The notes under the pieces are model-generated. The model saw only the letters and a list, made by a program, of their open reading frames with translations, was not told where the DNA came from and searched no databases. The position numbers and the translations under genes are program-made. From Polyangiales bacterium (GTDB taxonomy: Bacteria; Myxococcota_A; Polyangia; Polyangiales; JADJQN01): DNA of 64,000 nucleotides. Positions 1 through 64,000 of this stretch are shown here, piece after piece (within the stretch, counting starts at the first letter, position 1; every line of letters starts with the position of its first letter). The stretch is from positions 128,001 through 192,000 of the forward strand of contig CAXNJO010000005.1 in NCBI GenBank assembly GCA_964202905.1. Reading direction: 5' to 3'.

Positions 1-1180
1 GTGGACGCGACGGTGACGGTGATGGTGCCCTCCCCCGCGACCGCATCCGCGGCGTTGAGCAGGAGGTTCAGCGCGACCTGCGTCAGGTGGTCGGCGGCGC
101 CACGCACGCGCGGCGCGTCGGCGTCGAGGCGCTGCTGGATCTCGACGCGGTGCAGGTCCTTCTGCGGCGCGACGAGGCGCACGGCGTCGCCGACGACCTC
201 GCGCAGATCGCACGTGGCGCGCCCGGCGTCCGCGTCCTGCGACTGCCGCGAAAAATCGAGCAGATCCCGGATGATGCGGTGGATCCGCTGCGTCTCCGCG
301 CCGACCCGCGCGAGGAACTCCTGCGCTTCGGCGGGCTCGAGGCCGCCGCCGCGGAGCAGCTCGACGAAGCCGAGGATCGCGGCGAGCGGATTGCCGATCT
401 CGTGCGCGACGCCGGCCGCGAGCCGACCGACCGAGGCGAGCTTCTCGCTGCGCACCAGCCCCTCCTGCGCGGCGCGGAGTTCGCGGGTCGCGCGCTCGAG
501 CTCGACGAGGCGCGCCTCGAGCGCCGCGCGCTCGTCGCGGAGCTGCGCGGCCATGTCGTTGAACGCGACCGCGAGACGCACGACCTCGCTCGCGCCCTCC
601 TCGCTCACCGCCACGTGCGCGCCGCCGCTCGCGAGCCGCTCGGACGCGCGTGTCAGGCGGTCGATGGGGCGCACGACGACGTGGCCGAGCGCGACGTACG
701 TGAAGATCAGCGCGAACCCGCCGATCGTGAGCGCGTAGAGCACGGCGGCGACGCCGAGATTCGTGACGCCCCGCGCGGACCGGCGCACCGCGAGCCGCAC
801 CGCGCCGCCCCCTCGACGGGCACCTCGACGCGCGTCCCGACGTCGAGCGCGCCGTAGCGGCGCCGGGCCCCACGCGCATCGACGAGCTCGACGCCCGCGA
901 CCGCACCGTCACGCACGAGCGTCTCGGCCTCGCGCCCCGCGAGCCGCGCGTCCCCGCGCACGGCGACGGCCATCGCGCGCGCCGCCGCGCCCGCGTCGCG
1001 CAGCCGGTCCTGCCCGCGCGCGCGCTCCGCGAGTCGCACCACCGCGTAGGCCATGAGCGCCGACGAGAGCAGGAACGCGAGCAGCAGCGAGCCACCCACG
1101 AACGTGCGCAGCCCGAAGCGGAAGCCCGGCGGCGTCGACCGCGGCGCGCGCGCGGGCTCAGGGGAGGAGACGCGCGCCAT
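1..1180 (-). CDS. Membrane sensor histidine kinase (TM-TM-HAMP-HisKA-HATPase), runs off the window, one frameshift at ~810
   Basis: N-terminus is ORF 707..1180 (TM FVGGSLLLAFLLSSALMAYAVV). After a shift in the C run at 808-812 the minus strand reads VAAVLYALTIGGFALIFTYV..VVRPIDRL..EVVRLAVAFNDMA (HAMP), EKLASVGRLAAGVAHEIGNPLAAI (H-box), LTQVALNLLLNAADA (N-box). Confidence 0.9.
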
Positions 1181-4100
1181 CGCCGTACGCGTTGAGAGCG
1201 GCGTCGGCGCCTCCCCAGACGATCATCTCGGTGCCCGTCCACACCGCCGTGTGCGCGACGCGCGCGCCCGGCGCGCCGGCGGCCGCGAGCGTCGTCCACG
1301 CTCCTGTGCCCGTGCCCGCGGGGTCGTACGCCGCGCCGTCGCCGACAACGCCCGACGCGCCGAGCCCGCCCCACACGAGCATCCGCGAGCCGCTCCACAC
1401 CGCGGTGTGCCGCGCACGTGCCGCGATGGGCGCGGCCGGCGTGGCCGACCAGCTGTCGGCGGCCGGATCGTAGCGGCCGCCGTCCGCGCGCGGGGTCCCG
1501 GCGATGCCGTCCGGGTCGCCGGAGTCGCCGCCCCAGAACACCACCTGCGAGCCCGTCGAGACCGCGGTGTGCCGGGCGCGCGGCGCAGGGTCGCTGCTCG
1601 TCGAGACGCTCGACCACGCGCTGGTACCCGTGTCGTAGCGCCGGCCGTCGCCGAGGGCCGTGCCGTCCCCGCGCTCGCCGCCCCACACGACCCAGCGCGA
1701 GCCGACCAGCGCGCCCGCATGCCAGCGCCGATCGCTCGGCGCGTTCAGGAACGCGAGGAACGACCAGCTGTTGGACGAGGGGTCGTAGCTGGCCCCGTCG
1801 CCGGTGTCCCCGCCGCTCAACACGGTGCCCACCCAGCCGCCCCAGACGACCATCCGCGAGCCCGTCCACACGGCCGCGTGCCGCGAACGCGCGCTCGGCG
1901 AGAGCAGCGTGGCCGTGGTCGTCCACGTGTTGGTCGCGGGGTTGTAGCGCGCGCCGCTGTCGAGCCAGCCAGAGCCGTTGAAGCCTCCCCATACGATCAT
2001 CTCGCGCCCGTTCCAGACCGCCGTGTGCCCGCGGCGACCGGTCGGCGCGCCCGCGATCGGGAGGGCCGTCCACACGCCGGTCGCCGGGTCGAAGCGCGCG
2101 CCGTCGTTGAGGTACGCCGTCGACGTCTGCCCGCCCCAGACGATCATCTCCGTGCCGGTCCACACCGCCGTGTGCTCGAAGCGCGCGGTCGGTGCGTCCG
2201 TACCCGTGACGGGCGTCCAGCCGCGGCACGTCCCCGCGACGCACGTGCGACCCGCCGCGCAGGCGTTGCCGCAAGCGCCGCAGTGGGCTGTCGAGGTCGC
2301 GAGCGCGGCCTCGCAGCCATTGAACGGGTCGCCGTCGCAGCTGTCGAAGCCCGCCGCGCACACGTAGGCACAGGCCCCGCCCGCGCAGGACGCGCTGCTG
2401 TTGAGGCGCGTGCCGCACGCGCTCCCGCACGCCCCGCAGTGCGCGACCGAGGTGGTGGTGTTCGTCTCGCAGCCGTTGCCCGCGCTGCCGTCGCAGTCAC
2501 CGAGCGGCGCCATGCACGCGAGGGCGCAGGCGCCGCTGACGCACGCCGCCGCAGCCCCCGGCGCCGCGCTGCACACGACGTCGCAGCCGCCGCAGTCCGA
2601 GGGCGCGGTCGCGGTGTTCGTCTCGCAGCCGTTGGCCGCGTCGCCATCGCAATCGGCGAAGGGCGGGGTGCACGCGAAGCCGCACGACCCCGCGACGCAC
2701 GTCGGCGCCGCGTTCGCGCGCGCGGGGCACACGACGCCGCAGCCACCGCAGTGCAGCGCGTCCGACTGCGTGTTCCGCTCGCAGCCGTTGATCGCCGACG
2801 CGTCGCAGTCCGCGAAGGGCGCGGTGCACGAGAAGCCGCACGACCCCGCGAGGCACGTCGGCGACGCGTTCGCGCGCGCGGGGCACATGACGCCGCAGCC
2901 ACCGCAGTGCAGCGCGTCCGACTGCGTGTTCCGCTCGCAGCCGTTGATCGCCGACGCGTCGCAGTCCGCGAAGGGCGCGGTGCACGAGAAGCCACACGAC
3001 CCCGCGAGGCACGTCGGCGCCGCGTTCGTGCGCGCGGGGCACACGACGCCGCAGCCACCGCAGTGCAGCGTGTCCGACTGCGTGTTCCGCTCGCAGCCGT
3101 TCGACGCGACTCCGTCGCAATCGCGCAGGTCCGCGGTGCAGGCGTACGAGCACGCGCCCGAGACGCAGCCCGCGGTCGCGCCGGGCAGGCTCGCGCACGG
3201 CGCGCACGAGCCGCAGTGCAGCGGGTCCGCGGCGGGGCTCACTTCGCAGCCGTTCGCGGGGTTCGCGTCGCAGTCGAGCAGGCCGCCGCTGCAAGCGCGG
3301 GTACACGCGCCGGCGACGCACGTGGCCGTGGTGCCGGGCGTCCCGACGCAGCCGACGCCGCACGCGCCGCAGCTCGCGAGATCGATGGCGAGGTCCGCCT
3401 CGCAGCCGTTGGCGGGATCGCCGTCGCAATCGCCGCGGCCCGCGTCGCACGCGAGTCCGCAGCGCCCACCCGCGCCGCACGTCGCCGTCGCGCTGGGCGC
3501 GCCGGGGCACTCGGTGCCGCAGGCGCCGCAGGTCGCGGGGGCGCCGAGATCGGCCTCGCAGCCGTTGCTCGGATCGCGGTCGCAGTCGTCGGTCCCCGGG
3601 GCGCACACGTAGACGCAGGCGCCGGCGACGCACGAGGCGCTCGCGCCGGCGCGCGCGGCGCACGGCGCGCACGACCCGCAGCGAAGGGGATCGGCGGTCG
3701 TGTTCGACTCGCAGCCGTTCGCCGGATCGCCATCGCAGTCCGAGAGGCCCCCACCGCAGTCGTACGTGCACGCCCCGGCCGTGCAGCGCACCGTCGTGCC
3801 GAAGCGCGTCGGGCACGCGCGCCCGCACCCGCCGCACGTCGTGGGATCGCCGAGCGCGTCGGCTTCGCAGCCGCTCGCGGGGTCGCCGTCGCAATCGAGG
3901 AAGCCCGTGTCGCAGGCGAAGCCGCAGGTGCCCTCCGCGCAGGTCGGCGTGGCGTTCACGACCGCGGCGCAGGGCGCGCACGAGCCGCAGTGCGCGGGGT
4001 CCGTGAGCGGATCGACGCACGCCGCGCCGCATTGCAGCGCGCGGCCGTCGCAGCCCGCGTCGTCGGGGGGCGACGCGTCGTCGGCGTCGGGTGCGGCGTC

Positions 4101-4259
4101 CGCAGGCACGCGCGCGTCGCCGGCGTCTCCGCCCGCGTCGGAGCGCGCGCCCTCGCTACCGAAGCCGGCGCGGTCGACGCTGCACGCCGCGCACGCGAGC
4201 GCGACGCAGAGCACCCACGCAGCGACGACGGTCGGAGCCACACCGGAGCGGGAAGTCAT
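1158..4259 (-). CDS. Cys-rich repeat lipoprotein with C-terminal Kelch beta-propeller
   Basis: Lipobox-like VALACAAC; about a dozen DCDGxxxNGCExxxxxDxxHCGxCxxxC myxobacterial repeats; six Kelch-like repeats (R-x-x-HTAVWTGxEMIVWGG...G.RYDP). Confidence 0.88.
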   Translation of the reverse strand: MTSRSGVAPTVVAAWVLCVALACAACSVDRAGFGSEGARSDAGGDAGDARVPADAAPDADDASPPDDAGCDGRALQCGAACVDPLTDPAHCGSCAPCAAVVNATPTCAEGTCGFACDTGFLDCDGDPASGCEADALGDPTTCGGCGRACPTRFGTTVRCTAGACTYDCGGGLSDCDGDPANGCESNTTADPLRCGSCAPCAARAGASASCVAGACVYVCAPGTDDCDRDPSNGCEADLGAPATCGACGTECPGAPSATATCGAGGRCGLACDAGRGDCDGDPANGCEADLAIDLASCGACGVGCVGTPGTTATCVAGACTRACSGGLLDCDANPANGCEVSPAADPLHCGSCAPCASLPGATAGCVSGACSYACTADLRDCDGVASNGCERNTQSDTLHCGGCGVVCPARTNAAPTCLAGSCGFSCTAPFADCDASAINGCERNTQSDALHCGGCGVMCPARANASPTCLAGSCGFSCTAPFADCDASAINGCERNTQSDALHCGGCGVVCPARANAAPTCVAGSCGFACTPPFADCDGDAANGCETNTATAPSDCGGCDVVCSAAPGAAAACVSGACALACMAPLGDCDGSAGNGCETNTTTSVAHCGACGSACGTRLNSSASCAGGACAYVCAAGFDSCDGDPFNGCEAALATSTAHCGACGNACAAGRTCVAGTCRGWTPVTGTDAPTARFEHTAVWTGTEMIVWGGQTSTAYLNDGARFDPATGVWTALPIAGAPTGRRGHTAVWNGREMIVWGGFNGSGWLDSGARYNPATNTWTTTATLLSPSARSRHAAVWTGSRMVVWGGWVGTVLSGGDTGDGASYDPSSNSWSFLAFLNAPSDRRWHAGALVGSRWVVWGGERGDGTALGDGRRYDTGTSAWSSVSTSSDPAPRARHTAVSTGSQVVFWGGDSGDPDGIAGTPRADGGRYDPAADSWSATPAAPIAARARHTAVWSGSRMLVWGGLGASGVVGDGAAYDPAGTGTGAWTTLAAAGAPGARVAHTAVWTGTEMIVWGGADAALNAYGDGARLLP
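2680..3100. repeat. Near-identical 156-bp (52-aa) coding tandem repeat, about 3 copies
   Basis: gcagccaccgcagtgcagcg recurs at 2739, 2895 and 3051. Confidence 0.85.
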
Positions 4260-4313
4260 GGCGCATCCTAACAAACGCGGGCGCGCGGGCCGAAGATCGC
4301 CGCGCGCCGCGGA

Positions 4314-4728
4314 TTACCCGGCGATCGCGCGGACCGTCGCGGCGTGATCGCGGGGCGCGGACCGCCGGGGGGAGCGGCGGCGGGAGCCCGACGAGGCTCT
4401 CGGCGAGCACGCCCCGCGTCACCGCGTCGAGCCCCTCGAAACGCAGCCCGAGACAACGCCCATGATCGCGGGGCCTGCGCCCCTCGACGATCCGCACGAC
4501 GCGCGCGCTCGCGTCGACGTAGAGCGCACTGCGCGGCGCGCGAAAACTGACGAGCAGCACGTCCCCCACGCGCACGTCCGCGTCGCTCTCGAGCAGCATC
4601 CCGGCGGGGCTCAGATCGAGCGCGCGGCGCCCCACGAGCTGGAACGCGGGCTCGCTCACGGCCTGACAAACGAGGCGGATCTCGCGGCGCAGCGCGCGCC
4701 GCTGCGGGCTCTTCATGACGGACGACAT
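4314..4728 (-). CDS. PilZ-domain protein (probable frameshift in the G run at ~4367-4372)
   Basis: MSSVMKSPQRRALRREIR (RxxxR) ... DLSPAGMLL (DxSxxG) ... ARVVRI ... LGLRF; the alternative frame ends PRDHAATVRAIAG-stop at 4314. Confidence 0.8.
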
Positions 4729-4832
4729 GGGCGCCTCCACGGGGCCGCGCGACACGCACGGCGCGGGCCCCGCCACCGTAGGCGGGCCGTGCGCGCGCGA
4801 CCAAGTAAGCGGCGATCCGGCGCGGCGCGCGG

Positions 4833-5960
4833 CTACCGCGAGAAGGGCATCGCGAGCTCGAGCGCCCCGCCGGGCGGCGCCGGCAGCTCCCAGACGCGCA
4901 CCTGGTTCACGAGGCAAGCGCCGAGCGCGTCGTCGCCGGTGGTGTTGCGCGTCGCGCGCGCGTCCTCGATCGGGCCGGTCGCCGAGATCGTGAAGGCGAC
5001 GACGACGGTGCCGCGGATGCCCTCGTTGTTGCGCGAGGCGTGGTCGAAGCACGACTGCGCGCGCGTCGCGTAGTAGGTGCGGATGTAGCGGCGGACACGC
5101 GTCGCGTAGAGGTCGAGCAGGAGGTCGCGCTCCTCCTCGGCCGCCGCGCCCGGGTCCGCGGCCGTCGCATCGCCGCCCGCGGCCTCGGCGCCCGCAGTCT
5201 CCGCCGCGCCCCCGCCCGCCGTGTCGGGGGCCCCCGCGCCCGCTGCGCCGCTGCCTCCAGCAGCGCCGCACCGACGCGCTGGACGCGCCGCCGACTGCCG
5301 CCAGCGCCGCGGCCGCGCGCGCCGCTGCCTCCAGCGCCGCGCGGCGCCGCCGCTGCCTCCAGCGCCGCCCGCTGCGCCGCTGCCCGCAGCAGCGCCCCCC
5401 GACGCACGACCGCCCCCTGCGCCGCCGCCCGCCAGGGTGCCGGGACGCGCCCGCTCTCCTGCACGAACGGCGCCGGTGCGCTCCACGCGCGCGGGGCCGG
5501 GCGGCGCGACGCCCTCGGGCACCGGCGCGACGTCGTCGACGGCCGTCGGCGTCCCGATCTCCATCGGCGCCGCGATCACGTCGGGCGGCACCTCCGGGGC
5601 GGGCGCACCGCCACGCGACGCGAGCCAGCCGCCGAGCGCGCCGAGCGCGAGCAGCAGCGCCGCGGCCCCCCCGATGACCGCCCACGTGCGGCGCGACGAC
5701 TGCACGCCGATGGACGCGAGCGACACGCTCGACGCGCCGGGATCATCGGCGCCCGGTGCGTAGCCGAAGGGTCCCGCGGCGGGCCCCTGCGCCCCCTGCG
5801 CGCCGCCATCCGCGGCCCCGGACGTCGAACCAGCGGCCGGGCCGCGTGTGCCGGGGCCGCGGATCGTCGTGTTCGCAGACGGCGCCGCGAGGGCGGCGCC
5901 ACACCGGTTGCAGAAGCGGGCGTCCGCGGCGTTCTTCGCGCCGCACGAAGGGCAGAACAT
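4833..5960 (-). CDS. Zinc-ribbon + TM + AgmX/PglI (TonB-C-like) C-terminal domain protein
   Basis: MFCPSCG..FCNRCG zinc ribbon; TM WAVIGGAAALLLALGALGGW; C-terminus CFDHASRNNEGIRGTVVVAFTISATG..LGACLVNQVRVWELPAP..LELAMPF. Confidence 0.8.
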   Translation of the reverse strand: MFCPSCGAKNAADARFCNRCGAALAAPSANTTIRGPGTRGPAAGSTSGAADGGAQGAQGPAAGPFGYAPGADDPGASSVSLASIGVQSSRRTWAVIGGAAALLLALGALGGWLASRGGAPAPEVPPDVIAAPMEIGTPTAVDDVAPVPEGVAPPGPARVERTGAVRAGERARPGTLAGGGAGGGRASGGAAAGSGAAGGAGGSGGAARRWRQRRARPRRWRQSAARPARRCGAAGGSGAAGAGAPDTAGGGAAETAGAEAAGGDATAADPGAAAEEERDLLLDLYATRVRRYIRTYYATRAQSCFDHASRNNEGIRGTVVVAFTISATGPIEDARATRNTTGDDALGACLVNQVRVWELPAPPGGALELAMPFSR

Positions 5961-5983
5961 GCGCGACGATAGCACCCGCGCCG

Positions 5984-6655
5984 TCAGTCCGGCCGGGCGC
6001 GTGGGCCCTCGCGACCCGCGAGGCCCGTCGTCACCGGCGCCGCGATCACGAGCGCCCCGAGCAGGCTCACCTCGTTGCCGACGGCGCGCGCGGCGCCGTC
6101 CGCGTCCGCGTGCACCCAGCGCACGCCGAGCCGCAGCGAGACGCGCGGTGCGCCGAGCACGAGCGGCACCTCGAGGCCGCCCCCCACGACGAGCGCCGCG
6201 CGCGGCCGCGCCTCGACCCCGAGCGCGGCGACGCCGACCTCGAGGCCGAGCGAGTCGATCAACACGTCGAGCCACGCGCTCCCGAGCGAGCGCGCGGTGA
6301 GGAAGCGCGCGAGGAAGAGCGGGCGAATCTCCACGCCGCCGCCGAACTGCCACGCGCGCGTTTCACCAGCAAAATCGTGTACTTGTACGTACGAGAACGG
6401 GCCCACGCTGTCGAGGAAGCGCGCGCGCAGTTCGAACGTCGCGGTGCCGCGCGTCCCCTGCCCCGCCCGCGCGTCGCCGAGGGCGGCCCCTCCCCCGAGC
6501 GCCGCGCCGAGCCACACATCGCCGTCGAAGCGACCGTAGAGCCCATCGCCTCCCCATGCGTCCGCCGCGGCCGGCGCGGGCGCGAGCGCGAGCACGACGA
6601 GCAGGGAGAGCGCGGCGCAGCCTCGCGTCACGGCCGCGAAGCTAGCACGCAGCAT
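5984..6655 (-). CDS. Hypothetical exported protein, possibly beta-stranded outer-membrane type
   Basis: Signal peptide LSLLVVLALAPAPAAA followed by alternating hydrophobic/Gly strands (C-terminal part of ORF 5984..10453). Confidence 0.6.
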   Translation of the reverse strand: MLRASFAAVTRGCAALSLLVVLALAPAPAAADAWGGDGLYGRFDGDVWLGAALGGGAALGDARAGQGTRGTATFELRARFLDSVGPFSYVQVHDFAGETRAWQFGGGVEIRPLFLARFLTARSLGSAWLDVLIDSLGLEVGVAALGVEARPRAALVVGGGLEVPLVLGAPRVSLRLGVRWVHADADGAARAVGNEVSLLGALVIAAPVTTGLAGREGPRARPD

Positions 6656-6675
6656 CGACGCCCCACGCCGCGTGG

Positions 6676-7456
6676 TCAGAGCACGAGCCAGGTGTAGCCC
6701 TGATCGAGCTCCACCGTCCGCGTCTCGCCCTCGGGCGTCTCGATGTCGAGCGCGGTCCCGCGCCCCGCGGCCTGTGAGAGCCGGCTCGCCGCGCGCGGGC
6801 CACCGAGCATCGCCACGCTCTCCGCGCCGATGCGCACGATGCGGTCGCCCACGGCGAGCCCCGCCCGGCCCGGCCGGGGAGTTCGCCTCGAGCGCGAGCA
6901 CCACGAGCGCGTCCGAGCGCTCCTCGACCTCGCGGATGCCGACGCCGCGGTGCGGGCGTGGCGCCTCGACGTGCAGGCGCAGCGTCGCGCCGGCCGCGTC
7001 GAGCGGCAGCACGGACTCTCCGCCGGGTTGCACGCTCGCCGGGAGGCCGCGCGTGCGCAGGATGCCGACGGGATCGGTCGCGACGCCGTCCGCCTCGAAC
7101 ACCTCGAAGCGCACCTCGGCACCCGGCGAGAGGTCGAGGTTCGCGGGCAACTCCGCGTTCCACACGGGGTTCGGCTCGTCGTCGAGCACGCGCGTCTCGA
7201 AGATCGCCGTGTCCCCCCGGAGCACGCGCACGTACACGTCGGGCCCGCTGTCCTCGTCCCAGGGCTGCCCGCTGCGCTGCTCGGGCGGAACCACCGCGCT
7301 CACGATGGTGACGCGCCACACGTTGGCCGGGGCGTCGGTGCTCGTCCCCTCCGCGGGCGAGGCCGGATTCAGCGAGATCACGCGGCGCGGGTAGGCGCAC
7401 GCGGCGAGAGCCCAGAGCGCAAGCCAGGGCAACAGAAAACGCGGGGAGCGGCTCAT
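6676..7456 (-). CDS. Lipoprotein with C2-like and PDZ domains (frameshift at ~6870)
   Basis: Lipobox WALAAC; C2-like WRVTIVSA..WDEDSGPDVYVRV..FETRVLDDEPNPVWN..VRFEVFEAD; PDZ GVGI..LVVLALEANSPA/RAGLAVGDRIVRIG. Confidence 0.75.
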
Positions 7457-7516
7457 GCCGGGACATGGTGGCAAAGCCTTGGGAGCCGCGCCAGATCCGC
7501 GGTACAACCGCAGGCC

Positions 7517-8938
7517 ATGCGCCGCTGCAAGATCGTCTGCACGCTCGGTCCCGCCTCGAACACCCTCGAGCGCATCCGCGAGCTGATCGCCGCCGGCATG
7601 GACTGCGCGCGGCTCAACTTCTCGCACGGCAGCCACGCCGACCACGCCCGCGTCGCGGGCTTCGTGCGCGAGGCGAGCGCGGAGCTCGGGAAGCCGGTCG
7701 CGCTGCTCGCCGACCTCTCCGGCCCGAAGATGCGCGTCGGCCGCTTCCCCGGCGGGCCGATCACGCTCGTGCCGGGCGCGACGTTCACGCTCACCACGCG
7801 CGACGTGCCGGGCGACGCCGACATCGTGTCGGTGACGTACAAGCCGCTGCCGCTCGACGTCGTGCCCACGGACCGCGTCCTGCTCGACGACGGCCTGCTC
7901 ACGCTCGAGGTCGTCGAGGTGAAGGACGACACCGACGTCGTCTGCAAGGTCATCGTCGGCGGCCCCCTCTCCAACAACAAGGGTCTCAACCTCCCCGGCG
8001 CCAAGCTGAGCGCGCCCGCCCTCACGGAGAAGGACGAGGTCGATCTCGAGTTCGCGGTCGGCACGCTCGACGTCGACTACGTCGCGCTCTCCTTCGTGCG
8101 GACGCCCGAGGACGTGCGGCAGGCGCAGCGGCTCGCGCGCGGCAAGCCCGTCATCGCCAAGATCGAGAAGCCCGAGGCCATCGCCTGCCTCGACGAGATC
8201 CTCGACGTCGCGGACGGCGCGATGGTCGCGCGCGGCGACCTCGGCGTGGAGCTCGGCTCCGAGAAGGTGCCGATCATCCAGAAGCGCATCATCCGCGAGG
8301 TCAACCGCCGCGGGAAGATCGTCATCACCGCGACGCAGATGCTCGACTCGATGATCCGCAACCCGACGCCGACGCGCGCCGAGGCCGCCGACGTCGCGAA
8401 CGCGGTGCTCGACCAGACGGACGCGGTGATGCTCAGCGGCGAGACGGCGTCGGGCGTCTACCCGATCGAGTCGGTGAAGATGATGGCAGCCATCATCCTC
8501 GAGGTGGAGTCCGCGTGGCTCGCGGGCGAGGCCGGCGTGCAGACCGAGCGCGCGGTGCTCTCGCCCCAGGACTGGGGCGGCTGGGACTTCGCGAACGCCG
8601 CCGCACGTGCCGCGACGCTCATGGCGGGCGCGCTCCCGCTGAAGGCCATCGTGACCTTCACACGTGATGGTCGGACTGCGCGGCTGCTGAGCGAGTACCG
8701 CCCGCGTGCGCCGATCATCGCCGTCACGCCGAAGCCGCAGGTCGCCTCGCGGCTCGCGCTCGAGTGGGGCGTGTCCGCGCGCGTCGAGGTGCCGCCCGAG
8801 CACTCCGAGGAAGTGCTCCGCATCGCCTGCGCGCTCCTCGTCCGCGAGAAGATCTGCGGGCGCGGCGATTCGTTCGCCATCGTCGCGGGGTGGCCCGCCT
8901 CGGGCGGCTCCAACACCGTGAAGCTGCACCGGCTGTGA
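7517..8938 (+). CDS. pyk: Pyruvate kinase
   Basis: MRRCKIVCTLGPAS, ARLNFSHG, IAKIE, MVARGDLGVE, ATQMLDSMI, DAVMLSGETA. Confidence 0.97.
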   Translation: MRRCKIVCTLGPASNTLERIRELIAAGMDCARLNFSHGSHADHARVAGFVREASAELGKPVALLADLSGPKMRVGRFPGGPITLVPGATFTLTTRDVPGDADIVSVTYKPLPLDVVPTDRVLLDDGLLTLEVVEVKDDTDVVCKVIVGGPLSNNKGLNLPGAKLSAPALTEKDEVDLEFAVGTLDVDYVALSFVRTPEDVRQAQRLARGKPVIAKIEKPEAIACLDEILDVADGAMVARGDLGVELGSEKVPIIQKRIIREVNRRGKIVITATQMLDSMIRNPTPTRAEAADVANAVLDQTDAVMLSGETASGVYPIESVKMMAAIILEVESAWLAGEAGVQTERAVLSPQDWGGWDFANAAARAATLMAGALPLKAIVTFTRDGRTARLLSEYRPRAPIIAVTPKPQVASRLALEWGVSARVEVPPEHSEEVLRIACALLVREKICGRGDSFAIVAGWPASGGSNTVKLHRL

Positions 8939-9010
8939 CGCGGCGCGCGATCCACGAAGCGCACGGCCCCACGGGCCGCGGCGCGCGGGCGGACGGCTGA
9001 GCACGCCGGC

Positions 9011-10384
9011 ATGAGCGTCGACGTCCCGCAGCGCATCGGGCGCTACACCATCGATCGCCTGATCGGGTCGGGCGCGATGGGCAACGTCTTCCTCGGGCGC
9101 GACCCCGAGCTCGACCGCGCCGTCGCGGTCAAGACGGTGCGCACGCGCGACCTCGCCCCCGAGGCGCGCCAGCTCTACCTCGATCGCTTCAAGAACGAGG
9201 CGCGCGCCGCTGCGCGGCTGCACCACCCGCACATCGTCGCCGTGTACGACGTGGGCGAGGACGCCGACGTTGGGCCGTATCTCGTGCTCGAGTACGTCGC
9301 GGGCTCCAGCCTCAAGCAGCTGCTCGGCGGGCGCGGGCCGCTCGACCCGGTGGCCTGCGTCGCGCTCGCGGAGCAGATCGGCCGCGCGATCGACACCGCG
9401 CATGCGTCGGGGATCATCCACCGCGACATCAAGCCCGACAACCTGCTCGTCACGCCGGAGGGCCGCACGAAGCTCGCGGACTTCGGCGTCGCGCGCGTCC
9501 CCGACGCGGCGCTCACGCGCGAAGGGCAGTTCCTCGGCACGCCCTGCTACGCGTCGCCCGAGACGCTGCGCACGGGCGAGTACGGGCCGCACACCGACCT
9601 GTTCTCCTTCGCGGCGGTGCTCTACGAGGCCGTGAGCGGCGCGCGCGCCTTCCCCGGCGACGAGGCCGTCGCCGTCGCGCACAAGGTCCTGCACGACGAC
9701 CCGCCCGCCCCGAGCACCGTCGCCCGCGCCGGCGCGACCGTGCCGCCCGCGGTCGACGCCCTCATCCTGCGCGCGCTCTCGAAGGACGCCGCGCGCCGCC
9801 CCGGCACCGCGACCGACCTCGCCCGCGGCCTGCGCGCCGCGTACGCCGGCGCCGTCGACCCCCCTGCGCCGGGGACCGAGAGCACCCTCGATCAGGCGCT
9901 CGCCCCGTCGCCGCAGGGAGCGCGGAGCAGCACCGCGATCTTCCTCGCCGTGATCGCCATCGGGCTCATCGGCAGCGTGGGGCTCGTGCTCTGGCTCGGC
10001 AGCGAAGAACCGCTGCCGCCGGTCCCGCCCACGGCCGCGGACGCCGGCGCTGACACCCGCGCGGCGAGCGACGCCGACACCGTGCTCGCCGCGGCGACGG
10101 ACGCGGGCCCGGACCTCGGCCCCGAGGACGCAGGCTTCGACGCGGGCGCTGCGGACGCAGGCCTCGACGCGGGCATGGAGCCCATCGACGCGGGCGCGCC
10201 GCCGACGCTCACGGCACGGCAGCGCGAAGAGGGCGCGAAGGACCTCGTCGAACACGCGCGCGACCTGCTCACGACGGGCGATCTCGCCGGCGCGACGCAG
10301 GCCGTCGAGGAGGCGCGGCGCCTCGACCCGGGCAACAGCGACCTCGATGCAGTCGCGACCGCCATCGCGGCCGCCCGCCCCTGA
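9011..10384 (+). CDS. Membrane Ser/Thr protein kinase with C-terminal TPR-like helices
   Basis: GSGAMG, VAVK, HRDIKPDN, DFG, GTPCYASPE; TM IFLAVIAIGLIGSVGLVLWL. Confidence 0.93.
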   Translation: MSVDVPQRIGRYTIDRLIGSGAMGNVFLGRDPELDRAVAVKTVRTRDLAPEARQLYLDRFKNEARAAARLHHPHIVAVYDVGEDADVGPYLVLEYVAGSSLKQLLGGRGPLDPVACVALAEQIGRAIDTAHASGIIHRDIKPDNLLVTPEGRTKLADFGVARVPDAALTREGQFLGTPCYASPETLRTGEYGPHTDLFSFAAVLYEAVSGARAFPGDEAVAVAHKVLHDDPPAPSTVARAGATVPPAVDALILRALSKDAARRPGTATDLARGLRAAYAGAVDPPAPGTESTLDQALAPSPQGARSSTAIFLAVIAIGLIGSVGLVLWLGSEEPLPPVPPTAADAGADTRAASDADTVLAAATDAGPDLGPEDAGFDAGAADAGLDAGMEPIDAGAPPTLTARQREEGAKDLVEHARDLLTTGDLAGATQAVEEARRLDPGNSDLDAVATAIAAARP

Positions 10385-10398
10385 GCGCAGCACGCCGC

Positions 10399-10959
10399 AT
10401 GACCGAGCCTGCGCCCGACCCGTCGACACCCACCGGGCCCGCGCCCGACCCATCGGCCCCGAGCGAGCCCGCGTCGCTCATCGTGGAGTGGTACCGCGTG
10501 GACGTCTCCGCGCGCGTCGCCCGCGTGCTCGTGCCGAGCATGCTGCTGATGACGCTCGGCGCGTCGCTCGCGGTGCTCGCGTCAGCGGGTCGCATCGACC
10601 TCGCGCAGGTGATGGACTCCTGGCACTGGCGCGTACCGATGACGGTGATGGGACTCGGCACGATCGCGTGGTCGGGCTTCCGCGCGATCTTCGGCCTGCA
10701 GCGCCTGCTCGCCGAGGACGCCTGCCTCGTCGTGCGGACGGATGCGCTCGTCTTCCTCGACGGGGGCCCGCGCTTCGAGACGCCGTGGGACGACCTCGAG
10801 GACATCGCGTGGGACGCGCCGTCCCGCGCCCTCGTGCTGCGCCTGCGCGACGGGCACGAGACGCGCCTCACACAGCGTTTCGCGGGCGTCGATGGTCCCG
10901 CGCTCGCGAAGCGCCTCGTGCGCGTCCGCCAGCGCGCGCTCTTCGGACTCGCGAACTGA
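10399..10959 (+). CDS. Hypothetical membrane protein (2 TM + small soluble domain)
   Basis: Starts 14 bp after the kinase stop; two hydrophobic segments; GC-biased third positions. Confidence 0.65.
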   Translation: MTEPAPDPSTPTGPAPDPSAPSEPASLIVEWYRVDVSARVARVLVPSMLLMTLGASLAVLASAGRIDLAQVMDSWHWRVPMTVMGLGTIAWSGFRAIFGLQRLLAEDACLVVRTDALVFLDGGPRFETPWDDLEDIAWDAPSRALVLRLRDGHETRLTQRFAGVDGPALAKRLVRVRQRALFGLAN

Positions 10960-10966
10960 ACGTCGT

Positions 10967-11340
10967 TCAGTAGCTGGACGCGGCCCCCGGCTGGATCGAG
11001 GTGTCCGCGGTCTCCTCCCCATCGATGTCCGTCTCCGACGACGCCTCGTTCGGCGCGCCCGCGACGAGCGTCGACGCATCCCCCGAGAGCGCCAGCGGTG
11101 CACCGAGGGAGTCACCGGCGCCGGGGCGGGACGCCTTCACGAACGCGGCCTGGGTCCAGGCCGTCGCGCCGCGCGTGAAGACGTAGGCCGCGACCGCGGC
11201 CGGCGCCGCATCGCTGGTCGGGTCGCCACCGACGCCGGTCGCCGCCGACGACTCTTCGTACGCGCCCACGGCGAGCACGCGTCCGTCCGCGGAGAACGAC
11301 ACCGAATGGCCGAACAGGTCGCCCGGCCCCGTGTTCGACG
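10967..11340 (-). pseudogene. Orphan degenerate FG-GAP/integrin-alpha-like repeat fragment (2 blades)
   Basis: SNTGPGDLFGHSVSFSADGRVLAVGAYEE..AYVFTR..WTQAAFVKAS..GDSLG, a paralogue of the blades in the upstream gene; no signal peptide or obvious start. Confidence 0.6.
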
Positions 11341-11440
11341 GCAGGACCCAGGGCCCTGCACCCGCGATGCCGCGACGCGTCGTCGTGGCGCCGAGTATCC
11401 GCGCGCGGCGGGGTGCTGCACAGCCCCCGAAGCCCCGCGG

Positions 11441-14197
11441 TCAGTACGCGTACACGGCGCCCGAATCCGGCTCGGCAGCGCTGGTCGCGTCGCCGCCGAT
11501 CCCCGTCGCGCCCGAGTCTTCGCCGGGCGCCGCGCCCACGAGCGTCTCGCCGTCCCCCGACATCGCGAGCACGGTGCCGAAGAAGTCGGTCGTCGCGGTG
11601 TTCGACGCCTTCACGTACGCCGTCTGCGACCAGACGCTCGCGACGCGCCGGAACACGTAGGCGGCCCCCGCGCCCGGTGCGGCGTTGCTGGCCTCGTCGC
11701 CGCCGATGCCGGTCGCCAGCGAGAACTCGTTGCTGGCGCCGACGAGCAACGTCGAGCCATCCATCGACAACGACACGGCGCTGCCGAAGTAATCGTTTCT
11801 CCCGACGTTCGAGGCCTTCACGTACGCGTCGAATCCCCACGTCGACATCGTCCGCCGATACACGTACACGGCACCGGAATACGGTGTGGCGTCGCTCGCG
11901 CCGTCACCACCGATTCCCGAGGACGACGAGCCTTCGTAGGGCGCCCCCACCGCCAGCGCGATGCCATCCGACGACAGCGCGACCGCGCGACCGAAGTTGT
12001 CGTCCAGCCCCGTGTTCGACGCCTTCACGTAGGCCTCCTGGGACCAGGTCGACGACACGCGCCGGAACACGTAGACGGCCCCCGCACCGAGCGTGGCATT
12101 GCTCGTCGCGTCGCCTCCGACGCCGACCGCGCTCGAGTCCTCTTCGGGCGCACCGACCGCGAGCACGAGCCCGGACGCGAGCGACACCGCGCTCCCGAAC
12201 AGGTCGCCGGCGCCCGTGTTCGACGCCTTCACGTACGCTTCCTGCGACCACGCGCCGAGCGCACGCCGGAACACGTAGACGGCGCCCGCGTCCATGGCCG
12301 ACTCGCTGGTCTGGCTCCCACCGATCCCCGCCGCGCCCGAGTCCTCACGGGGCGCGCCCACGGCGAACGTCACGCCATCCGGCGAGACCGCGACCGCCGT
12401 CCCGAACTCGTCCCCGGCCCCCGTGTTCGAGGCCTTCACGTACGCCTCCTGCGCCCACACGCCCATCGTGCGGCGGAACACGTACGCAGCCCCCGCATCC
12501 GCCGCGGCGTTGCCCGCCTGCGCCCCGCCGATCCCGGTCGCCGAGGCGTCCTCTTTCGACGCGCCCACGACGAGCACCGAGCCGTCGGACGAGAGCGCCA
12601 CCGCCGCGCCGAAGCCGTCGTAGGGCTCGGTGTTGGACGCCTTCACGTAGGCCTCCTGCGCCCATGTGCCCGCGGTGCGGCGGAACACGTAGACGGCGCC
12701 CGCGCCGGCCGCGCCGTCGTTCGACTGCACGCCGCCGACCCCCGTCGCGCTCGACGCCTCTTCGCACGCGCCGACCGCCAGCGTCGCGCCGTCGGCCGAG
12801 AGCGCCAACGAGCAGCCGAATTGATCGACGCTGCCCGTGTTCGACGCCTTCAGGTAGACGCCCGAGCGCACGAGCGTGATCGTGTACGTGCGCGAGACGC
12901 CGCTCTCCGCCGTGACGACCACGACGATTGCGCGCGGCGCGAAGCCCGGGCTCGCCGCGAGCTCCACGGGTGTTCCGCTCGCAGAGACGACACCATCGAC
13001 GGCGATGGTCGCGCCTGCCGGGAACGCCACGCGCGGCGTGAGCGTCGCCGAGGTCGCGCCGGGCGCGAGCACGAGCGCGTACTCCGTCGTGTCCCCCGCG
13101 AAGGACGGCCCGAGCGCGGCGCCTGCGCCGACCGAGAGCGCCGAGAGCGCCGGGTCGTCCCACACGCAGCCCCCCGCCCCGCGCCCGTCGCCCGCGAAGC
13201 CGGGCGGGCACGCGCACGCGAAGTCGCCGACGCCGTTCACGCAGGCCTCCGGCATGTCGTCGCAGTCGTCGGTGTTCGTCGCGCACTCGTCGACGTCGGC
13301 GCAGCCGGCCGCGCCGCGCCCCGTCCCCTCGTAACCGGGCGGACACGTGCACGCGTAGTCACCCGGCGCGTTGACGCAGACCGCGGCGGGTGCGTCGTCG
13401 CAGTCGGCCATCCCTTCGACACACTCGTCGACGTCGGCACACGTGATCGTCGGCGTCGCCGCCGCGCGGTAGCCCGACGGGCAGAAGCACGCGTACGAGC
13501 CGGCGTTGTCCACGCACGTCCCGGGGCCGCACGGGTTCGTCACCGCCGCGCATTCGTCCGCGTTCACGCACGCCGCCCCAGCACGCATGTACCCGGCGGG
13601 GCACGGGACGGCCGCGTCGACGCCGGCGTCGGCGTCCCCCGCGTCCGGATCGCCCGCGTCGACACCGAGGTCGCGCGCGCCGCCATCCCCCGCGCCCGGA
13701 TCGCGTGCCGGGTCGAACGGCTCGAGCGTCCCCGGCTCGACGAACGCATCGACGCACGCGCCGTCGCTGCACGTCTGGTCGTCGCCGCAGCGCACGCCCG
13801 CGCAGCGCTCCCGCAGGTGCAGGCGCACGATCCGCCGCTCGCCCTCGACGAAGCGCGTGCGCACCTGCGCCTCGACGCGATCGATCCCCGCGAGGCGTCC
13901 GATGGCGCGGATCCGCACGGGCGTGCTGCCCGGCTCCCGCGGCCGCACGCCGAGTGTCACCGGGAGCCGCGCCGCGCCCGCGAGGCTCGTCTTCGCCTCG
14001 AGCGGGATGGCCTCCGTGCCCTCGATCGTCACGAGCACCTCGTCGAGCGCGCCCGGCACCGCGAGGTCGGAGTCGACCACGACCACCAGCTCGGTGAGCG
14101 CCGGCGTGCACGCAGGCAGCACGACGAGCGAGAGCGCCGCGAGGAGCGAGACCGCGGCGGGAAGAAGCGCGAAGCGACGAGGGAAGCGCGAGGACAT
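11441..14197 (-). CDS. Surface lipoprotein: cbEGF repeats + cadherin-like beta-sandwich + 7-blade FG-GAP (integrin-alpha-like) propeller
   Basis: Lipobox VLPAC; three DECxx..CVxxxGxY/FxCxC EGF modules; LxPSFxxDTTEY..VTAESGVSRTYTITL sandwich; seven Y(V/L)KASN..DxFG..LAVGA..GAVYVF repeats. Confidence 0.88.
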   Translation of the reverse strand: MSSRFPRRFALLPAAVSLLAALSLVVLPACTPALTELVVVVDSDLAVPGALDEVLVTIEGTEAIPLEAKTSLAGAARLPVTLGVRPREPGSTPVRIRAIGRLAGIDRVEAQVRTRFVEGERRIVRLHLRERCAGVRCGDDQTCSDGACVDAFVEPGTLEPFDPARDPGAGDGGARDLGVDAGDPDAGDADAGVDAAVPCPAGYMRAGAACVNADECAAVTNPCGPGTCVDNAGSYACFCPSGYRAAATPTITCADVDECVEGMADCDDAPAAVCVNAPGDYACTCPPGYEGTGRGAAGCADVDECATNTDDCDDMPEACVNGVGDFACACPPGFAGDGRGAGGCVWDDPALSALSVGAGAALGPSFAGDTTEYALVLAPGATSATLTPRVAFPAGATIAVDGVVSASGTPVELAASPGFAPRAIVVVVTAESGVSRTYTITLVRSGVYLKASNTGSVDQFGCSLALSADGATLAVGACEEASSATGVGGVQSNDGAAGAGAVYVFRRTAGTWAQEAYVKASNTEPYDGFGAAVALSSDGSVLVVGASKEDASATGIGGAQAGNAAADAGAAYVFRRTMGVWAQEAYVKASNTGAGDEFGTAVAVSPDGVTFAVGAPREDSGAAGIGGSQTSESAMDAGAVYVFRRALGAWSQEAYVKASNTGAGDLFGSAVSLASGLVLAVGAPEEDSSAVGVGGDATSNATLGAGAVYVFRRVSSTWSQEAYVKASNTGLDDNFGRAVALSSDGIALAVGAPYEGSSSSGIGGDGASDATPYSGAVYVYRRTMSTWGFDAYVKASNVGRNDYFGSAVSLSMDGSTLLVGASNEFSLATGIGGDEASNAAPGAGAAYVFRRVASVWSQTAYVKASNTATTDFFGTVLAMSGDGETLVGAAPGEDSGATGIGGDATSAAEPDSGAVYAY

Positions 14198-14272
14198 CGC
14201 CGCGAGTATCGGCGGGCCTGCACGCGCTTGCCAAGCGCGACGCGCGCGATCGGCTCCGCCGACCGGCGGCGT

Positions 14273-16153
14273 TCAGCCGTCGACGACGTCCGCCGCGCGG
14301 GCGTCACCCATCTCGACGCCGCCCGCCGGGAAGTACTCCGACCAGCGCCGCGCGACGAGGGCCTCCGTCTCGGGCGCAGCCTCGACGGCCTTCGGATACC
14401 AGGGCTTCATGCGCGCATCGAGCACGACGGGCCCCTCGTAGGCGAGGTGGTGCCGCTGCACGCGCACGTCACGCGCGTGCAGATCGTTCGCGGGCTCGAA
14501 GCGCGTGAACACCGTCCACAGGAACGCGGGCACGCTCGACGTCGCGCGCGCCGCGTCGTCGACGAGCGCGACGAAGGGCCACGCGGCGAGGCGCGGATCG
14601 GCCGCGAGGCGACGGAGCGCGTCGTCGTCGCGCGGGTGCTGCGCGCCCTCCGGCGCCGACGGATAGCGCGGCCCCGACACGACGAGCGCCCCCGGACAGA
14701 ACGCGCGCGCCTGCGAGAAGCCCTCGGGCGGTGGCCCCTGCCACGCCTGCGGCAGGTCGCGAATCGCGGGCCCGACACCCAACATCACACCCTTGCTGCC
14801 CTTGTTCACCTCGGGTCCCGCGTAATCGAGCGTGTCCATCGCCGAGTTCGAGAACACGTAGAGATCCGTGGGCCACGAGACGCGCGCGAGCACGTGCTCG
14901 AACACGGCGCGGAAGTCCTTGAGATCGAGCGGCGCGTCCGTGACGAGCAGGAACTTCGTCAGCGACAACTGCCCCTCTCCGAGGACGCGAAACGCGCTCA
15001 CGAGCGCCTCGCGCGGATACCGCTCCTTCACGACGGCGGCGGTGAGCGCGTGAAACCCCGTCTCGCCGTACGACCAGAGATCCCGCACCGTGGGCATCAC
15101 CACCGGGAAGAGCGGCGAGAGGAGCTCTTGCAGGTATTCACCGATGAAGAAGTCCTCCTGGCGCGGCTTGCCGACGACCGTCGCGGGCCAGATCGCGTCT
15201 TTGCGGCGAAACACACGCTTGCACTCGAAGACGGGATAATCGTGCTGGAGTGAGTAATAGCCGTAGTGGTCGCCAAACGGCCCTTCCGGACGGCGCACGC
15301 GCGGCGGCACGACGCCCGAGAGCACGAACTCCGCGCGACCGACGAGCGGGTGCGGCGAGCGCGCGTCGTGGACGAGCGGCAGCTTCTCGCCGAGCAGCAG
15401 CGACGCGAGCATCAGCTCGGGCACGCCCTCGGGCAGCGGCGCGATGGCGCTCAGGATGAGCGCGGGCGGACCGCCCACCGTGATCGAGAGAGGCAGCGCC
15501 TCGTCGCGCGCCTCGGCGAGCTGGTGGTGAAAGCCGCCGCCCTTGCCGATCTGCCAGTGAATCCCGGTGTGCGCGTCGTCGTAGCGCTGCACGCGGTACA
15601 TCCCGAGGTTGTGCTCGACGTGGTCGCCGTGCGCGGGGTCGTGCGGGCCGGGGCGCTCCGTGTAGACGAGCGGCAGCGTGACGAAGTGCCCGCCGTCCTC
15701 GGGCCAGAGCTTCAAGAGCGGCAGCTCGCCGAGGCGCGGCGGCTCGTCGACGGCCTCCGTGATCGGCCCGCGCCCGCTGTGCTTCATCCCGATGCGCAGG
15801 CCCTGCGAGAGAAACGCGCGCTGCTTCCAGAGCCGGCCCGGCGTCGGCGGCAGCATCGTCTGCGGCAGCGCCGCGGCCTGCCGCACGAACGCCTGCGGAC
15901 GCGCGCCGAACGCGAGCGACACGCGGCGCGAGGTGCCGAAGAGGTTCGTGACGACGGGATACGGCGAGCCCTTCACGCGTCGGAAGAGGAGCGCCGGCCC
16001 CTGCGCCGCGATCACGCGGCGGTGGATCTCGGCGAGCTCGAGGGTCGGATCGACCTCCGCGTCGATCGTCACGACCTCACGTTCGCGCTCGAGCAGGGCG
16101 AGGAGCGCACGCAAATCACGCAGCATGGGAGCGTCGGCAGGGGTGTCGGCCAT
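14273..16153 (-). CDS. UbiD-family (prFMN-dependent) decarboxylase, long form
   Basis: VDPTLELAEIHRR, PVVTNLFGT, NLGMYRVQ, EGPFGDHYGYYS, TVVGKPRQED, DTLDY. Confidence 0.92.
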   Translation of the reverse strand: MADTPADAPMLRDLRALLALLEREREVVTIDAEVDPTLELAEIHRRVIAAQGPALLFRRVKGSPYPVVTNLFGTSRRVSLAFGARPQAFVRQAAALPQTMLPPTPGRLWKQRAFLSQGLRIGMKHSGRGPITEAVDEPPRLGELPLLKLWPEDGGHFVTLPLVYTERPGPHDPAHGDHVEHNLGMYRVQRYDDAHTGIHWQIGKGGGFHHQLAEARDEALPLSITVGGPPALILSAIAPLPEGVPELMLASLLLGEKLPLVHDARSPHPLVGRAEFVLSGVVPPRVRRPEGPFGDHYGYYSLQHDYPVFECKRVFRRKDAIWPATVVGKPRQEDFFIGEYLQELLSPLFPVVMPTVRDLWSYGETGFHALTAAVVKERYPREALVSAFRVLGEGQLSLTKFLLVTDAPLDLKDFRAVFEHVLARVSWPTDLYVFSNSAMDTLDYAGPEVNKGSKGVMLGVGPAIRDLPQAWQGPPPEGFSQARAFCPGALVVSGPRYPSAPEGAQHPRDDDALRRLAADPRLAAWPFVALVDDAARATSSVPAFLWTVFTRFEPANDLHARDVRVQRHHLAYEGPVVLDARMKPWYPKAVEAAPETEALVARRWSEYFPAGGVEMGDARAADVVDG

Positions 16154-16234
16154 GGGCTTCGCGAGTGTAGCGACGACGTGGGGCCACGTCCGCGCGCCGA
16201 CCACTGCGGCGACGCTGCGCCACGGCGCGCGCGC

Positions 16235-17113
16235 TCAGCCGAAGAGCGCGGCCGTGATCGGCAGGGCCGGCGCGCCTGTCGGGCCCGTGAGCACGCGGCG
16301 CGCCTCGAGGTCCGCGGCGAGGCACGCATCCGCGAGCGCGACGCGCGCCTCGCACGACGCAGGGAGCGCCGGCACCGCGAGCGGCAGCGCGAGCGCGCGC
16401 ACGGGCGCGTCGCTCGAGAGCAGATGCTCGTGCAGCGCGTGCCCGAGCGCGAGCACCGCCGCGCCGCCCGCAGCGACCTCGGCGATGAGCGCGTGCGCGT
16501 CCGCGGACGCGAGCGCCGCCTGGACCGCCGCGCCACGCGCCGCCGCGACGAGGACCACCACGCCCCCCTCGTCGAGCATCGAGAGCGCGTCCTGCTCGCG
16601 CGTGCGCGCCCCCGGCAGACGCGGTGCGCCGTCGACGACGTGCCCGCGGAGCGCGGCCCGCTGCCGCGCGTTCACCGCGCGCTTGCTCGCGGGGAACGTC
16701 GCCCAGACCAGCATGTTCAGGAAGTCGTGCCAGCACGCGGCGCGGCTCGGCACCTCGCCCCGCACGTAGATCCGCTCGTCGTAGAGGGTCGCGACCTCCA
16801 CCGGCGCGCGGCGCCGGCGCGCGCGCGTCTTCGGCGGCGACGGCGCGAAGGTGATCGGCACGCCCGCGGCCGAGACGAGCGGCCCCGCGAGCCCGCCCGC
16901 CTCGAGCGCCGCGCGCCACCCCTCGGGCGCCGGCCACGCCGCGCAGCCCGCGAAACACGCCGCCGCGGGCCCGAGCACCGCGTGCGCCGGGTGCCCGGCG
17001 ACGAAGCCCGCGTCCCAGTCCGCGCGCGGCACGAGCGGCCCGCGCAGCGCCGTCCACGCGGCGTCGCGCACGGCCCCGCGGCCCTCAACAGAGATAACGC
17101 TCACCGGTATCAC
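16235..17113 (-). CDS. DUF3025-family protein (start uncertain)
   Basis: YDERIYVRGEVPSR..WHDFLNMLVWATFPASK..RTREQDALSMLDEGGVV..GHALHEH. Confidence 0.78.
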   Translation of the reverse strand: MIPVSVISVEGRGAVRDAAWTALRGPLVPRADWDAGFVAGHPAHAVLGPAAACFAGCAAWPAPEGWRAALEAGGLAGPLVSAAGVPITFAPSPPKTRARRRRAPVEVATLYDERIYVRGEVPSRAACWHDFLNMLVWATFPASKRAVNARQRAALRGHVVDGAPRLPGARTREQDALSMLDEGGVVVLVAAARGAAVQAALASADAHALIAEVAAGGAAVLALGHALHEHLLSSDAPVRALALPLAVPALPASCEARVALADACLAADLEARRVLTGPTGAPALPITAALFG

Positions 17114-17990
17114 AGAGGATGGTCACGACGCGCTGCCCCGGCGCGAGCGTCTTGGCGACCTCGACCGCCGCGTGCACGTTCGCGCCCGCGCTCGGCCCCG
17201 CGAGGATGCCCTCCTCGCGCGAGAGGCGGCGCATCGCGCGGTCCGCCGCGACATCCGACACCGTGACGATCTCGTCGTAAACGCGGGTGTCGAGGATGCG
17301 CGGCACGAAGCCTGCGCCGAGCCCCTGGATGCCATGCAGCCCCGGCTTGCCCCCAGAGAGCACCGCGCTCGCCTTCGGCTCGACCGCGACGATGCGCACC
17401 CCGGGTCGACGCGCGCGCAGCACGCGCCCGACGCCCGTGAGCGTGCCCCCCGTGCCCACGCCCGCGACGAACGCGTCGACGGCGCCGCCCGTCGCGCGCC
17501 AGATCTCCTCGGCCGTCGTGCGCGCGTGCGCATCCGGGTTCGCGGGGTTCTCGAACTGCCGTGGCATGAAGGCGTCCGTCTCCTTGCGGATCTGCGTCGC
17601 GCGCTCGACCGCGCCGCTCATGCCCTCCTGCGCCGGCGTGAGCACGACCTCGGCGCCATACGCGCGCAGGATCAGCCGCCGCGCGAGGCTCATGTCCTCG
17701 GGCATCACGAGCACGCAGCGGTAGCCGCGCACCGCGGCGATCATCGCGAGCGAGATCCCCGTGTTCCCGCTGGTCGCCTCGACGATCGTCGCGCCCGGGG
17801 CGAGCTTGCCCTCGGCCTCGGCCGCGTCGATCATCGCGAGCGCCGCGCGGTCCTTCACGCTGCCGCCCGGGCCCGCGCTCTCGAGCTTGGCGACGACCTC
17901 GGCGCCGCCCTTCGGGGAGAGCGCGCGCAGGCGCACGAGCGGCGTGCGGCCGATGAGCTCGGTGATTCCGTCGTAGATGCGGTCGTCCAA
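17085..17990 (-). CDS. cysK: Cysteine synthase A (probable TTG start)
   Basis: IGRTPLVRL, KLESAGPGGSVKDR (PLP Lys), EATSGNTG, GVGTGGT, HGIQGLG, CDTGERYL. Confidence 0.95.
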   Translation of the reverse strand: MDDRIYDGITELIGRTPLVRLRALSPKGGAEVVAKLESAGPGGSVKDRAALAMIDAAEAEGKLAPGATIVEATSGNTGISLAMIAAVRGYRCVLVMPEDMSLARRLILRAYGAEVVLTPAQEGMSGAVERATQIRKETDAFMPRQFENPANPDAHARTTAEEIWRATGGAVDAFVAGVGTGGTLTGVGRVLRARRPGVRIVAVEPKASAVLSGGKPGLHGIQGLGAGFVPRILDTRVYDEIVTVSDVAADRAMRRLSREEGILAGPSAGANVHAAVEVAKTLAPGQRVVTILCDTGERYLC

Positions 17991-18108
17991 GGGGGCCCTG
18001 CGCTCGGAGGTTCGGGGACGCGCGGAGCCTAGCGCGAACCCGCGCCGTTCACGCGACGACGGAATCACCCCCGCCGCGCGCCGTCCGCGCGCCTCGCCGT
18101 GGCGCGCG

Positions 18109-20085
18109 TCAGTAGGTGAGGTCGTCGCGGTCGGCGGCGCGGAAGACGCCCGCCTCGCGGAAGATGCGCACGAGCTCCCCGTCGACGTGCCCGTCGCGCA
18201 CCTCGTAGCCGAGGATGTCGAGCGCACGCTCCGCGGGCATCGCCTTCTTGTAGGGGCGATCGCGCGCCGTCAGCGCGTCGTAGATGTCCGCGATGCTCAT
18301 GATCTTCGATTGCAACGGTATCTCTTCTGCGGAAAGACGGTTCGGGTAGCCCGAGCCGTTCAGCCGCTCGTGGTGCGAGCCCGCGATGATCGGCACGCGG
18401 TCGAAGCTCTTCCCCCAGGGGATCCGCGCGAGGAAGTTGTACGTGTGCGAGACGTGCGAGCGGATCTCGTCGAGTTCACCCGACGAGAGCGAGCCGCGCG
18501 TCACCTGCAGCGCGACGACCTCCTCGGGCCGCAGCAGCGTCCGCACCTCGCCGGCCGCGTCGGTGTACGTGATGCGCCCGAGCTCCGCGATCCGCCCGAA
18601 TTCCCCCTGCCGCAGCACCGTGGGTTCGTTCGCATCGCGGATCACGCGCCACGCCTCGTCGAGCTCCGCGCGCCGGTGCGCGAGCTCGTCGTCGAGCCGC
18701 AACAGCGCGGCGCCCTCCGCGCCGAGCCGCATCAGCTCGAGTTTGCGCGCGAGCACGTCGACCTCGATCGCCTTGCCGACGTAGTCCAGCCGCTGTCGGA
18801 TCGCCTCGAGGTCGTGCGGGTAGAGCTTCTTCGCCTTGACCAGCACCTGCTCGCGCACGCCGATCTTGCCGAAGTCGTGGAGCAGCGAGGCGTACTCGAG
18901 CTCCTTCAGATCGCGCTTCGTGAAGCAGGCCTCCGCGTACGGCCCGTGATCGACGGTGTCGACGACCTCGGCGAGCCGGCACGAGAGCACCGAGACGCGC
19001 AGGGAGTGACCGCTCGTCGTCGGGTCGCGCTGCTCGATGGCCTGCACGCTCGCGCGCACGAACCCCTCGAAGATCGCCTGGATCTCCTTGTAGAGCATGG
19101 CGTTTTCGAGCGCGATGGCGGCCTGCGAGGCGAGCGTCTGCAGCAGCTCCTCCGAGCGCGCGTCGAAGGGCACGACGAGCGCGTCGAAGTCCGCGAGCGT
19201 CGTGAGGCGGCGCTCGGGCGCGCGCTTCTTGTTGATGAGCTGGATGACGCCGATGACCTCCTCGGCCGCGCTGATGAGCGGGACGCAGATCATCGAGCCG
19301 CTGCGGTAGCCGACCTTCTCGTCGAAGCTGCGGTCGAAGCCGTAGGGCGCGTCGCCGGGGATCTCGTAGACGTCCGCGATGCTGATCGGGCGGCGCGTGA
19401 GCACCGCCGCGCCCGAGATCGAGCGCATCGACACGGGCATCGTGAACTCGCTCGACTCGAACTTGCACGACTCGTTCTGCGAGAGCTTGAAGCGCAGCGT
19501 GCGGCGCCGGTCGTCCGGATCGCTGCCCTCGAGCACGTAGATGGAGCCCGCGTCGGCGCCCGTGATGAAGCGGGATTTCTCGAGGATCAGCGTGAGCAGC
19601 GCGTCGATGTCGCGCTCCTGCGTGAGCGCGCGCGCGATCGTGACGAGCTCGTTCAGCTCGTAGCGCGAGCGGCTGAGCTGGCGGCTCTTCTCCTCGGCGC
19701 GCTGCAACAGATCGACGCGCGCGAGCATCCCCTGCACGTCGACGTAGAGCGACTCGGTGAGGTTCGGATCCTCGACGACCGTGATCATCGCGCCGGGCGG
19801 CAGGCGCTCGACGAGCCCCGCGGGCGCCGGCCCGAGCAGCACCACGCCCGCCTGCCCCGACGCGACGGCCGCCAGCCATGGCGCGAGCGGGTCGTGCTGC
19901 AGCGTGTCGACGTCGACGAGGACGACGAAACCCTGACCGAGCCGGACCTCGGCGACCTCGCCGACGAGCGAGATGGTCGCGCAGAGCCGCAGCTCTGCGC
20001 GCAGCTGGCGCACGGCGACCGCGAGCCGACCCGCGCCCTGCTCCGTGCCCGCGCCCGGCTCCCCCCGCCCGTTGTCGCCAACCAT
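18109..20085 (-). CDS. GAF + HD-GYP c-di-nucleotide phosphodiesterase
   Basis: GAF (ADAGSIY..SMICVPL..IGVIQLINK..LASQAAIALEN); DPTTSGHSLRV, LLHDFGKIG, HHERLNGSGYP, IADIYDALT. Confidence 0.92.
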   Translation of the reverse strand: MVGDNGRGEPGAGTEQGAGRLAVAVRQLRAELRLCATISLVGEVAEVRLGQGFVVLVDVDTLQHDPLAPWLAAVASGQAGVVLLGPAPAGLVERLPPGAMITVVEDPNLTESLYVDVQGMLARVDLLQRAEEKSRQLSRSRYELNELVTIARALTQERDIDALLTLILEKSRFITGADAGSIYVLEGSDPDDRRRTLRFKLSQNESCKFESSEFTMPVSMRSISGAAVLTRRPISIADVYEIPGDAPYGFDRSFDEKVGYRSGSMICVPLISAAEEVIGVIQLINKKRAPERRLTTLADFDALVVPFDARSEELLQTLASQAAIALENAMLYKEIQAIFEGFVRASVQAIEQRDPTTSGHSLRVSVLSCRLAEVVDTVDHGPYAEACFTKRDLKELEYASLLHDFGKIGVREQVLVKAKKLYPHDLEAIRQRLDYVGKAIEVDVLARKLELMRLGAEGAALLRLDDELAHRRAELDEAWRVIRDANEPTVLRQGEFGRIAELGRITYTDAAGEVRTLLRPEEVVALQVTRGSLSSGELDEIRSHVSHTYNFLARIPWGKSFDRVPIIAGSHHERLNGSGYPNRLSAEEIPLQSKIMSIADIYDALTARDRPYKKAMPAERALDILGYEVRDGHVDGELVRIFREAGVFRAADRDDLTY

Positions 20086-20175
20086 GGTGGGCGTGACTCG
20101 TAGCACGGCGCCGTGCCCGGGCGCGACGCCCCACGCGCTTGATCGGGGCCATGGCCCGTGGGAAAACGCGCCCCG

Positions 20176-21294
20176 ATGAAGCGTCTCGTCCTCCCGGTCC
20201 TCGTGTCCTGCGTGCTCAGCCTCGCGGGCGCGCTCGCGCTCTCGCGCCCCCGCGTCGCCGCGCAGGACCACCCCGACCCGACGCGCCCCGCCGCCCCGGA
20301 CGCGGGCGGGCCCACGTCGCCCGCGGAGCAGGCGCGCCGCGATGCCGTTCTCGCGCGGGTCGGCGACGTCCGCATCACCGTCGGCGAGGTCGAGGACGCG
20401 CTCAACGCGCAGTCGCCCTTCCTGCGGGCGCGCTACCGTGATCCCGCGAAGCGCCTCGAGTTCGTGGACAACATGGTCCGCTTCGAGCTGCTCGCGCGCG
20501 AGGCCGTCAAGCGCCACTACGACCGCGATCCGGAGGTCCTCCGCACGGTCAAGCAGAACGCCGTGCAGACCTTGATCCGCAAGGAGTTCGACGAGCGCAT
20601 CACCGTCGAGACGATCCCGCAGGCCGACGTCGACGCCTACTACGCCTCGCACGCGAGCGAGTTCAACCGCGCCGAGATGCGCCGCGCGAGCCACCTCCTC
20701 GTCGCGACGCGCGAAGAGGCCGAGCGCCTCGCCCGCGAGGCGGCCACCGCCGACGTCCGCACCTTCCGCGACCTCGCCCGCGAGCACAGCCTCGACGTCG
20801 AGACGAAGCTGCGCGGCGGCGACCTCCGCTACTTCACTCGCGCGCGGCAGCCCGACCCGGCGACGACGCCCTCGGCCGACGCCGAGGTCGTTCAGGAGCT
20901 CGTCGACGCGGCCTTCGCGCTGCGCGAAGTGGGCGACACGAGCGGCCCCGTGCAGGTCGGCGACAAGTGGAGCGTCGTGAAACTCACCGGCCTGCGCCCC
21001 GCCGAGACCCGCACCGTCGCCGACGCGGGTCCCTCGATCCGCATGCGCCTCTGGCGCGAGCGTCGGCAGAAGGCGCTCGACGACTTCGTCACCGCGCTGC
21101 GCGCGCGTCTCCGCCCCGAGGTGCACCCCGAGCGCGTCGACCCGATCCGCCTCGACGCGCTCCCCGCGGGCGCGGGGCTCCCCGGCTTCCCCGGCGAGGG
21201 CGGCGACGCGCGCGGCCACGAGAAGACCGCGCCGCGCGGCCCCGACGAAGCGCACGGCGGCGGCACCGGCGGCGAGACGCCGGCCCCCCGCTGA
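20176..21294 (+). CDS. Exported parvulin/PpiC-type peptidyl-prolyl isomerase (PrsA/SurA-like)
   Basis: Signal peptide; RRASHLLV, FRDLAREHSLD..GGDLRYF, AAFAL..SGPVQ. Confidence 0.88.
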   Translation: MKRLVLPVLVSCVLSLAGALALSRPRVAAQDHPDPTRPAAPDAGGPTSPAEQARRDAVLARVGDVRITVGEVEDALNAQSPFLRARYRDPAKRLEFVDNMVRFELLAREAVKRHYDRDPEVLRTVKQNAVQTLIRKEFDERITVETIPQADVDAYYASHASEFNRAEMRRASHLLVATREEAERLAREAATADVRTFRDLAREHSLDVETKLRGGDLRYFTRARQPDPATTPSADAEVVQELVDAAFALREVGDTSGPVQVGDKWSVVKLTGLRPAETRTVADAGPSIRMRLWRERRQKALDDFVTALRARLRPEVHPERVDPIRLDALPAGAGLPGFPGEGGDARGHEKTAPRGPDEAHGGGTGGETPAPR

Positions 21295-21371
21295 GCGCGC
21301 CCGGTTAAGCACGCCGCGCGCGCTGGCGACCGTTGACCCCACCCGACGTGCGCGCGTACCTTGAGCCGCGC

Positions 21372-22925
<1,554 letters not shown>

Positions 22926-22938
22926 CCGCGCCGCGCGC

Positions 22939-23325
22939 TCACGCGACGAGCCGCACGAGCGCCGCGCACCCGCTCACCGCCGCGAGCACGACGAGCGCGG
23001 TGCGCACACGCCCCGCCGCGCGCGGTGACGCGATCCAGGGCTGCGGCGCCGTCCCCGCCGCGATCGCGCCGAGCGCGAGCAGCGCGCCCGCGACGACGCA
23101 CGCGAGGTCGACGCGTCGCGACGCCGACCACGCCGCGCGGGCGAGCGCGAGCTCCGCCGCGTCGCGCACGAGCCACACGCAGAAGAACGCGCCGACGACG
23201 CGCGCCGAGCGCTGCAGCGACGCGCGACGCGACGCGTCGGCCCCGCGCGACGCGCGCACCCCGGCCGCGACGAGCAGCGCCGCGACGAGCGTGACGAGGC
23301 CGCCGATCGTGCGCGCCGCGAGCAT
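22939..23325 (-). CDS. Hypothetical small membrane protein
   Basis: About four hydrophobic segments; fills the gap between the EBP gene and the acyl-CoA dehydrogenase promoter. Confidence 0.45.
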   Translation of the reverse strand: MLAARTIGGLVTLVAALLVAAGVRASRGADASRRASLQRSARVVGAFFCVWLVRDAAELALARAAWSASRRVDLACVVAGALLALGAIAAGTAPQPWIASPRAAGRVRTALVVLAAVSGCAALVRLVA

Positions 23326-23420
23326 GCCGCGGCAGCATGGCAGAGCCGCGCGCGACAGGCATCGTGCGGCAGCGCGGCGGCGCCTCGCGACGCTTGCAGA
23401 CGGCGACGTGCTCCGGTAAG

Positions 23421-23434
23421 TGAATGGCCATTCA
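23421..23434. promoter_or_regulatory. Perfect 14-bp palindrome TGAATGGCCATTCA, candidate TetR-type operator
   Basis: AT-rich self-complementary site ~60 bp upstream of the acyl-CoA dehydrogenase ATG, just downstream of a TTGCAG -35-like hexamer (23394). Confidence 0.6.
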
Positions 23435-23492
23435 GCGGACCGCGGGTGCACACGCCGTGCGCCACGCGCGCGTCCGGAGGAGAGCACAGCCC

Positions 23493-24668
23493 ATGGCCGT
23501 CGCGACGCCGTTCACCGAGGAGCACGACCTCTTCCGCAAGCAGGTGCGCCAGTTCGTCGAGAAGGAGCTCGCCCCGCACGCGAACCAGTGGGAGGAGGAC
23601 GAGCTCTTCCCGAACTGGGTGTTCAAGCGCGCGGGCGAGCTCGGCATCCTCGGCGCGCACTACCCGGAGGACGTCGGCGGCGGCGGCGGCGACTACTGGT
23701 TCAGCGTGGCGAAGAGCGAGGAGCTCGTGCGCATCGGCGCCGCCGGCGTGGGCATGGGCCTGCTCGTGCAGAGCGACATGGCGACGCCCTGCATCAACGA
23801 CCTCGGCACGGCGGAGCAGAAGGCCGAGTTCCTCGCGCCCGCGCTCGCGGGCGACAAGATCGCGGCCCTCGGCGTGAGCGAGCCGGGCGCGGGCTCCGAC
23901 GTCGCGGGCCTCCGCACCACCGCGAAGAAGGTCGGCGGCGACTACGTCATCAACGGCAGCAAGACCTACATCACCAACGGCACGCGCGCCGACTTCGTCA
24001 CGCTGCTCTGCAAGACGAACCCCGACGCGGGCCACATGGGGATTTCGATCTTCCTCGTGCCGACCAACCTGCCTGGATTCTCCATCTCGAAAAAGCTGAA
24101 GAAGATGGGCAATTGGGCGAGCGACACCGCGGAGCTCTTCTTCGAGGACGTCGTCGTGCCGCAGCGCTATCTGCTCGGCGAAGAGGGCATGGGATTCGTC
24201 TATCTCATGCAGAACTTCCAGTCCGAGCGCCTCATCGCCTCGACGAGCGCCGTCGCCGGCGCGCGCCTCGCGCTCGATCGCTCGGTCGCGTGGGGTCGCG
24301 AGCGCCAGGCCTTCGGCAAGCCGCTCATGAAGCGCGAGCTCTGGCAGCACAAGTTCGTCGACCTCTACACGAAGCTCGAGGCCGCGCAGGCGTTCTCGTA
24401 CAGGGCCGTCGAGCACTACAACCACGACAAATACGTGGCGAAGGGCCCCGTCAGCATGGAGACGACGAAGCTCATCTCCATGGCGAAGGTCTTCGTCGGC
24501 GATCTCTCGGGCGAGATCATGGACACGTGCGTGCAGTTCCACGGCGGGATGGGCTACCTCGAGGACCTCTGGGTCTCGCGCGCCTACCGCGACTCGCGCC
24601 TCTTCCGCATCGGCGGCGGGACGACCGAGGTCATGCGCTACGCGATCGCCAAGATTCTAGGGTTCTGA
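23493..24668 (+). CDS. Acyl-CoA dehydrogenase
   Basis: ALGVSEPGAGSDV, INGSKTYITNG, DTAELFFEDV, ERQAFGKPL, QFHGGMGY, IGGGTTEVM. Confidence 0.95.
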   Translation: MAVATPFTEEHDLFRKQVRQFVEKELAPHANQWEEDELFPNWVFKRAGELGILGAHYPEDVGGGGGDYWFSVAKSEELVRIGAAGVGMGLLVQSDMATPCINDLGTAEQKAEFLAPALAGDKIAALGVSEPGAGSDVAGLRTTAKKVGGDYVINGSKTYITNGTRADFVTLLCKTNPDAGHMGISIFLVPTNLPGFSISKKLKKMGNWASDTAELFFEDVVVPQRYLLGEEGMGFVYLMQNFQSERLIASTSAVAGARLALDRSVAWGRERQAFGKPLMKRELWQHKFVDLYTKLEAAQAFSYRAVEHYNHDKYVAKGPVSMETTKLISMAKVFVGDLSGEIMDTCVQFHGGMGYLEDLWVSRAYRDSRLFRIGGGTTEVMRYAIAKILGF

Positions 24669-24695
24669 TTTCAGGCCGATACGACAGGAGATCTC

Positions 24696-25934
24696 ATGGG
24701 TAACGCATTCATCATCGACGCGGTCCGCACGCCGCGCGGGCGCGGGAAGAAGGACGTGGGCGCGCTCTCCGGGGTGCACCCGGGCGAGCTGCTCGGGCAG
24801 ACGCTCGACGTGCTCGTCGAGCGCACGGGCGTGCACGCGGCCGACATCGAGGACGTCGTGATGGGCACCGTCTCGCAGGTGGGCGAGCAGGGCTCGTGCA
24901 TCGCGCGCAACGCGGTGCTCGCGTCGAGCCGCATCCCGGTCGAGGTGAGCGGCGTGTCGCTCAACCGCTACTGCGGCTCGGGCCTGCAGGCCGTGAACTT
25001 CGCGGCGATGGGCGTGATGGCGGGCGCTCAGGGGCTCGCGATCGGCGGCGGCGTCGAGAGCATGTCGCGCGTCGCGATGGGCTCGGACGGCGCGGGCATG
25101 GACGGCAACAACCTCGCGCTGCGCCAGAAGCACTTCCAGGTACCGCAGGGCATCAGCGCGGATCTCATCGCCACGCGCGAGGGCTTCACGCGCGCGCAGC
25201 TCGACGAGTTCGCCCTGGCCTCGCAGCACAAGGCCGAGGCCGCGCAGAAGGAGGGCCGCTTCGCGCGCTCGATCTTCCCGGTGAAGGATCCGGCGACGGG
25301 CAAGGTCTTGCTCGAGGTCGACGAGTACCCGCGCCACGGCGCGACGATCGACGCGCTCGCCGGGCTCAAGGCCGCCTTCGAGAAGATGGGCGCGATGCCC
25401 ATCGGCCCGAACGGCGAGACGATGGACCAGATCGCCCTCGCCCGTTATCCCGAGGTGAGCGCGATCCAGCACCTGCACACGCCCGGCAACGCGTCGGGCA
25501 TCGTCGACGGCGCGTGCGCGGTGCTGCTCGCCTCGGACGACTACGTGAAGGCCCACGGCCTCAAGCCGCGCGCCCGCATCCGCGCGATGGCGACCGCCGG
25601 CGCCGAGCCCGTCATCATGCTCACCGCGCCCGCGCCCGCGTCGAAGCGCGCGCTCGAGAAGGCGGGCATGACGGCGAAGGACATCGACCTCTGGGAGATC
25701 AACGAGGCCTTCGCGACGGTCCCCCTCGAGACGATGCGCCGCCTCGACATCGACCCGGCGAAGGTGAACGTGAACGGCGGCTCGATCGCGCTCGGTCACC
25801 CGCTCGGCGCGACGGGCGCGATGCTCCTCAACATCGCGCTCGACGAGCTCGAGCGCCGCGGCCTGCAGACGGCGCTCATCACGCTCTGCATCGGCGGCGG
25901 CATGGGCATCGCGACGATCATCGAGCGCGTCTGA
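24696..25934 (+). CDS. Acetyl-CoA C-acyltransferase (thiolase)
   Basis: [15 protein letters not shown] (catalytic Cys), [20 protein letters not shown]. Confidence 0.96.
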
Positions 25935-25983
25935 CGCGGTCGCGCGGCACGCGCCGCGCAGGGCCGAGAGACGCCACGCAGGA

Positions 25984-26016
25984 AGGGGCCCCGGGGCGAC
26001 ACGCCTCGGGGCCTCT
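25984..26016. terminator. GC-rich hairpin between convergent genes (probable terminator)
   Basis: aggggccccggggcg-aca-cgcctcggggcctct, a 15-bp stem with two G:U pairs, followed by cgtgttt. Confidence 0.65.
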
Positions 26017-26081
26017 CGTGTTTGCAGCGCGGATGATGCGAGGCCGCGGACGCGACGCGTGACGCGGCGTCGCGGCCACGC

Positions 26082-29000
26082 TCAGCGACGCCGACGGCGC
26101 GCGAGGGCGAGCGCGACGAGCGCGACGGCGAGCGCCCCGGAGAGCCCGCGCCCTGCGTGACCCGCGCCGGCCGCGCGGCACCCGCAGTCCCCGGAGACGG
26201 TGCGCACGTCCGGGCCGCCCGCGTCCGCGCCGCCGTCGCGCGAAGCGTCCGCATCCCCCGCGTCCGCGGCGCCCGCATCGGGCACGCCCGCGTCGGTCTG
26301 CGCGTCGCAACGGGACATGCTCGTGCAGTCGTCCGCGGCGTCGAACGCCGTCCCCGTCCCGTAGATCGCACAGCTCACCATCATCGACGACACCATCGCC
26401 GCAGAAGGCGTTCTTGCAGGTGGTGCGGCACGCGCCCGTGCGTCGTGTCGGAGTTCGCGTCACCGGCGTCGCACGCCTCGCCCGCGTCGAGGACTGCGTC
26501 GCCGCAGAACGCGCGCACACACCGCGTGCGGCACGCATCGGGCCGTCATATCGGAGTTGGCATCCGCGTCGTCGCACTCCTCGCCTGCGCCCGTGTCGAC
26601 GAGCCCATCGCCGCACGTCGCCGAGCAGACGCTCGCCGCGCCCGTGAGCTCGAAGCACGCCCAGCCCGGCTCGACGTCACACGCCTCGCTGCACCCGTCG
26701 CCCGGCGCGAGGTTCCCGTCGTCGCACGCCTCGCCGAGGCCGCGCAGCCCGTTTCCGCAGCGCGAGGTGCACGCCGCCTCCGGCGTCGCGCGCGCGAAGC
26801 CCGGCGCGCAGTCGCACACGAACGGCCCACCGAGCACGTTCACGCAGACCTCGTCGAGCTCGCAGCGCCCCGTCCCGTCCGCGCACTCGTCGATGTCGGT
26901 GCAGATCAGGAGACCCGCTCCCTCGTAACCCGGGTTGCACGTGCACGTGTACGCGCCGACCGTGTTGGTGCAGGCGGCGAGCGGCGAGCACTCGTTGAGC
27001 CCGACCGCCGCGCACTCGTCGACGTCCGTGCAGGACATGCCCGTGCCCTCGTAGCCGGCGTCGCAGGCGCAGGTGAACCAGCCGTCGATGTTCGTGCAGG
27101 TCGCGTTCGCGTCGCAGTCGTCCGTGCCCGCAGCGCACTCGTCGACGTCGGTGCAGGTGCCGCCGAAGACCGGCGCGACGTAGCCGGACGGACACGAGCA
27201 GAAATACTGCGTCGGCGGCCCCTGCGAGCAGTTGCCGACACCGCACGGCAGCGACGCGCACTCGTTGATGTCGACGCAGCGCCCCTCCTCCGCGAAATAT
27301 CCGTCCGGGCAGGTGCACGCATACGAACCCGCGCTGTTCGCGCAGCTCCCGGGCGCGCAAGGCGTCCCTGTGACGCATTCATTGACGTCGGCGCATGCAC
27401 CGCCCGCCGCCGGCGCCGCATAACCCGTGTTGCACACGCACGCATACGTCCCGGGCAGATTCGAGCAGGCCACTCGCTCGGCTCCGCACGTGGTCGCCGT
27501 CGCGCACTCGTTCACGTCCGTACACGCGCCGCCCGCCGCGGGCGCCGTGTAGCCCGACGCGCACGTGCACGTGTATCCGCCCGCCGTGTTCGTGCAGCCC
27601 GTCCGCGCCGTGCCGCACGTCGACGACGTCGCACACTCGTTGACGTCCGTGCACGTGCCACCCGTCCCGGGGCCGGTGTACCCCGCCGGGCAGGTGCAGG
27701 CGTACGTCCCGGCCTGGTTCGCGCAGCTGCCCGCGCCGCAGGGTGCGCCGCTCGCGCACTCGTTCACGTCCGTACACGCGCCGCCCGTCGCGGGCGCTGC
27801 GTAGCCCGCGGCGCACCCGCACGTGTAGCTGCCCGCCGTGTTCGTGCAGCCCGTCCGCGCCGTGCCGCACGTCGTCGGCGACGCGCACTCGTTCACGTCC
27901 GTACACGCGCCGCCCGTCGCGGGCGCCGTGTAGCCCGACGCGCACCCGCACGTGTAGCTGCCCGCCGTGTTCGTGCAGCCCGTCCGCGCCGTGCCGCACG
28001 TCGTCGGCGACGCGCACTCGTTCACGTCCGTACACGCGCCGCCCGTCGCGGGCGCCGTGTAGCCCGACGCGCACCCGCACGCGTAGCTGCCCGCCGTGTT
28101 CGTGCAGCCCGTCCGCGCCGTACCGCACGTCGACGCCGTCACGCACTCATCCACGTCCGTACACGCGCCGCCCGTCGCGGGCGCCGTGTAGCCCGACGCG
28201 CACGCGCACGTGTAGCTGCCCGCCGTGTTCGTGCAGCCCGTCCGCGCCGTGCCGCACGTCGACATCGTCGTGCACTCGTTCACGTCCGTGCACGCGCCGC
28301 CAGAGGCCGGGGCCGTGTAGCCCGCCGCGCAACCACACGCATAGCTGCCCGCGGTGTTCGTGCAGGACGTCCGCGCCGTGCCGCACGTCGACATCGTCGC
28401 GCACTCGTTCACATCACTACAGGTGCCGCCCGTCATCGGGCCCGTGTAGCCGGACGGGCACGCGCACGCGTAGGTTCCGGCGCTGTTCGTACACGTCCCG
28501 GCGCCGCACGGCGTCCCCGCCGTGCACTCGTTGACGTCCACGCAGGTCGCGCTGAGCCCGCTGCCAGAGCCGCTGAACCCCGCAGCGCAACCACAGCTGT
28601 AGCCGCCCGTCGTGTTCGTGCAGGTGTTGGTCGCCGAAAGGTTGCGGCCGCAGGTCGTCATCGTGGCGCACTCGTTGACGTCCGCGCACGTCGTGCCGTT
28701 GAACGAGTATCCCGCCGGACAGGAGCAGGAGTAGGAACCCGCGGCGTTCGTGCACGTGCCGAGTCCGCAGGGCGCGCCGCTCGCGCACTCGTTGACGTCA
28801 ACGCACGTCGTGCCATTCGACGTGTAACCCGTGGGACACGTGCACGTGTAGCTGCCAGCCGTGTTCGCGCAGCTGCCGACACCACAGGGCGAACCGCTCG
28901 CGCACTCGTTGATGTCCGTGCAGCCGGTGCCGCCCGACGCCGCCGTCCGCCCGTTACCGGTATAACCCGCGATGCACGCGCACGTGTAGCTCGTTGGCGT

Positions 29001-31345
29001 GTCGGTGCAGAGAGCGAGCGTCGCCACGCAGACGTTCATCCCCGTCGTGCACTCGTTGTCGACGACGCAGGTCGTGCCGTTGAAGCCATAACCGGCCGCG
29101 CACGTGCACGAATAACTGCCCGTCGCGTTCGTGCAGGTTCCGTAGCCGAGGTTGGCATTGCAGGTCGTCGCGGTGCTGCACTCGTTCACGTCGACGCAGC
29201 TCGCCGTGAGCCCGCTGCCCGAGGCCGTGAAGCCCGTGCCGCACGCGCAGGTGTACCCACCGCTCGTGTCCGTGCAGGCGTTGGCGCTCCCGCCGGTGAG
29301 CGTGCGACCACACCGCGAGGCCGTCGCGCACTCGTTGATGTTCACGCACGTCACGCCGTTCGACGAATACCCGGCGGGACACCCGCACGTGTACGAACCC
29401 GCCGTGTTGGTACACGTGCCGACGCCGCAGGGGTTCGACGGCGAACATTCGTTGTTGTCCACGCACGTCCCGCCCGTCGGACGTGTAGCCCGACGGGCAA
29501 CCGCACGTGTACGAGCCCGCCGTGTTCGTGCACGTCCCCGCGCCGCACGGCGTGCCCGACGTACACTCGTTGTTGTCCACGCACGTCACGCCGTTGGACG
29601 TGTAGCCCGACGGGCAACCGCACGTGTACGAGCCCGCCGTGTTCGTGCACGTCCCCGCGCCGCACGGCGTGCCCGACGTGCACTCGTTGTTGTCCACGCA
29701 CGTCACGCCCGTTGGACGTGTAGCCCGACGGGCAACCGCACGTGTACGAGCCCGCCGTGTTCGTGCACGTCCCCGCGCCGCACGGCGTGCCCGACGTACA
29801 CTCGTTGTTGTCCACGCACGTCCCGCCCGACGACGTGTAACCCGACGGACAACCGCACGTGTACGAGCCCGCCGTGTTCGTGCACGTCCCCGCGCCGCAC
29901 GGCGTGCCCGACGTACACTCGTTGTTGTCCACGCACGTCCCGCCCGACGACGTGTAACCCGACGGACAACCGCACGTGTACGAGCCCGCCGTGTTCGTGC
30001 ACGTCCCGACGCCGCATGGCGTGCCCGACGTACACTCGTTGTTGTCCACGCACGCCCCGCCCGACGGCGGTGCGGTGTAGCCAGACGCGCACGCACAGAC
30101 ATAACTGCCCGTCGTGTTCGAACAGCCCGTGCGAGCCGAGCCGCACGTCGAGCCCAAGAGACACTCGTTCGTGTCCGTGCACGTGAGCGAGGCCCCCGTC
30201 CCCGTCGCCTCGAACCCGCTGACACACGAGCACGAGTAGGCTCCCGTCGTGTTGTTGCAGGTCCCGTAGCCGACGTGCGCGTTGCAGCGCGTCGAAGCAC
30301 TGCACTCATTGGTGTCCACGCAGGTCGCGCTCAGCCCCGTACCGGAGACCTGGAATCCGCTGCTGCACGAGCACGAATAACTGCCGGAAGAGTCCGTACA
30401 GGTGCCGTAACCGAGGTTGGCGTTGCACGTCGCCGATGCGCTGCACTCGTTGATGTTCCGACAAGTCTCTGCGAAGCCCCCCGAATAGACCCCCGAATAG
30501 ACCTCTTCGAAGCCGGCGCCACACGTGCAGTCGTAGTAGCCGCCGTATTCCGCACAAGAATTGGCGCTGCCGTTCGTCAACGTGCGACCGCAGGTCGCGA
30601 GCGTCGCGCACTCGGCGATATCCGTGCAGCCGCTCGCGCTCGCATCCGCGACACCGTCGGAGGGCCAATCATAACGCCCGTTCCCGGAGTAGCCCGAGGG
30701 GCAGCTGCAATCGAAACCGAAGTAGTAGGTTCCCGTCGGATCGACGCCCGCGCTGAGACGCGTCTCCGAGTCGTCCTCGGTGCAGATCGCACCCAGCGAT
30801 GTGTAGCAATTCGTGAAGGGGTACGTCCCTGAAGGCAATTGACTGACGAGAAGGCACTCGCTCGTCGAATAGAGCGTCGGTTCGCCCGGTCGCGTGGCAT
30901 AGGCCGACTGAGCCGTGGTGTAGCCCGGAGAGGGGATCGACCACGACGACCCCTGATAGACCAGCTCGTGCCAGTTGGGTTTCCCGTCAGCGTCCGAATC
31001 TTCGTTGCGGAGCGCGGCGTCCCACGTGTAGCCGGAATGCGACCCCGCGGCGCGCGTCCACGTCCCCTGGAAGTCGCGGCCGAAGATGTTCCAGCAATAT
31101 CCGTAGGGGTTGTTGGTCCCCTCGCCCGGCCCACAAGCACAGTCACCCGTGCACGTCAGGCCCTCGGTGCAGCAGCCCTGACCACCGCTCGCGTTGTTGT
31201 GGCAGGTGAGGCAGCCGTGCGCATACGCGTTGGGCACCAGGTCCAGGTAACCGGGGTACGCAGCTGCGGTATTGGCGACCGCCCAGATCGAGGCGAACAC
31301 GAGCACGAACCCGACCCGGTTTGCCAAACATCGCCACATCGTCAT
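26082..31345 (-). CDS. MYXO-CTERM surface protein 1: signal peptide, CxxCH temptin-like head, ~30 cbEGF repeats, myxobacterial Cys-rich (DUF4215-like) repeats (~1750 aa; frameshifts at ~29710, ~29478, ~26370-26530)
   Basis: Joined from ORFs 29351..31426, 28954..30309 (part), 26460..29462, 25918..26658 (part) and 26082..26396. Head [22 protein letters not shown]; DxNEC..CxNxxGSYxCxC repeats; [11 protein letters not shown]; tail [26 protein letters not shown]. Confidence 0.85.
27756..28410. repeat. 129-bp (43-aa EGF) coding tandem repeat, about 5 copies
   Basis: Unit [43 protein letters not shown]; anchors at 27885 and 28014. Confidence 0.85.
29449..30054. repeat. 117-bp (39-aa EGF) coding tandem repeat, 5 copies; two units are 118 bp (the frameshifts)
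   Basis: (c/t)tcgttgttgtccacgcac at 29448, 29566, 29683, 29801, 29918 and 30035. Confidence 0.9.
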
Positions 31346-31388
31346 TCGCATTGCTCCCCCCGACACGGCGACGTCGCCGGAAGACCTC

Positions 31389-34300
31389 TCACCCGCGCGT
31401 CCGGCGCCGGCGCATGCGTGCGGCAAGCACGACGAGCGCGCTCAGCCAGGCGGCGACGAGCGCGCCATTCTCGTCGTGCGTGCCCGCACCCGCCGCGCGA
31501 CACCCGCAACCATCCTCGATCGGCGTCACCGTCGGGACCGACGCGTCGATCCCCGCATCGGGCACCTCCACCGCGCCGTCCACGTCGACGCCCGCGTCGT
31601 CCCCGACGGGCACGCCCGCGTCCGTCTCCGCCGCACAGCGCTCCGCACTCGTGCACGCGTCCGCCGAGGCAGCCGGCTCACCCGTGCCGAAGTCGCAGAG
31701 CTCGCCGTCGTCGACGACCCCGTCACCGCAGAACGCGCGCTTGCACGTCGTGCGGCACGCGCCCGTGTTGGTGTCGGAGTTGAGGTCGCCGTCGTCGCAC
31801 TCCTCGCCCGTGTCGAGGACGGAGTCGCCGCAGAACGCGCGCACGCAGCGCGCGCGACACGCATCGACCGCCGTGTCGGAGTTCGACCCCGCGTCGTCGC
31901 ACTCCTCGCCGGCGCTCGAGTCGATGAGGCCGTCCCCGCAGGTCGCGGCGCAGGTGCTCACCGTCAGCTCGGGCTCGAAGCACGCGTAGCCCGGCTCGAC
32001 CTCGCAGCGCTCGTTGCAGCCGTCGCCGGCGACGAGGTTCGCGTCGTCGCACAGCTCACCGACGCCGCGGATCCCGTTGCCGCAATTCGACGCGCAGGCC
32101 GCGTCGGGCGTGGGCCGCGCGAAGCCGGGCGCGCACTCGCACGTGAACGGCGCGCCGAGCACGTTCACGCAGATCTCACCGGATTCGCAGCGCCCGGTGC
32201 CGTCGGCGCACTCGTCGACGTCGGCGCAAGTCACGCCGCTGCCCTCGTAGCCCGGGTTGCACGCGCAGGCGTACGAGCCCGGCGTGTTGGTGCAGGCGGC
32301 GAGCAGCGAGCACTCGTTGAGCGACGTGCTCGCGCACTCGTCGACATCGGTGCACGCGTTGCCCGGGCCCTCGTAGCCCGCGTTGCACGTGCACGTGAAG
32401 CCGCCGTCGATGTTGGCGCACGCGGCGTTCGCGTCGCAGTCGTCCGTCCCGAGCGCGCACTCGTCGACGTCCGAGCAGGTGCCGCCGAAGCCGGGCGCCT
32501 CGTAGCCCGCCGGACACGAGCAGAAGTACTCGGTCGGCAGGCCCTGCACGCAGGTGCCGACGCCACACGGCAGCGGTCCGCACTCGTTGATGTCGATGCA
32601 GCGTCCCTCCTCCGCGAGGAAGCCCGCCGGGCACGTGCACGCGTAGGAGCCCGCGGTGTTCGCGCACGTGCCGGGGTCGCAGGGAGACCCGGCGCACTCG
32701 TCGACGTCGGCGCAGGCGCCGCCCGTCGCGGGCGCCGCGTAGCCCTCCAGGCACTCGCAGGCCCAGGTGCCGGGGAGGTTGGTGCAGGCCGCGCGCGCGT
32801 CCCCGCACGTCGTCGCCGTCGCGCACTCGTCGATGTCGTCGCACACGCCGCCCGTCGCGGGCGCCGCGTAGCCCTCGTTGCACGCGCACGCGTAGCTGCC
32901 CGCCGTGTTCGTGCAGCCCGCGCGCTCCGCGCCGCACGTCGTCGCGGTCGCGCACTCGTCGACATCGGTGCACGAGCCGCCGGAGGCCGGGGCCACGTAG
33001 CCGCCCGGGCAGGTGCAGACGTAGCTGCCGCCGACGTTCGCGCAGGCGCCGAGCCCGCAGGGCGCGCCCGCCGCGCACTCGTCTACGTCGGTGCACGCGC
33101 CACCCGAGGCCGGCGCCGTGTAGCCCGCCGCGCAGCCGCACACGTAACTGCCCGCCGTGTTCGTGCACGTCTCGCGCGCGTCCCCGCACGTCTCACTGAA
33201 TGCGCATTCATCGACGTCCGCGCACGCCCCGCCCGCGGCCGGCGCCGTGAAGCCCGCCGCGCAGCCGCACACGTAGCTGCCCGCCGTGTTCGTGCACGAG
33301 GAGCGGGCACTCCCGCACGTCGCGCTGAGCGCGCATTCATCGACGTCCGCGCACGCCCCGCCCGCGGCCGGCGCCGCGAAGCCCGCTGCGCATGCACAGA
33401 CGTAGCTGCCCGCCGTGTTCGTGCAGCCTGCGCGCTGTGGGCCGCAGGTCGCGGCGTTCGTGCACTCGTTCACGTCGCTGCACGTGCCGCCCGTCGCGGG
33501 TCCGGCGTAGCCGGCGGGACACGTGCAGGCGTACGAGCCCGCGAGGTTCGCGCAGGCGCCGAGGCCGCACGGCACGCCCGTCGTGCACTCGTTGGTGTCG
33601 ACACACGTCGCCGAGAGGCCGCTGCCCGAGGTCCGGTACCCGGCGCCGCACGCGCACGCGTAACCACCCACCGAGTTGGTGCACGTCCCCGCGCCCGCGG
33701 ACGCGCCGCAGGTCGTCGGCGTCACGCACTCGTCCACGTCCGCGCAGGAGGCGCTGAGTCCGCTGCCCGAGGCCGCGAAGCCCGCGCCGCAGCCGCACGT
33801 GTAGCCACCCGACGTGTCCGTGCACGCGTTGACCGCGCCGCCGGTGAGCAGGCGCCCGCAGCGCGAGTCGGTCGCGCACTCGTCGACGTTGACGCACGAC
33901 GCCGTCAGGCCGCTGCCCGACGCCTGGAAGCCCGCGCCGCACGCGCACGCATAGGACCCCGACGCGTCCGTGCAGGCGTTGACGACGCCGCCCGTGAGCA
34001 CGCGTCCGCACTGCGACGCCGTCGCGCACTCGTTCACGTTCACGCACGTCGCGGTCGCGCCAGTGCCCGAGAGCACGAAGCCCGCGCCGCAGCCGCACGT
34101 GTAGCCGCCCGACGTGTCCGTGCACGCGTTGACGGCGCCGCCCGCGAGCGTCCGGCCGCACTGGGACGCGGTCGTGCACTCATCGACGTTCACGCACGTG
34201 GCCGTCGCGCCGCTGCCCGAGAGCACGAAGCCCACGCCGCAGCCGCACGTGAAGCCGCCCGACGTATCCGTGCACGTGTTCACCGTGCCGCCGGTGAGCG

Positions 34301-37300
34301 CGCGCCCGCACTGCGACGCCGTCGCGCACTCGTTCACGTTCGCGCACGTCGCCGAGAGCCCGCTGCCCGAGAGCGAGAAGCCCGCCCCGCAGGTGCAGGT
34401 GTAACCGCCCGTCGTGTCGGCGCAGGCGTTCACGCCGCCGCCCGTGAGCGCGCGTCCACACTGCGACGCCGTCGCGCACTCGTTCACGTTCGTGCACGTC
34501 GCCGAGAGGCCGCTGCCCGAGGCGCCGAAGCCCGCCGCGCACGTGCACGTGTACCCGCCCGACGTCTCCGTGCACGCGTTCGACGTCGACACGTCGCGCC
34601 CGCACGTCGCGGCCGTCGCGCACTCCGCGATGTCCACACAACTCGCGCTGAGCCCGCTGCCCGACGCCTGGAATCCCGCGCCGCACGCGCACGTGAAGCC
34701 ACCCGAGGTGTCCGTGCAGGCGTTGACGGTGCCGCCCGTGAGCGCGCGTCCGCACTGCGACGCGGTCGCGCATTCGTTCACGTTCACGCACGTCGCGGAG
34801 AGCCCGCTCCCCGAGAGCACGAAGCCCGCGCCGCACGTGCACGTGTAGCCACCCGTCGCGTCCGCGCAGGCGTTGACGCCGCCGCCCGAGAGCGCGCGAC
34901 CGCACTGCGACGCCGTCGCGCACTCGTCGACGTTCACGCACGTCGCCGACGCGCCGCTGCCCGAGAGCACGTAGCCCGCGCCGCAGCTGCACGTGAAGCC
35001 GCCCACCGTGTCGGTGCAGGTGTTGGTCGCCGAGAGGTTCTTGCCGCACGCCGTCGTCGCGAGACACTCGTTCACGTCGCCGCACGAGGCGCTGAGCCCG
35101 CTGCCCGTCGGCAGATAGCCGCTGCCGCACGCGCACGCGTAACTGCCGACGGAGTTCGTGCAGCCGTTCGTCGCGGAGAGGTTCTGCCCGCACGTCGTCG
35201 AGGTCGCGCACTCGTTGACGTCACCGCAGTTCAGCGTCGCGCCGCTGCCCGTCGTCGCGTAGCCCGCGCCGCAGCCGCACGTGAACGCACCGACCGTGTT
35301 GGTGCAGGTGTTGAGCGGCGAGAGGTCCTTGCCGCACGCCGACGCAGAGCCGCACTCGTTGACGTCCACGCACGCGGCGGTGAGGCCGCTGCCCGCGGCG
35401 GTGAAGCCGGTCGCGCAGCCGCATGCATACCCACCCGCCGAGTTCGTGCAGGTGTTGCTCGCCGAGAGGTCACGGCCGCAGGTCGAGGCCGTCGCCGTGC
35501 ATTCGTTGATGTCCGCGCACGTCGCGCTCAGGCCGGAGCCAGAGGCCTGATAGCCGCCCGTGCAGCCGCACGCATACCCACCCACCGAGTTCGTGCACGT
35601 GTTGCTCGCCGAGAGGTTCTTGCCACATGCGCTCGCGGACGCGCACTCGTCCACGTCCACGCACGTCGCCGACGCGCCGCTGCCCGAGAGCACGTATCCG
35701 GCGCCGCAGCCGCACGTGAAGCCGCCCACCGTGTCGGTGCAGGTATTGGTGGCCGAGAGGTTCCTGCCGCACGCCGTCGTCGCGAGACACTCGTTCACGT
35801 CACCGCACGACGCGCTGAGCCCGCTGCCCGTGGGCAGATAACCGCTGCCGCACGCGCACACATAACTGCCGACGGAGTTCGTGCAGCCGTTCGTCGCGGA
35901 GAGGTTCTGCCCGCACGTCGACGGTCGTCGCGCACTCGTTGACGTCGCCGCAACTCAACGTCGTGCCGCTGCCCGTCGTCGTGTAACCGGCGCCGCACCC
36001 GCACGTGAACGCGCCCACGGTGTTGGTGCAGGAGTTGAGCGACGAGAGGTCCTTGCCGCACGCCGACGAGGAGCCGCACTCGTTCACGTCCACGCACGCG
36101 GCGGTGAGTCCGCTGCCCGCGCTCTGGAAGCCCGCTGCGCAGCCGCACGCATAGCCACCCACCGAGTTCGTGCAGGTGTTGGTCGCCGAGAGGTCACGGC
36201 CGCAGGTCGAGGCCGTCGCCGAGCATTCGTTGATGTCCGCGCAGGTCGCGCTGAGACCGGAGCCGGAGACTCTGGTACCCCGCCGTGCAACCGCACGCGT
36301 AGCCGCCCACGGAGTTCGTGCAGGTGTTGCTGGCGGAGAGGTTCTTGCCGCACGCCGTCGACGCCACGCACTCGTCGACGTCGACGCACGTCAGCGTGGC
36401 GCCGCTCCCCGACGACGCGTAGCCCCCCGCGCAGCCGCACGTGTAACCGCCGCTGTTGTTCGTGCACGTGTTCGACGCCGAGAGGCTCCGACCGCACGCG
36501 GAGGTCACCGCACACTCATCGACGTCGACGCAGGTCAACGAGGCGCCGCTCCCCGACGACGCGTAGCCCGAGCCGCAACCGCACGAGAAACCGCCCACGG
36601 TGTTCGTGCAGGTGTTGGTCGCGGAGAGGCTCTGCCCGCACGTCGTGGTCGTCGCGCACTCGTTGGTGTCGACGCACGTCGTGCCGTTGAAGTTGTAGCC
36701 GGTCGGACACGAGCAGCTGTACGAGCCGGTCGCGTTCGTGCAGGTGCCGAGTCCGCACACCGAGCCGCTCGAGCACTCGTTCACATCCACGCACGTCGTG
36801 CCGTTCGACGTGTAGCCCGCCGGGCACGAGCAGTTGTAGGAGCCGGCCGAGTTCGTGCAGGCGCCGACGCCGCACACCGAGCCGCTCGAGCACTCGTTGA
36901 CGTCCGTGCAACCCGTCCCGCCCGAGGCGACGGTGCGCCCGTTGCCCGTGTAGCCGGACGGGCACGCACAGGTGTAGCTCGTGGGCGTGTCCGTACAGAC
37001 CGCGACCGAGGGGACACACACGTTCATGCCCGTCGTGCACTCGTTCTCGACGACGCAGGTCGTGCCGTCGAAGCCATATCCGCTGCTGCACGAGCACGAG
37101 TAGCTGCCCGTGGCGTTCGTGCACGTGCCGTAGCCGAGGTTCGCCGCGCAGGTCGTCGACGTGCTGCACTCGTTCACATCACCGCAGCTCGCGCTGAGGC
37201 CGCTTCCCGTGCCTTGATAGCCGCTGCCGCAGGCGCACGTGTAGCCGCCGACCGTGTTCGTGCACGTGCCGTATCCGACGTTGACGTTGCAGGTCGCGAC

Positions 37301-40300
37301 GTTGCTGCACTCGTTGACGTCCGCGCAGGTGGCCGAGAGACCGCTGCCCGAGAGGACGAAACCCGAACCGCACGCGCACGTGTATCCGCCCGAGGTGTCG
37401 GTGCAGCCGTTGAGCGCGGAGAGGTTCTTGCCGCACGCAGAGGCCGATGCGCACTCATCCGCGTTGACGCACGTCGCCGAGAGGCCGCTGCCCGAGACCA
37501 CGAAGCCCGCGCCGCACGAGCACGCGTAGCCGCCCGACGTGTCGGTGCAACCGTTGACGCTCCCGCCCGAGAGCGTGCGGCCGCACTGCGCGGTGGTCGC
37601 GCACTCGTTCACGTTCACGCACGTCGCCGACAGCCCGCTGCCCGAGGCGACGTAGCCCGCGCCGCACGAGCACGTGTATCCGCCCGTCGTGTCCGTGCAG
37701 GTGTTGCCCGCGGAGAGGTCCTTGCCGCACGCCGTCGACGACGTGCACTCGTTCACGTTCGCGCACGTCTCGGTCGCGGTGCCGTTCCCGCTCACCGCGT
37801 AGCCGGCGGCGCAGGTGCAGTCGTAGCCGCCCGCGAGGTTCGCGCAGGTGTTGCTCGTCGAGAGGTCCTTGCCGCACGCGGTCGACGACGCGCATTCGTC
37901 GTTGTCCGCGCAGGACTCGCTCAGCGTGCCCGAGCCCGTCTCGGTGAAGCCCGAGCCGCACGCGCAGCCGTAGCCGCCGGAGCTGTTCGTGCAGACGTTG
38001 GACGCCGAGAGGTTCTTCGCGCAGGCCGTCGCAGGCGCGCACTCGTCGAGGTCCGCGCACGACGCCGAGAGCCCGGTGCCCGTCGCGCCGAAGCCCGCGC
38101 CGCACGTGCACGCGAACCCGCCCGACGTGTTGGTGCAGGCGTTCGCGCCCCCGCCCGCCAGGTCACGCCCGCACTGCGAGGTCGTGCCGCACTCGTTCAC
38201 GTCGACGCATGTCGCGCTGAGCCCGCTGCCCGAGAGCACGAAGCCCGCACCGCACGTGCAGGCGTAGCCGCCCGAGCTGTCCGAACAGCCGTTGACGCTG
38301 CCGCCCGTGAGCGTGCGGCCGCACTGCGAGGCGGTCGCGCACTCGTTCACGTTCACGCACGTCGCGGAGAGCCCGCTGCCCGAGGCGACGTAGCCCGCGC
38401 CGCACGCGCACGTGTATCCGCCCGTCGTGTCCGTACACGTGTTGTCCGCCGAGAGGTCCTTGCCGCACGCCGTCGACGACGTGCACTCGTTCACGTTCAC
38501 GCACGTCTCGGTCGCGGTGCCGTTGCCGCTCACCGTGTAGCCGGCCGCGCACGTGCAGTCGTAGGCGCCCGCCAGGTTCGCGCAGGTGTTGCTCGCGGAG
38601 AGGTTCTTTCCGCACGCGGTCGCCGACGCGCACTCGTCGTCGTCCGCGCACGTCTCGCTGAGCGTCCCCGAGCCCGTCTCCGTGAAGCCCGTGCCGCACG
38701 CGCAGCCGTAGCCCCCCGAGCCGTTCGTGCAGACGTTCGACGCCGAGAGGTTCTTCGCGCACGCCGTCGACGCCGCACACTCATCGACGTCCACGCACGT
38801 CGCGCTCAGCCCCGTGCCGGAGAGCGCGAAGCCCGCGCCGCACGTGCACAGATAGCCCCCGGAGCTATCCGAGCAGACGTTGACGCTCCCGCCCGTCAGC
38901 GTGCGTCCGCACCGCGAGGCCGTCCCGCACTCATCCACGTTCACGCACGTCGCGCTGAGACCGCTCCCGGAGGCCGTGAAGCCCGCGCCGCACGTGCACG
39001 CATAACCTCCGGAGCTGTCCGAGCAGGCGTTGACGCTCCCGCCCGTGAGCGTGCGGCCGCACTGCGAGGCCGTGCCGCACTCATCCACGCTCACGCACGT
39101 CGCGCTCAGCCCGGTTCCCGAAGACGTGAATCCCGCGCCGCACGTGCACGTGTATCCGCCGGTCGTGTCGCTGCAGGTGTTCGTGCCGGAGGCGCCGAGA
39201 TCCTTGCCGCATGCGGTCGCCGACGCGCACTCATCCACGTTCACGCACGTCTCGGTCGCCGTGCCGTTGCCGCTCACGGTGTAGCCCGCGGCGCACGTGC
39301 AGTCGTAGCCGCCGGCGGCGTTCGCGCAGGTGTTGCTCGCCGAGAGGTTCTTGCCGCACGCCGTGGACGCCGCGCACTCGTCCGTATCGACACACGTCTC
39401 GCTGAGCGTGCCCGAGCCCGTCTCGGTGAAGCCCGCCGCGCACGCGCAGCCGAAGCCGCCCGAGCTGTTCGTGCAGGTGTTGGAGGCCGAGAGATTCTTG
39501 CCGCACGCGGTCGCCGCGGCGCACTCGTCGAGGTCCGCGCACGACGCCGTCGCGCCGCTGCCCGTTGCGCCGAAGCCCGCGCCGCACGTGCACGTGAAGG
39601 AGCCCGACGTGTTCGAGCAGGCGTTCACGGTCCCGCCCGTCAGCGTGCGCCCGCACTGCGAGGCCGTCGTGCTGCACTCGTTCAAATCCGCGCACGACGC
39701 GGAGAGACCGCTCCCCGACGCCGCGAAGCCCGTCCCGCAGGTGCACGCGTAGCCGCCCGACGAGTCCGAACACGAGTTGAGCGCCGACAAATCCTTGCCG
39801 CACGCCGTCGACGACGTGCACTCGTTCACGTTCACGCACGTCGCCGTCAGGCCGCTGCCAGACGCCGTGTAGCCCGCGCTGCACGTGCACGAATACCCAC
39901 CTGACGAATCCGAACACGTGTTGAGCGCCGACAAATCCTTGCCGCACGCCGTCGACGACGCGCACTCGTTCACGTTCACGCACGTCGCCGTCAGTCCGCT
40001 CCCGGAGGCCGTGTAGCCCGCGCCGCACGTGCACGAAAACCCACCTGACGAATCCGAACACGTGTTGAGCGCCGACAAGTCCTTGCCGCACGCCGTCGAC
40101 GACGCGCACTCATCCACGTTCACGCACGTCGCGCTCAGCCCGCTTCCCGAAGACGTGAATCCCGCGCCGCACGTGCACGCGTAGCCGCCCGACGAGTCCG
40201 TGCAGGAGTTCACGCTCCCGCCCGTCAGCGTCCGACCGCACTGCGACGTCGTCCCGCACTCATCCACGTTCACGCACGTCGCGCTCAGCCCGCTTCCCGA

Positions 40301-42214
40301 AGACGTGAATCCCGCGCCGCACGTGCACGCGTAGCCGCCCGACGAGTCCGTGCAGGAGTTCACGCTCCCGCCCGTCAGCGTCCGACCGCACTGCGACGTC
40401 GTCCCGCACTCATCCACGTTCACGCACGTCGCGCTCAGCCCGCTTCCCGAAGACGTGAATCCCACGCCGCACGTGCACGCGTAGCCGCCCGACGAGTCCG
40501 TGCAGGAGTTCACGCTCCCGCCCGTCAGCGTCCGACCGCACTGCGACGTCGTCCCGCACTCATCCACGTTCACGCACGTCGCGCTCAGCCCGCTTCCCGA
40601 AGACGTGAATCCCGCGCCGCACGTGCACGCGTAGCCGCCCGACGAGTCCGTGCAGGAGTTCACGCTCCCGCCCGTCAGCGTCCGACCGCACTGCGACGTC
40701 GTCCCGCACTCATCCACGTTCACGCACGTCGCGCTCAGCCCGCTTCCCGAAGACGTGAATCCCGCGCCGCACGTGCACGCGTAGCCGCCCGACGAGTCCG
40801 TGCAGGAGTTCACGCTCCCGCCCGTCAGCGTCCGACCGCACTGCGACGTCGTCCCGCACTCATCCACGTTCACGCACGTCGCGCTCAGCCCGCTTCCCGA
40901 AGACGTGAATCCCGCGCCGCACGTGCACGCGTAGCCGCCCGACGAGTCCGTGCAGGAGTTCACGCTCCCGCCCGTCAGCGTCCGACCGCACTGCGACGTC
41001 GTCCCGCACTCATCCACGTTCACGCACGTCGCGCTCAGCCCGCTTCCCGAAGACGTGAATCCCGCGCCGCACGTGCACGCGTAGCCGCCCGTGCTGTTCG
41101 CGCAGGTGTTCGTGCCCGAGCTCCCGAGATTCTGACCACACGTCGAGGTGGTGCTGCACTCGTTGGTGTCCGCGCACGACTCGCTCAGCGTGCCGTTGTT
41201 CCTCACCGAAAAGCCGGCGCCGCACGTGCAGTCGTACGCCCCGCTCGAGTTCGTACAGCTGTTGACGCTGCCGCCCGTCAACGTGCGACCGCAGGTCGAG
41301 GAGGTCGAGCACTCGTTGTCGTCCGCGCACGACTCGCTCAGCGTGCCGCTGCCCGTCACCGAGAAGCCGGCGCCGCACGTGCAGTTATAGCTACCCGCGG
41401 AGTTCGTACAGGAGTTGGCGCTGCCGCCGGTCAACGAGCGACCGCAGGTCGAGGCGGTCGAACACTCGTTGATGTCCGTGCAACCGGTCGCGCCGCTGTC
41501 GGAGATGCCGTCGGAAAGGTGGTCGACGCGACCGTTGCCGGTGTAGCCCGCGTCGCACGAGCAATCGAAACCGAAATACCAGGAGCCCGTCGGCTCCCCG
41601 GACAGCGAGCTCTCAGCGTCGTCCTCCGCACAGTCCACGTAGCTCCCCGACGCGCAGTTCGTGAAGGCGAACGACGAGGAGGAGAGAACGGAGTCGAGGT
41701 AGCACTCGTTCGTGTCGTAGCTGGTGCTGCTGCCCGGGCGCGTGGAATAGGCCGTGTACGGGTCCGCGGTGCCCGGCGTCCACGACGAGCTCGTGTAGAC
41801 GAGCTCGTGCCAGTTGGGTTTGCCGTCGCTGTCGGAGTCCTCCGTGCGGAGCGCAGCGTCCCAGGAGAACGCGGTGTGGGTGCCCACCCCCGAGCGCGTC
41901 CAGGCGGTGCCGAAATCACTCCCGAAGATGTTCCAACACTTGCCGTACGAGTTCGTGACGGTGTCGTTGGCCGTGGTGCACGCCGTGGTGCCGGGGTCAG
42001 TGGCACAACAGTTCTCGCCCGCGCTGCAAGGCGGAGAGGGGCAGTTGCTGCCGCCGTAAGCGTTGTTGTGACAGGTCAGGCAACCATGCGTCGCGCCGTT
42101 CGGGACGTCGTCGAGGTAGAACGACCAGGCGGCCGCCCGCGACGCGAAGGCGCCCATCGCGAGCAGCGCGAGCGAACACCACAGCGAGAGTGTGTTGAGC
42201 CGAACCGACGACAT
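31389..42214 (-). CDS. Giant MYXO-CTERM surface protein 2: signal peptide, CxxCH temptin-like head, roughly 60-70 cbEGF repeats, DUF4215-like repeats (~3600 aa; single extra bases at ~36271 and ~35922)
   Basis: ORFs 36194..42220, 35800..36162 and 31389..35861 join after removing one base each; GGGGAG RBS before the ATG at 42214; head [22 protein letters not shown]; tail DGCGCRAAG..LVAAWLSALVVLAARMRRRRTRG. Confidence 0.88.
40105..41091. repeat. Almost perfect 150-bp (50-aa EGF) tandem array, ~6.6 copies
   Basis: cgcttcccgaagacgtgaat at 40141, 40291, 40441, 40591, 40741, 40891 and 41041; the only difference I saw is g>a at 40464 (Ala>Val). Confidence 0.95.
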
Positions 42215-42298
42215 GGTCACTCCCCCAGACGACGACGAGACGAACCCGGAACCTGCGAACTGAGACCCACGCCCCGCGCCGCGGAACGCGCGAGTCGC

Positions 42299-44776
42299 TC
42301 AGCGTCGCGGGCGGCGACGGCGCGAGACGCGCGCAGCAAGCAGCGCGACGAACCCGAGCGCGAGCAGCGTCGGGCCCGAGTCGCGCGACGACCCGCCCGC
42401 CGCGCGGCAGCCGCAGCCCCCGTCGGACGCCGGGCCGGGCGGCGGCAGCGAGGCGTCGCCCGCGCCCCCGTCGGGCACGCCACCGTCGGCCGCGCCCGCG
42501 TCCCCGACGCCCATATCCGCCGGCGGATTGCCACAGAACGGGTCGTCGACGTGCTCGCAGTCCTGCATGTCGGCCGTGCAGCGGTCGGTCGTGCACGGGT
42601 CGGCGTCGTCGCAGACCGTCGCCGGGCCGCAGAGACACTGCGAGTCGGCCAGATCGATCCGGCCGTCACAATCGTTGTCGATGGTGTCCTCGCAGGCCTC
42701 GGAGGCGCGCGGTGTGATGGCGGCGTCGGTGTCGTCGCAGTCGGCGCCGAAGCGGTCCTCGCCGAGGTCGAGACAGTCGCCGTCGCCGGTGTCGTCGATG
42801 CCCATCCCGCAGAAGCCGTCACGGTCGCGGTCGAGCAGGTAGAAGCAGCCGGTGTCGAGGAGGTCGACGTCGCCGTCGCAGTCGTCGTCCTTCGCGTTGC
42901 CGCAGGCCTCCGTCGAGCCCGGGTTCAGCTCCGCGCGTCGGTCGTCGCAGTCGCTCACCGCGAGGTTCTCGCCGCTGTCGAGGCAGTCGCCGTCCCCGTT
43001 GAGGTCGCGGCCGATCGGACAATAGCCGTCCATGTCCGCATCGACGTCACGCACGCAGTCGGTGTCGTCGCGGTCGACGCTGCCGTCCTGATCGTTGTCC
43101 TTGCGGTCGAGGCAATTCTCACGCGCCGTCGGATAGATGGTCGGATCGTAGGGCGCGACGTCGGTGCCGCCGCCCTGCTCGGCGGTGTCGGAGCAGTCAC
43201 CGTCGCCGTTCGTGTCCGGACCGATCTCACACCAGCCGTCACGATCGAAATCGAGGTAGCGCGTCGAGCACGACGAGTCGTAGGCATCGATGCTGCCGTC
43301 ACAGTCGTTGTCGACGGCATCGGTGCAGAACTCGGTCGCCGCCGGGTTGAGCGCGGCGGCGGCGTCGTCGCAATCGGTGCTGCCGCTCTCCTCGCCTGCA
43401 TCCGCACAATCGCCGTCGGTGTTGCGATCGAAGCCGACGAAGCAATACCGATCGCGGTCACCGTCGAGATATCCGGCGCAGTCCACATCGGCGAGGCTCA
43501 CGACGCCATCGCAGTCGTCGTCGATCGCGTTCGTGCAGAGCTCGCCGAGCCCGGGGCTGCGCGCGGCGCTCGCGTCGTCGCAGTCGACGACGCTGCCCTC
43601 CTCGCCCGGATCCGCGCAGTTTCCGTCGCCGTCGAGGTCGCGCCCGCCGGGGCAGTAGCCGTCGCCGTCGCCGTCGCCGAGCCGCGCGCAGGCCTCGTCG
43701 AGGAAATCGACGAATTCATCGCAGTCGTTGTCGAGTCCATCACCGCACGTCTCGGCGAGCCCGGGGCTGACCATCGGGTTCGCGTCGTCGCAGTCGGAGG
43801 TCCCCGACGCCTCACCGGCGTCGCGGCAGTTGCCGTTGCCGTTGAGGTCCCGCCCGATCGGGCAGTAGCCGTCCATGTCGTCGTCGCCGTCACCCGTGCA
43901 GCGCGGGTCGGCGAGGTCGATGAGCGCGTTGCAGTTGTTGTCGATGCCGTCGCCGCAGTTCTCGCCGCCGCCCGGCTTCACGGTCGCGCGGGTGTCGTCG
44001 CAATCGACCGTCCCGTCGTCCTCCCCCGCGTCGGTGCAGTCCCCGTCGCGGTTCATGTCGCGGCCCATCACGCAGGCGGAGTCGCCATCGGCGTCGAAGA
44101 CGCTCGCGCACTCGGAGTCCGAGCGCGGCGCCTGTCCGTCACAGTCGTTGTCGAGGCCGTTGGCGCAGATCTCGGTGATGCCCGAGTTCACCGTCGACAT
44201 CGTGTCGTCGCAATCGACCGCGGCACTCGCCGTCGTCTCCTCGGGGCTGGTGCAGTCACCGTCCGCGTCGAGGTCACGGCCGAAGTAGCAATAGCCGTCC
44301 ATGTCGGCGTCGCGCAGGCCGGGGTTGTCCGACGGGAAGCCGGGACGCGTGCGGTAGGCGGGGACGCCGGGGGCCGGCTGGCCGGGCCGCCAGACACCGA
44401 GCGGATCCTGCAATTCCTGGCCGTTCGTGAAGCCGTCCATGTCGGCGTCCATCCCGGCGAGCGCGGCGCTCCAGGCGAACGACGCGGTGCGGAACTGGGT
44501 GCCGAAGGGGTTCAGGCAGAACGGGACGTCGGTGGCGCCGTAGACGTCCATCCCCACGCAGCCCGAGCCGCCGTCGGGGTTGTTGTGGCAGTTGATGCAA
44601 GGCCGCACCGTGCCGACCGAGTTGGCCGTCGTCGCCGGGTTCGGGACGCGCGCCGCGTAGTACTCGTGCGCCGAGGCGGAGAGCGGCGCGACGGTCACGA
44701 CACAAAACGCGAGGCCGAGTGTCGATGCGATCCGGATGCGGTCCACGGCCCCTCGTATGAAGTTGGGAAGACGCAT
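42299..44776 (-). CDS. MYXO-CTERM surface protein 3: signal peptide, CxxCH temptin-like head, 8 MopE-related (putative metal-binding) Asp/Cys repeats
   Basis: Head HEYYAARVPN..CINCHNN..LNPFG..DADMDGFTNGQELQDP..W..TRPG; repeats DxDxDGYC..GRDxNxDGDC..DCDD..PG..ExC.NxxDNDCDG..D; tail GGCGCRAAGG..LLALGFVALLAARVSRRRRPRR. Confidence 0.88.
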   Translation of the reverse strand: MRLPNFIRGAVDRIRIASTLGLAFCVVTVAPLSASAHEYYAARVPNPATTANSVGTVRPCINCHNNPDGGSGCVGMDVYGATDVPFCLNPFGTQFRTASFAWSAALAGMDADMDGFTNGQELQDPLGVWRPGQPAPGVPAYRTRPGFPSDNPGLRDADMDGYCYFGRDLDADGDCTSPEETTASAAVDCDDTMSTVNSGITEICANGLDNDCDGQAPRSDSECASVFDADGDSACVMGRDMNRDGDCTDAGEDDGTVDCDDTRATVKPGGGENCGDGIDNNCNALIDLADPRCTGDGDDDMDGYCPIGRDLNGNGNCRDAGEASGTSDCDDANPMVSPGLAETCGDGLDNDCDEFVDFLDEACARLGDGDGDGYCPGGRDLDGDGNCADPGEEGSVVDCDDASAARSPGLGELCTNAIDDDCDGVVSLADVDCAGYLDGDRDRYCFVGFDRNTDGDCADAGEESGSTDCDDAAAALNPAATEFCTDAVDNDCDGSIDAYDSSCSTRYLDFDRDGWCEIGPDTNGDGDCSDTAEQGGGTDVAPYDPTIYPTARENCLDRKDNDQDGSVDRDDTDCVRDVDADMDGYCPIGRDLNGDGDCLDSGENLAVSDCDDRRAELNPGSTEACGNAKDDDCDGDVDLLDTGCFYLLDRDRDGFCGMGIDDTGDGDCLDLGEDRFGADCDDTDAAITPRASEACEDTIDNDCDGRIDLADSQCLCGPATVCDDADPCTTDRCTADMQDCEHVDDPFCGNPPADMGVGDAGAADGGVPDGGAGDASLPPPGPASDGGCGCRAAGGSSRDSGPTLLALGFVALLAARVSRRRRPRR

Positions 44777-44786
44777 GAACAGCGCC

Positions 44787-45983
44787 TCAGTTGCGGGTGA
44801 TGCGGAGGCGATAGGGAGCGGGTGCGGTGGCGCCGAGGTCGGAGGCGCGCACCCAGATCGTGTAGACGCCCGTCGGCAGGCCCTGCGCATCGACGCTCGG
44901 GCACGGCGCGCCCGTCACCGGTGTGCCGCGCGGATTGCCGAGCGCATCGCGGAGTTGGATCGTGTAAAGCGTGCTCGAGGGGCTCGTGCACACGGCACCC
45001 GCCGCGGTGAGCGAGTCGACGCGGATGTCGGTGCCCATCGTATCGACGCGCACCTCGAAGACGTCGGGATAACAATCCCCACCGCCGCCGACGTCACCGG
45101 AGATCTCGACCTCCGTCGTCGTCGCGCCGACGAACAGCACCTGATTGGCCTCGACCGAGTTGTCGTTGAACTCGGCCTCGGTGGGGAAGTCACCCATCGT
45201 CGTGCGGCCGACGAGCTTGCGACAATTCGGGGAGCAGGTCCCCGACGCCATGTCGTCGCAGGACTCGCCGTGCTCCTGGATGCCGTTGCCGCACTGCGGG
45301 CGGAAGGCGTCGAGCTGGTAGTGGCCGCCGCCCGGATTCGCGTCGTCGATGCCGATGTAGAAGCGGCCGGGCGCAGGCGCGACGAACGCGAAGTGCTCGT
45401 CGGAGCGGCCCGCGCACGAGTTTGCGAAGACCGCGGCGCAGTTCGTCGGCCGGTCGTTGCAGCCGCCGGCGCCGTCGCTGCCGACGACGTAGACGATGGG
45501 GTCGCGCATCGTTTCGGTCGGCGCGAACATCGGATCGGCCGCGACGTGGAAGTGCCAGTACTCGCCGGCGGCGACGTCGATCGCGAAGTAGCGGTCGTTG
45601 CCGCGCGCAGTCGAGCCGGCGCACGAGGGCGTGAGCGAGGAGGCCGTGGCGTCCGTCGTGTCGATCTTGAGCGAGCGCGTCGTGCCCGCGAGCACGAGCG
45701 TCATCGGATCGCCGCAGATGTCGGCCGCCACTGCTACCGGCGGGCCGAGGTCGGGCGAGCCGAGATCCGGATCGCCGAGGTCGGGCGAGCCGAGATCCGG
45801 ATCGCCGAGGTCGATGCCGGCGTCGAAACCGGCGTCCACGGTCCCCGATGGGAGCGACTCGTAGAAGGACGCGTCGACCACGAAGCAGCCCGAGAGCCCG
45901 ATGGCGACGAGGGGCGCGCCGACCGCCGCGAGGCCGGTGCGCAGGGGACGGAGAAGCGAAACGTGCATGTGGGTCGTGGCCAT
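44787..45983 (-). CDS. Cys-containing lipoprotein with two PPC-like beta-sandwich regions around a myxobacterial Cys-rich repeat
   Basis: Lipobox GLSGC; DLG pentapeptide linker; DPIVYV..APAPGRFYIGIDD; CGNGIQEHGESCDD; LPTGVYTIWVR..PYRLRIT. Confidence 0.75.
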   Translation of the reverse strand: MATTHMHVSLLRPLRTGLAAVGAPLVAIGLSGCFVVDASFYESLPSGTVDAGFDAGIDLGDPDLGSPDLGDPDLGSPDLGPPVAVAADICGDPMTLVLAGTTRSLKIDTTDATASSLTPSCAGSTARGNDRYFAIDVAAGEYWHFHVAADPMFAPTETMRDPIVYVVGSDGAGGCNDRPTNCAAVFANSCAGRSDEHFAFVAPAPGRFYIGIDDANPGGGHYQLDAFRPQCGNGIQEHGESCDDMASGTCSPNCRKLVGRTTMGDFPTEAEFNDNSVEANQVLFVGATTTEVEISGDVGGGGDCYPDVFEVRVDTMGTDIRVDSLTAAGAVCTSPSSTLYTIQLRDALGNPRGTPVTGAPCPSVDAQGLPTGVYTIWVRASDLGATAPAPYRLRITRN

Positions 45984-45997
45984 GAGGGTCCTGGGTC

Positions 45998-46957
45998 TCA
46001 GAAGCGGTGCACGAAGCCCGCGACGCCGCCGTGTGCGTCGAGGGAGAGCGTGGGGAGCGTGCGGAGCGTGGCGCGTGTGGCCGGCGCCGCGGCCTCGCCA
46101 CCGCCCCAGTCGGTGAGGAAGAAGAGCACGGCCGTCGCCGCGCCGAACACGACGGTCCCAGCGAGGAAGACGTTGGTGAGCAGCTGCCGCGAGGCGGCGT
46201 CATCGTGAAGGAGCTTCGCCTGCGACTGCTGCGCGCCGGGCGCAGTGGCGTAGGTCTCGTAGTCGTCGTTCAGCGCAAGGGTGTCGAGACCCGCCCAGAT
46301 CGAGAGCCCACCCGCGACGGCCGTGAGCCCACCCGCGACGAAGAAGAGCGCGGGCGGCGTGCCACCGCTCGCGTCGGCGCCCGTCGGCGGCGGTGTGGGC
46401 TGCTCGCCCCCGCCCTGCTGCTGCGCGAGCTGCTCGCGCTCCGCGGCCTCGCGCGCTTCGCGCTCCGCGGCCTCACGCTGCTGCTCCGCGGCGCGCTCGC
46501 GCTCGCCCGCTGCGGCCTGATCGCGCTGCTCGATGGCCGTGCGGAGCACGCGGATGCGCGCCTCGATTTCGGTGCGATTGGCGACGTTCGGATCCGCGGC
46601 GAGGAAACGCTCGAAGGTCGAGAGCGCCTCGTCATCCTGACGAAGGCGATCGAGCGTCGTCGCGATGTTGAAGAGCAGGCCCGGGCGCGGGCTCGCCTCG
46701 TAGGCCTGACGGAACCGGGCGAGGGCCGTCGTGTAGTCGCCCTCGCCGAACGCGGTGCGGGCCGACTCGAACAAGAGCCGCGCGGCCTGATCGAGCGAGC
46801 CAGGCGCGGTGCCCCCCTGGGCCTGCGGCGCCGCCGGCGTGCCCGCGTCCGGCGAAGTACGCGGCTGCGCGGCGACGCGCGTGGCGCCGCTCGCAACGGT
46901 GGCGATCATCACCGCCGCGACGACCGCCGTCGCAGAGGCCCGCTTTGCATCAAACAT
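45998..46957 (-). CDS. Exported TPR protein with coiled coil, hydrophobic hairpin and C-terminal Phe
   Basis: Signal peptide; ARLLFESARTAFGEGDYTTALARFRQAYE..LLFNIA..DEALSTFERFL; two Gly-rich hydrophobic segments; ends GGVAGFVHRF. Confidence 0.8.
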   Translation of the reverse strand: MFDAKRASATAVVAAVMIATVASGATRVAAQPRTSPDAGTPAAPQAQGGTAPGSLDQAARLLFESARTAFGEGDYTTALARFRQAYEASPRPGLLFNIATTLDRLRQDDEALSTFERFLAADPNVANRTEIEARIRVLRTAIEQRDQAAAGERERAAEQQREAAEREAREAAEREQLAQQQGGGEQPTPPPTGADASGGTPPALFFVAGGLTAVAGGLSIWAGLDTLALNDDYETYATAPGAQQSQAKLLHDDAASRQLLTNVFLAGTVVFGAATAVLFFLTDWGGGEAAAPATRATLRTLPTLSLDAHGGVAGFVHRF

Positions 46958-47001
46958 CCATCCCCTCCACCTGGTTCGTGAACGACGGGACGCTAGCATG
47001 A

Positions 47002-47027
47002 CTGGACTTTGCGTTGCACGGGTCCAG
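47002..47027 (+). promoter_or_regulatory. Possible sigma54 -24/-12 element nested in a CTGGAC-N14-GTCCAG inverted repeat
   Basis: TGGACTTTGCGTTGCA (47003-47018) has GG-N10-GC spacing and TTGCA at -12; it lies in the divergent intergenic region. Confidence 0.35.
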
Positions 47028-47135
47028 ATCTCCGAGCAGGTCGATTGGGTCCGGGGCCTCGATCGTCCAGAAATATCTGCCCCGTCCATGTGGCGAGCCG
47101 CGCCGCGATGTTAGAGTCGGCCTGCGAGGAGCGCG

Positions 47136-48314
47136 ATGCGACGAGCACACTGGCGAATCTGGGCGGCCCTCACCCTCAGCCTCGGCGTCCCGGCCTGCGG
47201 CCACGACGGCCTGATCCTCCCCGATGCAGGCCTGCCGCCGGCGGACCAGGGGGTCGATGGGGCGGACCCGGCCGACCTCGGCAGCGCGGATCTCGGCGGT
47301 GACGACCTCGGCGGTGACGACCTCGGCGGGGCGGATCTCGGCCCCGGGGACGCAGGCCCCGCGGACCTCGGTCCCGAAGACGCCGGTCCTCCGGACCTCG
47401 GCGCACCGTGCAGCGGGCCTCCGGGCCTGTACATCGAGGGCTCGTGCACGATCCTCGCCCCGGGCGTGCGCCCGTACTCCCCGCGCTACGTGCTCTGGTC
47501 CGACAGCGCGCAAAAGGATCGCTTCATCTCGCTGCCGAGCGGCGCACGGATCGACACCTCGAACCCGGACGCGTGGGTCTACCCGCTCGGAACGAAGCTA
47601 TGGAAGACGTTCTCGCGCGACGGGGTGCGCCTCGAGACGCGCTTGCTCGAGAAATTCGCCACCGACATCGGCCCGTCCGCGTGGCGCATGCGGGTGTTCG
47701 CGTGGAACGTCGAGCAGAACCGCGTGAGCGAGGTGACCGAGGGCCGGATGAACGTCCTCGGCACCGATCACGACATCCCCTCGCAGGCCGACTGCGTCCG
47801 CTGTCACGACAACGCGACCCGCGACGCGTCGCTCAGCTTCACCGCCATCCAACTCAACCACGCCGGCACCCCGCTCTCGCTGCAGACCCTGCTCGACGAG
47901 GGCCGGCTCTCGCACCCGATCGCGACGAGCGACGCGGTGGTCCCCGGCGACCCGATGGCGCGCGATGCGCTCGGCTACCTGCACGCCAACTGCGGTCACT
48001 GCCACGGCGGACCGATGCCGCAGGCGGGCATGCGGCTCTGGGTCGACGTCGGTCTGCGCACGGTCGAGGAGACGGGTACGTGGGTGACCGCCGTCGATCA
48101 GATCAGCGGCTGGCTCGCGACCGTGCCACCCACGGTCACCGCGCGCATCGCGCCCGGCGATCCCGGCGCGAGCGCCGTGATCCGGCGCATGTCGCTGCGC
48201 GGCTCGCCGACGATGACGACCGACTACGCGAACCAGATGCCGCCCCTCGGCACGAAGCACGTCGACACAGCCGGCGTCGAGCGCGTGCGAGCCTGGATCG
48301 AGTCGCTGCCCTGA
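47136..48314 (+). CDS. SO2930-type (TIGR03806-like) dihaem c-type cytochrome lipoprotein
   Basis: Lipobox GVPAC; LWSDSAQKDRF, YPLGTKLWKTF, LETRLL, CVRCH, YLHANCGHCH, IAPGDP, QMPPLG. Confidence 0.85.
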   Translation: MRRAHWRIWAALTLSLGVPACGHDGLILPDAGLPPADQGVDGADPADLGSADLGGDDLGGDDLGGADLGPGDAGPADLGPEDAGPPDLGAPCSGPPGLYIEGSCTILAPGVRPYSPRYVLWSDSAQKDRFISLPSGARIDTSNPDAWVYPLGTKLWKTFSRDGVRLETRLLEKFATDIGPSAWRMRVFAWNVEQNRVSEVTEGRMNVLGTDHDIPSQADCVRCHDNATRDASLSFTAIQLNHAGTPLSLQTLLDEGRLSHPIATSDAVVPGDPMARDALGYLHANCGHCHGGPMPQAGMRLWVDVGLRTVEETGTWVTAVDQISGWLATVPPTVTARIAPGDPGASAVIRRMSLRGSPTMTTDYANQMPPLGTKHVDTAGVERVRAWIESLP

Positions 48315-48350
48315 GCGCAGCGGTTCGGGGCGCCCGGCGAGGCGCGACCC

Positions 48351-49106
48351 TCACGCGTACCCGAGCACGAGCGCGCGCGCGAGCAGGTAGAAGCCGTCGA
48401 CGAGGACGAGCAGCAGCAGCTTGAACGGCATGCTCACGGTGGTCGGCGTGAGCATGTGCATGCCGAGCGCGAGCAGGACGTTCGCGACGACCATGTCGAT
48501 CACGAGGAACGGCAGGAACACGAGGAAGCCGATCTGGAAGGCCTCCGTGAGCTCCGTGATCAGGAAGGCCGGCAGCACCACGAGGAAATCCGTCTCGCGC
48601 ACCTCGGCGCGGGTCGCCTCGGGCCGGGCACGCCGAGCGAGGTCGAGGAAGAGCGCGCGCTCCCGAGGGCTCGCGTTGCGCGCGAGGAACGACACGAGCG
48701 GCGCCTTCCCGGCGCGCAGCGCAGAAAACAGCGTCTCGGCGCTCTCGCCCGCGAGCGGCTCGGTGGCGTCGACGCGCGCGACGATCGGCGTGACCGCGTC
48801 GACGATCTCCGCGCCGACAGGCGCCATCACGTAGAGCGTCAGGATCGCCGAGAGCGCGGTGACGATCGTGCCCGACGGAACCTGCCCCGCGCCGAGCGCG
48901 TTGCGCAGGATCGAGAAGACGACCGACATCTTCACGAAGCTCGTCGCCGTCATGAAGACGAACGGCAGGAGCGACAGCACGCCGAGCGCGAGGAGCGTCA
49001 GGAGCGGGCGGCTCGTCGCGAGGCCCGCGGTCGCATCCTGCGCGCGCGCCGCGCCCGCCCAGAGGCACGCGCCGACCATGGCGGCGAGGGGCGCGCAGCG
49101 CGCCAT
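48351..49106 (-). CDS. sctR: FliP/SctR (EscR/YscR) type III export-gate subunit (start uncertain, 49079 or 49106)
   Basis: LSLLPFVFMTATSFVKMSVVFSILRNALGAGQVP, LPAFLITELTEAFQIGFLVFLPFLVIDMVVANVLLALGM, SMPFKLLLLVLVDG. Confidence 0.92.
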   Translation of the reverse strand: MARCAPLAAMVGACLWAGAARAQDATAGLATSRPLLTLLALGVLSLLPFVFMTATSFVKMSVVFSILRNALGAGQVPSGTIVTALSAILTLYVMAPVGAEIVDAVTPIVARVDATEPLAGESAETLFSALRAGKAPLVSFLARNASPRERALFLDLARRARPEATRAEVRETDFLVVLPAFLITELTEAFQIGFLVFLPFLVIDMVVANVLLALGMHMLTPTTVSMPFKLLLLVLVDGFYLLARALVLGYA

Positions 49107-49248
49107 CGTGCGCACGAGCCCGCGGACCGCGACGCACGCAGCGCGGCGGCCCACCGTCCCTTGCGCGGGGCGTGCCCACGCCGCGCTGCGCCCCGAGCCG
49201 AGCCCACAACGTCGCATCGCGCGAACGTTCGCACGGGCCGCACGGGGC

Positions 49249-49311
49249 GCGCAACACCCGCCGCGTCCGCCGCGCGCACGCGGCGTGCGCAACACCCGCC
49301 GCGTCCGCCGC
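49249..49311. repeat. 25-bp direct repeat pair (38-bp period) upstream of fliP/sctR
   Basis: gcgcaacacccgccgcgtccgccgc at 49249 and 49287. Confidence 0.7.
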
Positions 49312-49612
49312 ATCCGCCGCCTGAAGGCGGCGCGGGCACGCGACACAGCGCGGCCCGTCGCGCTGCGCATGGCGTGATACGCCCCTGTGCCGCGCACAGC
49401 GAACCTCACCCTCCCTCGAGGCAGCCCGCCTCGCGCAGGCGAGGGTCGACGCCGACCGGCGCGCGGCGTTCGCGGTCACGGCATGCTGAACGCTGCGCAG
49501 CACCGGATGCTGCACGGCGCCGCGGGCGAGGCGCGCTGCGCGTGAGAGGGATGGGTCGAGCACCGGGCGCGGCAGACGGCGCGGGCCCGCACGCGTCAGC
49601 GCCCGGCCGGAC

Positions 49613-49738
49613 TCACTTCTTCGCGGGCGGGGCCGCAGCGGACTGCGCGGCCTCCTGCTTTTCACGCCACTTGAGGAGCTTCTTGGTGGCGCGGTTCTTC
49701 TGCTTCTTGCGGGCCGGGGGATCCTGCGGGCTGCTCAT
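49613..49738 (-). CDS. 41-aa Lys-rich small protein
   Basis: MSSPQDPPARKKQKNRATKKLLKWREKQEAAQSAAAPPAKK; Lys-rich with G/C-ending codons, unlike shadow ORFs in this GC background. Confidence 0.65.
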   Translation of the reverse strand: MSSPQDPPARKKQKNRATKKLLKWREKQEAAQSAAAPPAKK

Positions 49739-49866
49739 GGCGGCGGGGTATACGGAGATCCGCGCGGATTCGCAACCTCCGCGTGCGCGCGCGGCGGGCC
49801 GCGGCCCGGCCAGGGACCGCGCGACGCTGGCCCTCGGCACGCACCCCGCGCTACCCTCGGCGGCCC

Positions 49867-50250
49867 ATGACGGCCTTGCTCCAGTCCTCGCAAGCGCTCC
49901 CGGGCGGCTACGGCGCCACGTTGTTGCAGACGCTCCTCGCGCTGGCGGCGGTCTGCGTGCTCGCGTGGGTCGTGCTGCGCTGGGGCGCGCAGCGCGGGCT
50001 CGGGACGGGTCGCCTCGCAGGGCGCGTGCGCGTCGTCGAGCGCATCCCGCTCGACCCGCGGCGCTCGCTCTACGTGGTGAAGGCGGGAGAGCGCGTGCTG
50101 CTGCTCGGCGTCGGCGACGGCGCGGCGCCCTCGCTCCTCACGGAGTTGGACGCATCTCTGTTGCCGGCGCAGCCCGAGCCTCGCCCCGGGGAGGCGCGCT
50201 TCCGGGAGGTCCTCGCCCGCCTTCGCGGGGGCACGCCCCCCGGCGTGTGA
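49867..50250 (+). CDS. fliO: FliO/MopB-family protein
   Basis: N-terminal TM, then RVRVVERIPLDPRRSLYVVKAGERVLLLGVGDG..SLLTEL..FREVLAR. Confidence 0.82.
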   Translation: MTALLQSSQALPGGYGATLLQTLLALAAVCVLAWVVLRWGAQRGLGTGRLAGRVRVVERIPLDPRRSLYVVKAGERVLLLGVGDGAAPSLLTELDASLLPAQPEPRPGEARFREVLARLRGGTPPGV

Positions 50251-50475
50251 CGCGCAGCGGGGCGCGCCGGCGACGCAGAGCGCCGACCACGCAAGCGACG
50301 CGCGACTCGCGCTCTGCTCAGGCGAAAGGCGCCCGGGCGCGAAACACGCCACCGCGAAACACGCCAGCGCACAGCGCGCAACATGCCAGCGCGCACTGAA
50401 CCGCTGTTCATTCCGCGGGAGCGCGCGCCGGGACACGCGCGGCGCGCGAGGCGCCGACGCGCGGTGGAGGGCGGT

Positions 50476-52659
50476 TCACTCGGCCGCGGCCGGGAGCGCC
50501 TTCTTCGAGAAGTCGACGGAGAGCGCGAGCATCTCCGCGACGTCGAGCTGCTTGATCTCTTCTTCCTTGTCCTCGGCCTTGATGCCGTCGGAGATCATCG
50601 TCATGCAGAACGGGCAGCCCGAGGCGAGCGTCTTGGCGCCGGTGTCGAGGAGCTGCAGCGTGCGCTTCTTGTTCACGCGGTGCTCGTTCTGCTCCTCCAT
50701 CCACATCTGCGCGCCGCCCGCGCCGCAACACAGCCCCTTGTTCTTGTTCCAGTAGGGGACCTCGACGAGCTCGACGCCGGGGATGCGCGAGAGGATCGCG
50801 CGCGGGGAGTCGTAGACGTCGTTGTAGCGGCCGAGGTAGCAGCTGTCGTGGTAGACGACGCGCCCCTCGACGCGCTTCTCGGGGACGAGCAGGCCGCGTG
50901 CGACGAGGCCGTTCAGGAAGTCCGTGTGGTGCACGACCTCGTAGCGGCCGCCGAGCTGCGGGTACTCGTTGAGCAGCGTGTTGAAGCAGTGCGGGCACGC
51001 CGTGATGATCGGCTTCTTGTCGATGCCGTAGCCGTTCAGCGTCTCGACGTTGCCCTGCGCGAGCATCTGGAAGAGGTACTCGTTGCCCGCGCGCCGCGCC
51101 GGGTCGCCGGTGCAGTTCTCTTCGCTGGCGAGGATCGCGAACTTCACGCCCGCGTGCTGGAGGAGCTGCGCCGTCGAGCGCGCGACCTTCTTGGCGCGGT
51201 CGTCGTAGCTCGCCGCACAGCCGACCCAGTAGAGGACGTCGAACTCGCCGCCCTCGCCGACCACCGGGATGTCGAGCCCGTCGGCCCAGTCGCCGCGCGA
51301 CATGCGCGAGAGGTTCCAGGGGTTGCCGTTGGTCTCCATCCCGCGGAAGGGCTTCTCCAGCTCGGGCGGGAACTCGTTCTTCGACATGACCTGATCGCGG
51401 CGCATCGACACGATCTTGTCGACGTACGTGATCATCACCGGGCAGTGCTCCTCGCACGCGCGGCACGTCGTGCAGGCCCAGATGACGTCGGGGTGCACGA
51501 TGTTGGGGACGAGCTCGACGTCGGACGAGTCGCGGAAGTAGCCGCCCGCCGGCGCCGGGGGCGTGGTGTGGAGCGAGGGGCGGACGCCGTCGGCGTCGGG
51601 GCCGAGCGCGCGGGTCGCGTTCACCGGCACGTCGCCGGCCCCGATGAGCGCGGCCTCGGCGTCGTTGAGGTGATCGCGGAGCGCGAGCGTGAGGTGCTTC
51701 GGCGAGAGCATCTTGTCCGTGGTGTAGGCGGGGCAGTTGTCGCTGCAGCGCCCGCACTCGGTGCAGGTGTAGAGGTCGAGGTTGTCCTTCCACGAGAGGT
51801 CACGCGCGCTGCGGATGCCGATGGGCTCCTCGCGCTCGATGCGGCCCTCGATGTCGTCGACGGGCGGCAGCGCGCCACGCGGCGTCTGGTTGCGCGTGAA
51901 CACGTTGGGGAGCGACGTGATGATGTGGAAGTGCTTGGAGTACGGGAGCAGGTTGCCGAAGAAGAGCACCATGCCCGAGTGCCACCAGAAGCCCGCGTGC
52001 TCGAGGCCGCGGAGCCACGCGTTGGGGAGGGTATCGAGCGCCATCGCGACGATGGAACCGACGGGCTCCCAGACGTGGAAGGCGGGGCTCCCTCCGGCGA
52101 TGCGTGCCTCGCGGGCGATCGCCGCGCCGACGTAGAGGAAGTCGGAGAGCATCATCGAGATGATGATGCCGAGGATGACGAGGCCCTCGACGCCGAGGGT
52201 CATGCGCTGCGAGCGCGCGACGACGCGGAGATAGACGAACACGAGGGCGCCGAGCACGACGGCGGCGGCGAACAGCTCCTTCAGGAGGCTGTACCCGTCG
52301 CCGAGGAACGTGCCCCGCGCGAAGACGCCGAAGAGGTCGAAGTGCTCGTCGTAGCCGCGACCCCAGAGGAGGATCGTGTTGAGCGTGAGCACCCCGAAGC
52401 CGCCGAAGATCGCGATGTGCGCGAGGCCGGCGGCGCGGTAGCGCCCCTGCGGCATGCGGCGCTGACCGAGCGCGTAGACGGCGACGTCCACGAGGCGGTT
52501 GACCAGCTCCGGCAGGGCCGCGGCCACGCTCGTCGCGCTCGCCAGGGTGAAGCGAGGCTCGGGCGCGCCCGAGAAGAGCTGCGCCCAGCGCCGGTTGGCC
52601 GTCCACGCGAAGAAGCCGGCGGCGGCCACCAGCGCGAGGGTCATCAAGATCGGTTGCAT
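50476..52659 (-). CDS. Membrane-bound heterodisulfide-reductase-like Fe-S oxidoreductase (FadF-like)
   Basis: NarI-like TM region; CTECGRCSDNCP and CTTCRACEEHCP; CCG domains (YWVGC, ENCTG, ACPHC; YHDSC, LCCGAGG, GCPFC). Confidence 0.92.
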   Translation of the reverse strand: MQPILMTLALVAAAGFFAWTANRRWAQLFSGAPEPRFTLASATSVAAALPELVNRLVDVAVYALGQRRMPQGRYRAAGLAHIAIFGGFGVLTLNTILLWGRGYDEHFDLFGVFARGTFLGDGYSLLKELFAAAVVLGALVFVYLRVVARSQRMTLGVEGLVILGIIISMMLSDFLYVGAAIAREARIAGGSPAFHVWEPVGSIVAMALDTLPNAWLRGLEHAGFWWHSGMVLFFGNLLPYSKHFHIITSLPNVFTRNQTPRGALPPVDDIEGRIEREEPIGIRSARDLSWKDNLDLYTCTECGRCSDNCPAYTTDKMLSPKHLTLALRDHLNDAEAALIGAGDVPVNATRALGPDADGVRPSLHTTPPAPAGGYFRDSSDVELVPNIVHPDVIWACTTCRACEEHCPVMITYVDKIVSMRRDQVMSKNEFPPELEKPFRGMETNGNPWNLSRMSRGDWADGLDIPVVGEGGEFDVLYWVGCAASYDDRAKKVARSTAQLLQHAGVKFAILASEENCTGDPARRAGNEYLFQMLAQGNVETLNGYGIDKKPIITACPHCFNTLLNEYPQLGGRYEVVHHTDFLNGLVARGLLVPEKRVEGRVVYHDSCYLGRYNDVYDSPRAILSRIPGVELVEVPYWNKNKGLCCGAGGAQMWMEEQNEHRVNKKRTLQLLDTGAKTLASGCPFCMTMISDGIKAEDKEEEIKQLDVAEMLALSVDFSKKALPAAAE

Positions 52660-52826
52660 GGCGGGCCGATATAGACGCGAATCGGGGCGCTTACCAGAGC
52701 GAATCGCGCACCGCGGCACGCCCGCCGCGCGGCTACGTGGGGAGACGCCGCAGCGCGACGCCACGGGGAACGGCGCGCGCGTGACCGAACATCACGGGCG
52801 CGACTGAACCGCGATTCAGTGCCGGG

Positions 52827-53378
52827 TCACCTCGGGAGCTTGGCGTCGAAGAACGCCTTGAGCTTGATCAGGTTCTTCTCCTCGCGGGAGAAGCTCGGCG
52901 ACTCGTAGGACTTCGCGAAGCCGCGGACGTCCGAGAGGAACTCGCCGCGCACGCCCTCGTTGGCGAGGATGTCGTCCACGGTGCGGCCGCGCGCGGAGCC
53001 TTTCTTCAAGCCGGCCACGTACGCCTCGAGGCGCGCGTAGTCCTTGTCGAGGTAGTCGCGCAGGAGGTCGCAATCGTTGGCGAGCCGGCCGATGGCGCGG
53101 AGCTTGTCGCCTTCGGCCTCGCCGGTGTCCTCGCGCATGGCGAGATCGGCCGCGACGCGGAGCACGAAGGCGTCGTCGAGGTAGCCGATGTCGTCGATGC
53201 CGTCCGGGATGAGGTCGAGCGACTTGAAGAGGTAGTTGAGGCCGCCGGCGATCGCCTGCGCCGCGGGCTGCGCGAGGCCGGGCTCGCCGAGGAGCGCCGC
53301 GAGGTGCTCGGCATCGTCCCCGAGACTGCGGAGCCACGTGGGAAACGTGTCGAGGTACTTGGCCGTCTGGTCGCTCAT
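52827..53378 (-). CDS. DUF1232/YkvA-family protein
   Basis: LNYLFKSLDLIPDGIDDIGYLDDAFVL. Confidence 0.85.
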   Translation of the reverse strand: MSDQTAKYLDTFPTWLRSLGDDAEHLAALLGEPGLAQPAAQAIAGGLNYLFKSLDLIPDGIDDIGYLDDAFVLRVAADLAMREDTGEAEGDKLRAIGRLANDCDLLRDYLDKDYARLEAYVAGLKKGSARGRTVDDILANEGVRGEFLSDVRGFAKSYESPSFSREEKNLIKLKAFFDAKLPR

Positions 53379-53525
53379 CGATCCTCCCGGGGGGCCGAGT
53401 GGCCCTGTGTTCACGCAGGGCGCGGAGGGTAGCCGATCGCGCGCGCCGGGTTCAAGCGCGGGGCGCCGATCCGCGCAGAGGACGTTTGGATTCGCGGACG
53501 GGCGCGGCTATCCTCCGGCCCCGAC

Positions 53526-54698
53526 ATGTCACGGCTCGCCGCACTCGCCTGCTCCCTCGTCTGCGCGCTCGCACTCCCCACCGTCCGCGCGGCCGCGCAG
53601 CAAGCCGGCGGGGCGACGGGGACCGCCGTGTCCCCGCCTCCTGCGGCGCCCGCACAGGCTGCGCCCGGACAGGGCGCGCCGAGCGCGGGCACATCCGCTG
53701 CGAGCGCCCCGGGCGCGACGGCGACGACGGCCGCTGCGCCCGCGGCTGCGCCGCCCCCCACCACGATGGCGGCGCCGCCCTCGACGCAGGCCACCGCGCA
53801 GGCCGCGACGCAAATCACCGCCGCGCCGCGCCTCGTGCTCCCGGTGGTCGTGATCGGCATCCCCGATCGCGCGGTGCAGCCCGCGACCCTCGCGGCGATC
53901 CGCGACGCGGTCGTAGCCGGCCTCGCGCCCGCCGCGGGGGGACGCCCCGTCGTCGCGCTGCCGGACGAGGCGCGCATCGCGGCCGTCGCGGCATGCAGGG
54001 ACGCGGCGTGCCTCGGCGCGCGGCTGAACGAGCTTCAGGCCATGGCGGGCGTGTTCGTGCGGGCGACGCGGCGCAACCGCACGGCGCCCATCGACGTGCG
54101 CGTCGAGGTGCTCGATCCCGTGAGCGGGGCGGCCCGGCTCGCGACGCCGGTGAGCATCGCGCTGCCCGCGGCCGCCGAATCCGCGCCCGCGGCCGCGCTC
54201 GCCGTGGTTCTCGCGCAGCTCGTGTCGGCGCTGCCCTGGCCCCCGCCGCCCCCGCCATCGCTGCTCGTCGTGACGAACGTCGACGACGCCGTCGTGACCC
54301 TCGACGGGAACGAGCTCGGGCGCGCGCCCCTCGCGGCCGTCGAGGTCGCGCCGGGACGCCACAACGTCGTCGTCACCGCGCGCGGCTGGCAGAGCGGCAA
54401 CCGCATGGTGCAGGTCGGCGAGACGGGGCTGACCCGCGCCGACTTCGACCTCGAGCCCGAGGGCGCGACGCGCGCGGCGCTCGAGTCGGGCCACGCCTGG
54501 TCGGGCGGCAGCGGCGGCACGGGCCCCGCGGAGCCGGGCGGCGAGGAGACGCCGCTCTACGCGCGCTGGTACGTGATCGGCGGCGCCGCGGCCGTGGTCG
54601 TCGCGACGGTCGTCCTCATCGCCGTCGCCGCGAGTTCCGGCGACCCCGAGATCGGCCCACCCGCGGGCATCCCGGTCCCCCCCATCCAGCCCCGCTGA
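53526..54698 (+). CDS. PEGA-domain exported protein with C-terminal hydrophobic segment
   Basis: Signal peptide; LLVVTNVDDAVVTLDGNELGRAPL..VAPGRHNVVVTARGW; PLYARWYVIGGAAAVVVATVVLIAV. Confidence 0.85.
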   Translation: MSRLAALACSLVCALALPTVRAAAQQAGGATGTAVSPPPAAPAQAAPGQGAPSAGTSAASAPGATATTAAAPAAAPPPTTMAAPPSTQATAQAATQITAAPRLVLPVVVIGIPDRAVQPATLAAIRDAVVAGLAPAAGGRPVVALPDEARIAAVAACRDAACLGARLNELQAMAGVFVRATRRNRTAPIDVRVEVLDPVSGAARLATPVSIALPAAAESAPAAALAVVLAQLVSALPWPPPPPPSLLVVTNVDDAVVTLDGNELGRAPLAAVEVAPGRHNVVVTARGWQSGNRMVQVGETGLTRADFDLEPEGATRAALESGHAWSGGSGGTGPAEPGGEETPLYARWYVIGGAAAVVVATVVLIAVAASSGDPEIGPPAGIPVPPIQPR

Positions 54699-54707
54699 GC
54701 GAACCCG

Positions 54708-55301
54708 ATGCGACACCTCTTCCCCCGCCTCCTCCCCCTGCTCGCCGCGCTCGCAGCGCTCACCGGCTGCGGCGGCGACGTCGTCCCGGCCCCCTCGTTC
54801 ACGCTGCGCGTCCGCTCGATCGGCACGACCACGGCGCCCGCCGTGCTGCTCGACTCGGTTGGCCAGCTCGAGGTCATGATCCGCGCACAGTCCCCCTCAC
54901 GCTTCGTGGAGCTCCCGCCGCAGTGCTCGTTCGACGACTGCGGCGGCATCCAGTGCTGCAAGTACGAGGGCGGCGCGGTCTCGACCTTCATCAGCGCCGC
55001 GGGCGAGTACGTCATCCGCTTCGACGGCGCGTGGGTGCGCGCGCGCGCCGAGGTCACGCCCACCGGCTTCATCGTCCCCGTGCCGATCTTCGCGACCAGC
55101 GACATGGACAGCCCCGGCGCGCTCGACCCCGTCGCGTTCGGCACGGTCATCCGCGGCGCGGATCGCATCGCGAGCGGCGCGATCACGCTGATGTGGCCGC
55201 TGCGCGGCGGCAACACGCAGGACCTGCCCGTCATGTGCTCGCCCGGCTTCGAGGCGCAGTGCATGAACGTCGACGCCGCGCCGCTCGACGGCGGCCCCTG
55301 A
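54708..55301 (+). CDS. Hypothetical lipoprotein
   Basis: Lipobox ALTGC; starts 9 bp after the PEGA gene; several Cys. Confidence 0.75.
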   Translation: MRHLFPRLLPLLAALAALTGCGGDVVPAPSFTLRVRSIGTTTAPAVLLDSVGQLEVMIRAQSPSRFVELPPQCSFDDCGGIQCCKYEGGAVSTFISAAGEYVIRFDGAWVRARAEVTPTGFIVPVPIFATSDMDSPGALDPVAFGTVIRGADRIASGAITLMWPLRGGNTQDLPVMCSPGFEAQCMNVDAAPLDGGP

Positions 55302-55303
55302 CG

Positions 55304-56431
55304 ATGGGCGCGCGCGCGGGGGCACGGCCCGGCGCCGTGGCGCTCCTCGCGCTGCTCACCGCGTGCGGTGCCGCGCGCCCCGAGACGCCCGTGGCGCGTC
55401 GCCTCGGCGGAGAGCGCACGCTGGGCGTGTTCGTCTCCCCGAGCGCGTACGAGTGGTTCATCCGTGGGGAGCTCGCCGCGAACGCGGCGCGCTGGCAGGA
55501 AGCGGCGGCCGCGTATCGCCTCGCGCTCGCCTCCGCCGACGAGGATCCGCTCGTCTTCGCGCGTCTCGCCCTCGCCCTCGAGCGGGCGAGGCAGCCGGCC
55601 GAGGCCGACGCCGCGATCGCGCGCGCGCTGGCGATCGACCCCGACTCGGAAGCGGCGTACCTCGCGCGGGGCGAGGTGGCCGAGCGCCGTGGGGATCTGC
55701 GCGGGGCGGTCGCGGCCTTCGAGCGCGCGCGCACCGTCGCGCCGGGAAGCGAGGCGGGGCCGCTGCGCCTCGCGGAGATCCTGCGGCGGATCGGCGCGAC
55801 GAAGCGGGCCGACGCCGTGCTCGATCGGCTGGCGCGGGAGGGCGGCCCCGCGAGCGCCACGGCGGCGCGCGCGCGCCTCGCAGCGGCCCTCGCCGGCGAC
55901 GACGCCGAGGCTGCGGGCGAGGCGGCGCTGGCCCTGCTAGAGGTCGCGCCCGTGCGACGCAGCGACGTGCGGGACGCCGCAGCGCGCGCGCTCGAGGCGG
56001 GGCGCATCCCCCTCGCGGCCCGGCTCGTGGCGGCGCTGCCGACCCACGACGCCGACCTCGCGCTGCGTGTGCGCGTCGCCCTCGCGCGCGGCGCGCGCGA
56101 CGACGCGGAGGGCCTGCTCGCGACGGCGACGCCCGACGCGCTCGGTGGCGCCGTCGCGACCGCGCGCCTGTGGCTCGCGACCGGACGCGCGGACCGCGCG
56201 TACGAGCTCGCGCGCGAGGCCGTCGCGCTCGAGCCCGGACCCGAATCCGAGTGCGTCGTGGGAGACGCAGCGCTCGCCGCGGGGCTCTACGACGAGGCCG
56301 CCACCGCCTACGCCCGCGTGCCACGCGGCGCGAGCGGCCACCCCGCCGCGCTGCGCGGGCTCGCCGATGCGCTCACGCGCGCGTCGCTTCCGGCGCTCGC
56401 GGCCGATGTGCGCGCGCACGCCCCGCGCTGA
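55304..56431 (+). CDS. TPR-repeat lipoprotein
   Basis: Lipobox LLTAC; AYEWFIRGELA..AAAYRLAL, ARALAIDPDSEAAYLARGEVA..AFERA (C-terminal part of ORF 53399..56431). Confidence 0.8.
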   Translation: MGARAGARPGAVALLALLTACGAARPETPVARRLGGERTLGVFVSPSAYEWFIRGELAANAARWQEAAAAYRLALASADEDPLVFARLALALERARQPAEADAAIARALAIDPDSEAAYLARGEVAERRGDLRGAVAAFERARTVAPGSEAGPLRLAEILRRIGATKRADAVLDRLAREGGPASATAARARLAAALAGDDAEAAGEAALALLEVAPVRRSDVRDAAARALEAGRIPLAARLVAALPTHDADLALRVRVALARGARDDAEGLLATATPDALGGAVATARLWLATGRADRAYELAREAVALEPGPESECVVGDAALAAGLYDEAATAYARVPRGASGHPAALRGLADALTRASLPALAADVRAHAPR

Positions 56432-56670
56432 TCGCGCGCGGCAGCTGCCGCACAGGCCGGTCCCGCCCTGGCCCGTGCATGGCTCGGCGAACGCGGCACG
56501 CCCGCGCAGGCCCGACACGCCCGCCCATCGCGTGCCCGCCGTGCTCGTCGGCCGTGGAGCGGCGGCGTGCGGCTCACCTCCCGACGCGGCTCCAAAAGAC
56601 CGTCACCGGCGCGTGGGCGACGGACTTCGTGGGCCCGTGTTCGGATCGCCGCCGCGGTCTGGCGCAAGGG

Positions 56671-56757
56671 GTGCCGCCGTCGTGCCGTGCCGCCGTCGTG
56701 CCGTGCCGCCGTCGCGCGGTGAGGCCGTCGCACAATAAAACTGTCGCGCGGTGAGGC
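56671..56757. repeat. Short tandem repeat (16 bp x ~2.7) plus a 15-bp direct repeat
   Basis: gtgccgccgtcgtgcc at 56671, 56687 and 56703 (partial); gtcgcgcggtgaggc at 56711 and 56743. Confidence 0.7.
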
Positions 56758-56897
56758 TGGCGCGCGGCGTCTCGATCGCGGCAGCCCGTGCGCGTGTCGA
56801 CGGGCCACGCACGCTTCGCGTCGTCATGTCGTCTCGCGGAGAAGCAGTGTCCGCGTCACGCCGCGCTGTGTGGCCAGCGCCCCGAGAGGTCGTGTTG

Positions 56898-57056
56898 AAC
56901 GACACGGCGCTTCAACCGCACAGACCTTCATCGACACGGCGCCTCAACCACACAGCGCGCACACCAACCGTGCATCGCCAACACTGCGCTTGATCGCCTC
57001 AACGACACTGCGCTTGCTCGCTTAAACGACACTGCGCTTAAACGACACAGTGCCCC
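56898..57056. repeat. Six degenerate copies of AACGACAC(T/G)GCGCTT downstream of the tRNA
   Basis: Copies near 56898, 56931, 56980, 57001, 57025 and 57041, irregularly spaced. Confidence 0.75.
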
Positions 57057-57078
57057 GTGGGATGGGGCACTGTGTCGT
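57042..57078 (-). terminator. Perfect 15-bp stem hairpin 3' of tRNA-Pro
   Basis: acgacacagtgcccc-gtgggat-ggggcactgtgtcgt. Confidence 0.7.
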
Positions 57079-57092
57079 CGACCGTCGGTGTT

Positions 57093-57169
<77 letters not shown>

Positions 57170-57209
57170 AGTTGAACAGGCGCCGACAATAGCTGAGGAC
57201 GCGCGTTCG

Positions 57210-58595
57210 TCAAGCGCGCGCCGCGGGAATTCGCTGCCAGGCGTGCACCTGATAGGCGTCCGGTCCGTGCCCACCCGCGTCGTCCCACGGCCCGATCCGG
57301 AGGAGTCCGTCCGCATCCGGCGCGACCGTCGAGAGCGCCAGCGCCTCGGGATGCGGGCGCATCCACGGGAGGGCGGCGCCCACCTCCGCGACCACCCCGG
57401 CGCCCTCCTCCGCGGTGGGCGAACAGACGGCGTACACGAGCGTGCCCCCGGGCCGCACCAGCCTCGCCGCGTTCGCGAGGATGCGCGTCTGCAACACCGC
57501 GAGGCGCGCGGGGTCGTCGGGACCGACGCGCAGCAGGATCTCCGGGCGGCGGTGCACCGTGCCGAGGCCGGTGCACGGCGCGTCGACGACGACGCGATCG
57601 AAACGCCCCTCGAGCCCCGCGGTGCCCACCGTCAGGTCGACCGCCACGGTGTCGAGCGCGTCGGTCGCGAGCCGCAGCCGCGCGCACTCGGCGCCGATGC
57701 GCTCGAGCTTCCCTTCGTAGAGATCGAGCGCCGTCACCGCCCCCGCCGCGCCGACCGCGCGCAGGAAGAACGTCGTCTTGCCGCCGTGCCCCGCGCAAGC
57801 GTCGGCGACACGCTCGGCCACGCGGGCCCCCGCCGCGAGCGCGACCGCCTGCGCGCCCTCCTCCTGCACGCTGAACCGGCCCTCCGCGTAGCCGGGCAGC
57901 CGCCGCGGATCACCGGCCCCGCGCACGAGCAGCGCGCGCGGCGACACGGCGCCCGGCCGCACGTCGATCCCGGGGCGCGCCGCGATGAGCACCTCAGCGA
58001 GCGCGTCGCGCGCGCCCGCCGCGTCCCCTTCGACGCGGAGCACGATGGGCGGCGGCAGCGCGCGCGCCGCGAGGAAGGCCAAAGCGCGCGCCTCGCCGAG
58101 CGCGGCGGAGAGCGCCTGGCCGAGCCATGTCGGCACGACGAGCGCGGTCGGTGGGTGCGGCTCCGCGGGGCGGTTCGCCGCGACCTTGCGGAGCACCGCG
58201 TTGACGACGCCCGCGAGCGTCCGCCCGCGCTCGCGCACGACGAGCCCCACGGCCGCGTCGACCACGGCGTGCGGCGGCACGCGCCCGAGGTGCAGCAGCT
58301 GGTACGCGGCCGCGCGCAGCGCCGCCCGCAACATCGGGTCGAGCGTGTCAGCGCCGCGCCGCAGGTGAACGCCGTACGCGGCGTCGAGCGTCGGCAGGAC
58401 GCGCAGCGCGCCGTACACGATCTCCGTGGCGAGCGCGGCGTCGCGCGGATCGAGGCGCGCGCGGCCGAGCTCCGCGTCGAGGACGCGCGACGCGTACGCG
58501 CCGTCCTCGGCGACACGGAAGAGCACGAAGGTGGCGAGCTCGCGCGCGTCGGGCGCGCGGGGCGGACGCGGCGGGCGACGTGGCTCAGCGGGCAT
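57210..58595 (-). CDS. rsmB: 16S rRNA m5C967 methyltransferase RsmB/Sun (NusB-like N-domain)
   Basis: DAALATEIVYGALR, GVVNAVLRK, VQEEGAQ, DACAGHGGKT, VDAPCTGLG, LVYAVCS. Confidence 0.92.
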   Translation of the reverse strand: MPAEPRRPPRPPRAPDARELATFVLFRVAEDGAYASRVLDAELGRARLDPRDAALATEIVYGALRVLPTLDAAYGVHLRRGADTLDPMLRAALRAAAYQLLHLGRVPPHAVVDAAVGLVVRERGRTLAGVVNAVLRKVAANRPAEPHPPTALVVPTWLGQALSAALGEARALAFLAARALPPPIVLRVEGDAAGARDALAEVLIAARPGIDVRPGAVSPRALLVRGAGDPRRLPGYAEGRFSVQEEGAQAVALAAGARVAERVADACAGHGGKTTFFLRAVGAAGAVTALDLYEGKLERIGAECARLRLATDALDTVAVDLTVGTAGLEGRFDRVVVDAPCTGLGTVHRRPEILLRVGPDDPARLAVLQTRILANAARLVRPGGTLVYAVCSPTAEEGAGVVAEVGAALPWMRPHPEALALSTVAPDADGLLRIGPWDDAGGHGPDAYQVHAWQRIPAARA

Positions 58596-60258
58596 CGCGA
58601 CCCACCGCCTCGACGATGCTCGGCCACTGCCGCTGCAGATCGTTCGCGAAGGCGAACACCATGAGGAGGAGGAGTACGGAGAGCCCGGCGACCGACGCGT
58701 ACTCGCGCAGGCGACGCGGCACGGGCCGCCGCGTCACGGTTTCGAAGAGGAAGAACACGAGGTGACCGCCGTCGAGCAGGGGGATGGGAAGGAGATTGAT
58801 GAGCCCGAGGTTGATGCTGATGAAGGCCATCAGCTTGAGGTAGTCGAGCGTCCCGGCCCGCGCGGCCTCGCCCGCGTAGGAGAAGATCTGCAGCGGCCCG
58901 CCGAGCGAGCGCGCGCTCAGCTTGCCCTGCAGCAGCCGGACGACCGAGTACACCGTCAGTTCGACGACGTCCGCGGTGTTCGCGACCGCCTCGCGCGCGG
59001 CGTAAAGCACGCGGTGCGGGTTCGGCACGGGCGGATCCGCGCGTGCGGGCACCCAGTGCCGCATCGAGACCGCATAGCGGTCGTAGCGCTGCCCGTACTC
59101 CGTCGTGCCCCGCTCGTGCTCGAGCGCGTAGCGCGCGCTCAGCGTGCGGCCCGCGCGGCGCCAGACGAGCGTGTGCGTGCGCCCGCCCCCGGCGCGTAGA
59201 TCCTCGAGAAACGTGGCCCACACGCGGATCGCGCGGCCGTCGAGCGACACGAGCCGATCGCCGGGCCGCAGCCCGATGCGGTGCTCCGGCGAGCCGGCCT
59301 GCACCTCGCTCACGTAGAGCTCCGCGCTCTCGAGGCCGGCGCGCGCGAGGCCGCTCGCATCCCCAGGCTCGGGCGTGACGGTCGCGACGTGCGGCTCGTA
59401 CACGTCGAGATCGACGAGCCCGCCGAGCGCGCTCCCGAGACGCTGCGGGCGCAGGTACGTGAGCGGAATCAACTCGCCGCGGTTCTGCGCGAGCGCGGCG
59501 TCGAGGTCGATGAACCGGCGGATCGGGCGGCCGCGCGCCGCGACGATGACGTCGAAGGTCTGCAGCCGCGCCGCCCCCGCGGGGCTCGCCGGGCTCGCGA
59601 CGCCGACGACGGCCTCGGGGTGCACGGGCATCACGCCGATGAGCCCGGTGCGCTCGACGAGATCGAGCGGCGCCTTCACACGCGTCACGAGCGCAGGCGT
59701 GATCGTCGTCTGGACCTCGCGCCCGCCGCGCTCGACGACGAAGTCGAGCGGGTCCCCCGCGTGATCTTCGACGATGTCGACGAGGTCGTCGAAGGTCTGG
59801 ATCTCGTCGCCGTCGATCGTGCGCACGCGATCGCCGGGGCGGAGCCTGCCGTCCGCGGGGCGATCGGGGAACACGATCCCGATGACCGGGGGCGGGAGCT
59901 CGCGGTCGCCGAGCGCGACGACGAAGTAGAGGACGATCGGGAACGTGAGGTTCATCAGCGGTCCGGCGACCACGATGACGAACCGCTTCCAGATGGCCTT
60001 CTCCGCGAAGGAGCGCGGCGCGTCCGCGGCGCTCACGACGTCCTGCGGGCCCTCGCCGAGCATGCGCACGTAGCCGCCGAGCGGGAGCGCCGCGAGGACA
60101 TATTCTGTCCCACCACGCTGAAAGCCCGCGATGCGCGGCCCGAAGCCGAGGGAGAAGCGCAGGACCTGCACGCCGAAGAACTTCGCCCACACGAAGTGCC
60201 CGAGCTCGTGCACGAAGACCAGCACGCCGACGAGCACGATGAAGTAGACGACGTCCAT
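58585..60258 (-). CDS. rseP: RIP metalloprotease RseP (multi-PDZ)
   Basis: VFVHELGHF, FSLGFGP, PLGGYVRM, AGPLMN, PDZ repeats, NLLPIPLLDGGH. Confidence 0.95.
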   Translation of the reverse strand: MDVVYFIVLVGVLVFVHELGHFVWAKFFGVQVLRFSLGFGPRIAGFQRGGTEYVLAALPLGGYVRMLGEGPQDVVSAADAPRSFAEKAIWKRFVIVVAGPLMNLTFPIVLYFVVALGDRELPPPVIGIVFPDRPADGRLRPGDRVRTIDGDEIQTFDDLVDIVEDHAGDPLDFVVERGGREVQTTITPALVTRVKAPLDLVERTGLIGVMPVHPEAVVGVASPASPAGAARLQTFDVIVAARGRPIRRFIDLDAALAQNRGELIPLTYLRPQRLGSALGGLVDLDVYEPHVATVTPEPGDASGLARAGLESAELYVSEVQAGSPEHRIGLRPGDRLVSLDGRAIRVWATFLEDLRAGGGRTHTLVWRRAGRTLSARYALEHERGTTEYGQRYDRYAVSMRHWVPARADPPVPNPHRVLYAAREAVANTADVVELTVYSVVRLLQGKLSARSLGGPLQIFSYAGEAARAGTLDYLKLMAFISINLGLINLLPIPLLDGGHLVFFLFETVTRRPVPRRLREYASVAGLSVLLLLMVFAFANDLQRQWPSIVEAVGRDAR

Positions 60259-60334
60259 CGGTGGCCCGGGCGCGACCCTAGCAGCCGCCCGCGGGCGGAG
60301 GTAGCGCGCCGCGCCGTGGTAGCGTCGGAGCGCG

Positions 60335-61456
60335 ATGGCGGACGCAGCGGGGGAAGCGGACGCGGGCGCGCCGGGCCCGGCGGACACGGACGCGGCCGAG
60401 GCGGTGTCCTACGCGGGGATCGTCGGGCGCGGCGCGCCGATGCGCGCGCTCTTCCACATGCTCGAGCGTCTGCGCTCGACCACGGCGACCGTGCTCGTCA
60501 CGGGCGAGCACGGCACGGGCAAGGAGCTCGTCGCGCGCGCCGTGCACGCGCAGTCGCGCCGGGCAGCCGGACGCTTCGTCGCGACGAACTGCGGCGCGCT
60601 CAGCGACGCGCTCCTCGAGAGCGAGCTCTTCGGCCACCGTCGCGGTGCCTTCACGGGCGCGATGGCCGACAAGGCCGGGCTCTTCGAGGTCGCGGACGGC
60701 GGCACGTTCTTCCTCGACGAGGTGGGCGACATGTCGCCGGCGATGCAGGTGAAGTTGCTGCGCGTGCTGCAGGAGGGCGTGTTCTTCCCGGTGGGCGCCG
60801 TCGAGCCGCGCCGCGTGGACGTGCGCATCGTCGCCGCGACGAACCGCGACCTCGCCGGGATGGTCGCGCGCGGCACGTTCCGCGAAGACCTCTTCTACCG
60901 GCTGAACGTCGTCGCGCTGCGCGTGCCCGCGCTGCGCGAGCGCACGGAGGACATCCCGCTGCTCATCGCGCACGTCCTCGCGCGCCTCGCCGCGCGCGAC
61001 GGCCGCACCAAGACGTTGTCGCCGCGCGTGCGCGCCGCGCTCCTCGCGCACCCGTGGCCGGGCAACGTCCGCGAGCTGGAGAACGAGCTCGAGCGGCTCT
61101 GGGTGCTCGCGGGCGACGACGCGGTGCTCTCGGACACGCACCTCTCGGCCGCGGTCGCGCGGCGGCCGCCCATCCCCGAACCGCGCGCGGTCGGCAGCAC
61201 GGTGACGGACGCCGCGGGCGTCCCGGCGGAGTTCGCGGGGCTCTCGCTGCCGGCGGCCGTCGCGACGCTCGAGCGGCGCATGATCGCCGCCGCGCTCGCG
61301 CGCACGGGCGGCAACAAGACCCACACGGCCACCGCACTGGGCGTCAGCCGCCGCAACCTCATCCGCAAGGTGCGCGCGCTCGGCCTCGCACCGCACGCCG
61401 ACGATCCGGAGAATACGGAAGATCCGGGAGAAGACGAAAAATCAGGCGATCCGTGA
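60335..61456 (+). CDS. Sigma54 enhancer-binding protein without an N-terminal sensory domain
   Basis: [60 protein letters not shown]; only ~25 aa precede the AAA+ core. Confidence 0.92.
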
Positions 61457-61517
61457 CGTGCCGCCCACGTCGCGCCGCGGGCCTCGCGACGGGGCCCCAG
61501 CGCCGGGTGCGCTCCGC

Positions 61518-63633
61518 TCAGGGGCAGGTGCCGCCGAGCCCCTCGGCGAGCGCCGTGACCTCGCTGATCGCGGGGTTGTCGGGCACGAGGCGACAGAAGC
61601 GCTGGTAGGCGGCGAGCGCGTCGCCGATCCGGCCGGAGCGTCGGAAGCAGTCGCCCTGCAATTTCAGCGTGATCGCGGGCGCGCCTGCCGCGAGCGCGCG
61701 CTCGACGAGCGTCGAGCAGGCCTCGGGCTCACCGCGCGCATACGCGCGACGCGCCTCGGCGAGCAGCGAGGCCGGGGTCGCGGGGGGCTCGGCGGCGGGC
61801 GCCGAAGGCAGTGCCTCGGGTGGGGACGCCGACGCGCGCGCAGGTCGTCCTGCCGGCGGGCGCGGAGGCACCGCGCGATCCGCGGAGGCCGAGGCGGCGG
61901 CGGACGCGGGCGGCGGTGGGGCAGGCTGCGACGGGGCAGGCTGCGACGGAGCAGGCAGCGACGGGAGAGCCTGCGTCGGGGCCGGCAGCGACGGGGACGC
62001 GGGCGGCGCCGCGGCGCCCGACGGGGCCTTCGCGGGCATGGGCGGCGCGGGGGCGGGCGGCGCGAAAGCTGGCGCGGGAGCGAGCCCCGGCGCAGAGGCC
62101 GGATGCCCCGAGAGCACGGACGCCGGACGCGCGGGAGCGCGGTGCGCCGAGAGCCAGCCGAGCGCGGCCATCACGGCGATCATCGAGGCCGCGCCGGCGA
62201 GCAGCGCGACGACCAACACGGCGAGACGCACGAGGCCGGGCCCCGCGCGACGCATCCCGGGGATCGCGTCGACCTCGACCTGATCCGGCGACGCGAATCC
62301 GCGCGCCGGACCGGACACGCCAGCATGGTGTCCGGGCCCGACGGCGCTGGCCGCCGACGCCGACCCCGCGCCGCGTGGCGCCGAGGGAGGCGCCCAAGGC
62401 GCGGACGGGCCCGGCGCTGCCTCGCGCGACGCCGCCTCGTGCCCCGCGCGCGGTCCGGCAAGCGGCGCGTCGACCGACCGGGGAGGCGCCGCGATCGGCG
62501 CGACGCGCGCCGCCGCGAAGCCCGAGGCGTGCCCGGCGCGAGCTCCTCCGGCGAGGGCGCCGACGGCGCCGCGGCCGGCGTGCGCGCCGTCGCGCCGAAG
62601 GTCGGGCCCTGCGCGAGCGTCGCGACCGACGCGCGATCCGAGAGGCCCGCGACGCCGAGGGCCTCGGGCGCGGCCTGCATGCTCCGAGCACGGCCGTCGC
62701 CATGCCCGCCCGCGCGCGCGCCGGTTCCGGCCTGCTCGCGCGGCCGACCGCCGCGGTGAACGCATTCGCGAGCTCTTCCGGCGTCGCGTAGCGGGCCTCT
62801 CTCGCGCGCGCCATCGCCCGCACGACGACGCTCTCGACCTCGGGGGGCAGATCCCCGCGCACGCTGCGCAGGGGCGCGAAGCGGCCGTGCAGGATGGACA
62901 CGATGAGGTCGCTCGGCGTCGCCCCGAGGAAAGGCGGCTGCCCCGCGAGCGCCTCGTAGAGGATCACGCCCAGCGCGTACACGTCGACGCGCGCGTCGAG
63001 GTCCTGATCCGCCGCGAGCTGCTCCGGCGCCATGTAGCGTGGCGTGCCGAGCAGCTGGCCCGTCTGCGTGAGGCGCTCGGAGCCGAAGACCTTGGAGATC
63101 CCGAAGTCGAGGAGCTTCACCGTCGGCGCGCCATCACCGGGCGCCCCGGCGAGGAAGATGTTCTCCGGCTTGAGATCGCGGTGCACGACGCCGCGCGCGT
63201 GCGCCGCGGCGAGGGGCGCGCAGACCCCGGCGAGCAGGGGCGCGACATCGCCCGGTTCCATCGCGCCGCAGCGACGCATGTGTGCGCCGAGCGTCTCGCC
63301 CGTGAGCAGCTCCATGGCGAGAAAGAGCGTGTCGTCCTCGAGCGCGCCGAACGTCTCGACGCGCACGATCCCCGGGTGCACGAGCGCCTGCAGCAGCTCC
63401 CCCTCGCGCCGGAACCGGGAGGCGGCCTCCGGGATCGCGCACAAGTCCGCGCGCAGGATCTTCAAGGCGACGGGGCGCGAGGTCGCGAGGTCGGTCGCGC
63501 GGTAGACCGCCGCCATGCCGCCTTCGCCGATCAGCGCCTCGACCCGGAAGCGCCCGGCGACGACGCTCCCCGGCGGCCGCCCCTCGCCACGGGTGCGCTC
63601 GAACGTCGCTGCCTTCGCCATCGGTGCGGCCAT
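61518..63633 (-). CDS. Membrane Ser/Thr kinase with Pro-rich linker and C-terminal TPR-like domain (frameshifts at ~62684 and ~62530)
   Basis: GEGGMA, VALK, HRDLKPEN, DFG, GTPRYMAPE; continues through ORFs 62180..62680 and 61518..62765 (TM LAVLVVALLAGAASMIAVMAALGW; TPR-like helices). Confidence 0.88.
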
Positions 63634-63718
63634 GATCCGCAGTCCGGCTCGCGGCGTCAACGCGCTCCGACGCGGACGCGGACGCGAACGCGGGTCGACG
63701 GCTCACGCCGCCGGGCGC

Positions 63719-64000
63719 TCACCAGAGCCAGAGCGTGACGCAGCGCGTGACCCAGACGGTCAGCGACACGAGCGCGAGCACGAGCGCCCAGCGCTCGACC
63801 GCCAGCCGCTCGAGCACGGGCACGACCGCCCAGCCGCGCGCGAGCCCCAGCAACGCGAGCGGCACGGTCGTCGCGGACACGAGGAAGAGCAGCACGCCGA
63901 ACGCGTTGGCGCGCGCCGCGTCGATGACGTGCCCGTCCGCCATGTTGGCGAACGCCGTCGTGAGCCCGCACCCGGGGCAGGGGTAACCCGTCACGACGAG
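63719..64000 (-). CDS. DUF2752-family membrane protein (5' end outside window)
   Basis: TGYPCPGCGLTTAF..G..AARAN.FG followed by TM helices. Confidence 0.85.
   Translation of the reverse strand, partial: LVVTGYPCPGCGLTTAFANMADGHVIDAARANAFGVLLFLVSATTVPLALLGLARGWAVVPVLERLAVERWALVLALVSLTVWVTRCVTLWLW

Follow-up and report, generated by a model that had tools for sequence, protein, structure and literature searches.

Temptin is a protein of the Aplysia pheromone complex, and the Pfam family PF24784 (Temptin_C) also covers secreted oomycete proteins and a domain at the N-terminus of DBH-like monooxygenases in lophotrochozoans. Three tandem genes in a Polyangiales genome encode proteins whose N-terminal heads share with this family the PN(G) motif, an invariant His, N-x-FG, a Trp, the DxDxDGxxNxxEL loop and a terminal PG. 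In both cases the domain is exported and N-terminal, and the oomycete copies have the same cleavage register. The bacterial heads differ in having CxxCH where the oomycete copies have xAxGH, and in standing on stalks of MYXO-CTERM or T9SS type.

Cytochrome f is anchored to the thylakoid; it is large, and its structure is mostly beta. Its haem ligands are Tyr1 and His25 (PMC8044140), and it resembles the head, as we propose it, in having a monohaem c near the mature N-terminus with the alpha-amine as sixth ligand; the head, in contrast, is a loop-rich domain of about 100 residues that contains an EF-hand loop and stands on a stalk at the cell surface. The cytochrome-porins Cyc2 and Cyt572 likewise have an N-terminal monohaem segment that starts from a fixed signal-peptidase cut, which Edman sequencing places at AANA/YPGF in Cyt572 (PMC13741234) and which is predicted at AAA/YPGY in head 3. 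EPR gives their haem two axial ligands (PMC13692758); AlphaFold 3 gives one His only (PMC13741234). Unlike Cyc2, the heads are without the full AXPXFAR[QK][TY] and PXL motifs (10.1101/228056) and without a beta-barrel, and the window proteins, which have only A/x-[PES]-x-[FY] followed by repeat stalks, fall outside the Cyc2 family.

The DOMON/cellobiose dehydrogenase cytochrome domain is another small extracellular haem module with a proposed role as an electron relay (PMC10691727), and in one DBH-like protein temptin is described as standing where DOMON would be (PMC2762978). DOMON differs from the head in being a non-homologous beta-sandwich that holds haem b via Met/His, and the DBH DOMON binds no haem. 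For surface display, the closest parallel is that of TraA-pathway MYXO-CTERM proteins, which have the same signal peptide, Cys-rich stalk and MYXO-CTERM and use machinery with counterparts in this genome; the passages searched in two accounts of MYXO-CTERM proteins mention no cytochrome or haem cargo (PMC11980579; 10.1101/2023.06.07.544157). Finally, the SO2930 family (TIGR03806), whose member SO_2930 is listed as outer-membrane/extracellular (PMC4837345), resembles a lipoprotein with two CxxCH encoded beside the three genes. That lipoprotein differs in falling below the family cut-off and in being paired with a temptin-head operon.

Results

The window, a 64 kb stretch of DNA, contains the features listed in Table 1. 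The operon begins with the TPR gene, and gene 1 starts 10 nt past the end of the lipoprotein gene. Gene 2 has about 3600 codons with 2 frameshifts in this assembly (near 36270 and 35925), and gene 3 has about 1750 codons with 5 (near 29710, 29470, 26550, 26440 and 26370). Genes for a thiolase, an acyl-CoA dehydrogenase and sigma-54 flank the locus.

Table 1. Coordinates of the temptin-head genes, their heads and the neighbouring cassette genes.
Feature	Position	Strand	Evidence or remark
SO2930-type dihaem c-type cytochrome lipoprotein	47136..48314	+	two CxxCH (47793, 47991); divergent from operon
TPR protein, signal peptide and hydrophobic C-terminus	45998..46957	-	Pfam TPR; start predicted from ribosome-binding site
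Two-jelly-roll lipoprotein, PPC/collagen-binding-like	44787..45983	-	AF2 model, fold match, invariant columns
Gene 1: signal peptide, CxxCH head, MopE-type repeat stalk, MYXO-CTERM; 825 aa	42299..44776	-	
Head 1, one extra Cys pair and EF-hand-type loop	44330..44668	-	Temptin_C 45.6 bits (E 1e-11); AF2 pLDDT 91.5
Gene 2: signal peptide, CxxCH head, ~67 cbEGF, Cys-rich acidic repeats, MYXO-CTERM-like tail	31389..42214	-	
Head 2, Cys-rich insertion	41726..42127	-	Temptin_C 24.5 bits (below cut-off); alignment
Gene 3: signal peptide, CxxCH head, ~31 cbEGF, MYXO-CTERM	26082..31351	-	
Head 3, sister of head 2	30878..31258	-	Temptin_C 22.3 bits (below cut-off)

The three heads align to the consensus drawn up in an earlier note on this DNA, and their CxxCH motifs lie exactly where it placed them, on the minus strand at 44585-44599 (head 1), 42068-42082 (head 2) and 31199-31213 (head 3). 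Pairwise identity is 47% between heads 1 and 2, 43% between heads 1 and 3, and 62% between heads 2 and 3. The latter two are sisters in a quick, incompletely searched tree (103 columns), and we read them as divergent, recently duplicated copies. The suggested temptin likeness is supported by head 1, which passes the Temptin_C gathering cut-off of 27 bits; heads 2 and 3, at 43-47% identity to head 1, fall below it (Table 1). Atlas places the head in Temptin_C clusters. Where the earlier note gave GxGH for animal temptin, the oomycete temptins examined show [PAKE]A[IL]GH instead. Our search for animal temptins and for eukaryotic redox fusions gave oomycete-type proteins only, among the 120 matches listed. 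In our literature search we found no paper describing a bacterial temptin-like domain, and no haem role for the temptin family.

CxxCH is the motif for covalent attachment of haem c. Across all frames of the window it occurs outside the three heads only twice, both times in the dihaem lipoprotein gene, so the Cys-rich stalks are free of it, as had been seen by eye. The expectation that homologues would keep the motif was borne out among those listed: CxxCH is present in 51/51 bacterial homologues of a first set, in 141/141 full-length bacterial heads and in 90/91 bacterial heads of a further set. The ranking of the homologue sets (top 150 of 2975; best 80 of 248) used queries that contain CxxCH and therefore favours the motif. 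The spacing is strict in the bacterial homologues, and a variant has two CxxCH in one head (P0169, L083). Past residue 230, CxxC occurs in the 51 homologues just 8 times; in 2 of these cases it is part of a CxxCH, and both belong to second heads; with CxxC this scarce, CxxCH in the heads is not a matter of chance.

To our knowledge, eukaryotic secretory pathways do not attach haem c. Oomycete heads have CxxCH in 0/119 cases and keep GH in 118/119, and this split between bacteria and oomycetes fits haem c, whereas a structural disulfide could have persisted. The genome contains cytochrome c maturation genes, whose presence had been set as a check: PF01578 is over cut-off three times and CcmE once, and fragments resemble CcmF, CcmC and CcsB. 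Ccm/Ccs-type genes occur in 49/50 other head-bearing host genomes versus 9/14 control genomes, and their being common in the controls weakens them as evidence. On this residue pattern the head is probably a small, unrecognised monohaem c-type cytochrome.

The distal Met or His of class I cytochrome c was not found. Beyond CxxCH, no Met, His, Cys or Lys is conserved across the head family, and no column exceeds 15% Met plus His (113 sequences). The predicted mature N-terminus, by contrast, is fixed. Signal peptides and cuts were judged under the (-3,-1) rule with a script and by eye, and the predicted signal-peptidase cut lies 8 residues ahead of a conserved Pro in 175/188 bacterial heads (73 for the next best register), in 116/117 oomycete heads and in 42/43 heads of relatives; in the two lipoproteins of the cassette, linker length ranges over 36-65 and 79-121 residues. 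Residue 1 itself varies (Arg in 93, Phe in 29, His in 24, Leu in 11 and Lys in 8, n=188), and in the window the predicted mature starts are His (44668), Trp (42127) and Tyr (31258) for heads 1, 2 and 3. An N-terminus in fixed register with a variable first side chain is the pattern of cytochrome f-type ligation. Since no Met or His is conserved and the cut register is fixed, we propose the N-terminal amine as sixth ligand, as in cytochrome f.

Internal heads also bear on this proposal. Among 319 matches, 8/8 internal heads are preceded by a signal-like stretch of their own, and in one four-copy oomycete protein both the cut site and the GH motif are missing from all four copies. In two oomycete gene models (P0140 and P0199) an internal copy keeps GH although no signal precedes it, and some EGF-type heads have an arm of 6, 9 or 12 residues, or no Pro. 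The fixed N-terminus could equally be explained if the amine were buried and formed a salt bridge, or if it belonged to a non-haem metal site.

The head is a loop-rich domain of about 100-110 residues, and the AF2 model of head 1, built without haem, has little secondary structure. This haem-free model gave no match to a solved fold (best Foldseek E 3.0; no VIA-align Z of at least 2), which does not show the predicted fold to be new. A PDB sequence search with the head returned EF-hand (calmodulin) loops, one unrelated weak match and a weak match to cytochrome c'' (E 0.041) centred on CxxCH; cytochrome c'' is also at rank 5 in Foldseek (E 7.1), and cytochrome f is absent from both the fold and the sequence match lists. 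The EF-hand-type loop D-x-D-x-D-G-x-x-N-x-x-E matches in 176/195 proteins and has short flanking helices in the model.

Below the heads, the stalks change as the earlier note described, with MopE-type repeats in gene 1 (PF11617 in 8 stretches) and cbEGF units in genes 2 and 3. MYXO-CTERM had been assigned to all three proteins. Genes 1 and 3 score 24.5 and 27.3 bits against TIGR03901 (cut-off 20 bits); gene 2 gave no match at E 0.01, and its GCGC, hydrophobic stretch and Arg tail are recognised by eye. The genome has the machinery for surface sorting that this assignment implied, namely a myxosortase (NF040914, 119.7 bits, cut-off 100) and T2SS GspD (TIGR02517, 502 bits, cut-off 351). The idea of a conserved design with three tuned distances from the cell is not supported: head 2 and head 3 are sisters, and no other genome among those listed has three head genes in a row. 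From the arrangement in relatives, we take the conserved unit to be gene 1 and its cassette, to which an EGF-type gene may be added, and genes 2 and 3 to be a lineage-specific duplication. We also reject a nanowire stalk, because stalks that contain no haem motifs cannot be wires.

The neighbouring dihaem protein scores 118.6 bits against TIGR03806 (E 3e-34), below the cut-off of 313.3, and by its sequence is an SO2930 homologue rather than a family member; the NF041762 profile (GEGP dihaem protein) gives 27.5 bits versus a cut-off of 300. In syntenic genomes, which are kin, the dihaem cytochrome accompanies the gene 1 cassette at 30/33 loci, in two arrangements and as two paralogues, and the TPR gene is present at 32/33, the single miss being at a contig end. 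Two genomes of the same family have the dihaem protein and no head match. The cassette lipoprotein has invariant W-H-F-H, E-H-F and H-G-E motifs and an AF2 model (pLDDT 85) that matches 1nqd with Z 11.1 and rmsd 2.5 over 111 residues; it has no Pfam match, and its PPC-like leads in Atlas are below 0.9.

Elsewhere, a Cyc2-like cytochrome-porin gene lies directly downstream of Ignavibacteria-like heads at 13/75 loci; a profile search of this genome gave no such porin. Matching the head to the porin-cytochrome profile gave 96.5% versus 91.5% and 22.9% for a CxxCH control, only partly a gain over it, and because the control scored nearly as high, possible homology between the head and the Cyc2-like haem segment is a lead only. 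Among 44 architectures scanned, some heads are fused to GSDH and others stand on Ig stalks. Together, the dihaem protein, the Cyc2-like neighbour and the GSDH fusions favour the redox contact suggested earlier; nothing was found in support of the suggested attack on prey. The cassette dihaem lipoprotein is a candidate redox partner of the head. A complex prediction for head 1 and this protein scored 0.00, which carries no weight either way.

Discussion

We propose that the head, stabilised by calcium and held on its tether outside the cell, relays electrons through a single haem c ligated by His and the N-terminal amine, a reading to which we give about an even chance. Export of the head by Sec followed by Ccm attachment of haem to CxxCH is likely in our judgement. 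If haem is bound, the CxxCH His would probably be the proximal ligand and the alpha-amine freed by signal peptidase the distal one. The EF-hand-type loop would take up Ca2+ and stabilise the domain, and myxosortase and T2SS, if they act here as in the TraA work, would anchor the protein at the outer surface. The tethered head could then pass single electrons between surface cytochromes, most likely the SO2930-type dihaem lipoprotein of the cassette, and a donor, an acceptor or an enzyme in the surroundings. This role would be comparable to that proposed for DOMON, and the stalk would provide reach, not conduction.

A wider proposal is more tentative, and we would sooner doubt it than rely on it. 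Temptin domains may form an unrecognised family of His/N-terminal-amine haem proteins with a fold of their own. Bacterial members would carry haem c and eukaryotic ones a non-covalent haem or a swapped metal, and all would sit on a tether outside the cell and relay electrons for surface cytochromes and redox enzymes. Such ligation may also supply the sixth ligand of Cyc2/Cyt572, and mollusc temptin may be redox-active or haem-derived.

A haem c head could instead have a labile amine that is displaced by NO, CO, O2 or peroxide and serve, at a distance from the cell, as a sensor of gases or oxidants, or as a sink or catalyst for them, rather than as a shuttle, which we consider unlikely. The haem sensors PefR and CooA are reported to use His/alpha-amino ligation (PMC8044140), the weak cytochrome c'' leads point in this direction, and 31-67 cbEGF units hold the haem far from any membrane wire. 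However, no signalling output domain occurs among the scanned architectures, the conserved neighbours are electron-transfer cytochromes, and the resemblance to cytochrome c'' is weak, with its centre at CxxCH.

It is also improbable that the head binds no haem and instead has a Cu, Zn or Ni site made up of the amine and the invariant His, joined in bacteria by the two Cys, or that a redox CxxC disulfide lies beside the His, since cells with Ccm normally attach haem to a CxxCH that they export and both the strict spacing and the two-CxxCH variant speak against it. Such a site would account for the amine register and the His retained in Cys-less oomycete heads, and is consistent with His as residue 1 in 24/188 heads, the invariant His/Glu of the adjacent lipoprotein and the fusion of lophotrochozoan temptin to copper monooxygenase domains (PMC2762978). 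A Ca-dependent adhesion or recognition tip with a structural CxxC disulfide, which the spacer-repeat stalks, the Ig stalks of other heads, the collagen-binding-like folds of the cassette lipoprotein and the description of animal temptin as the 'glue' of a pheromone, bearing the Ca motif DSDXD (PMC10075465), would suit, is very improbable, as recognition tips usually diversify yet the head core is conserved across many phyla, and it leaves the invariant His, the eukaryote-only loss of CxxC, the fixed N-terminus and the cytochrome neighbours unexplained.

New here are the proposal of N-terminal-amine ligation, the cassette of gene 1 and the dihaem cytochrome, and the Cyc2-like neighbourhood. If the head is indeed a tethered haem c relay, it would represent a class of c-type cytochrome for which we found no solved structural relative, with a ligation that very few proteins are known to use, and on display at the cell exterior across many poorly cultured phyla. 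It would also offer a hypothesis on the biochemistry of temptin, which is familiar mainly as part of a mollusc pheromone, and suggest a partner for the uncharacterised SO2930-type cytochromes. Additionally, the question of the distal haem ligand in Cyc2-type iron oxidases would become directly testable.

Identity and distribution of the CxxCH heads

A motif scan of the window recovered the three CxxCH motifs where the earlier note had placed them; all the others fall in the SO2930-type dihaem gene, so the Cys-rich stalks, as claimed, have none. The proposed likeness to temptin stands: head 1 scores over the Temptin_C (PF24784) cut-off, and heads 2 and 3 fall just below it, though they align well. 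The head has an EF-hand-type loop in its C-terminal half. Its AF2 model (pLDDT 91.5) contains scant secondary structure, and structure searches found no solved fold matching it.

Locations of head genes and associated features
Feature	Location	Strand	Content
Gene 1	44776-42299	minus	signal peptide, head, MopE-type repeats, MYXO-CTERM
Gene 2	42214-31389	minus	CxxCH head, ~67 cbEGF units; 2 frameshifts
Gene 3	31351-26082	minus	CxxCH head, ~31 cbEGF units; 5 frameshifts
Cassette lipoprotein	44787-45983	minus	two PPC/collagen-binding-domain-like jelly rolls, invariant His/Glu
SO2930-type dihaem	47136-48314	plus	CxxCH
Flanking genes	20158-25934	plus	PPIC-type rotamase, FHA sigma-54 activator, acyl-CoA dehydrogenase, thiolase
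Fourth head gene, same genome (L001)	G000:C1:890371-892000		CxxCH, cbEGF stalk; N-terminal arm 6 residues, frameshifts; 3′ of adenosine-deaminase-like gene
Fused frames	P0008, P0012, P0053, L137:775-5652, L149:7746-12611		head-stalk-CTERM-second signal-head-stalk
Cyc2-like monohaem cytochrome-porin	L023:8576-9721		directly 3′ of T9SS-type head gene
Similar loci	L029-L031, L047-L049, L052, L057, L062, L070, L074, L082		
Possible dihaem heads	P0169, L083:7782-8486		two CxxCH ~33 residues apart
Mixed head locus	L012:10415-16373		dihaem and OmpA-like gene between MopE-type and EGF-type head genes

Using a profile built from nine heads, we matched 2975 representatives at E <= 0.001. Among new proteins within the best 150 of these, CxxCH is present in 141 of 141 near-full-length domains, leaving out 11 partial matches without it (EF-hand-like repeats, a fragment, and an oomycete protein). 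Across 87 loci, 80 of them gathered by an EF-loop pattern and ranked on similarity to head 1 (best 80 of 248), 90 of 91 heads having the loop carry CxxCH, the exception being a fragment; two loop-less matches are excluded, one of which is degenerate and no longer has CxxCH either. The motif is conserved among these bacterial homologues, as the earlier note required. Oomycete-type copies have CxxCH in 0 of 119 cases and keep GH in 118. By record title, bacterial sources include Myxococcota, Ignavibacteria, Kapabacteria, Latescibacterota, Verrucomicrobia, Planctomycetota, Calditrichota, and Omnitrophota; close relatives are labelled Myxococcota, Polyangiales, or Sandaracinus, depending on source. 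Other bacterial heads are fused to Ig stalks or T9SS tails (44 scanned), to a glucose/sorbosone dehydrogenase (GSDH) propeller (2 of 44: P0131, P0158), or to CHRD repeats (4 of 44: P0068, P0090, P0161, P0165). Short heads are duplicated in tandem in non-myxobacterial genomes (L017, L019, L046, L057, L021, L051), with broken or degenerate copies in L021 and L051.

A lophotrochozoan DBH-like monooxygenase is described with temptin in place of DOMON (PMC2762978). A role as haem relays has been proposed for DOMON domains (PMC10691727). No paper on bacterial temptin appeared by title among the listed whole-word "temptin" matches, most subscription papers being out of reach, and temptin was absent among the matches listed for temptin, haem, and CXXCH. 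The available text of two myxosortase papers mentions no cytochrome or haem cargo; their supplementary MYXO-CTERM lists could hold such architectures. The bacterial form of the domain is real, widespread, and apparently undescribed.

The gene array and its cassette

The earlier note read the three stalk lengths as a system of three distances, which is not borne out. Since heads 2 and 3 are sisters in a quick tree (SH-aLRT 96) and no other head-positive genome among the matches listed has three heads in a row, the array is a local duplication. A second head lies ~2.3-2.5 kb downstream in 12 of 60 other head-positive genomes. For 41 of 47 relatives, the length of the gene-1-type protein is 765-867 residues. 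In five records both head genes are fused in one frame; by its topology, such an ORF could give rise to two proteins, each with its own anchor. P0083 is also counted among these polyprotein frames. A short-read check covered the three frameshifts at the gene 3 end. The extra base at 26546 is absent from short-read contigs (two runs, one study, depth ~4), and 26327-26448 has 115 letters in one such contig vs 120 here (net change 6, frame kept). The short-read allele differs at ~20 other places, so a consensus error is probable, though unproven.

A head was found in 61 genomes out of 301 from the order. The lipoprotein lies directly upstream of the gene-1-type head in 33 of the 40 best-scoring loci; 32 of the 33 also have the TPR gene, and an SO2930-type dihaem is found in 30 of the 33. 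The cassette-bearing genomes are kin. The three loci where the dihaem is missing comprise two contig ends and one true absence. In four loci the dihaem is shifted downstream on the same strand, as a distant paralogue in two. Genomes with a match encode only 1-10 SO2930-type cytochromes; the dihaem also occurs in two same-family genomes that gave no head match. Invariant W-H-F-H, E-H-F, and H-G-E on the lipoprotein jelly rolls form a possible metal site. The gene order of L012 may resemble that of traA-traB.

Probable haem attachment and a candidate sixth ligand

The source genome has CcmF-, CcmC-, and CcsB-like genes with CcmE, the maturation genes whose presence had been in question, and also myxosortase and GspD for display. 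Published work proposes that MYXO-CTERM proteins complete folding in the periplasm before leaving through T2SS (PMC11980579), so haem attachment could come first. PF01578 occurs in 49 of 50 other host genomes (from the 75 loci L013-L087) vs 9 of 14 controls. The head is likely to bind haem c.

No Met, His, Cys, or Lys outside CxxCH is conserved family-wide in 113 aligned sequences; a second Cys pair, in ~30 of these, marks the myxobacterial type. With cut positions called by the (-3,-1) rule and by eye, small residues at -1/-3 stand exactly 8 residues ahead of the conserved Pro. This register holds for 175 of 188 domains (next best register 73; 5 dropped for want of anchor or length), for 116 of 117 oomycete copies once 3 were dropped, and for 42 of 43 heads of related genomes; residue 1 varies freely. 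In contrast, lipobox-to-core linkers of the two cassette lipoproteins range over 30-40 residues (15/30 and 26/33 parsed). All 8 internal heads among 319 matches follow their own signal-like stretch. Among 17 longer oomycete models, 16 show the same for their internal copies, truncated starts aside. The seventeenth, P0320 (oomycete-type), has four temptin copies, all lacking both register and GH. In P0140 and P0199, perhaps merged gene models, an internal copy keeps GH but is not preceded by a signal. A conserved free amine, a variable side chain, an invariant His, and no other ligand form the pattern expected of His/alpha-amino ligation, described for cytochrome f, PefR, and CooA (PMC8044140). 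Judged from this sequence pattern, and given haem, the N-terminal amine is fairly likely to be the sixth ligand.

In 13 of the 75 loci from outside the order, every one Ignavibacteria-like, the head gene sits immediately 5′ of a gene for a ~370-residue protein that combines A/LPRFA at its N-terminus with CxxCH and a barrel-like body. One of six gave a weak Porin_4 match, and six scanned gave no NCBIfam match. Cyc2 similarly has AXPXFAR[QK][TY] just before CxxCH (10.1101/228056), and the Cyt572 cut AANA/YPGF (PMC13741234) resembles that of head 3, AAA/YPGY. Cyc2 EPR indicates two axial ligands (PMC13692758) and AlphaFold 3 models one His (PMC13741234). In the porin-cytochrome, too, the signal cut sets a constant N-terminus, which suggests that Cyc2-type proteins may use the amine as sixth ligand. 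The head matched the porin haem segment at 96.5% probability, and with CxxCH controls at 91.5% and 22.9% this homology is a lead only. No Cyc2-like porin was found among GC-filtered ORFs of the source genome.

Stalk reach

A cbEGF unit is ~2-2.5 nm long, giving reaches of roughly 60-80 nm for gene 3 and 130-170 nm for gene 2. Such haem-free stalks would extend far past tunnelling range, so any electron transfer would require the tethered head to swing on its stalk to meet redox partners. We give the full tethered-relay model an even chance.
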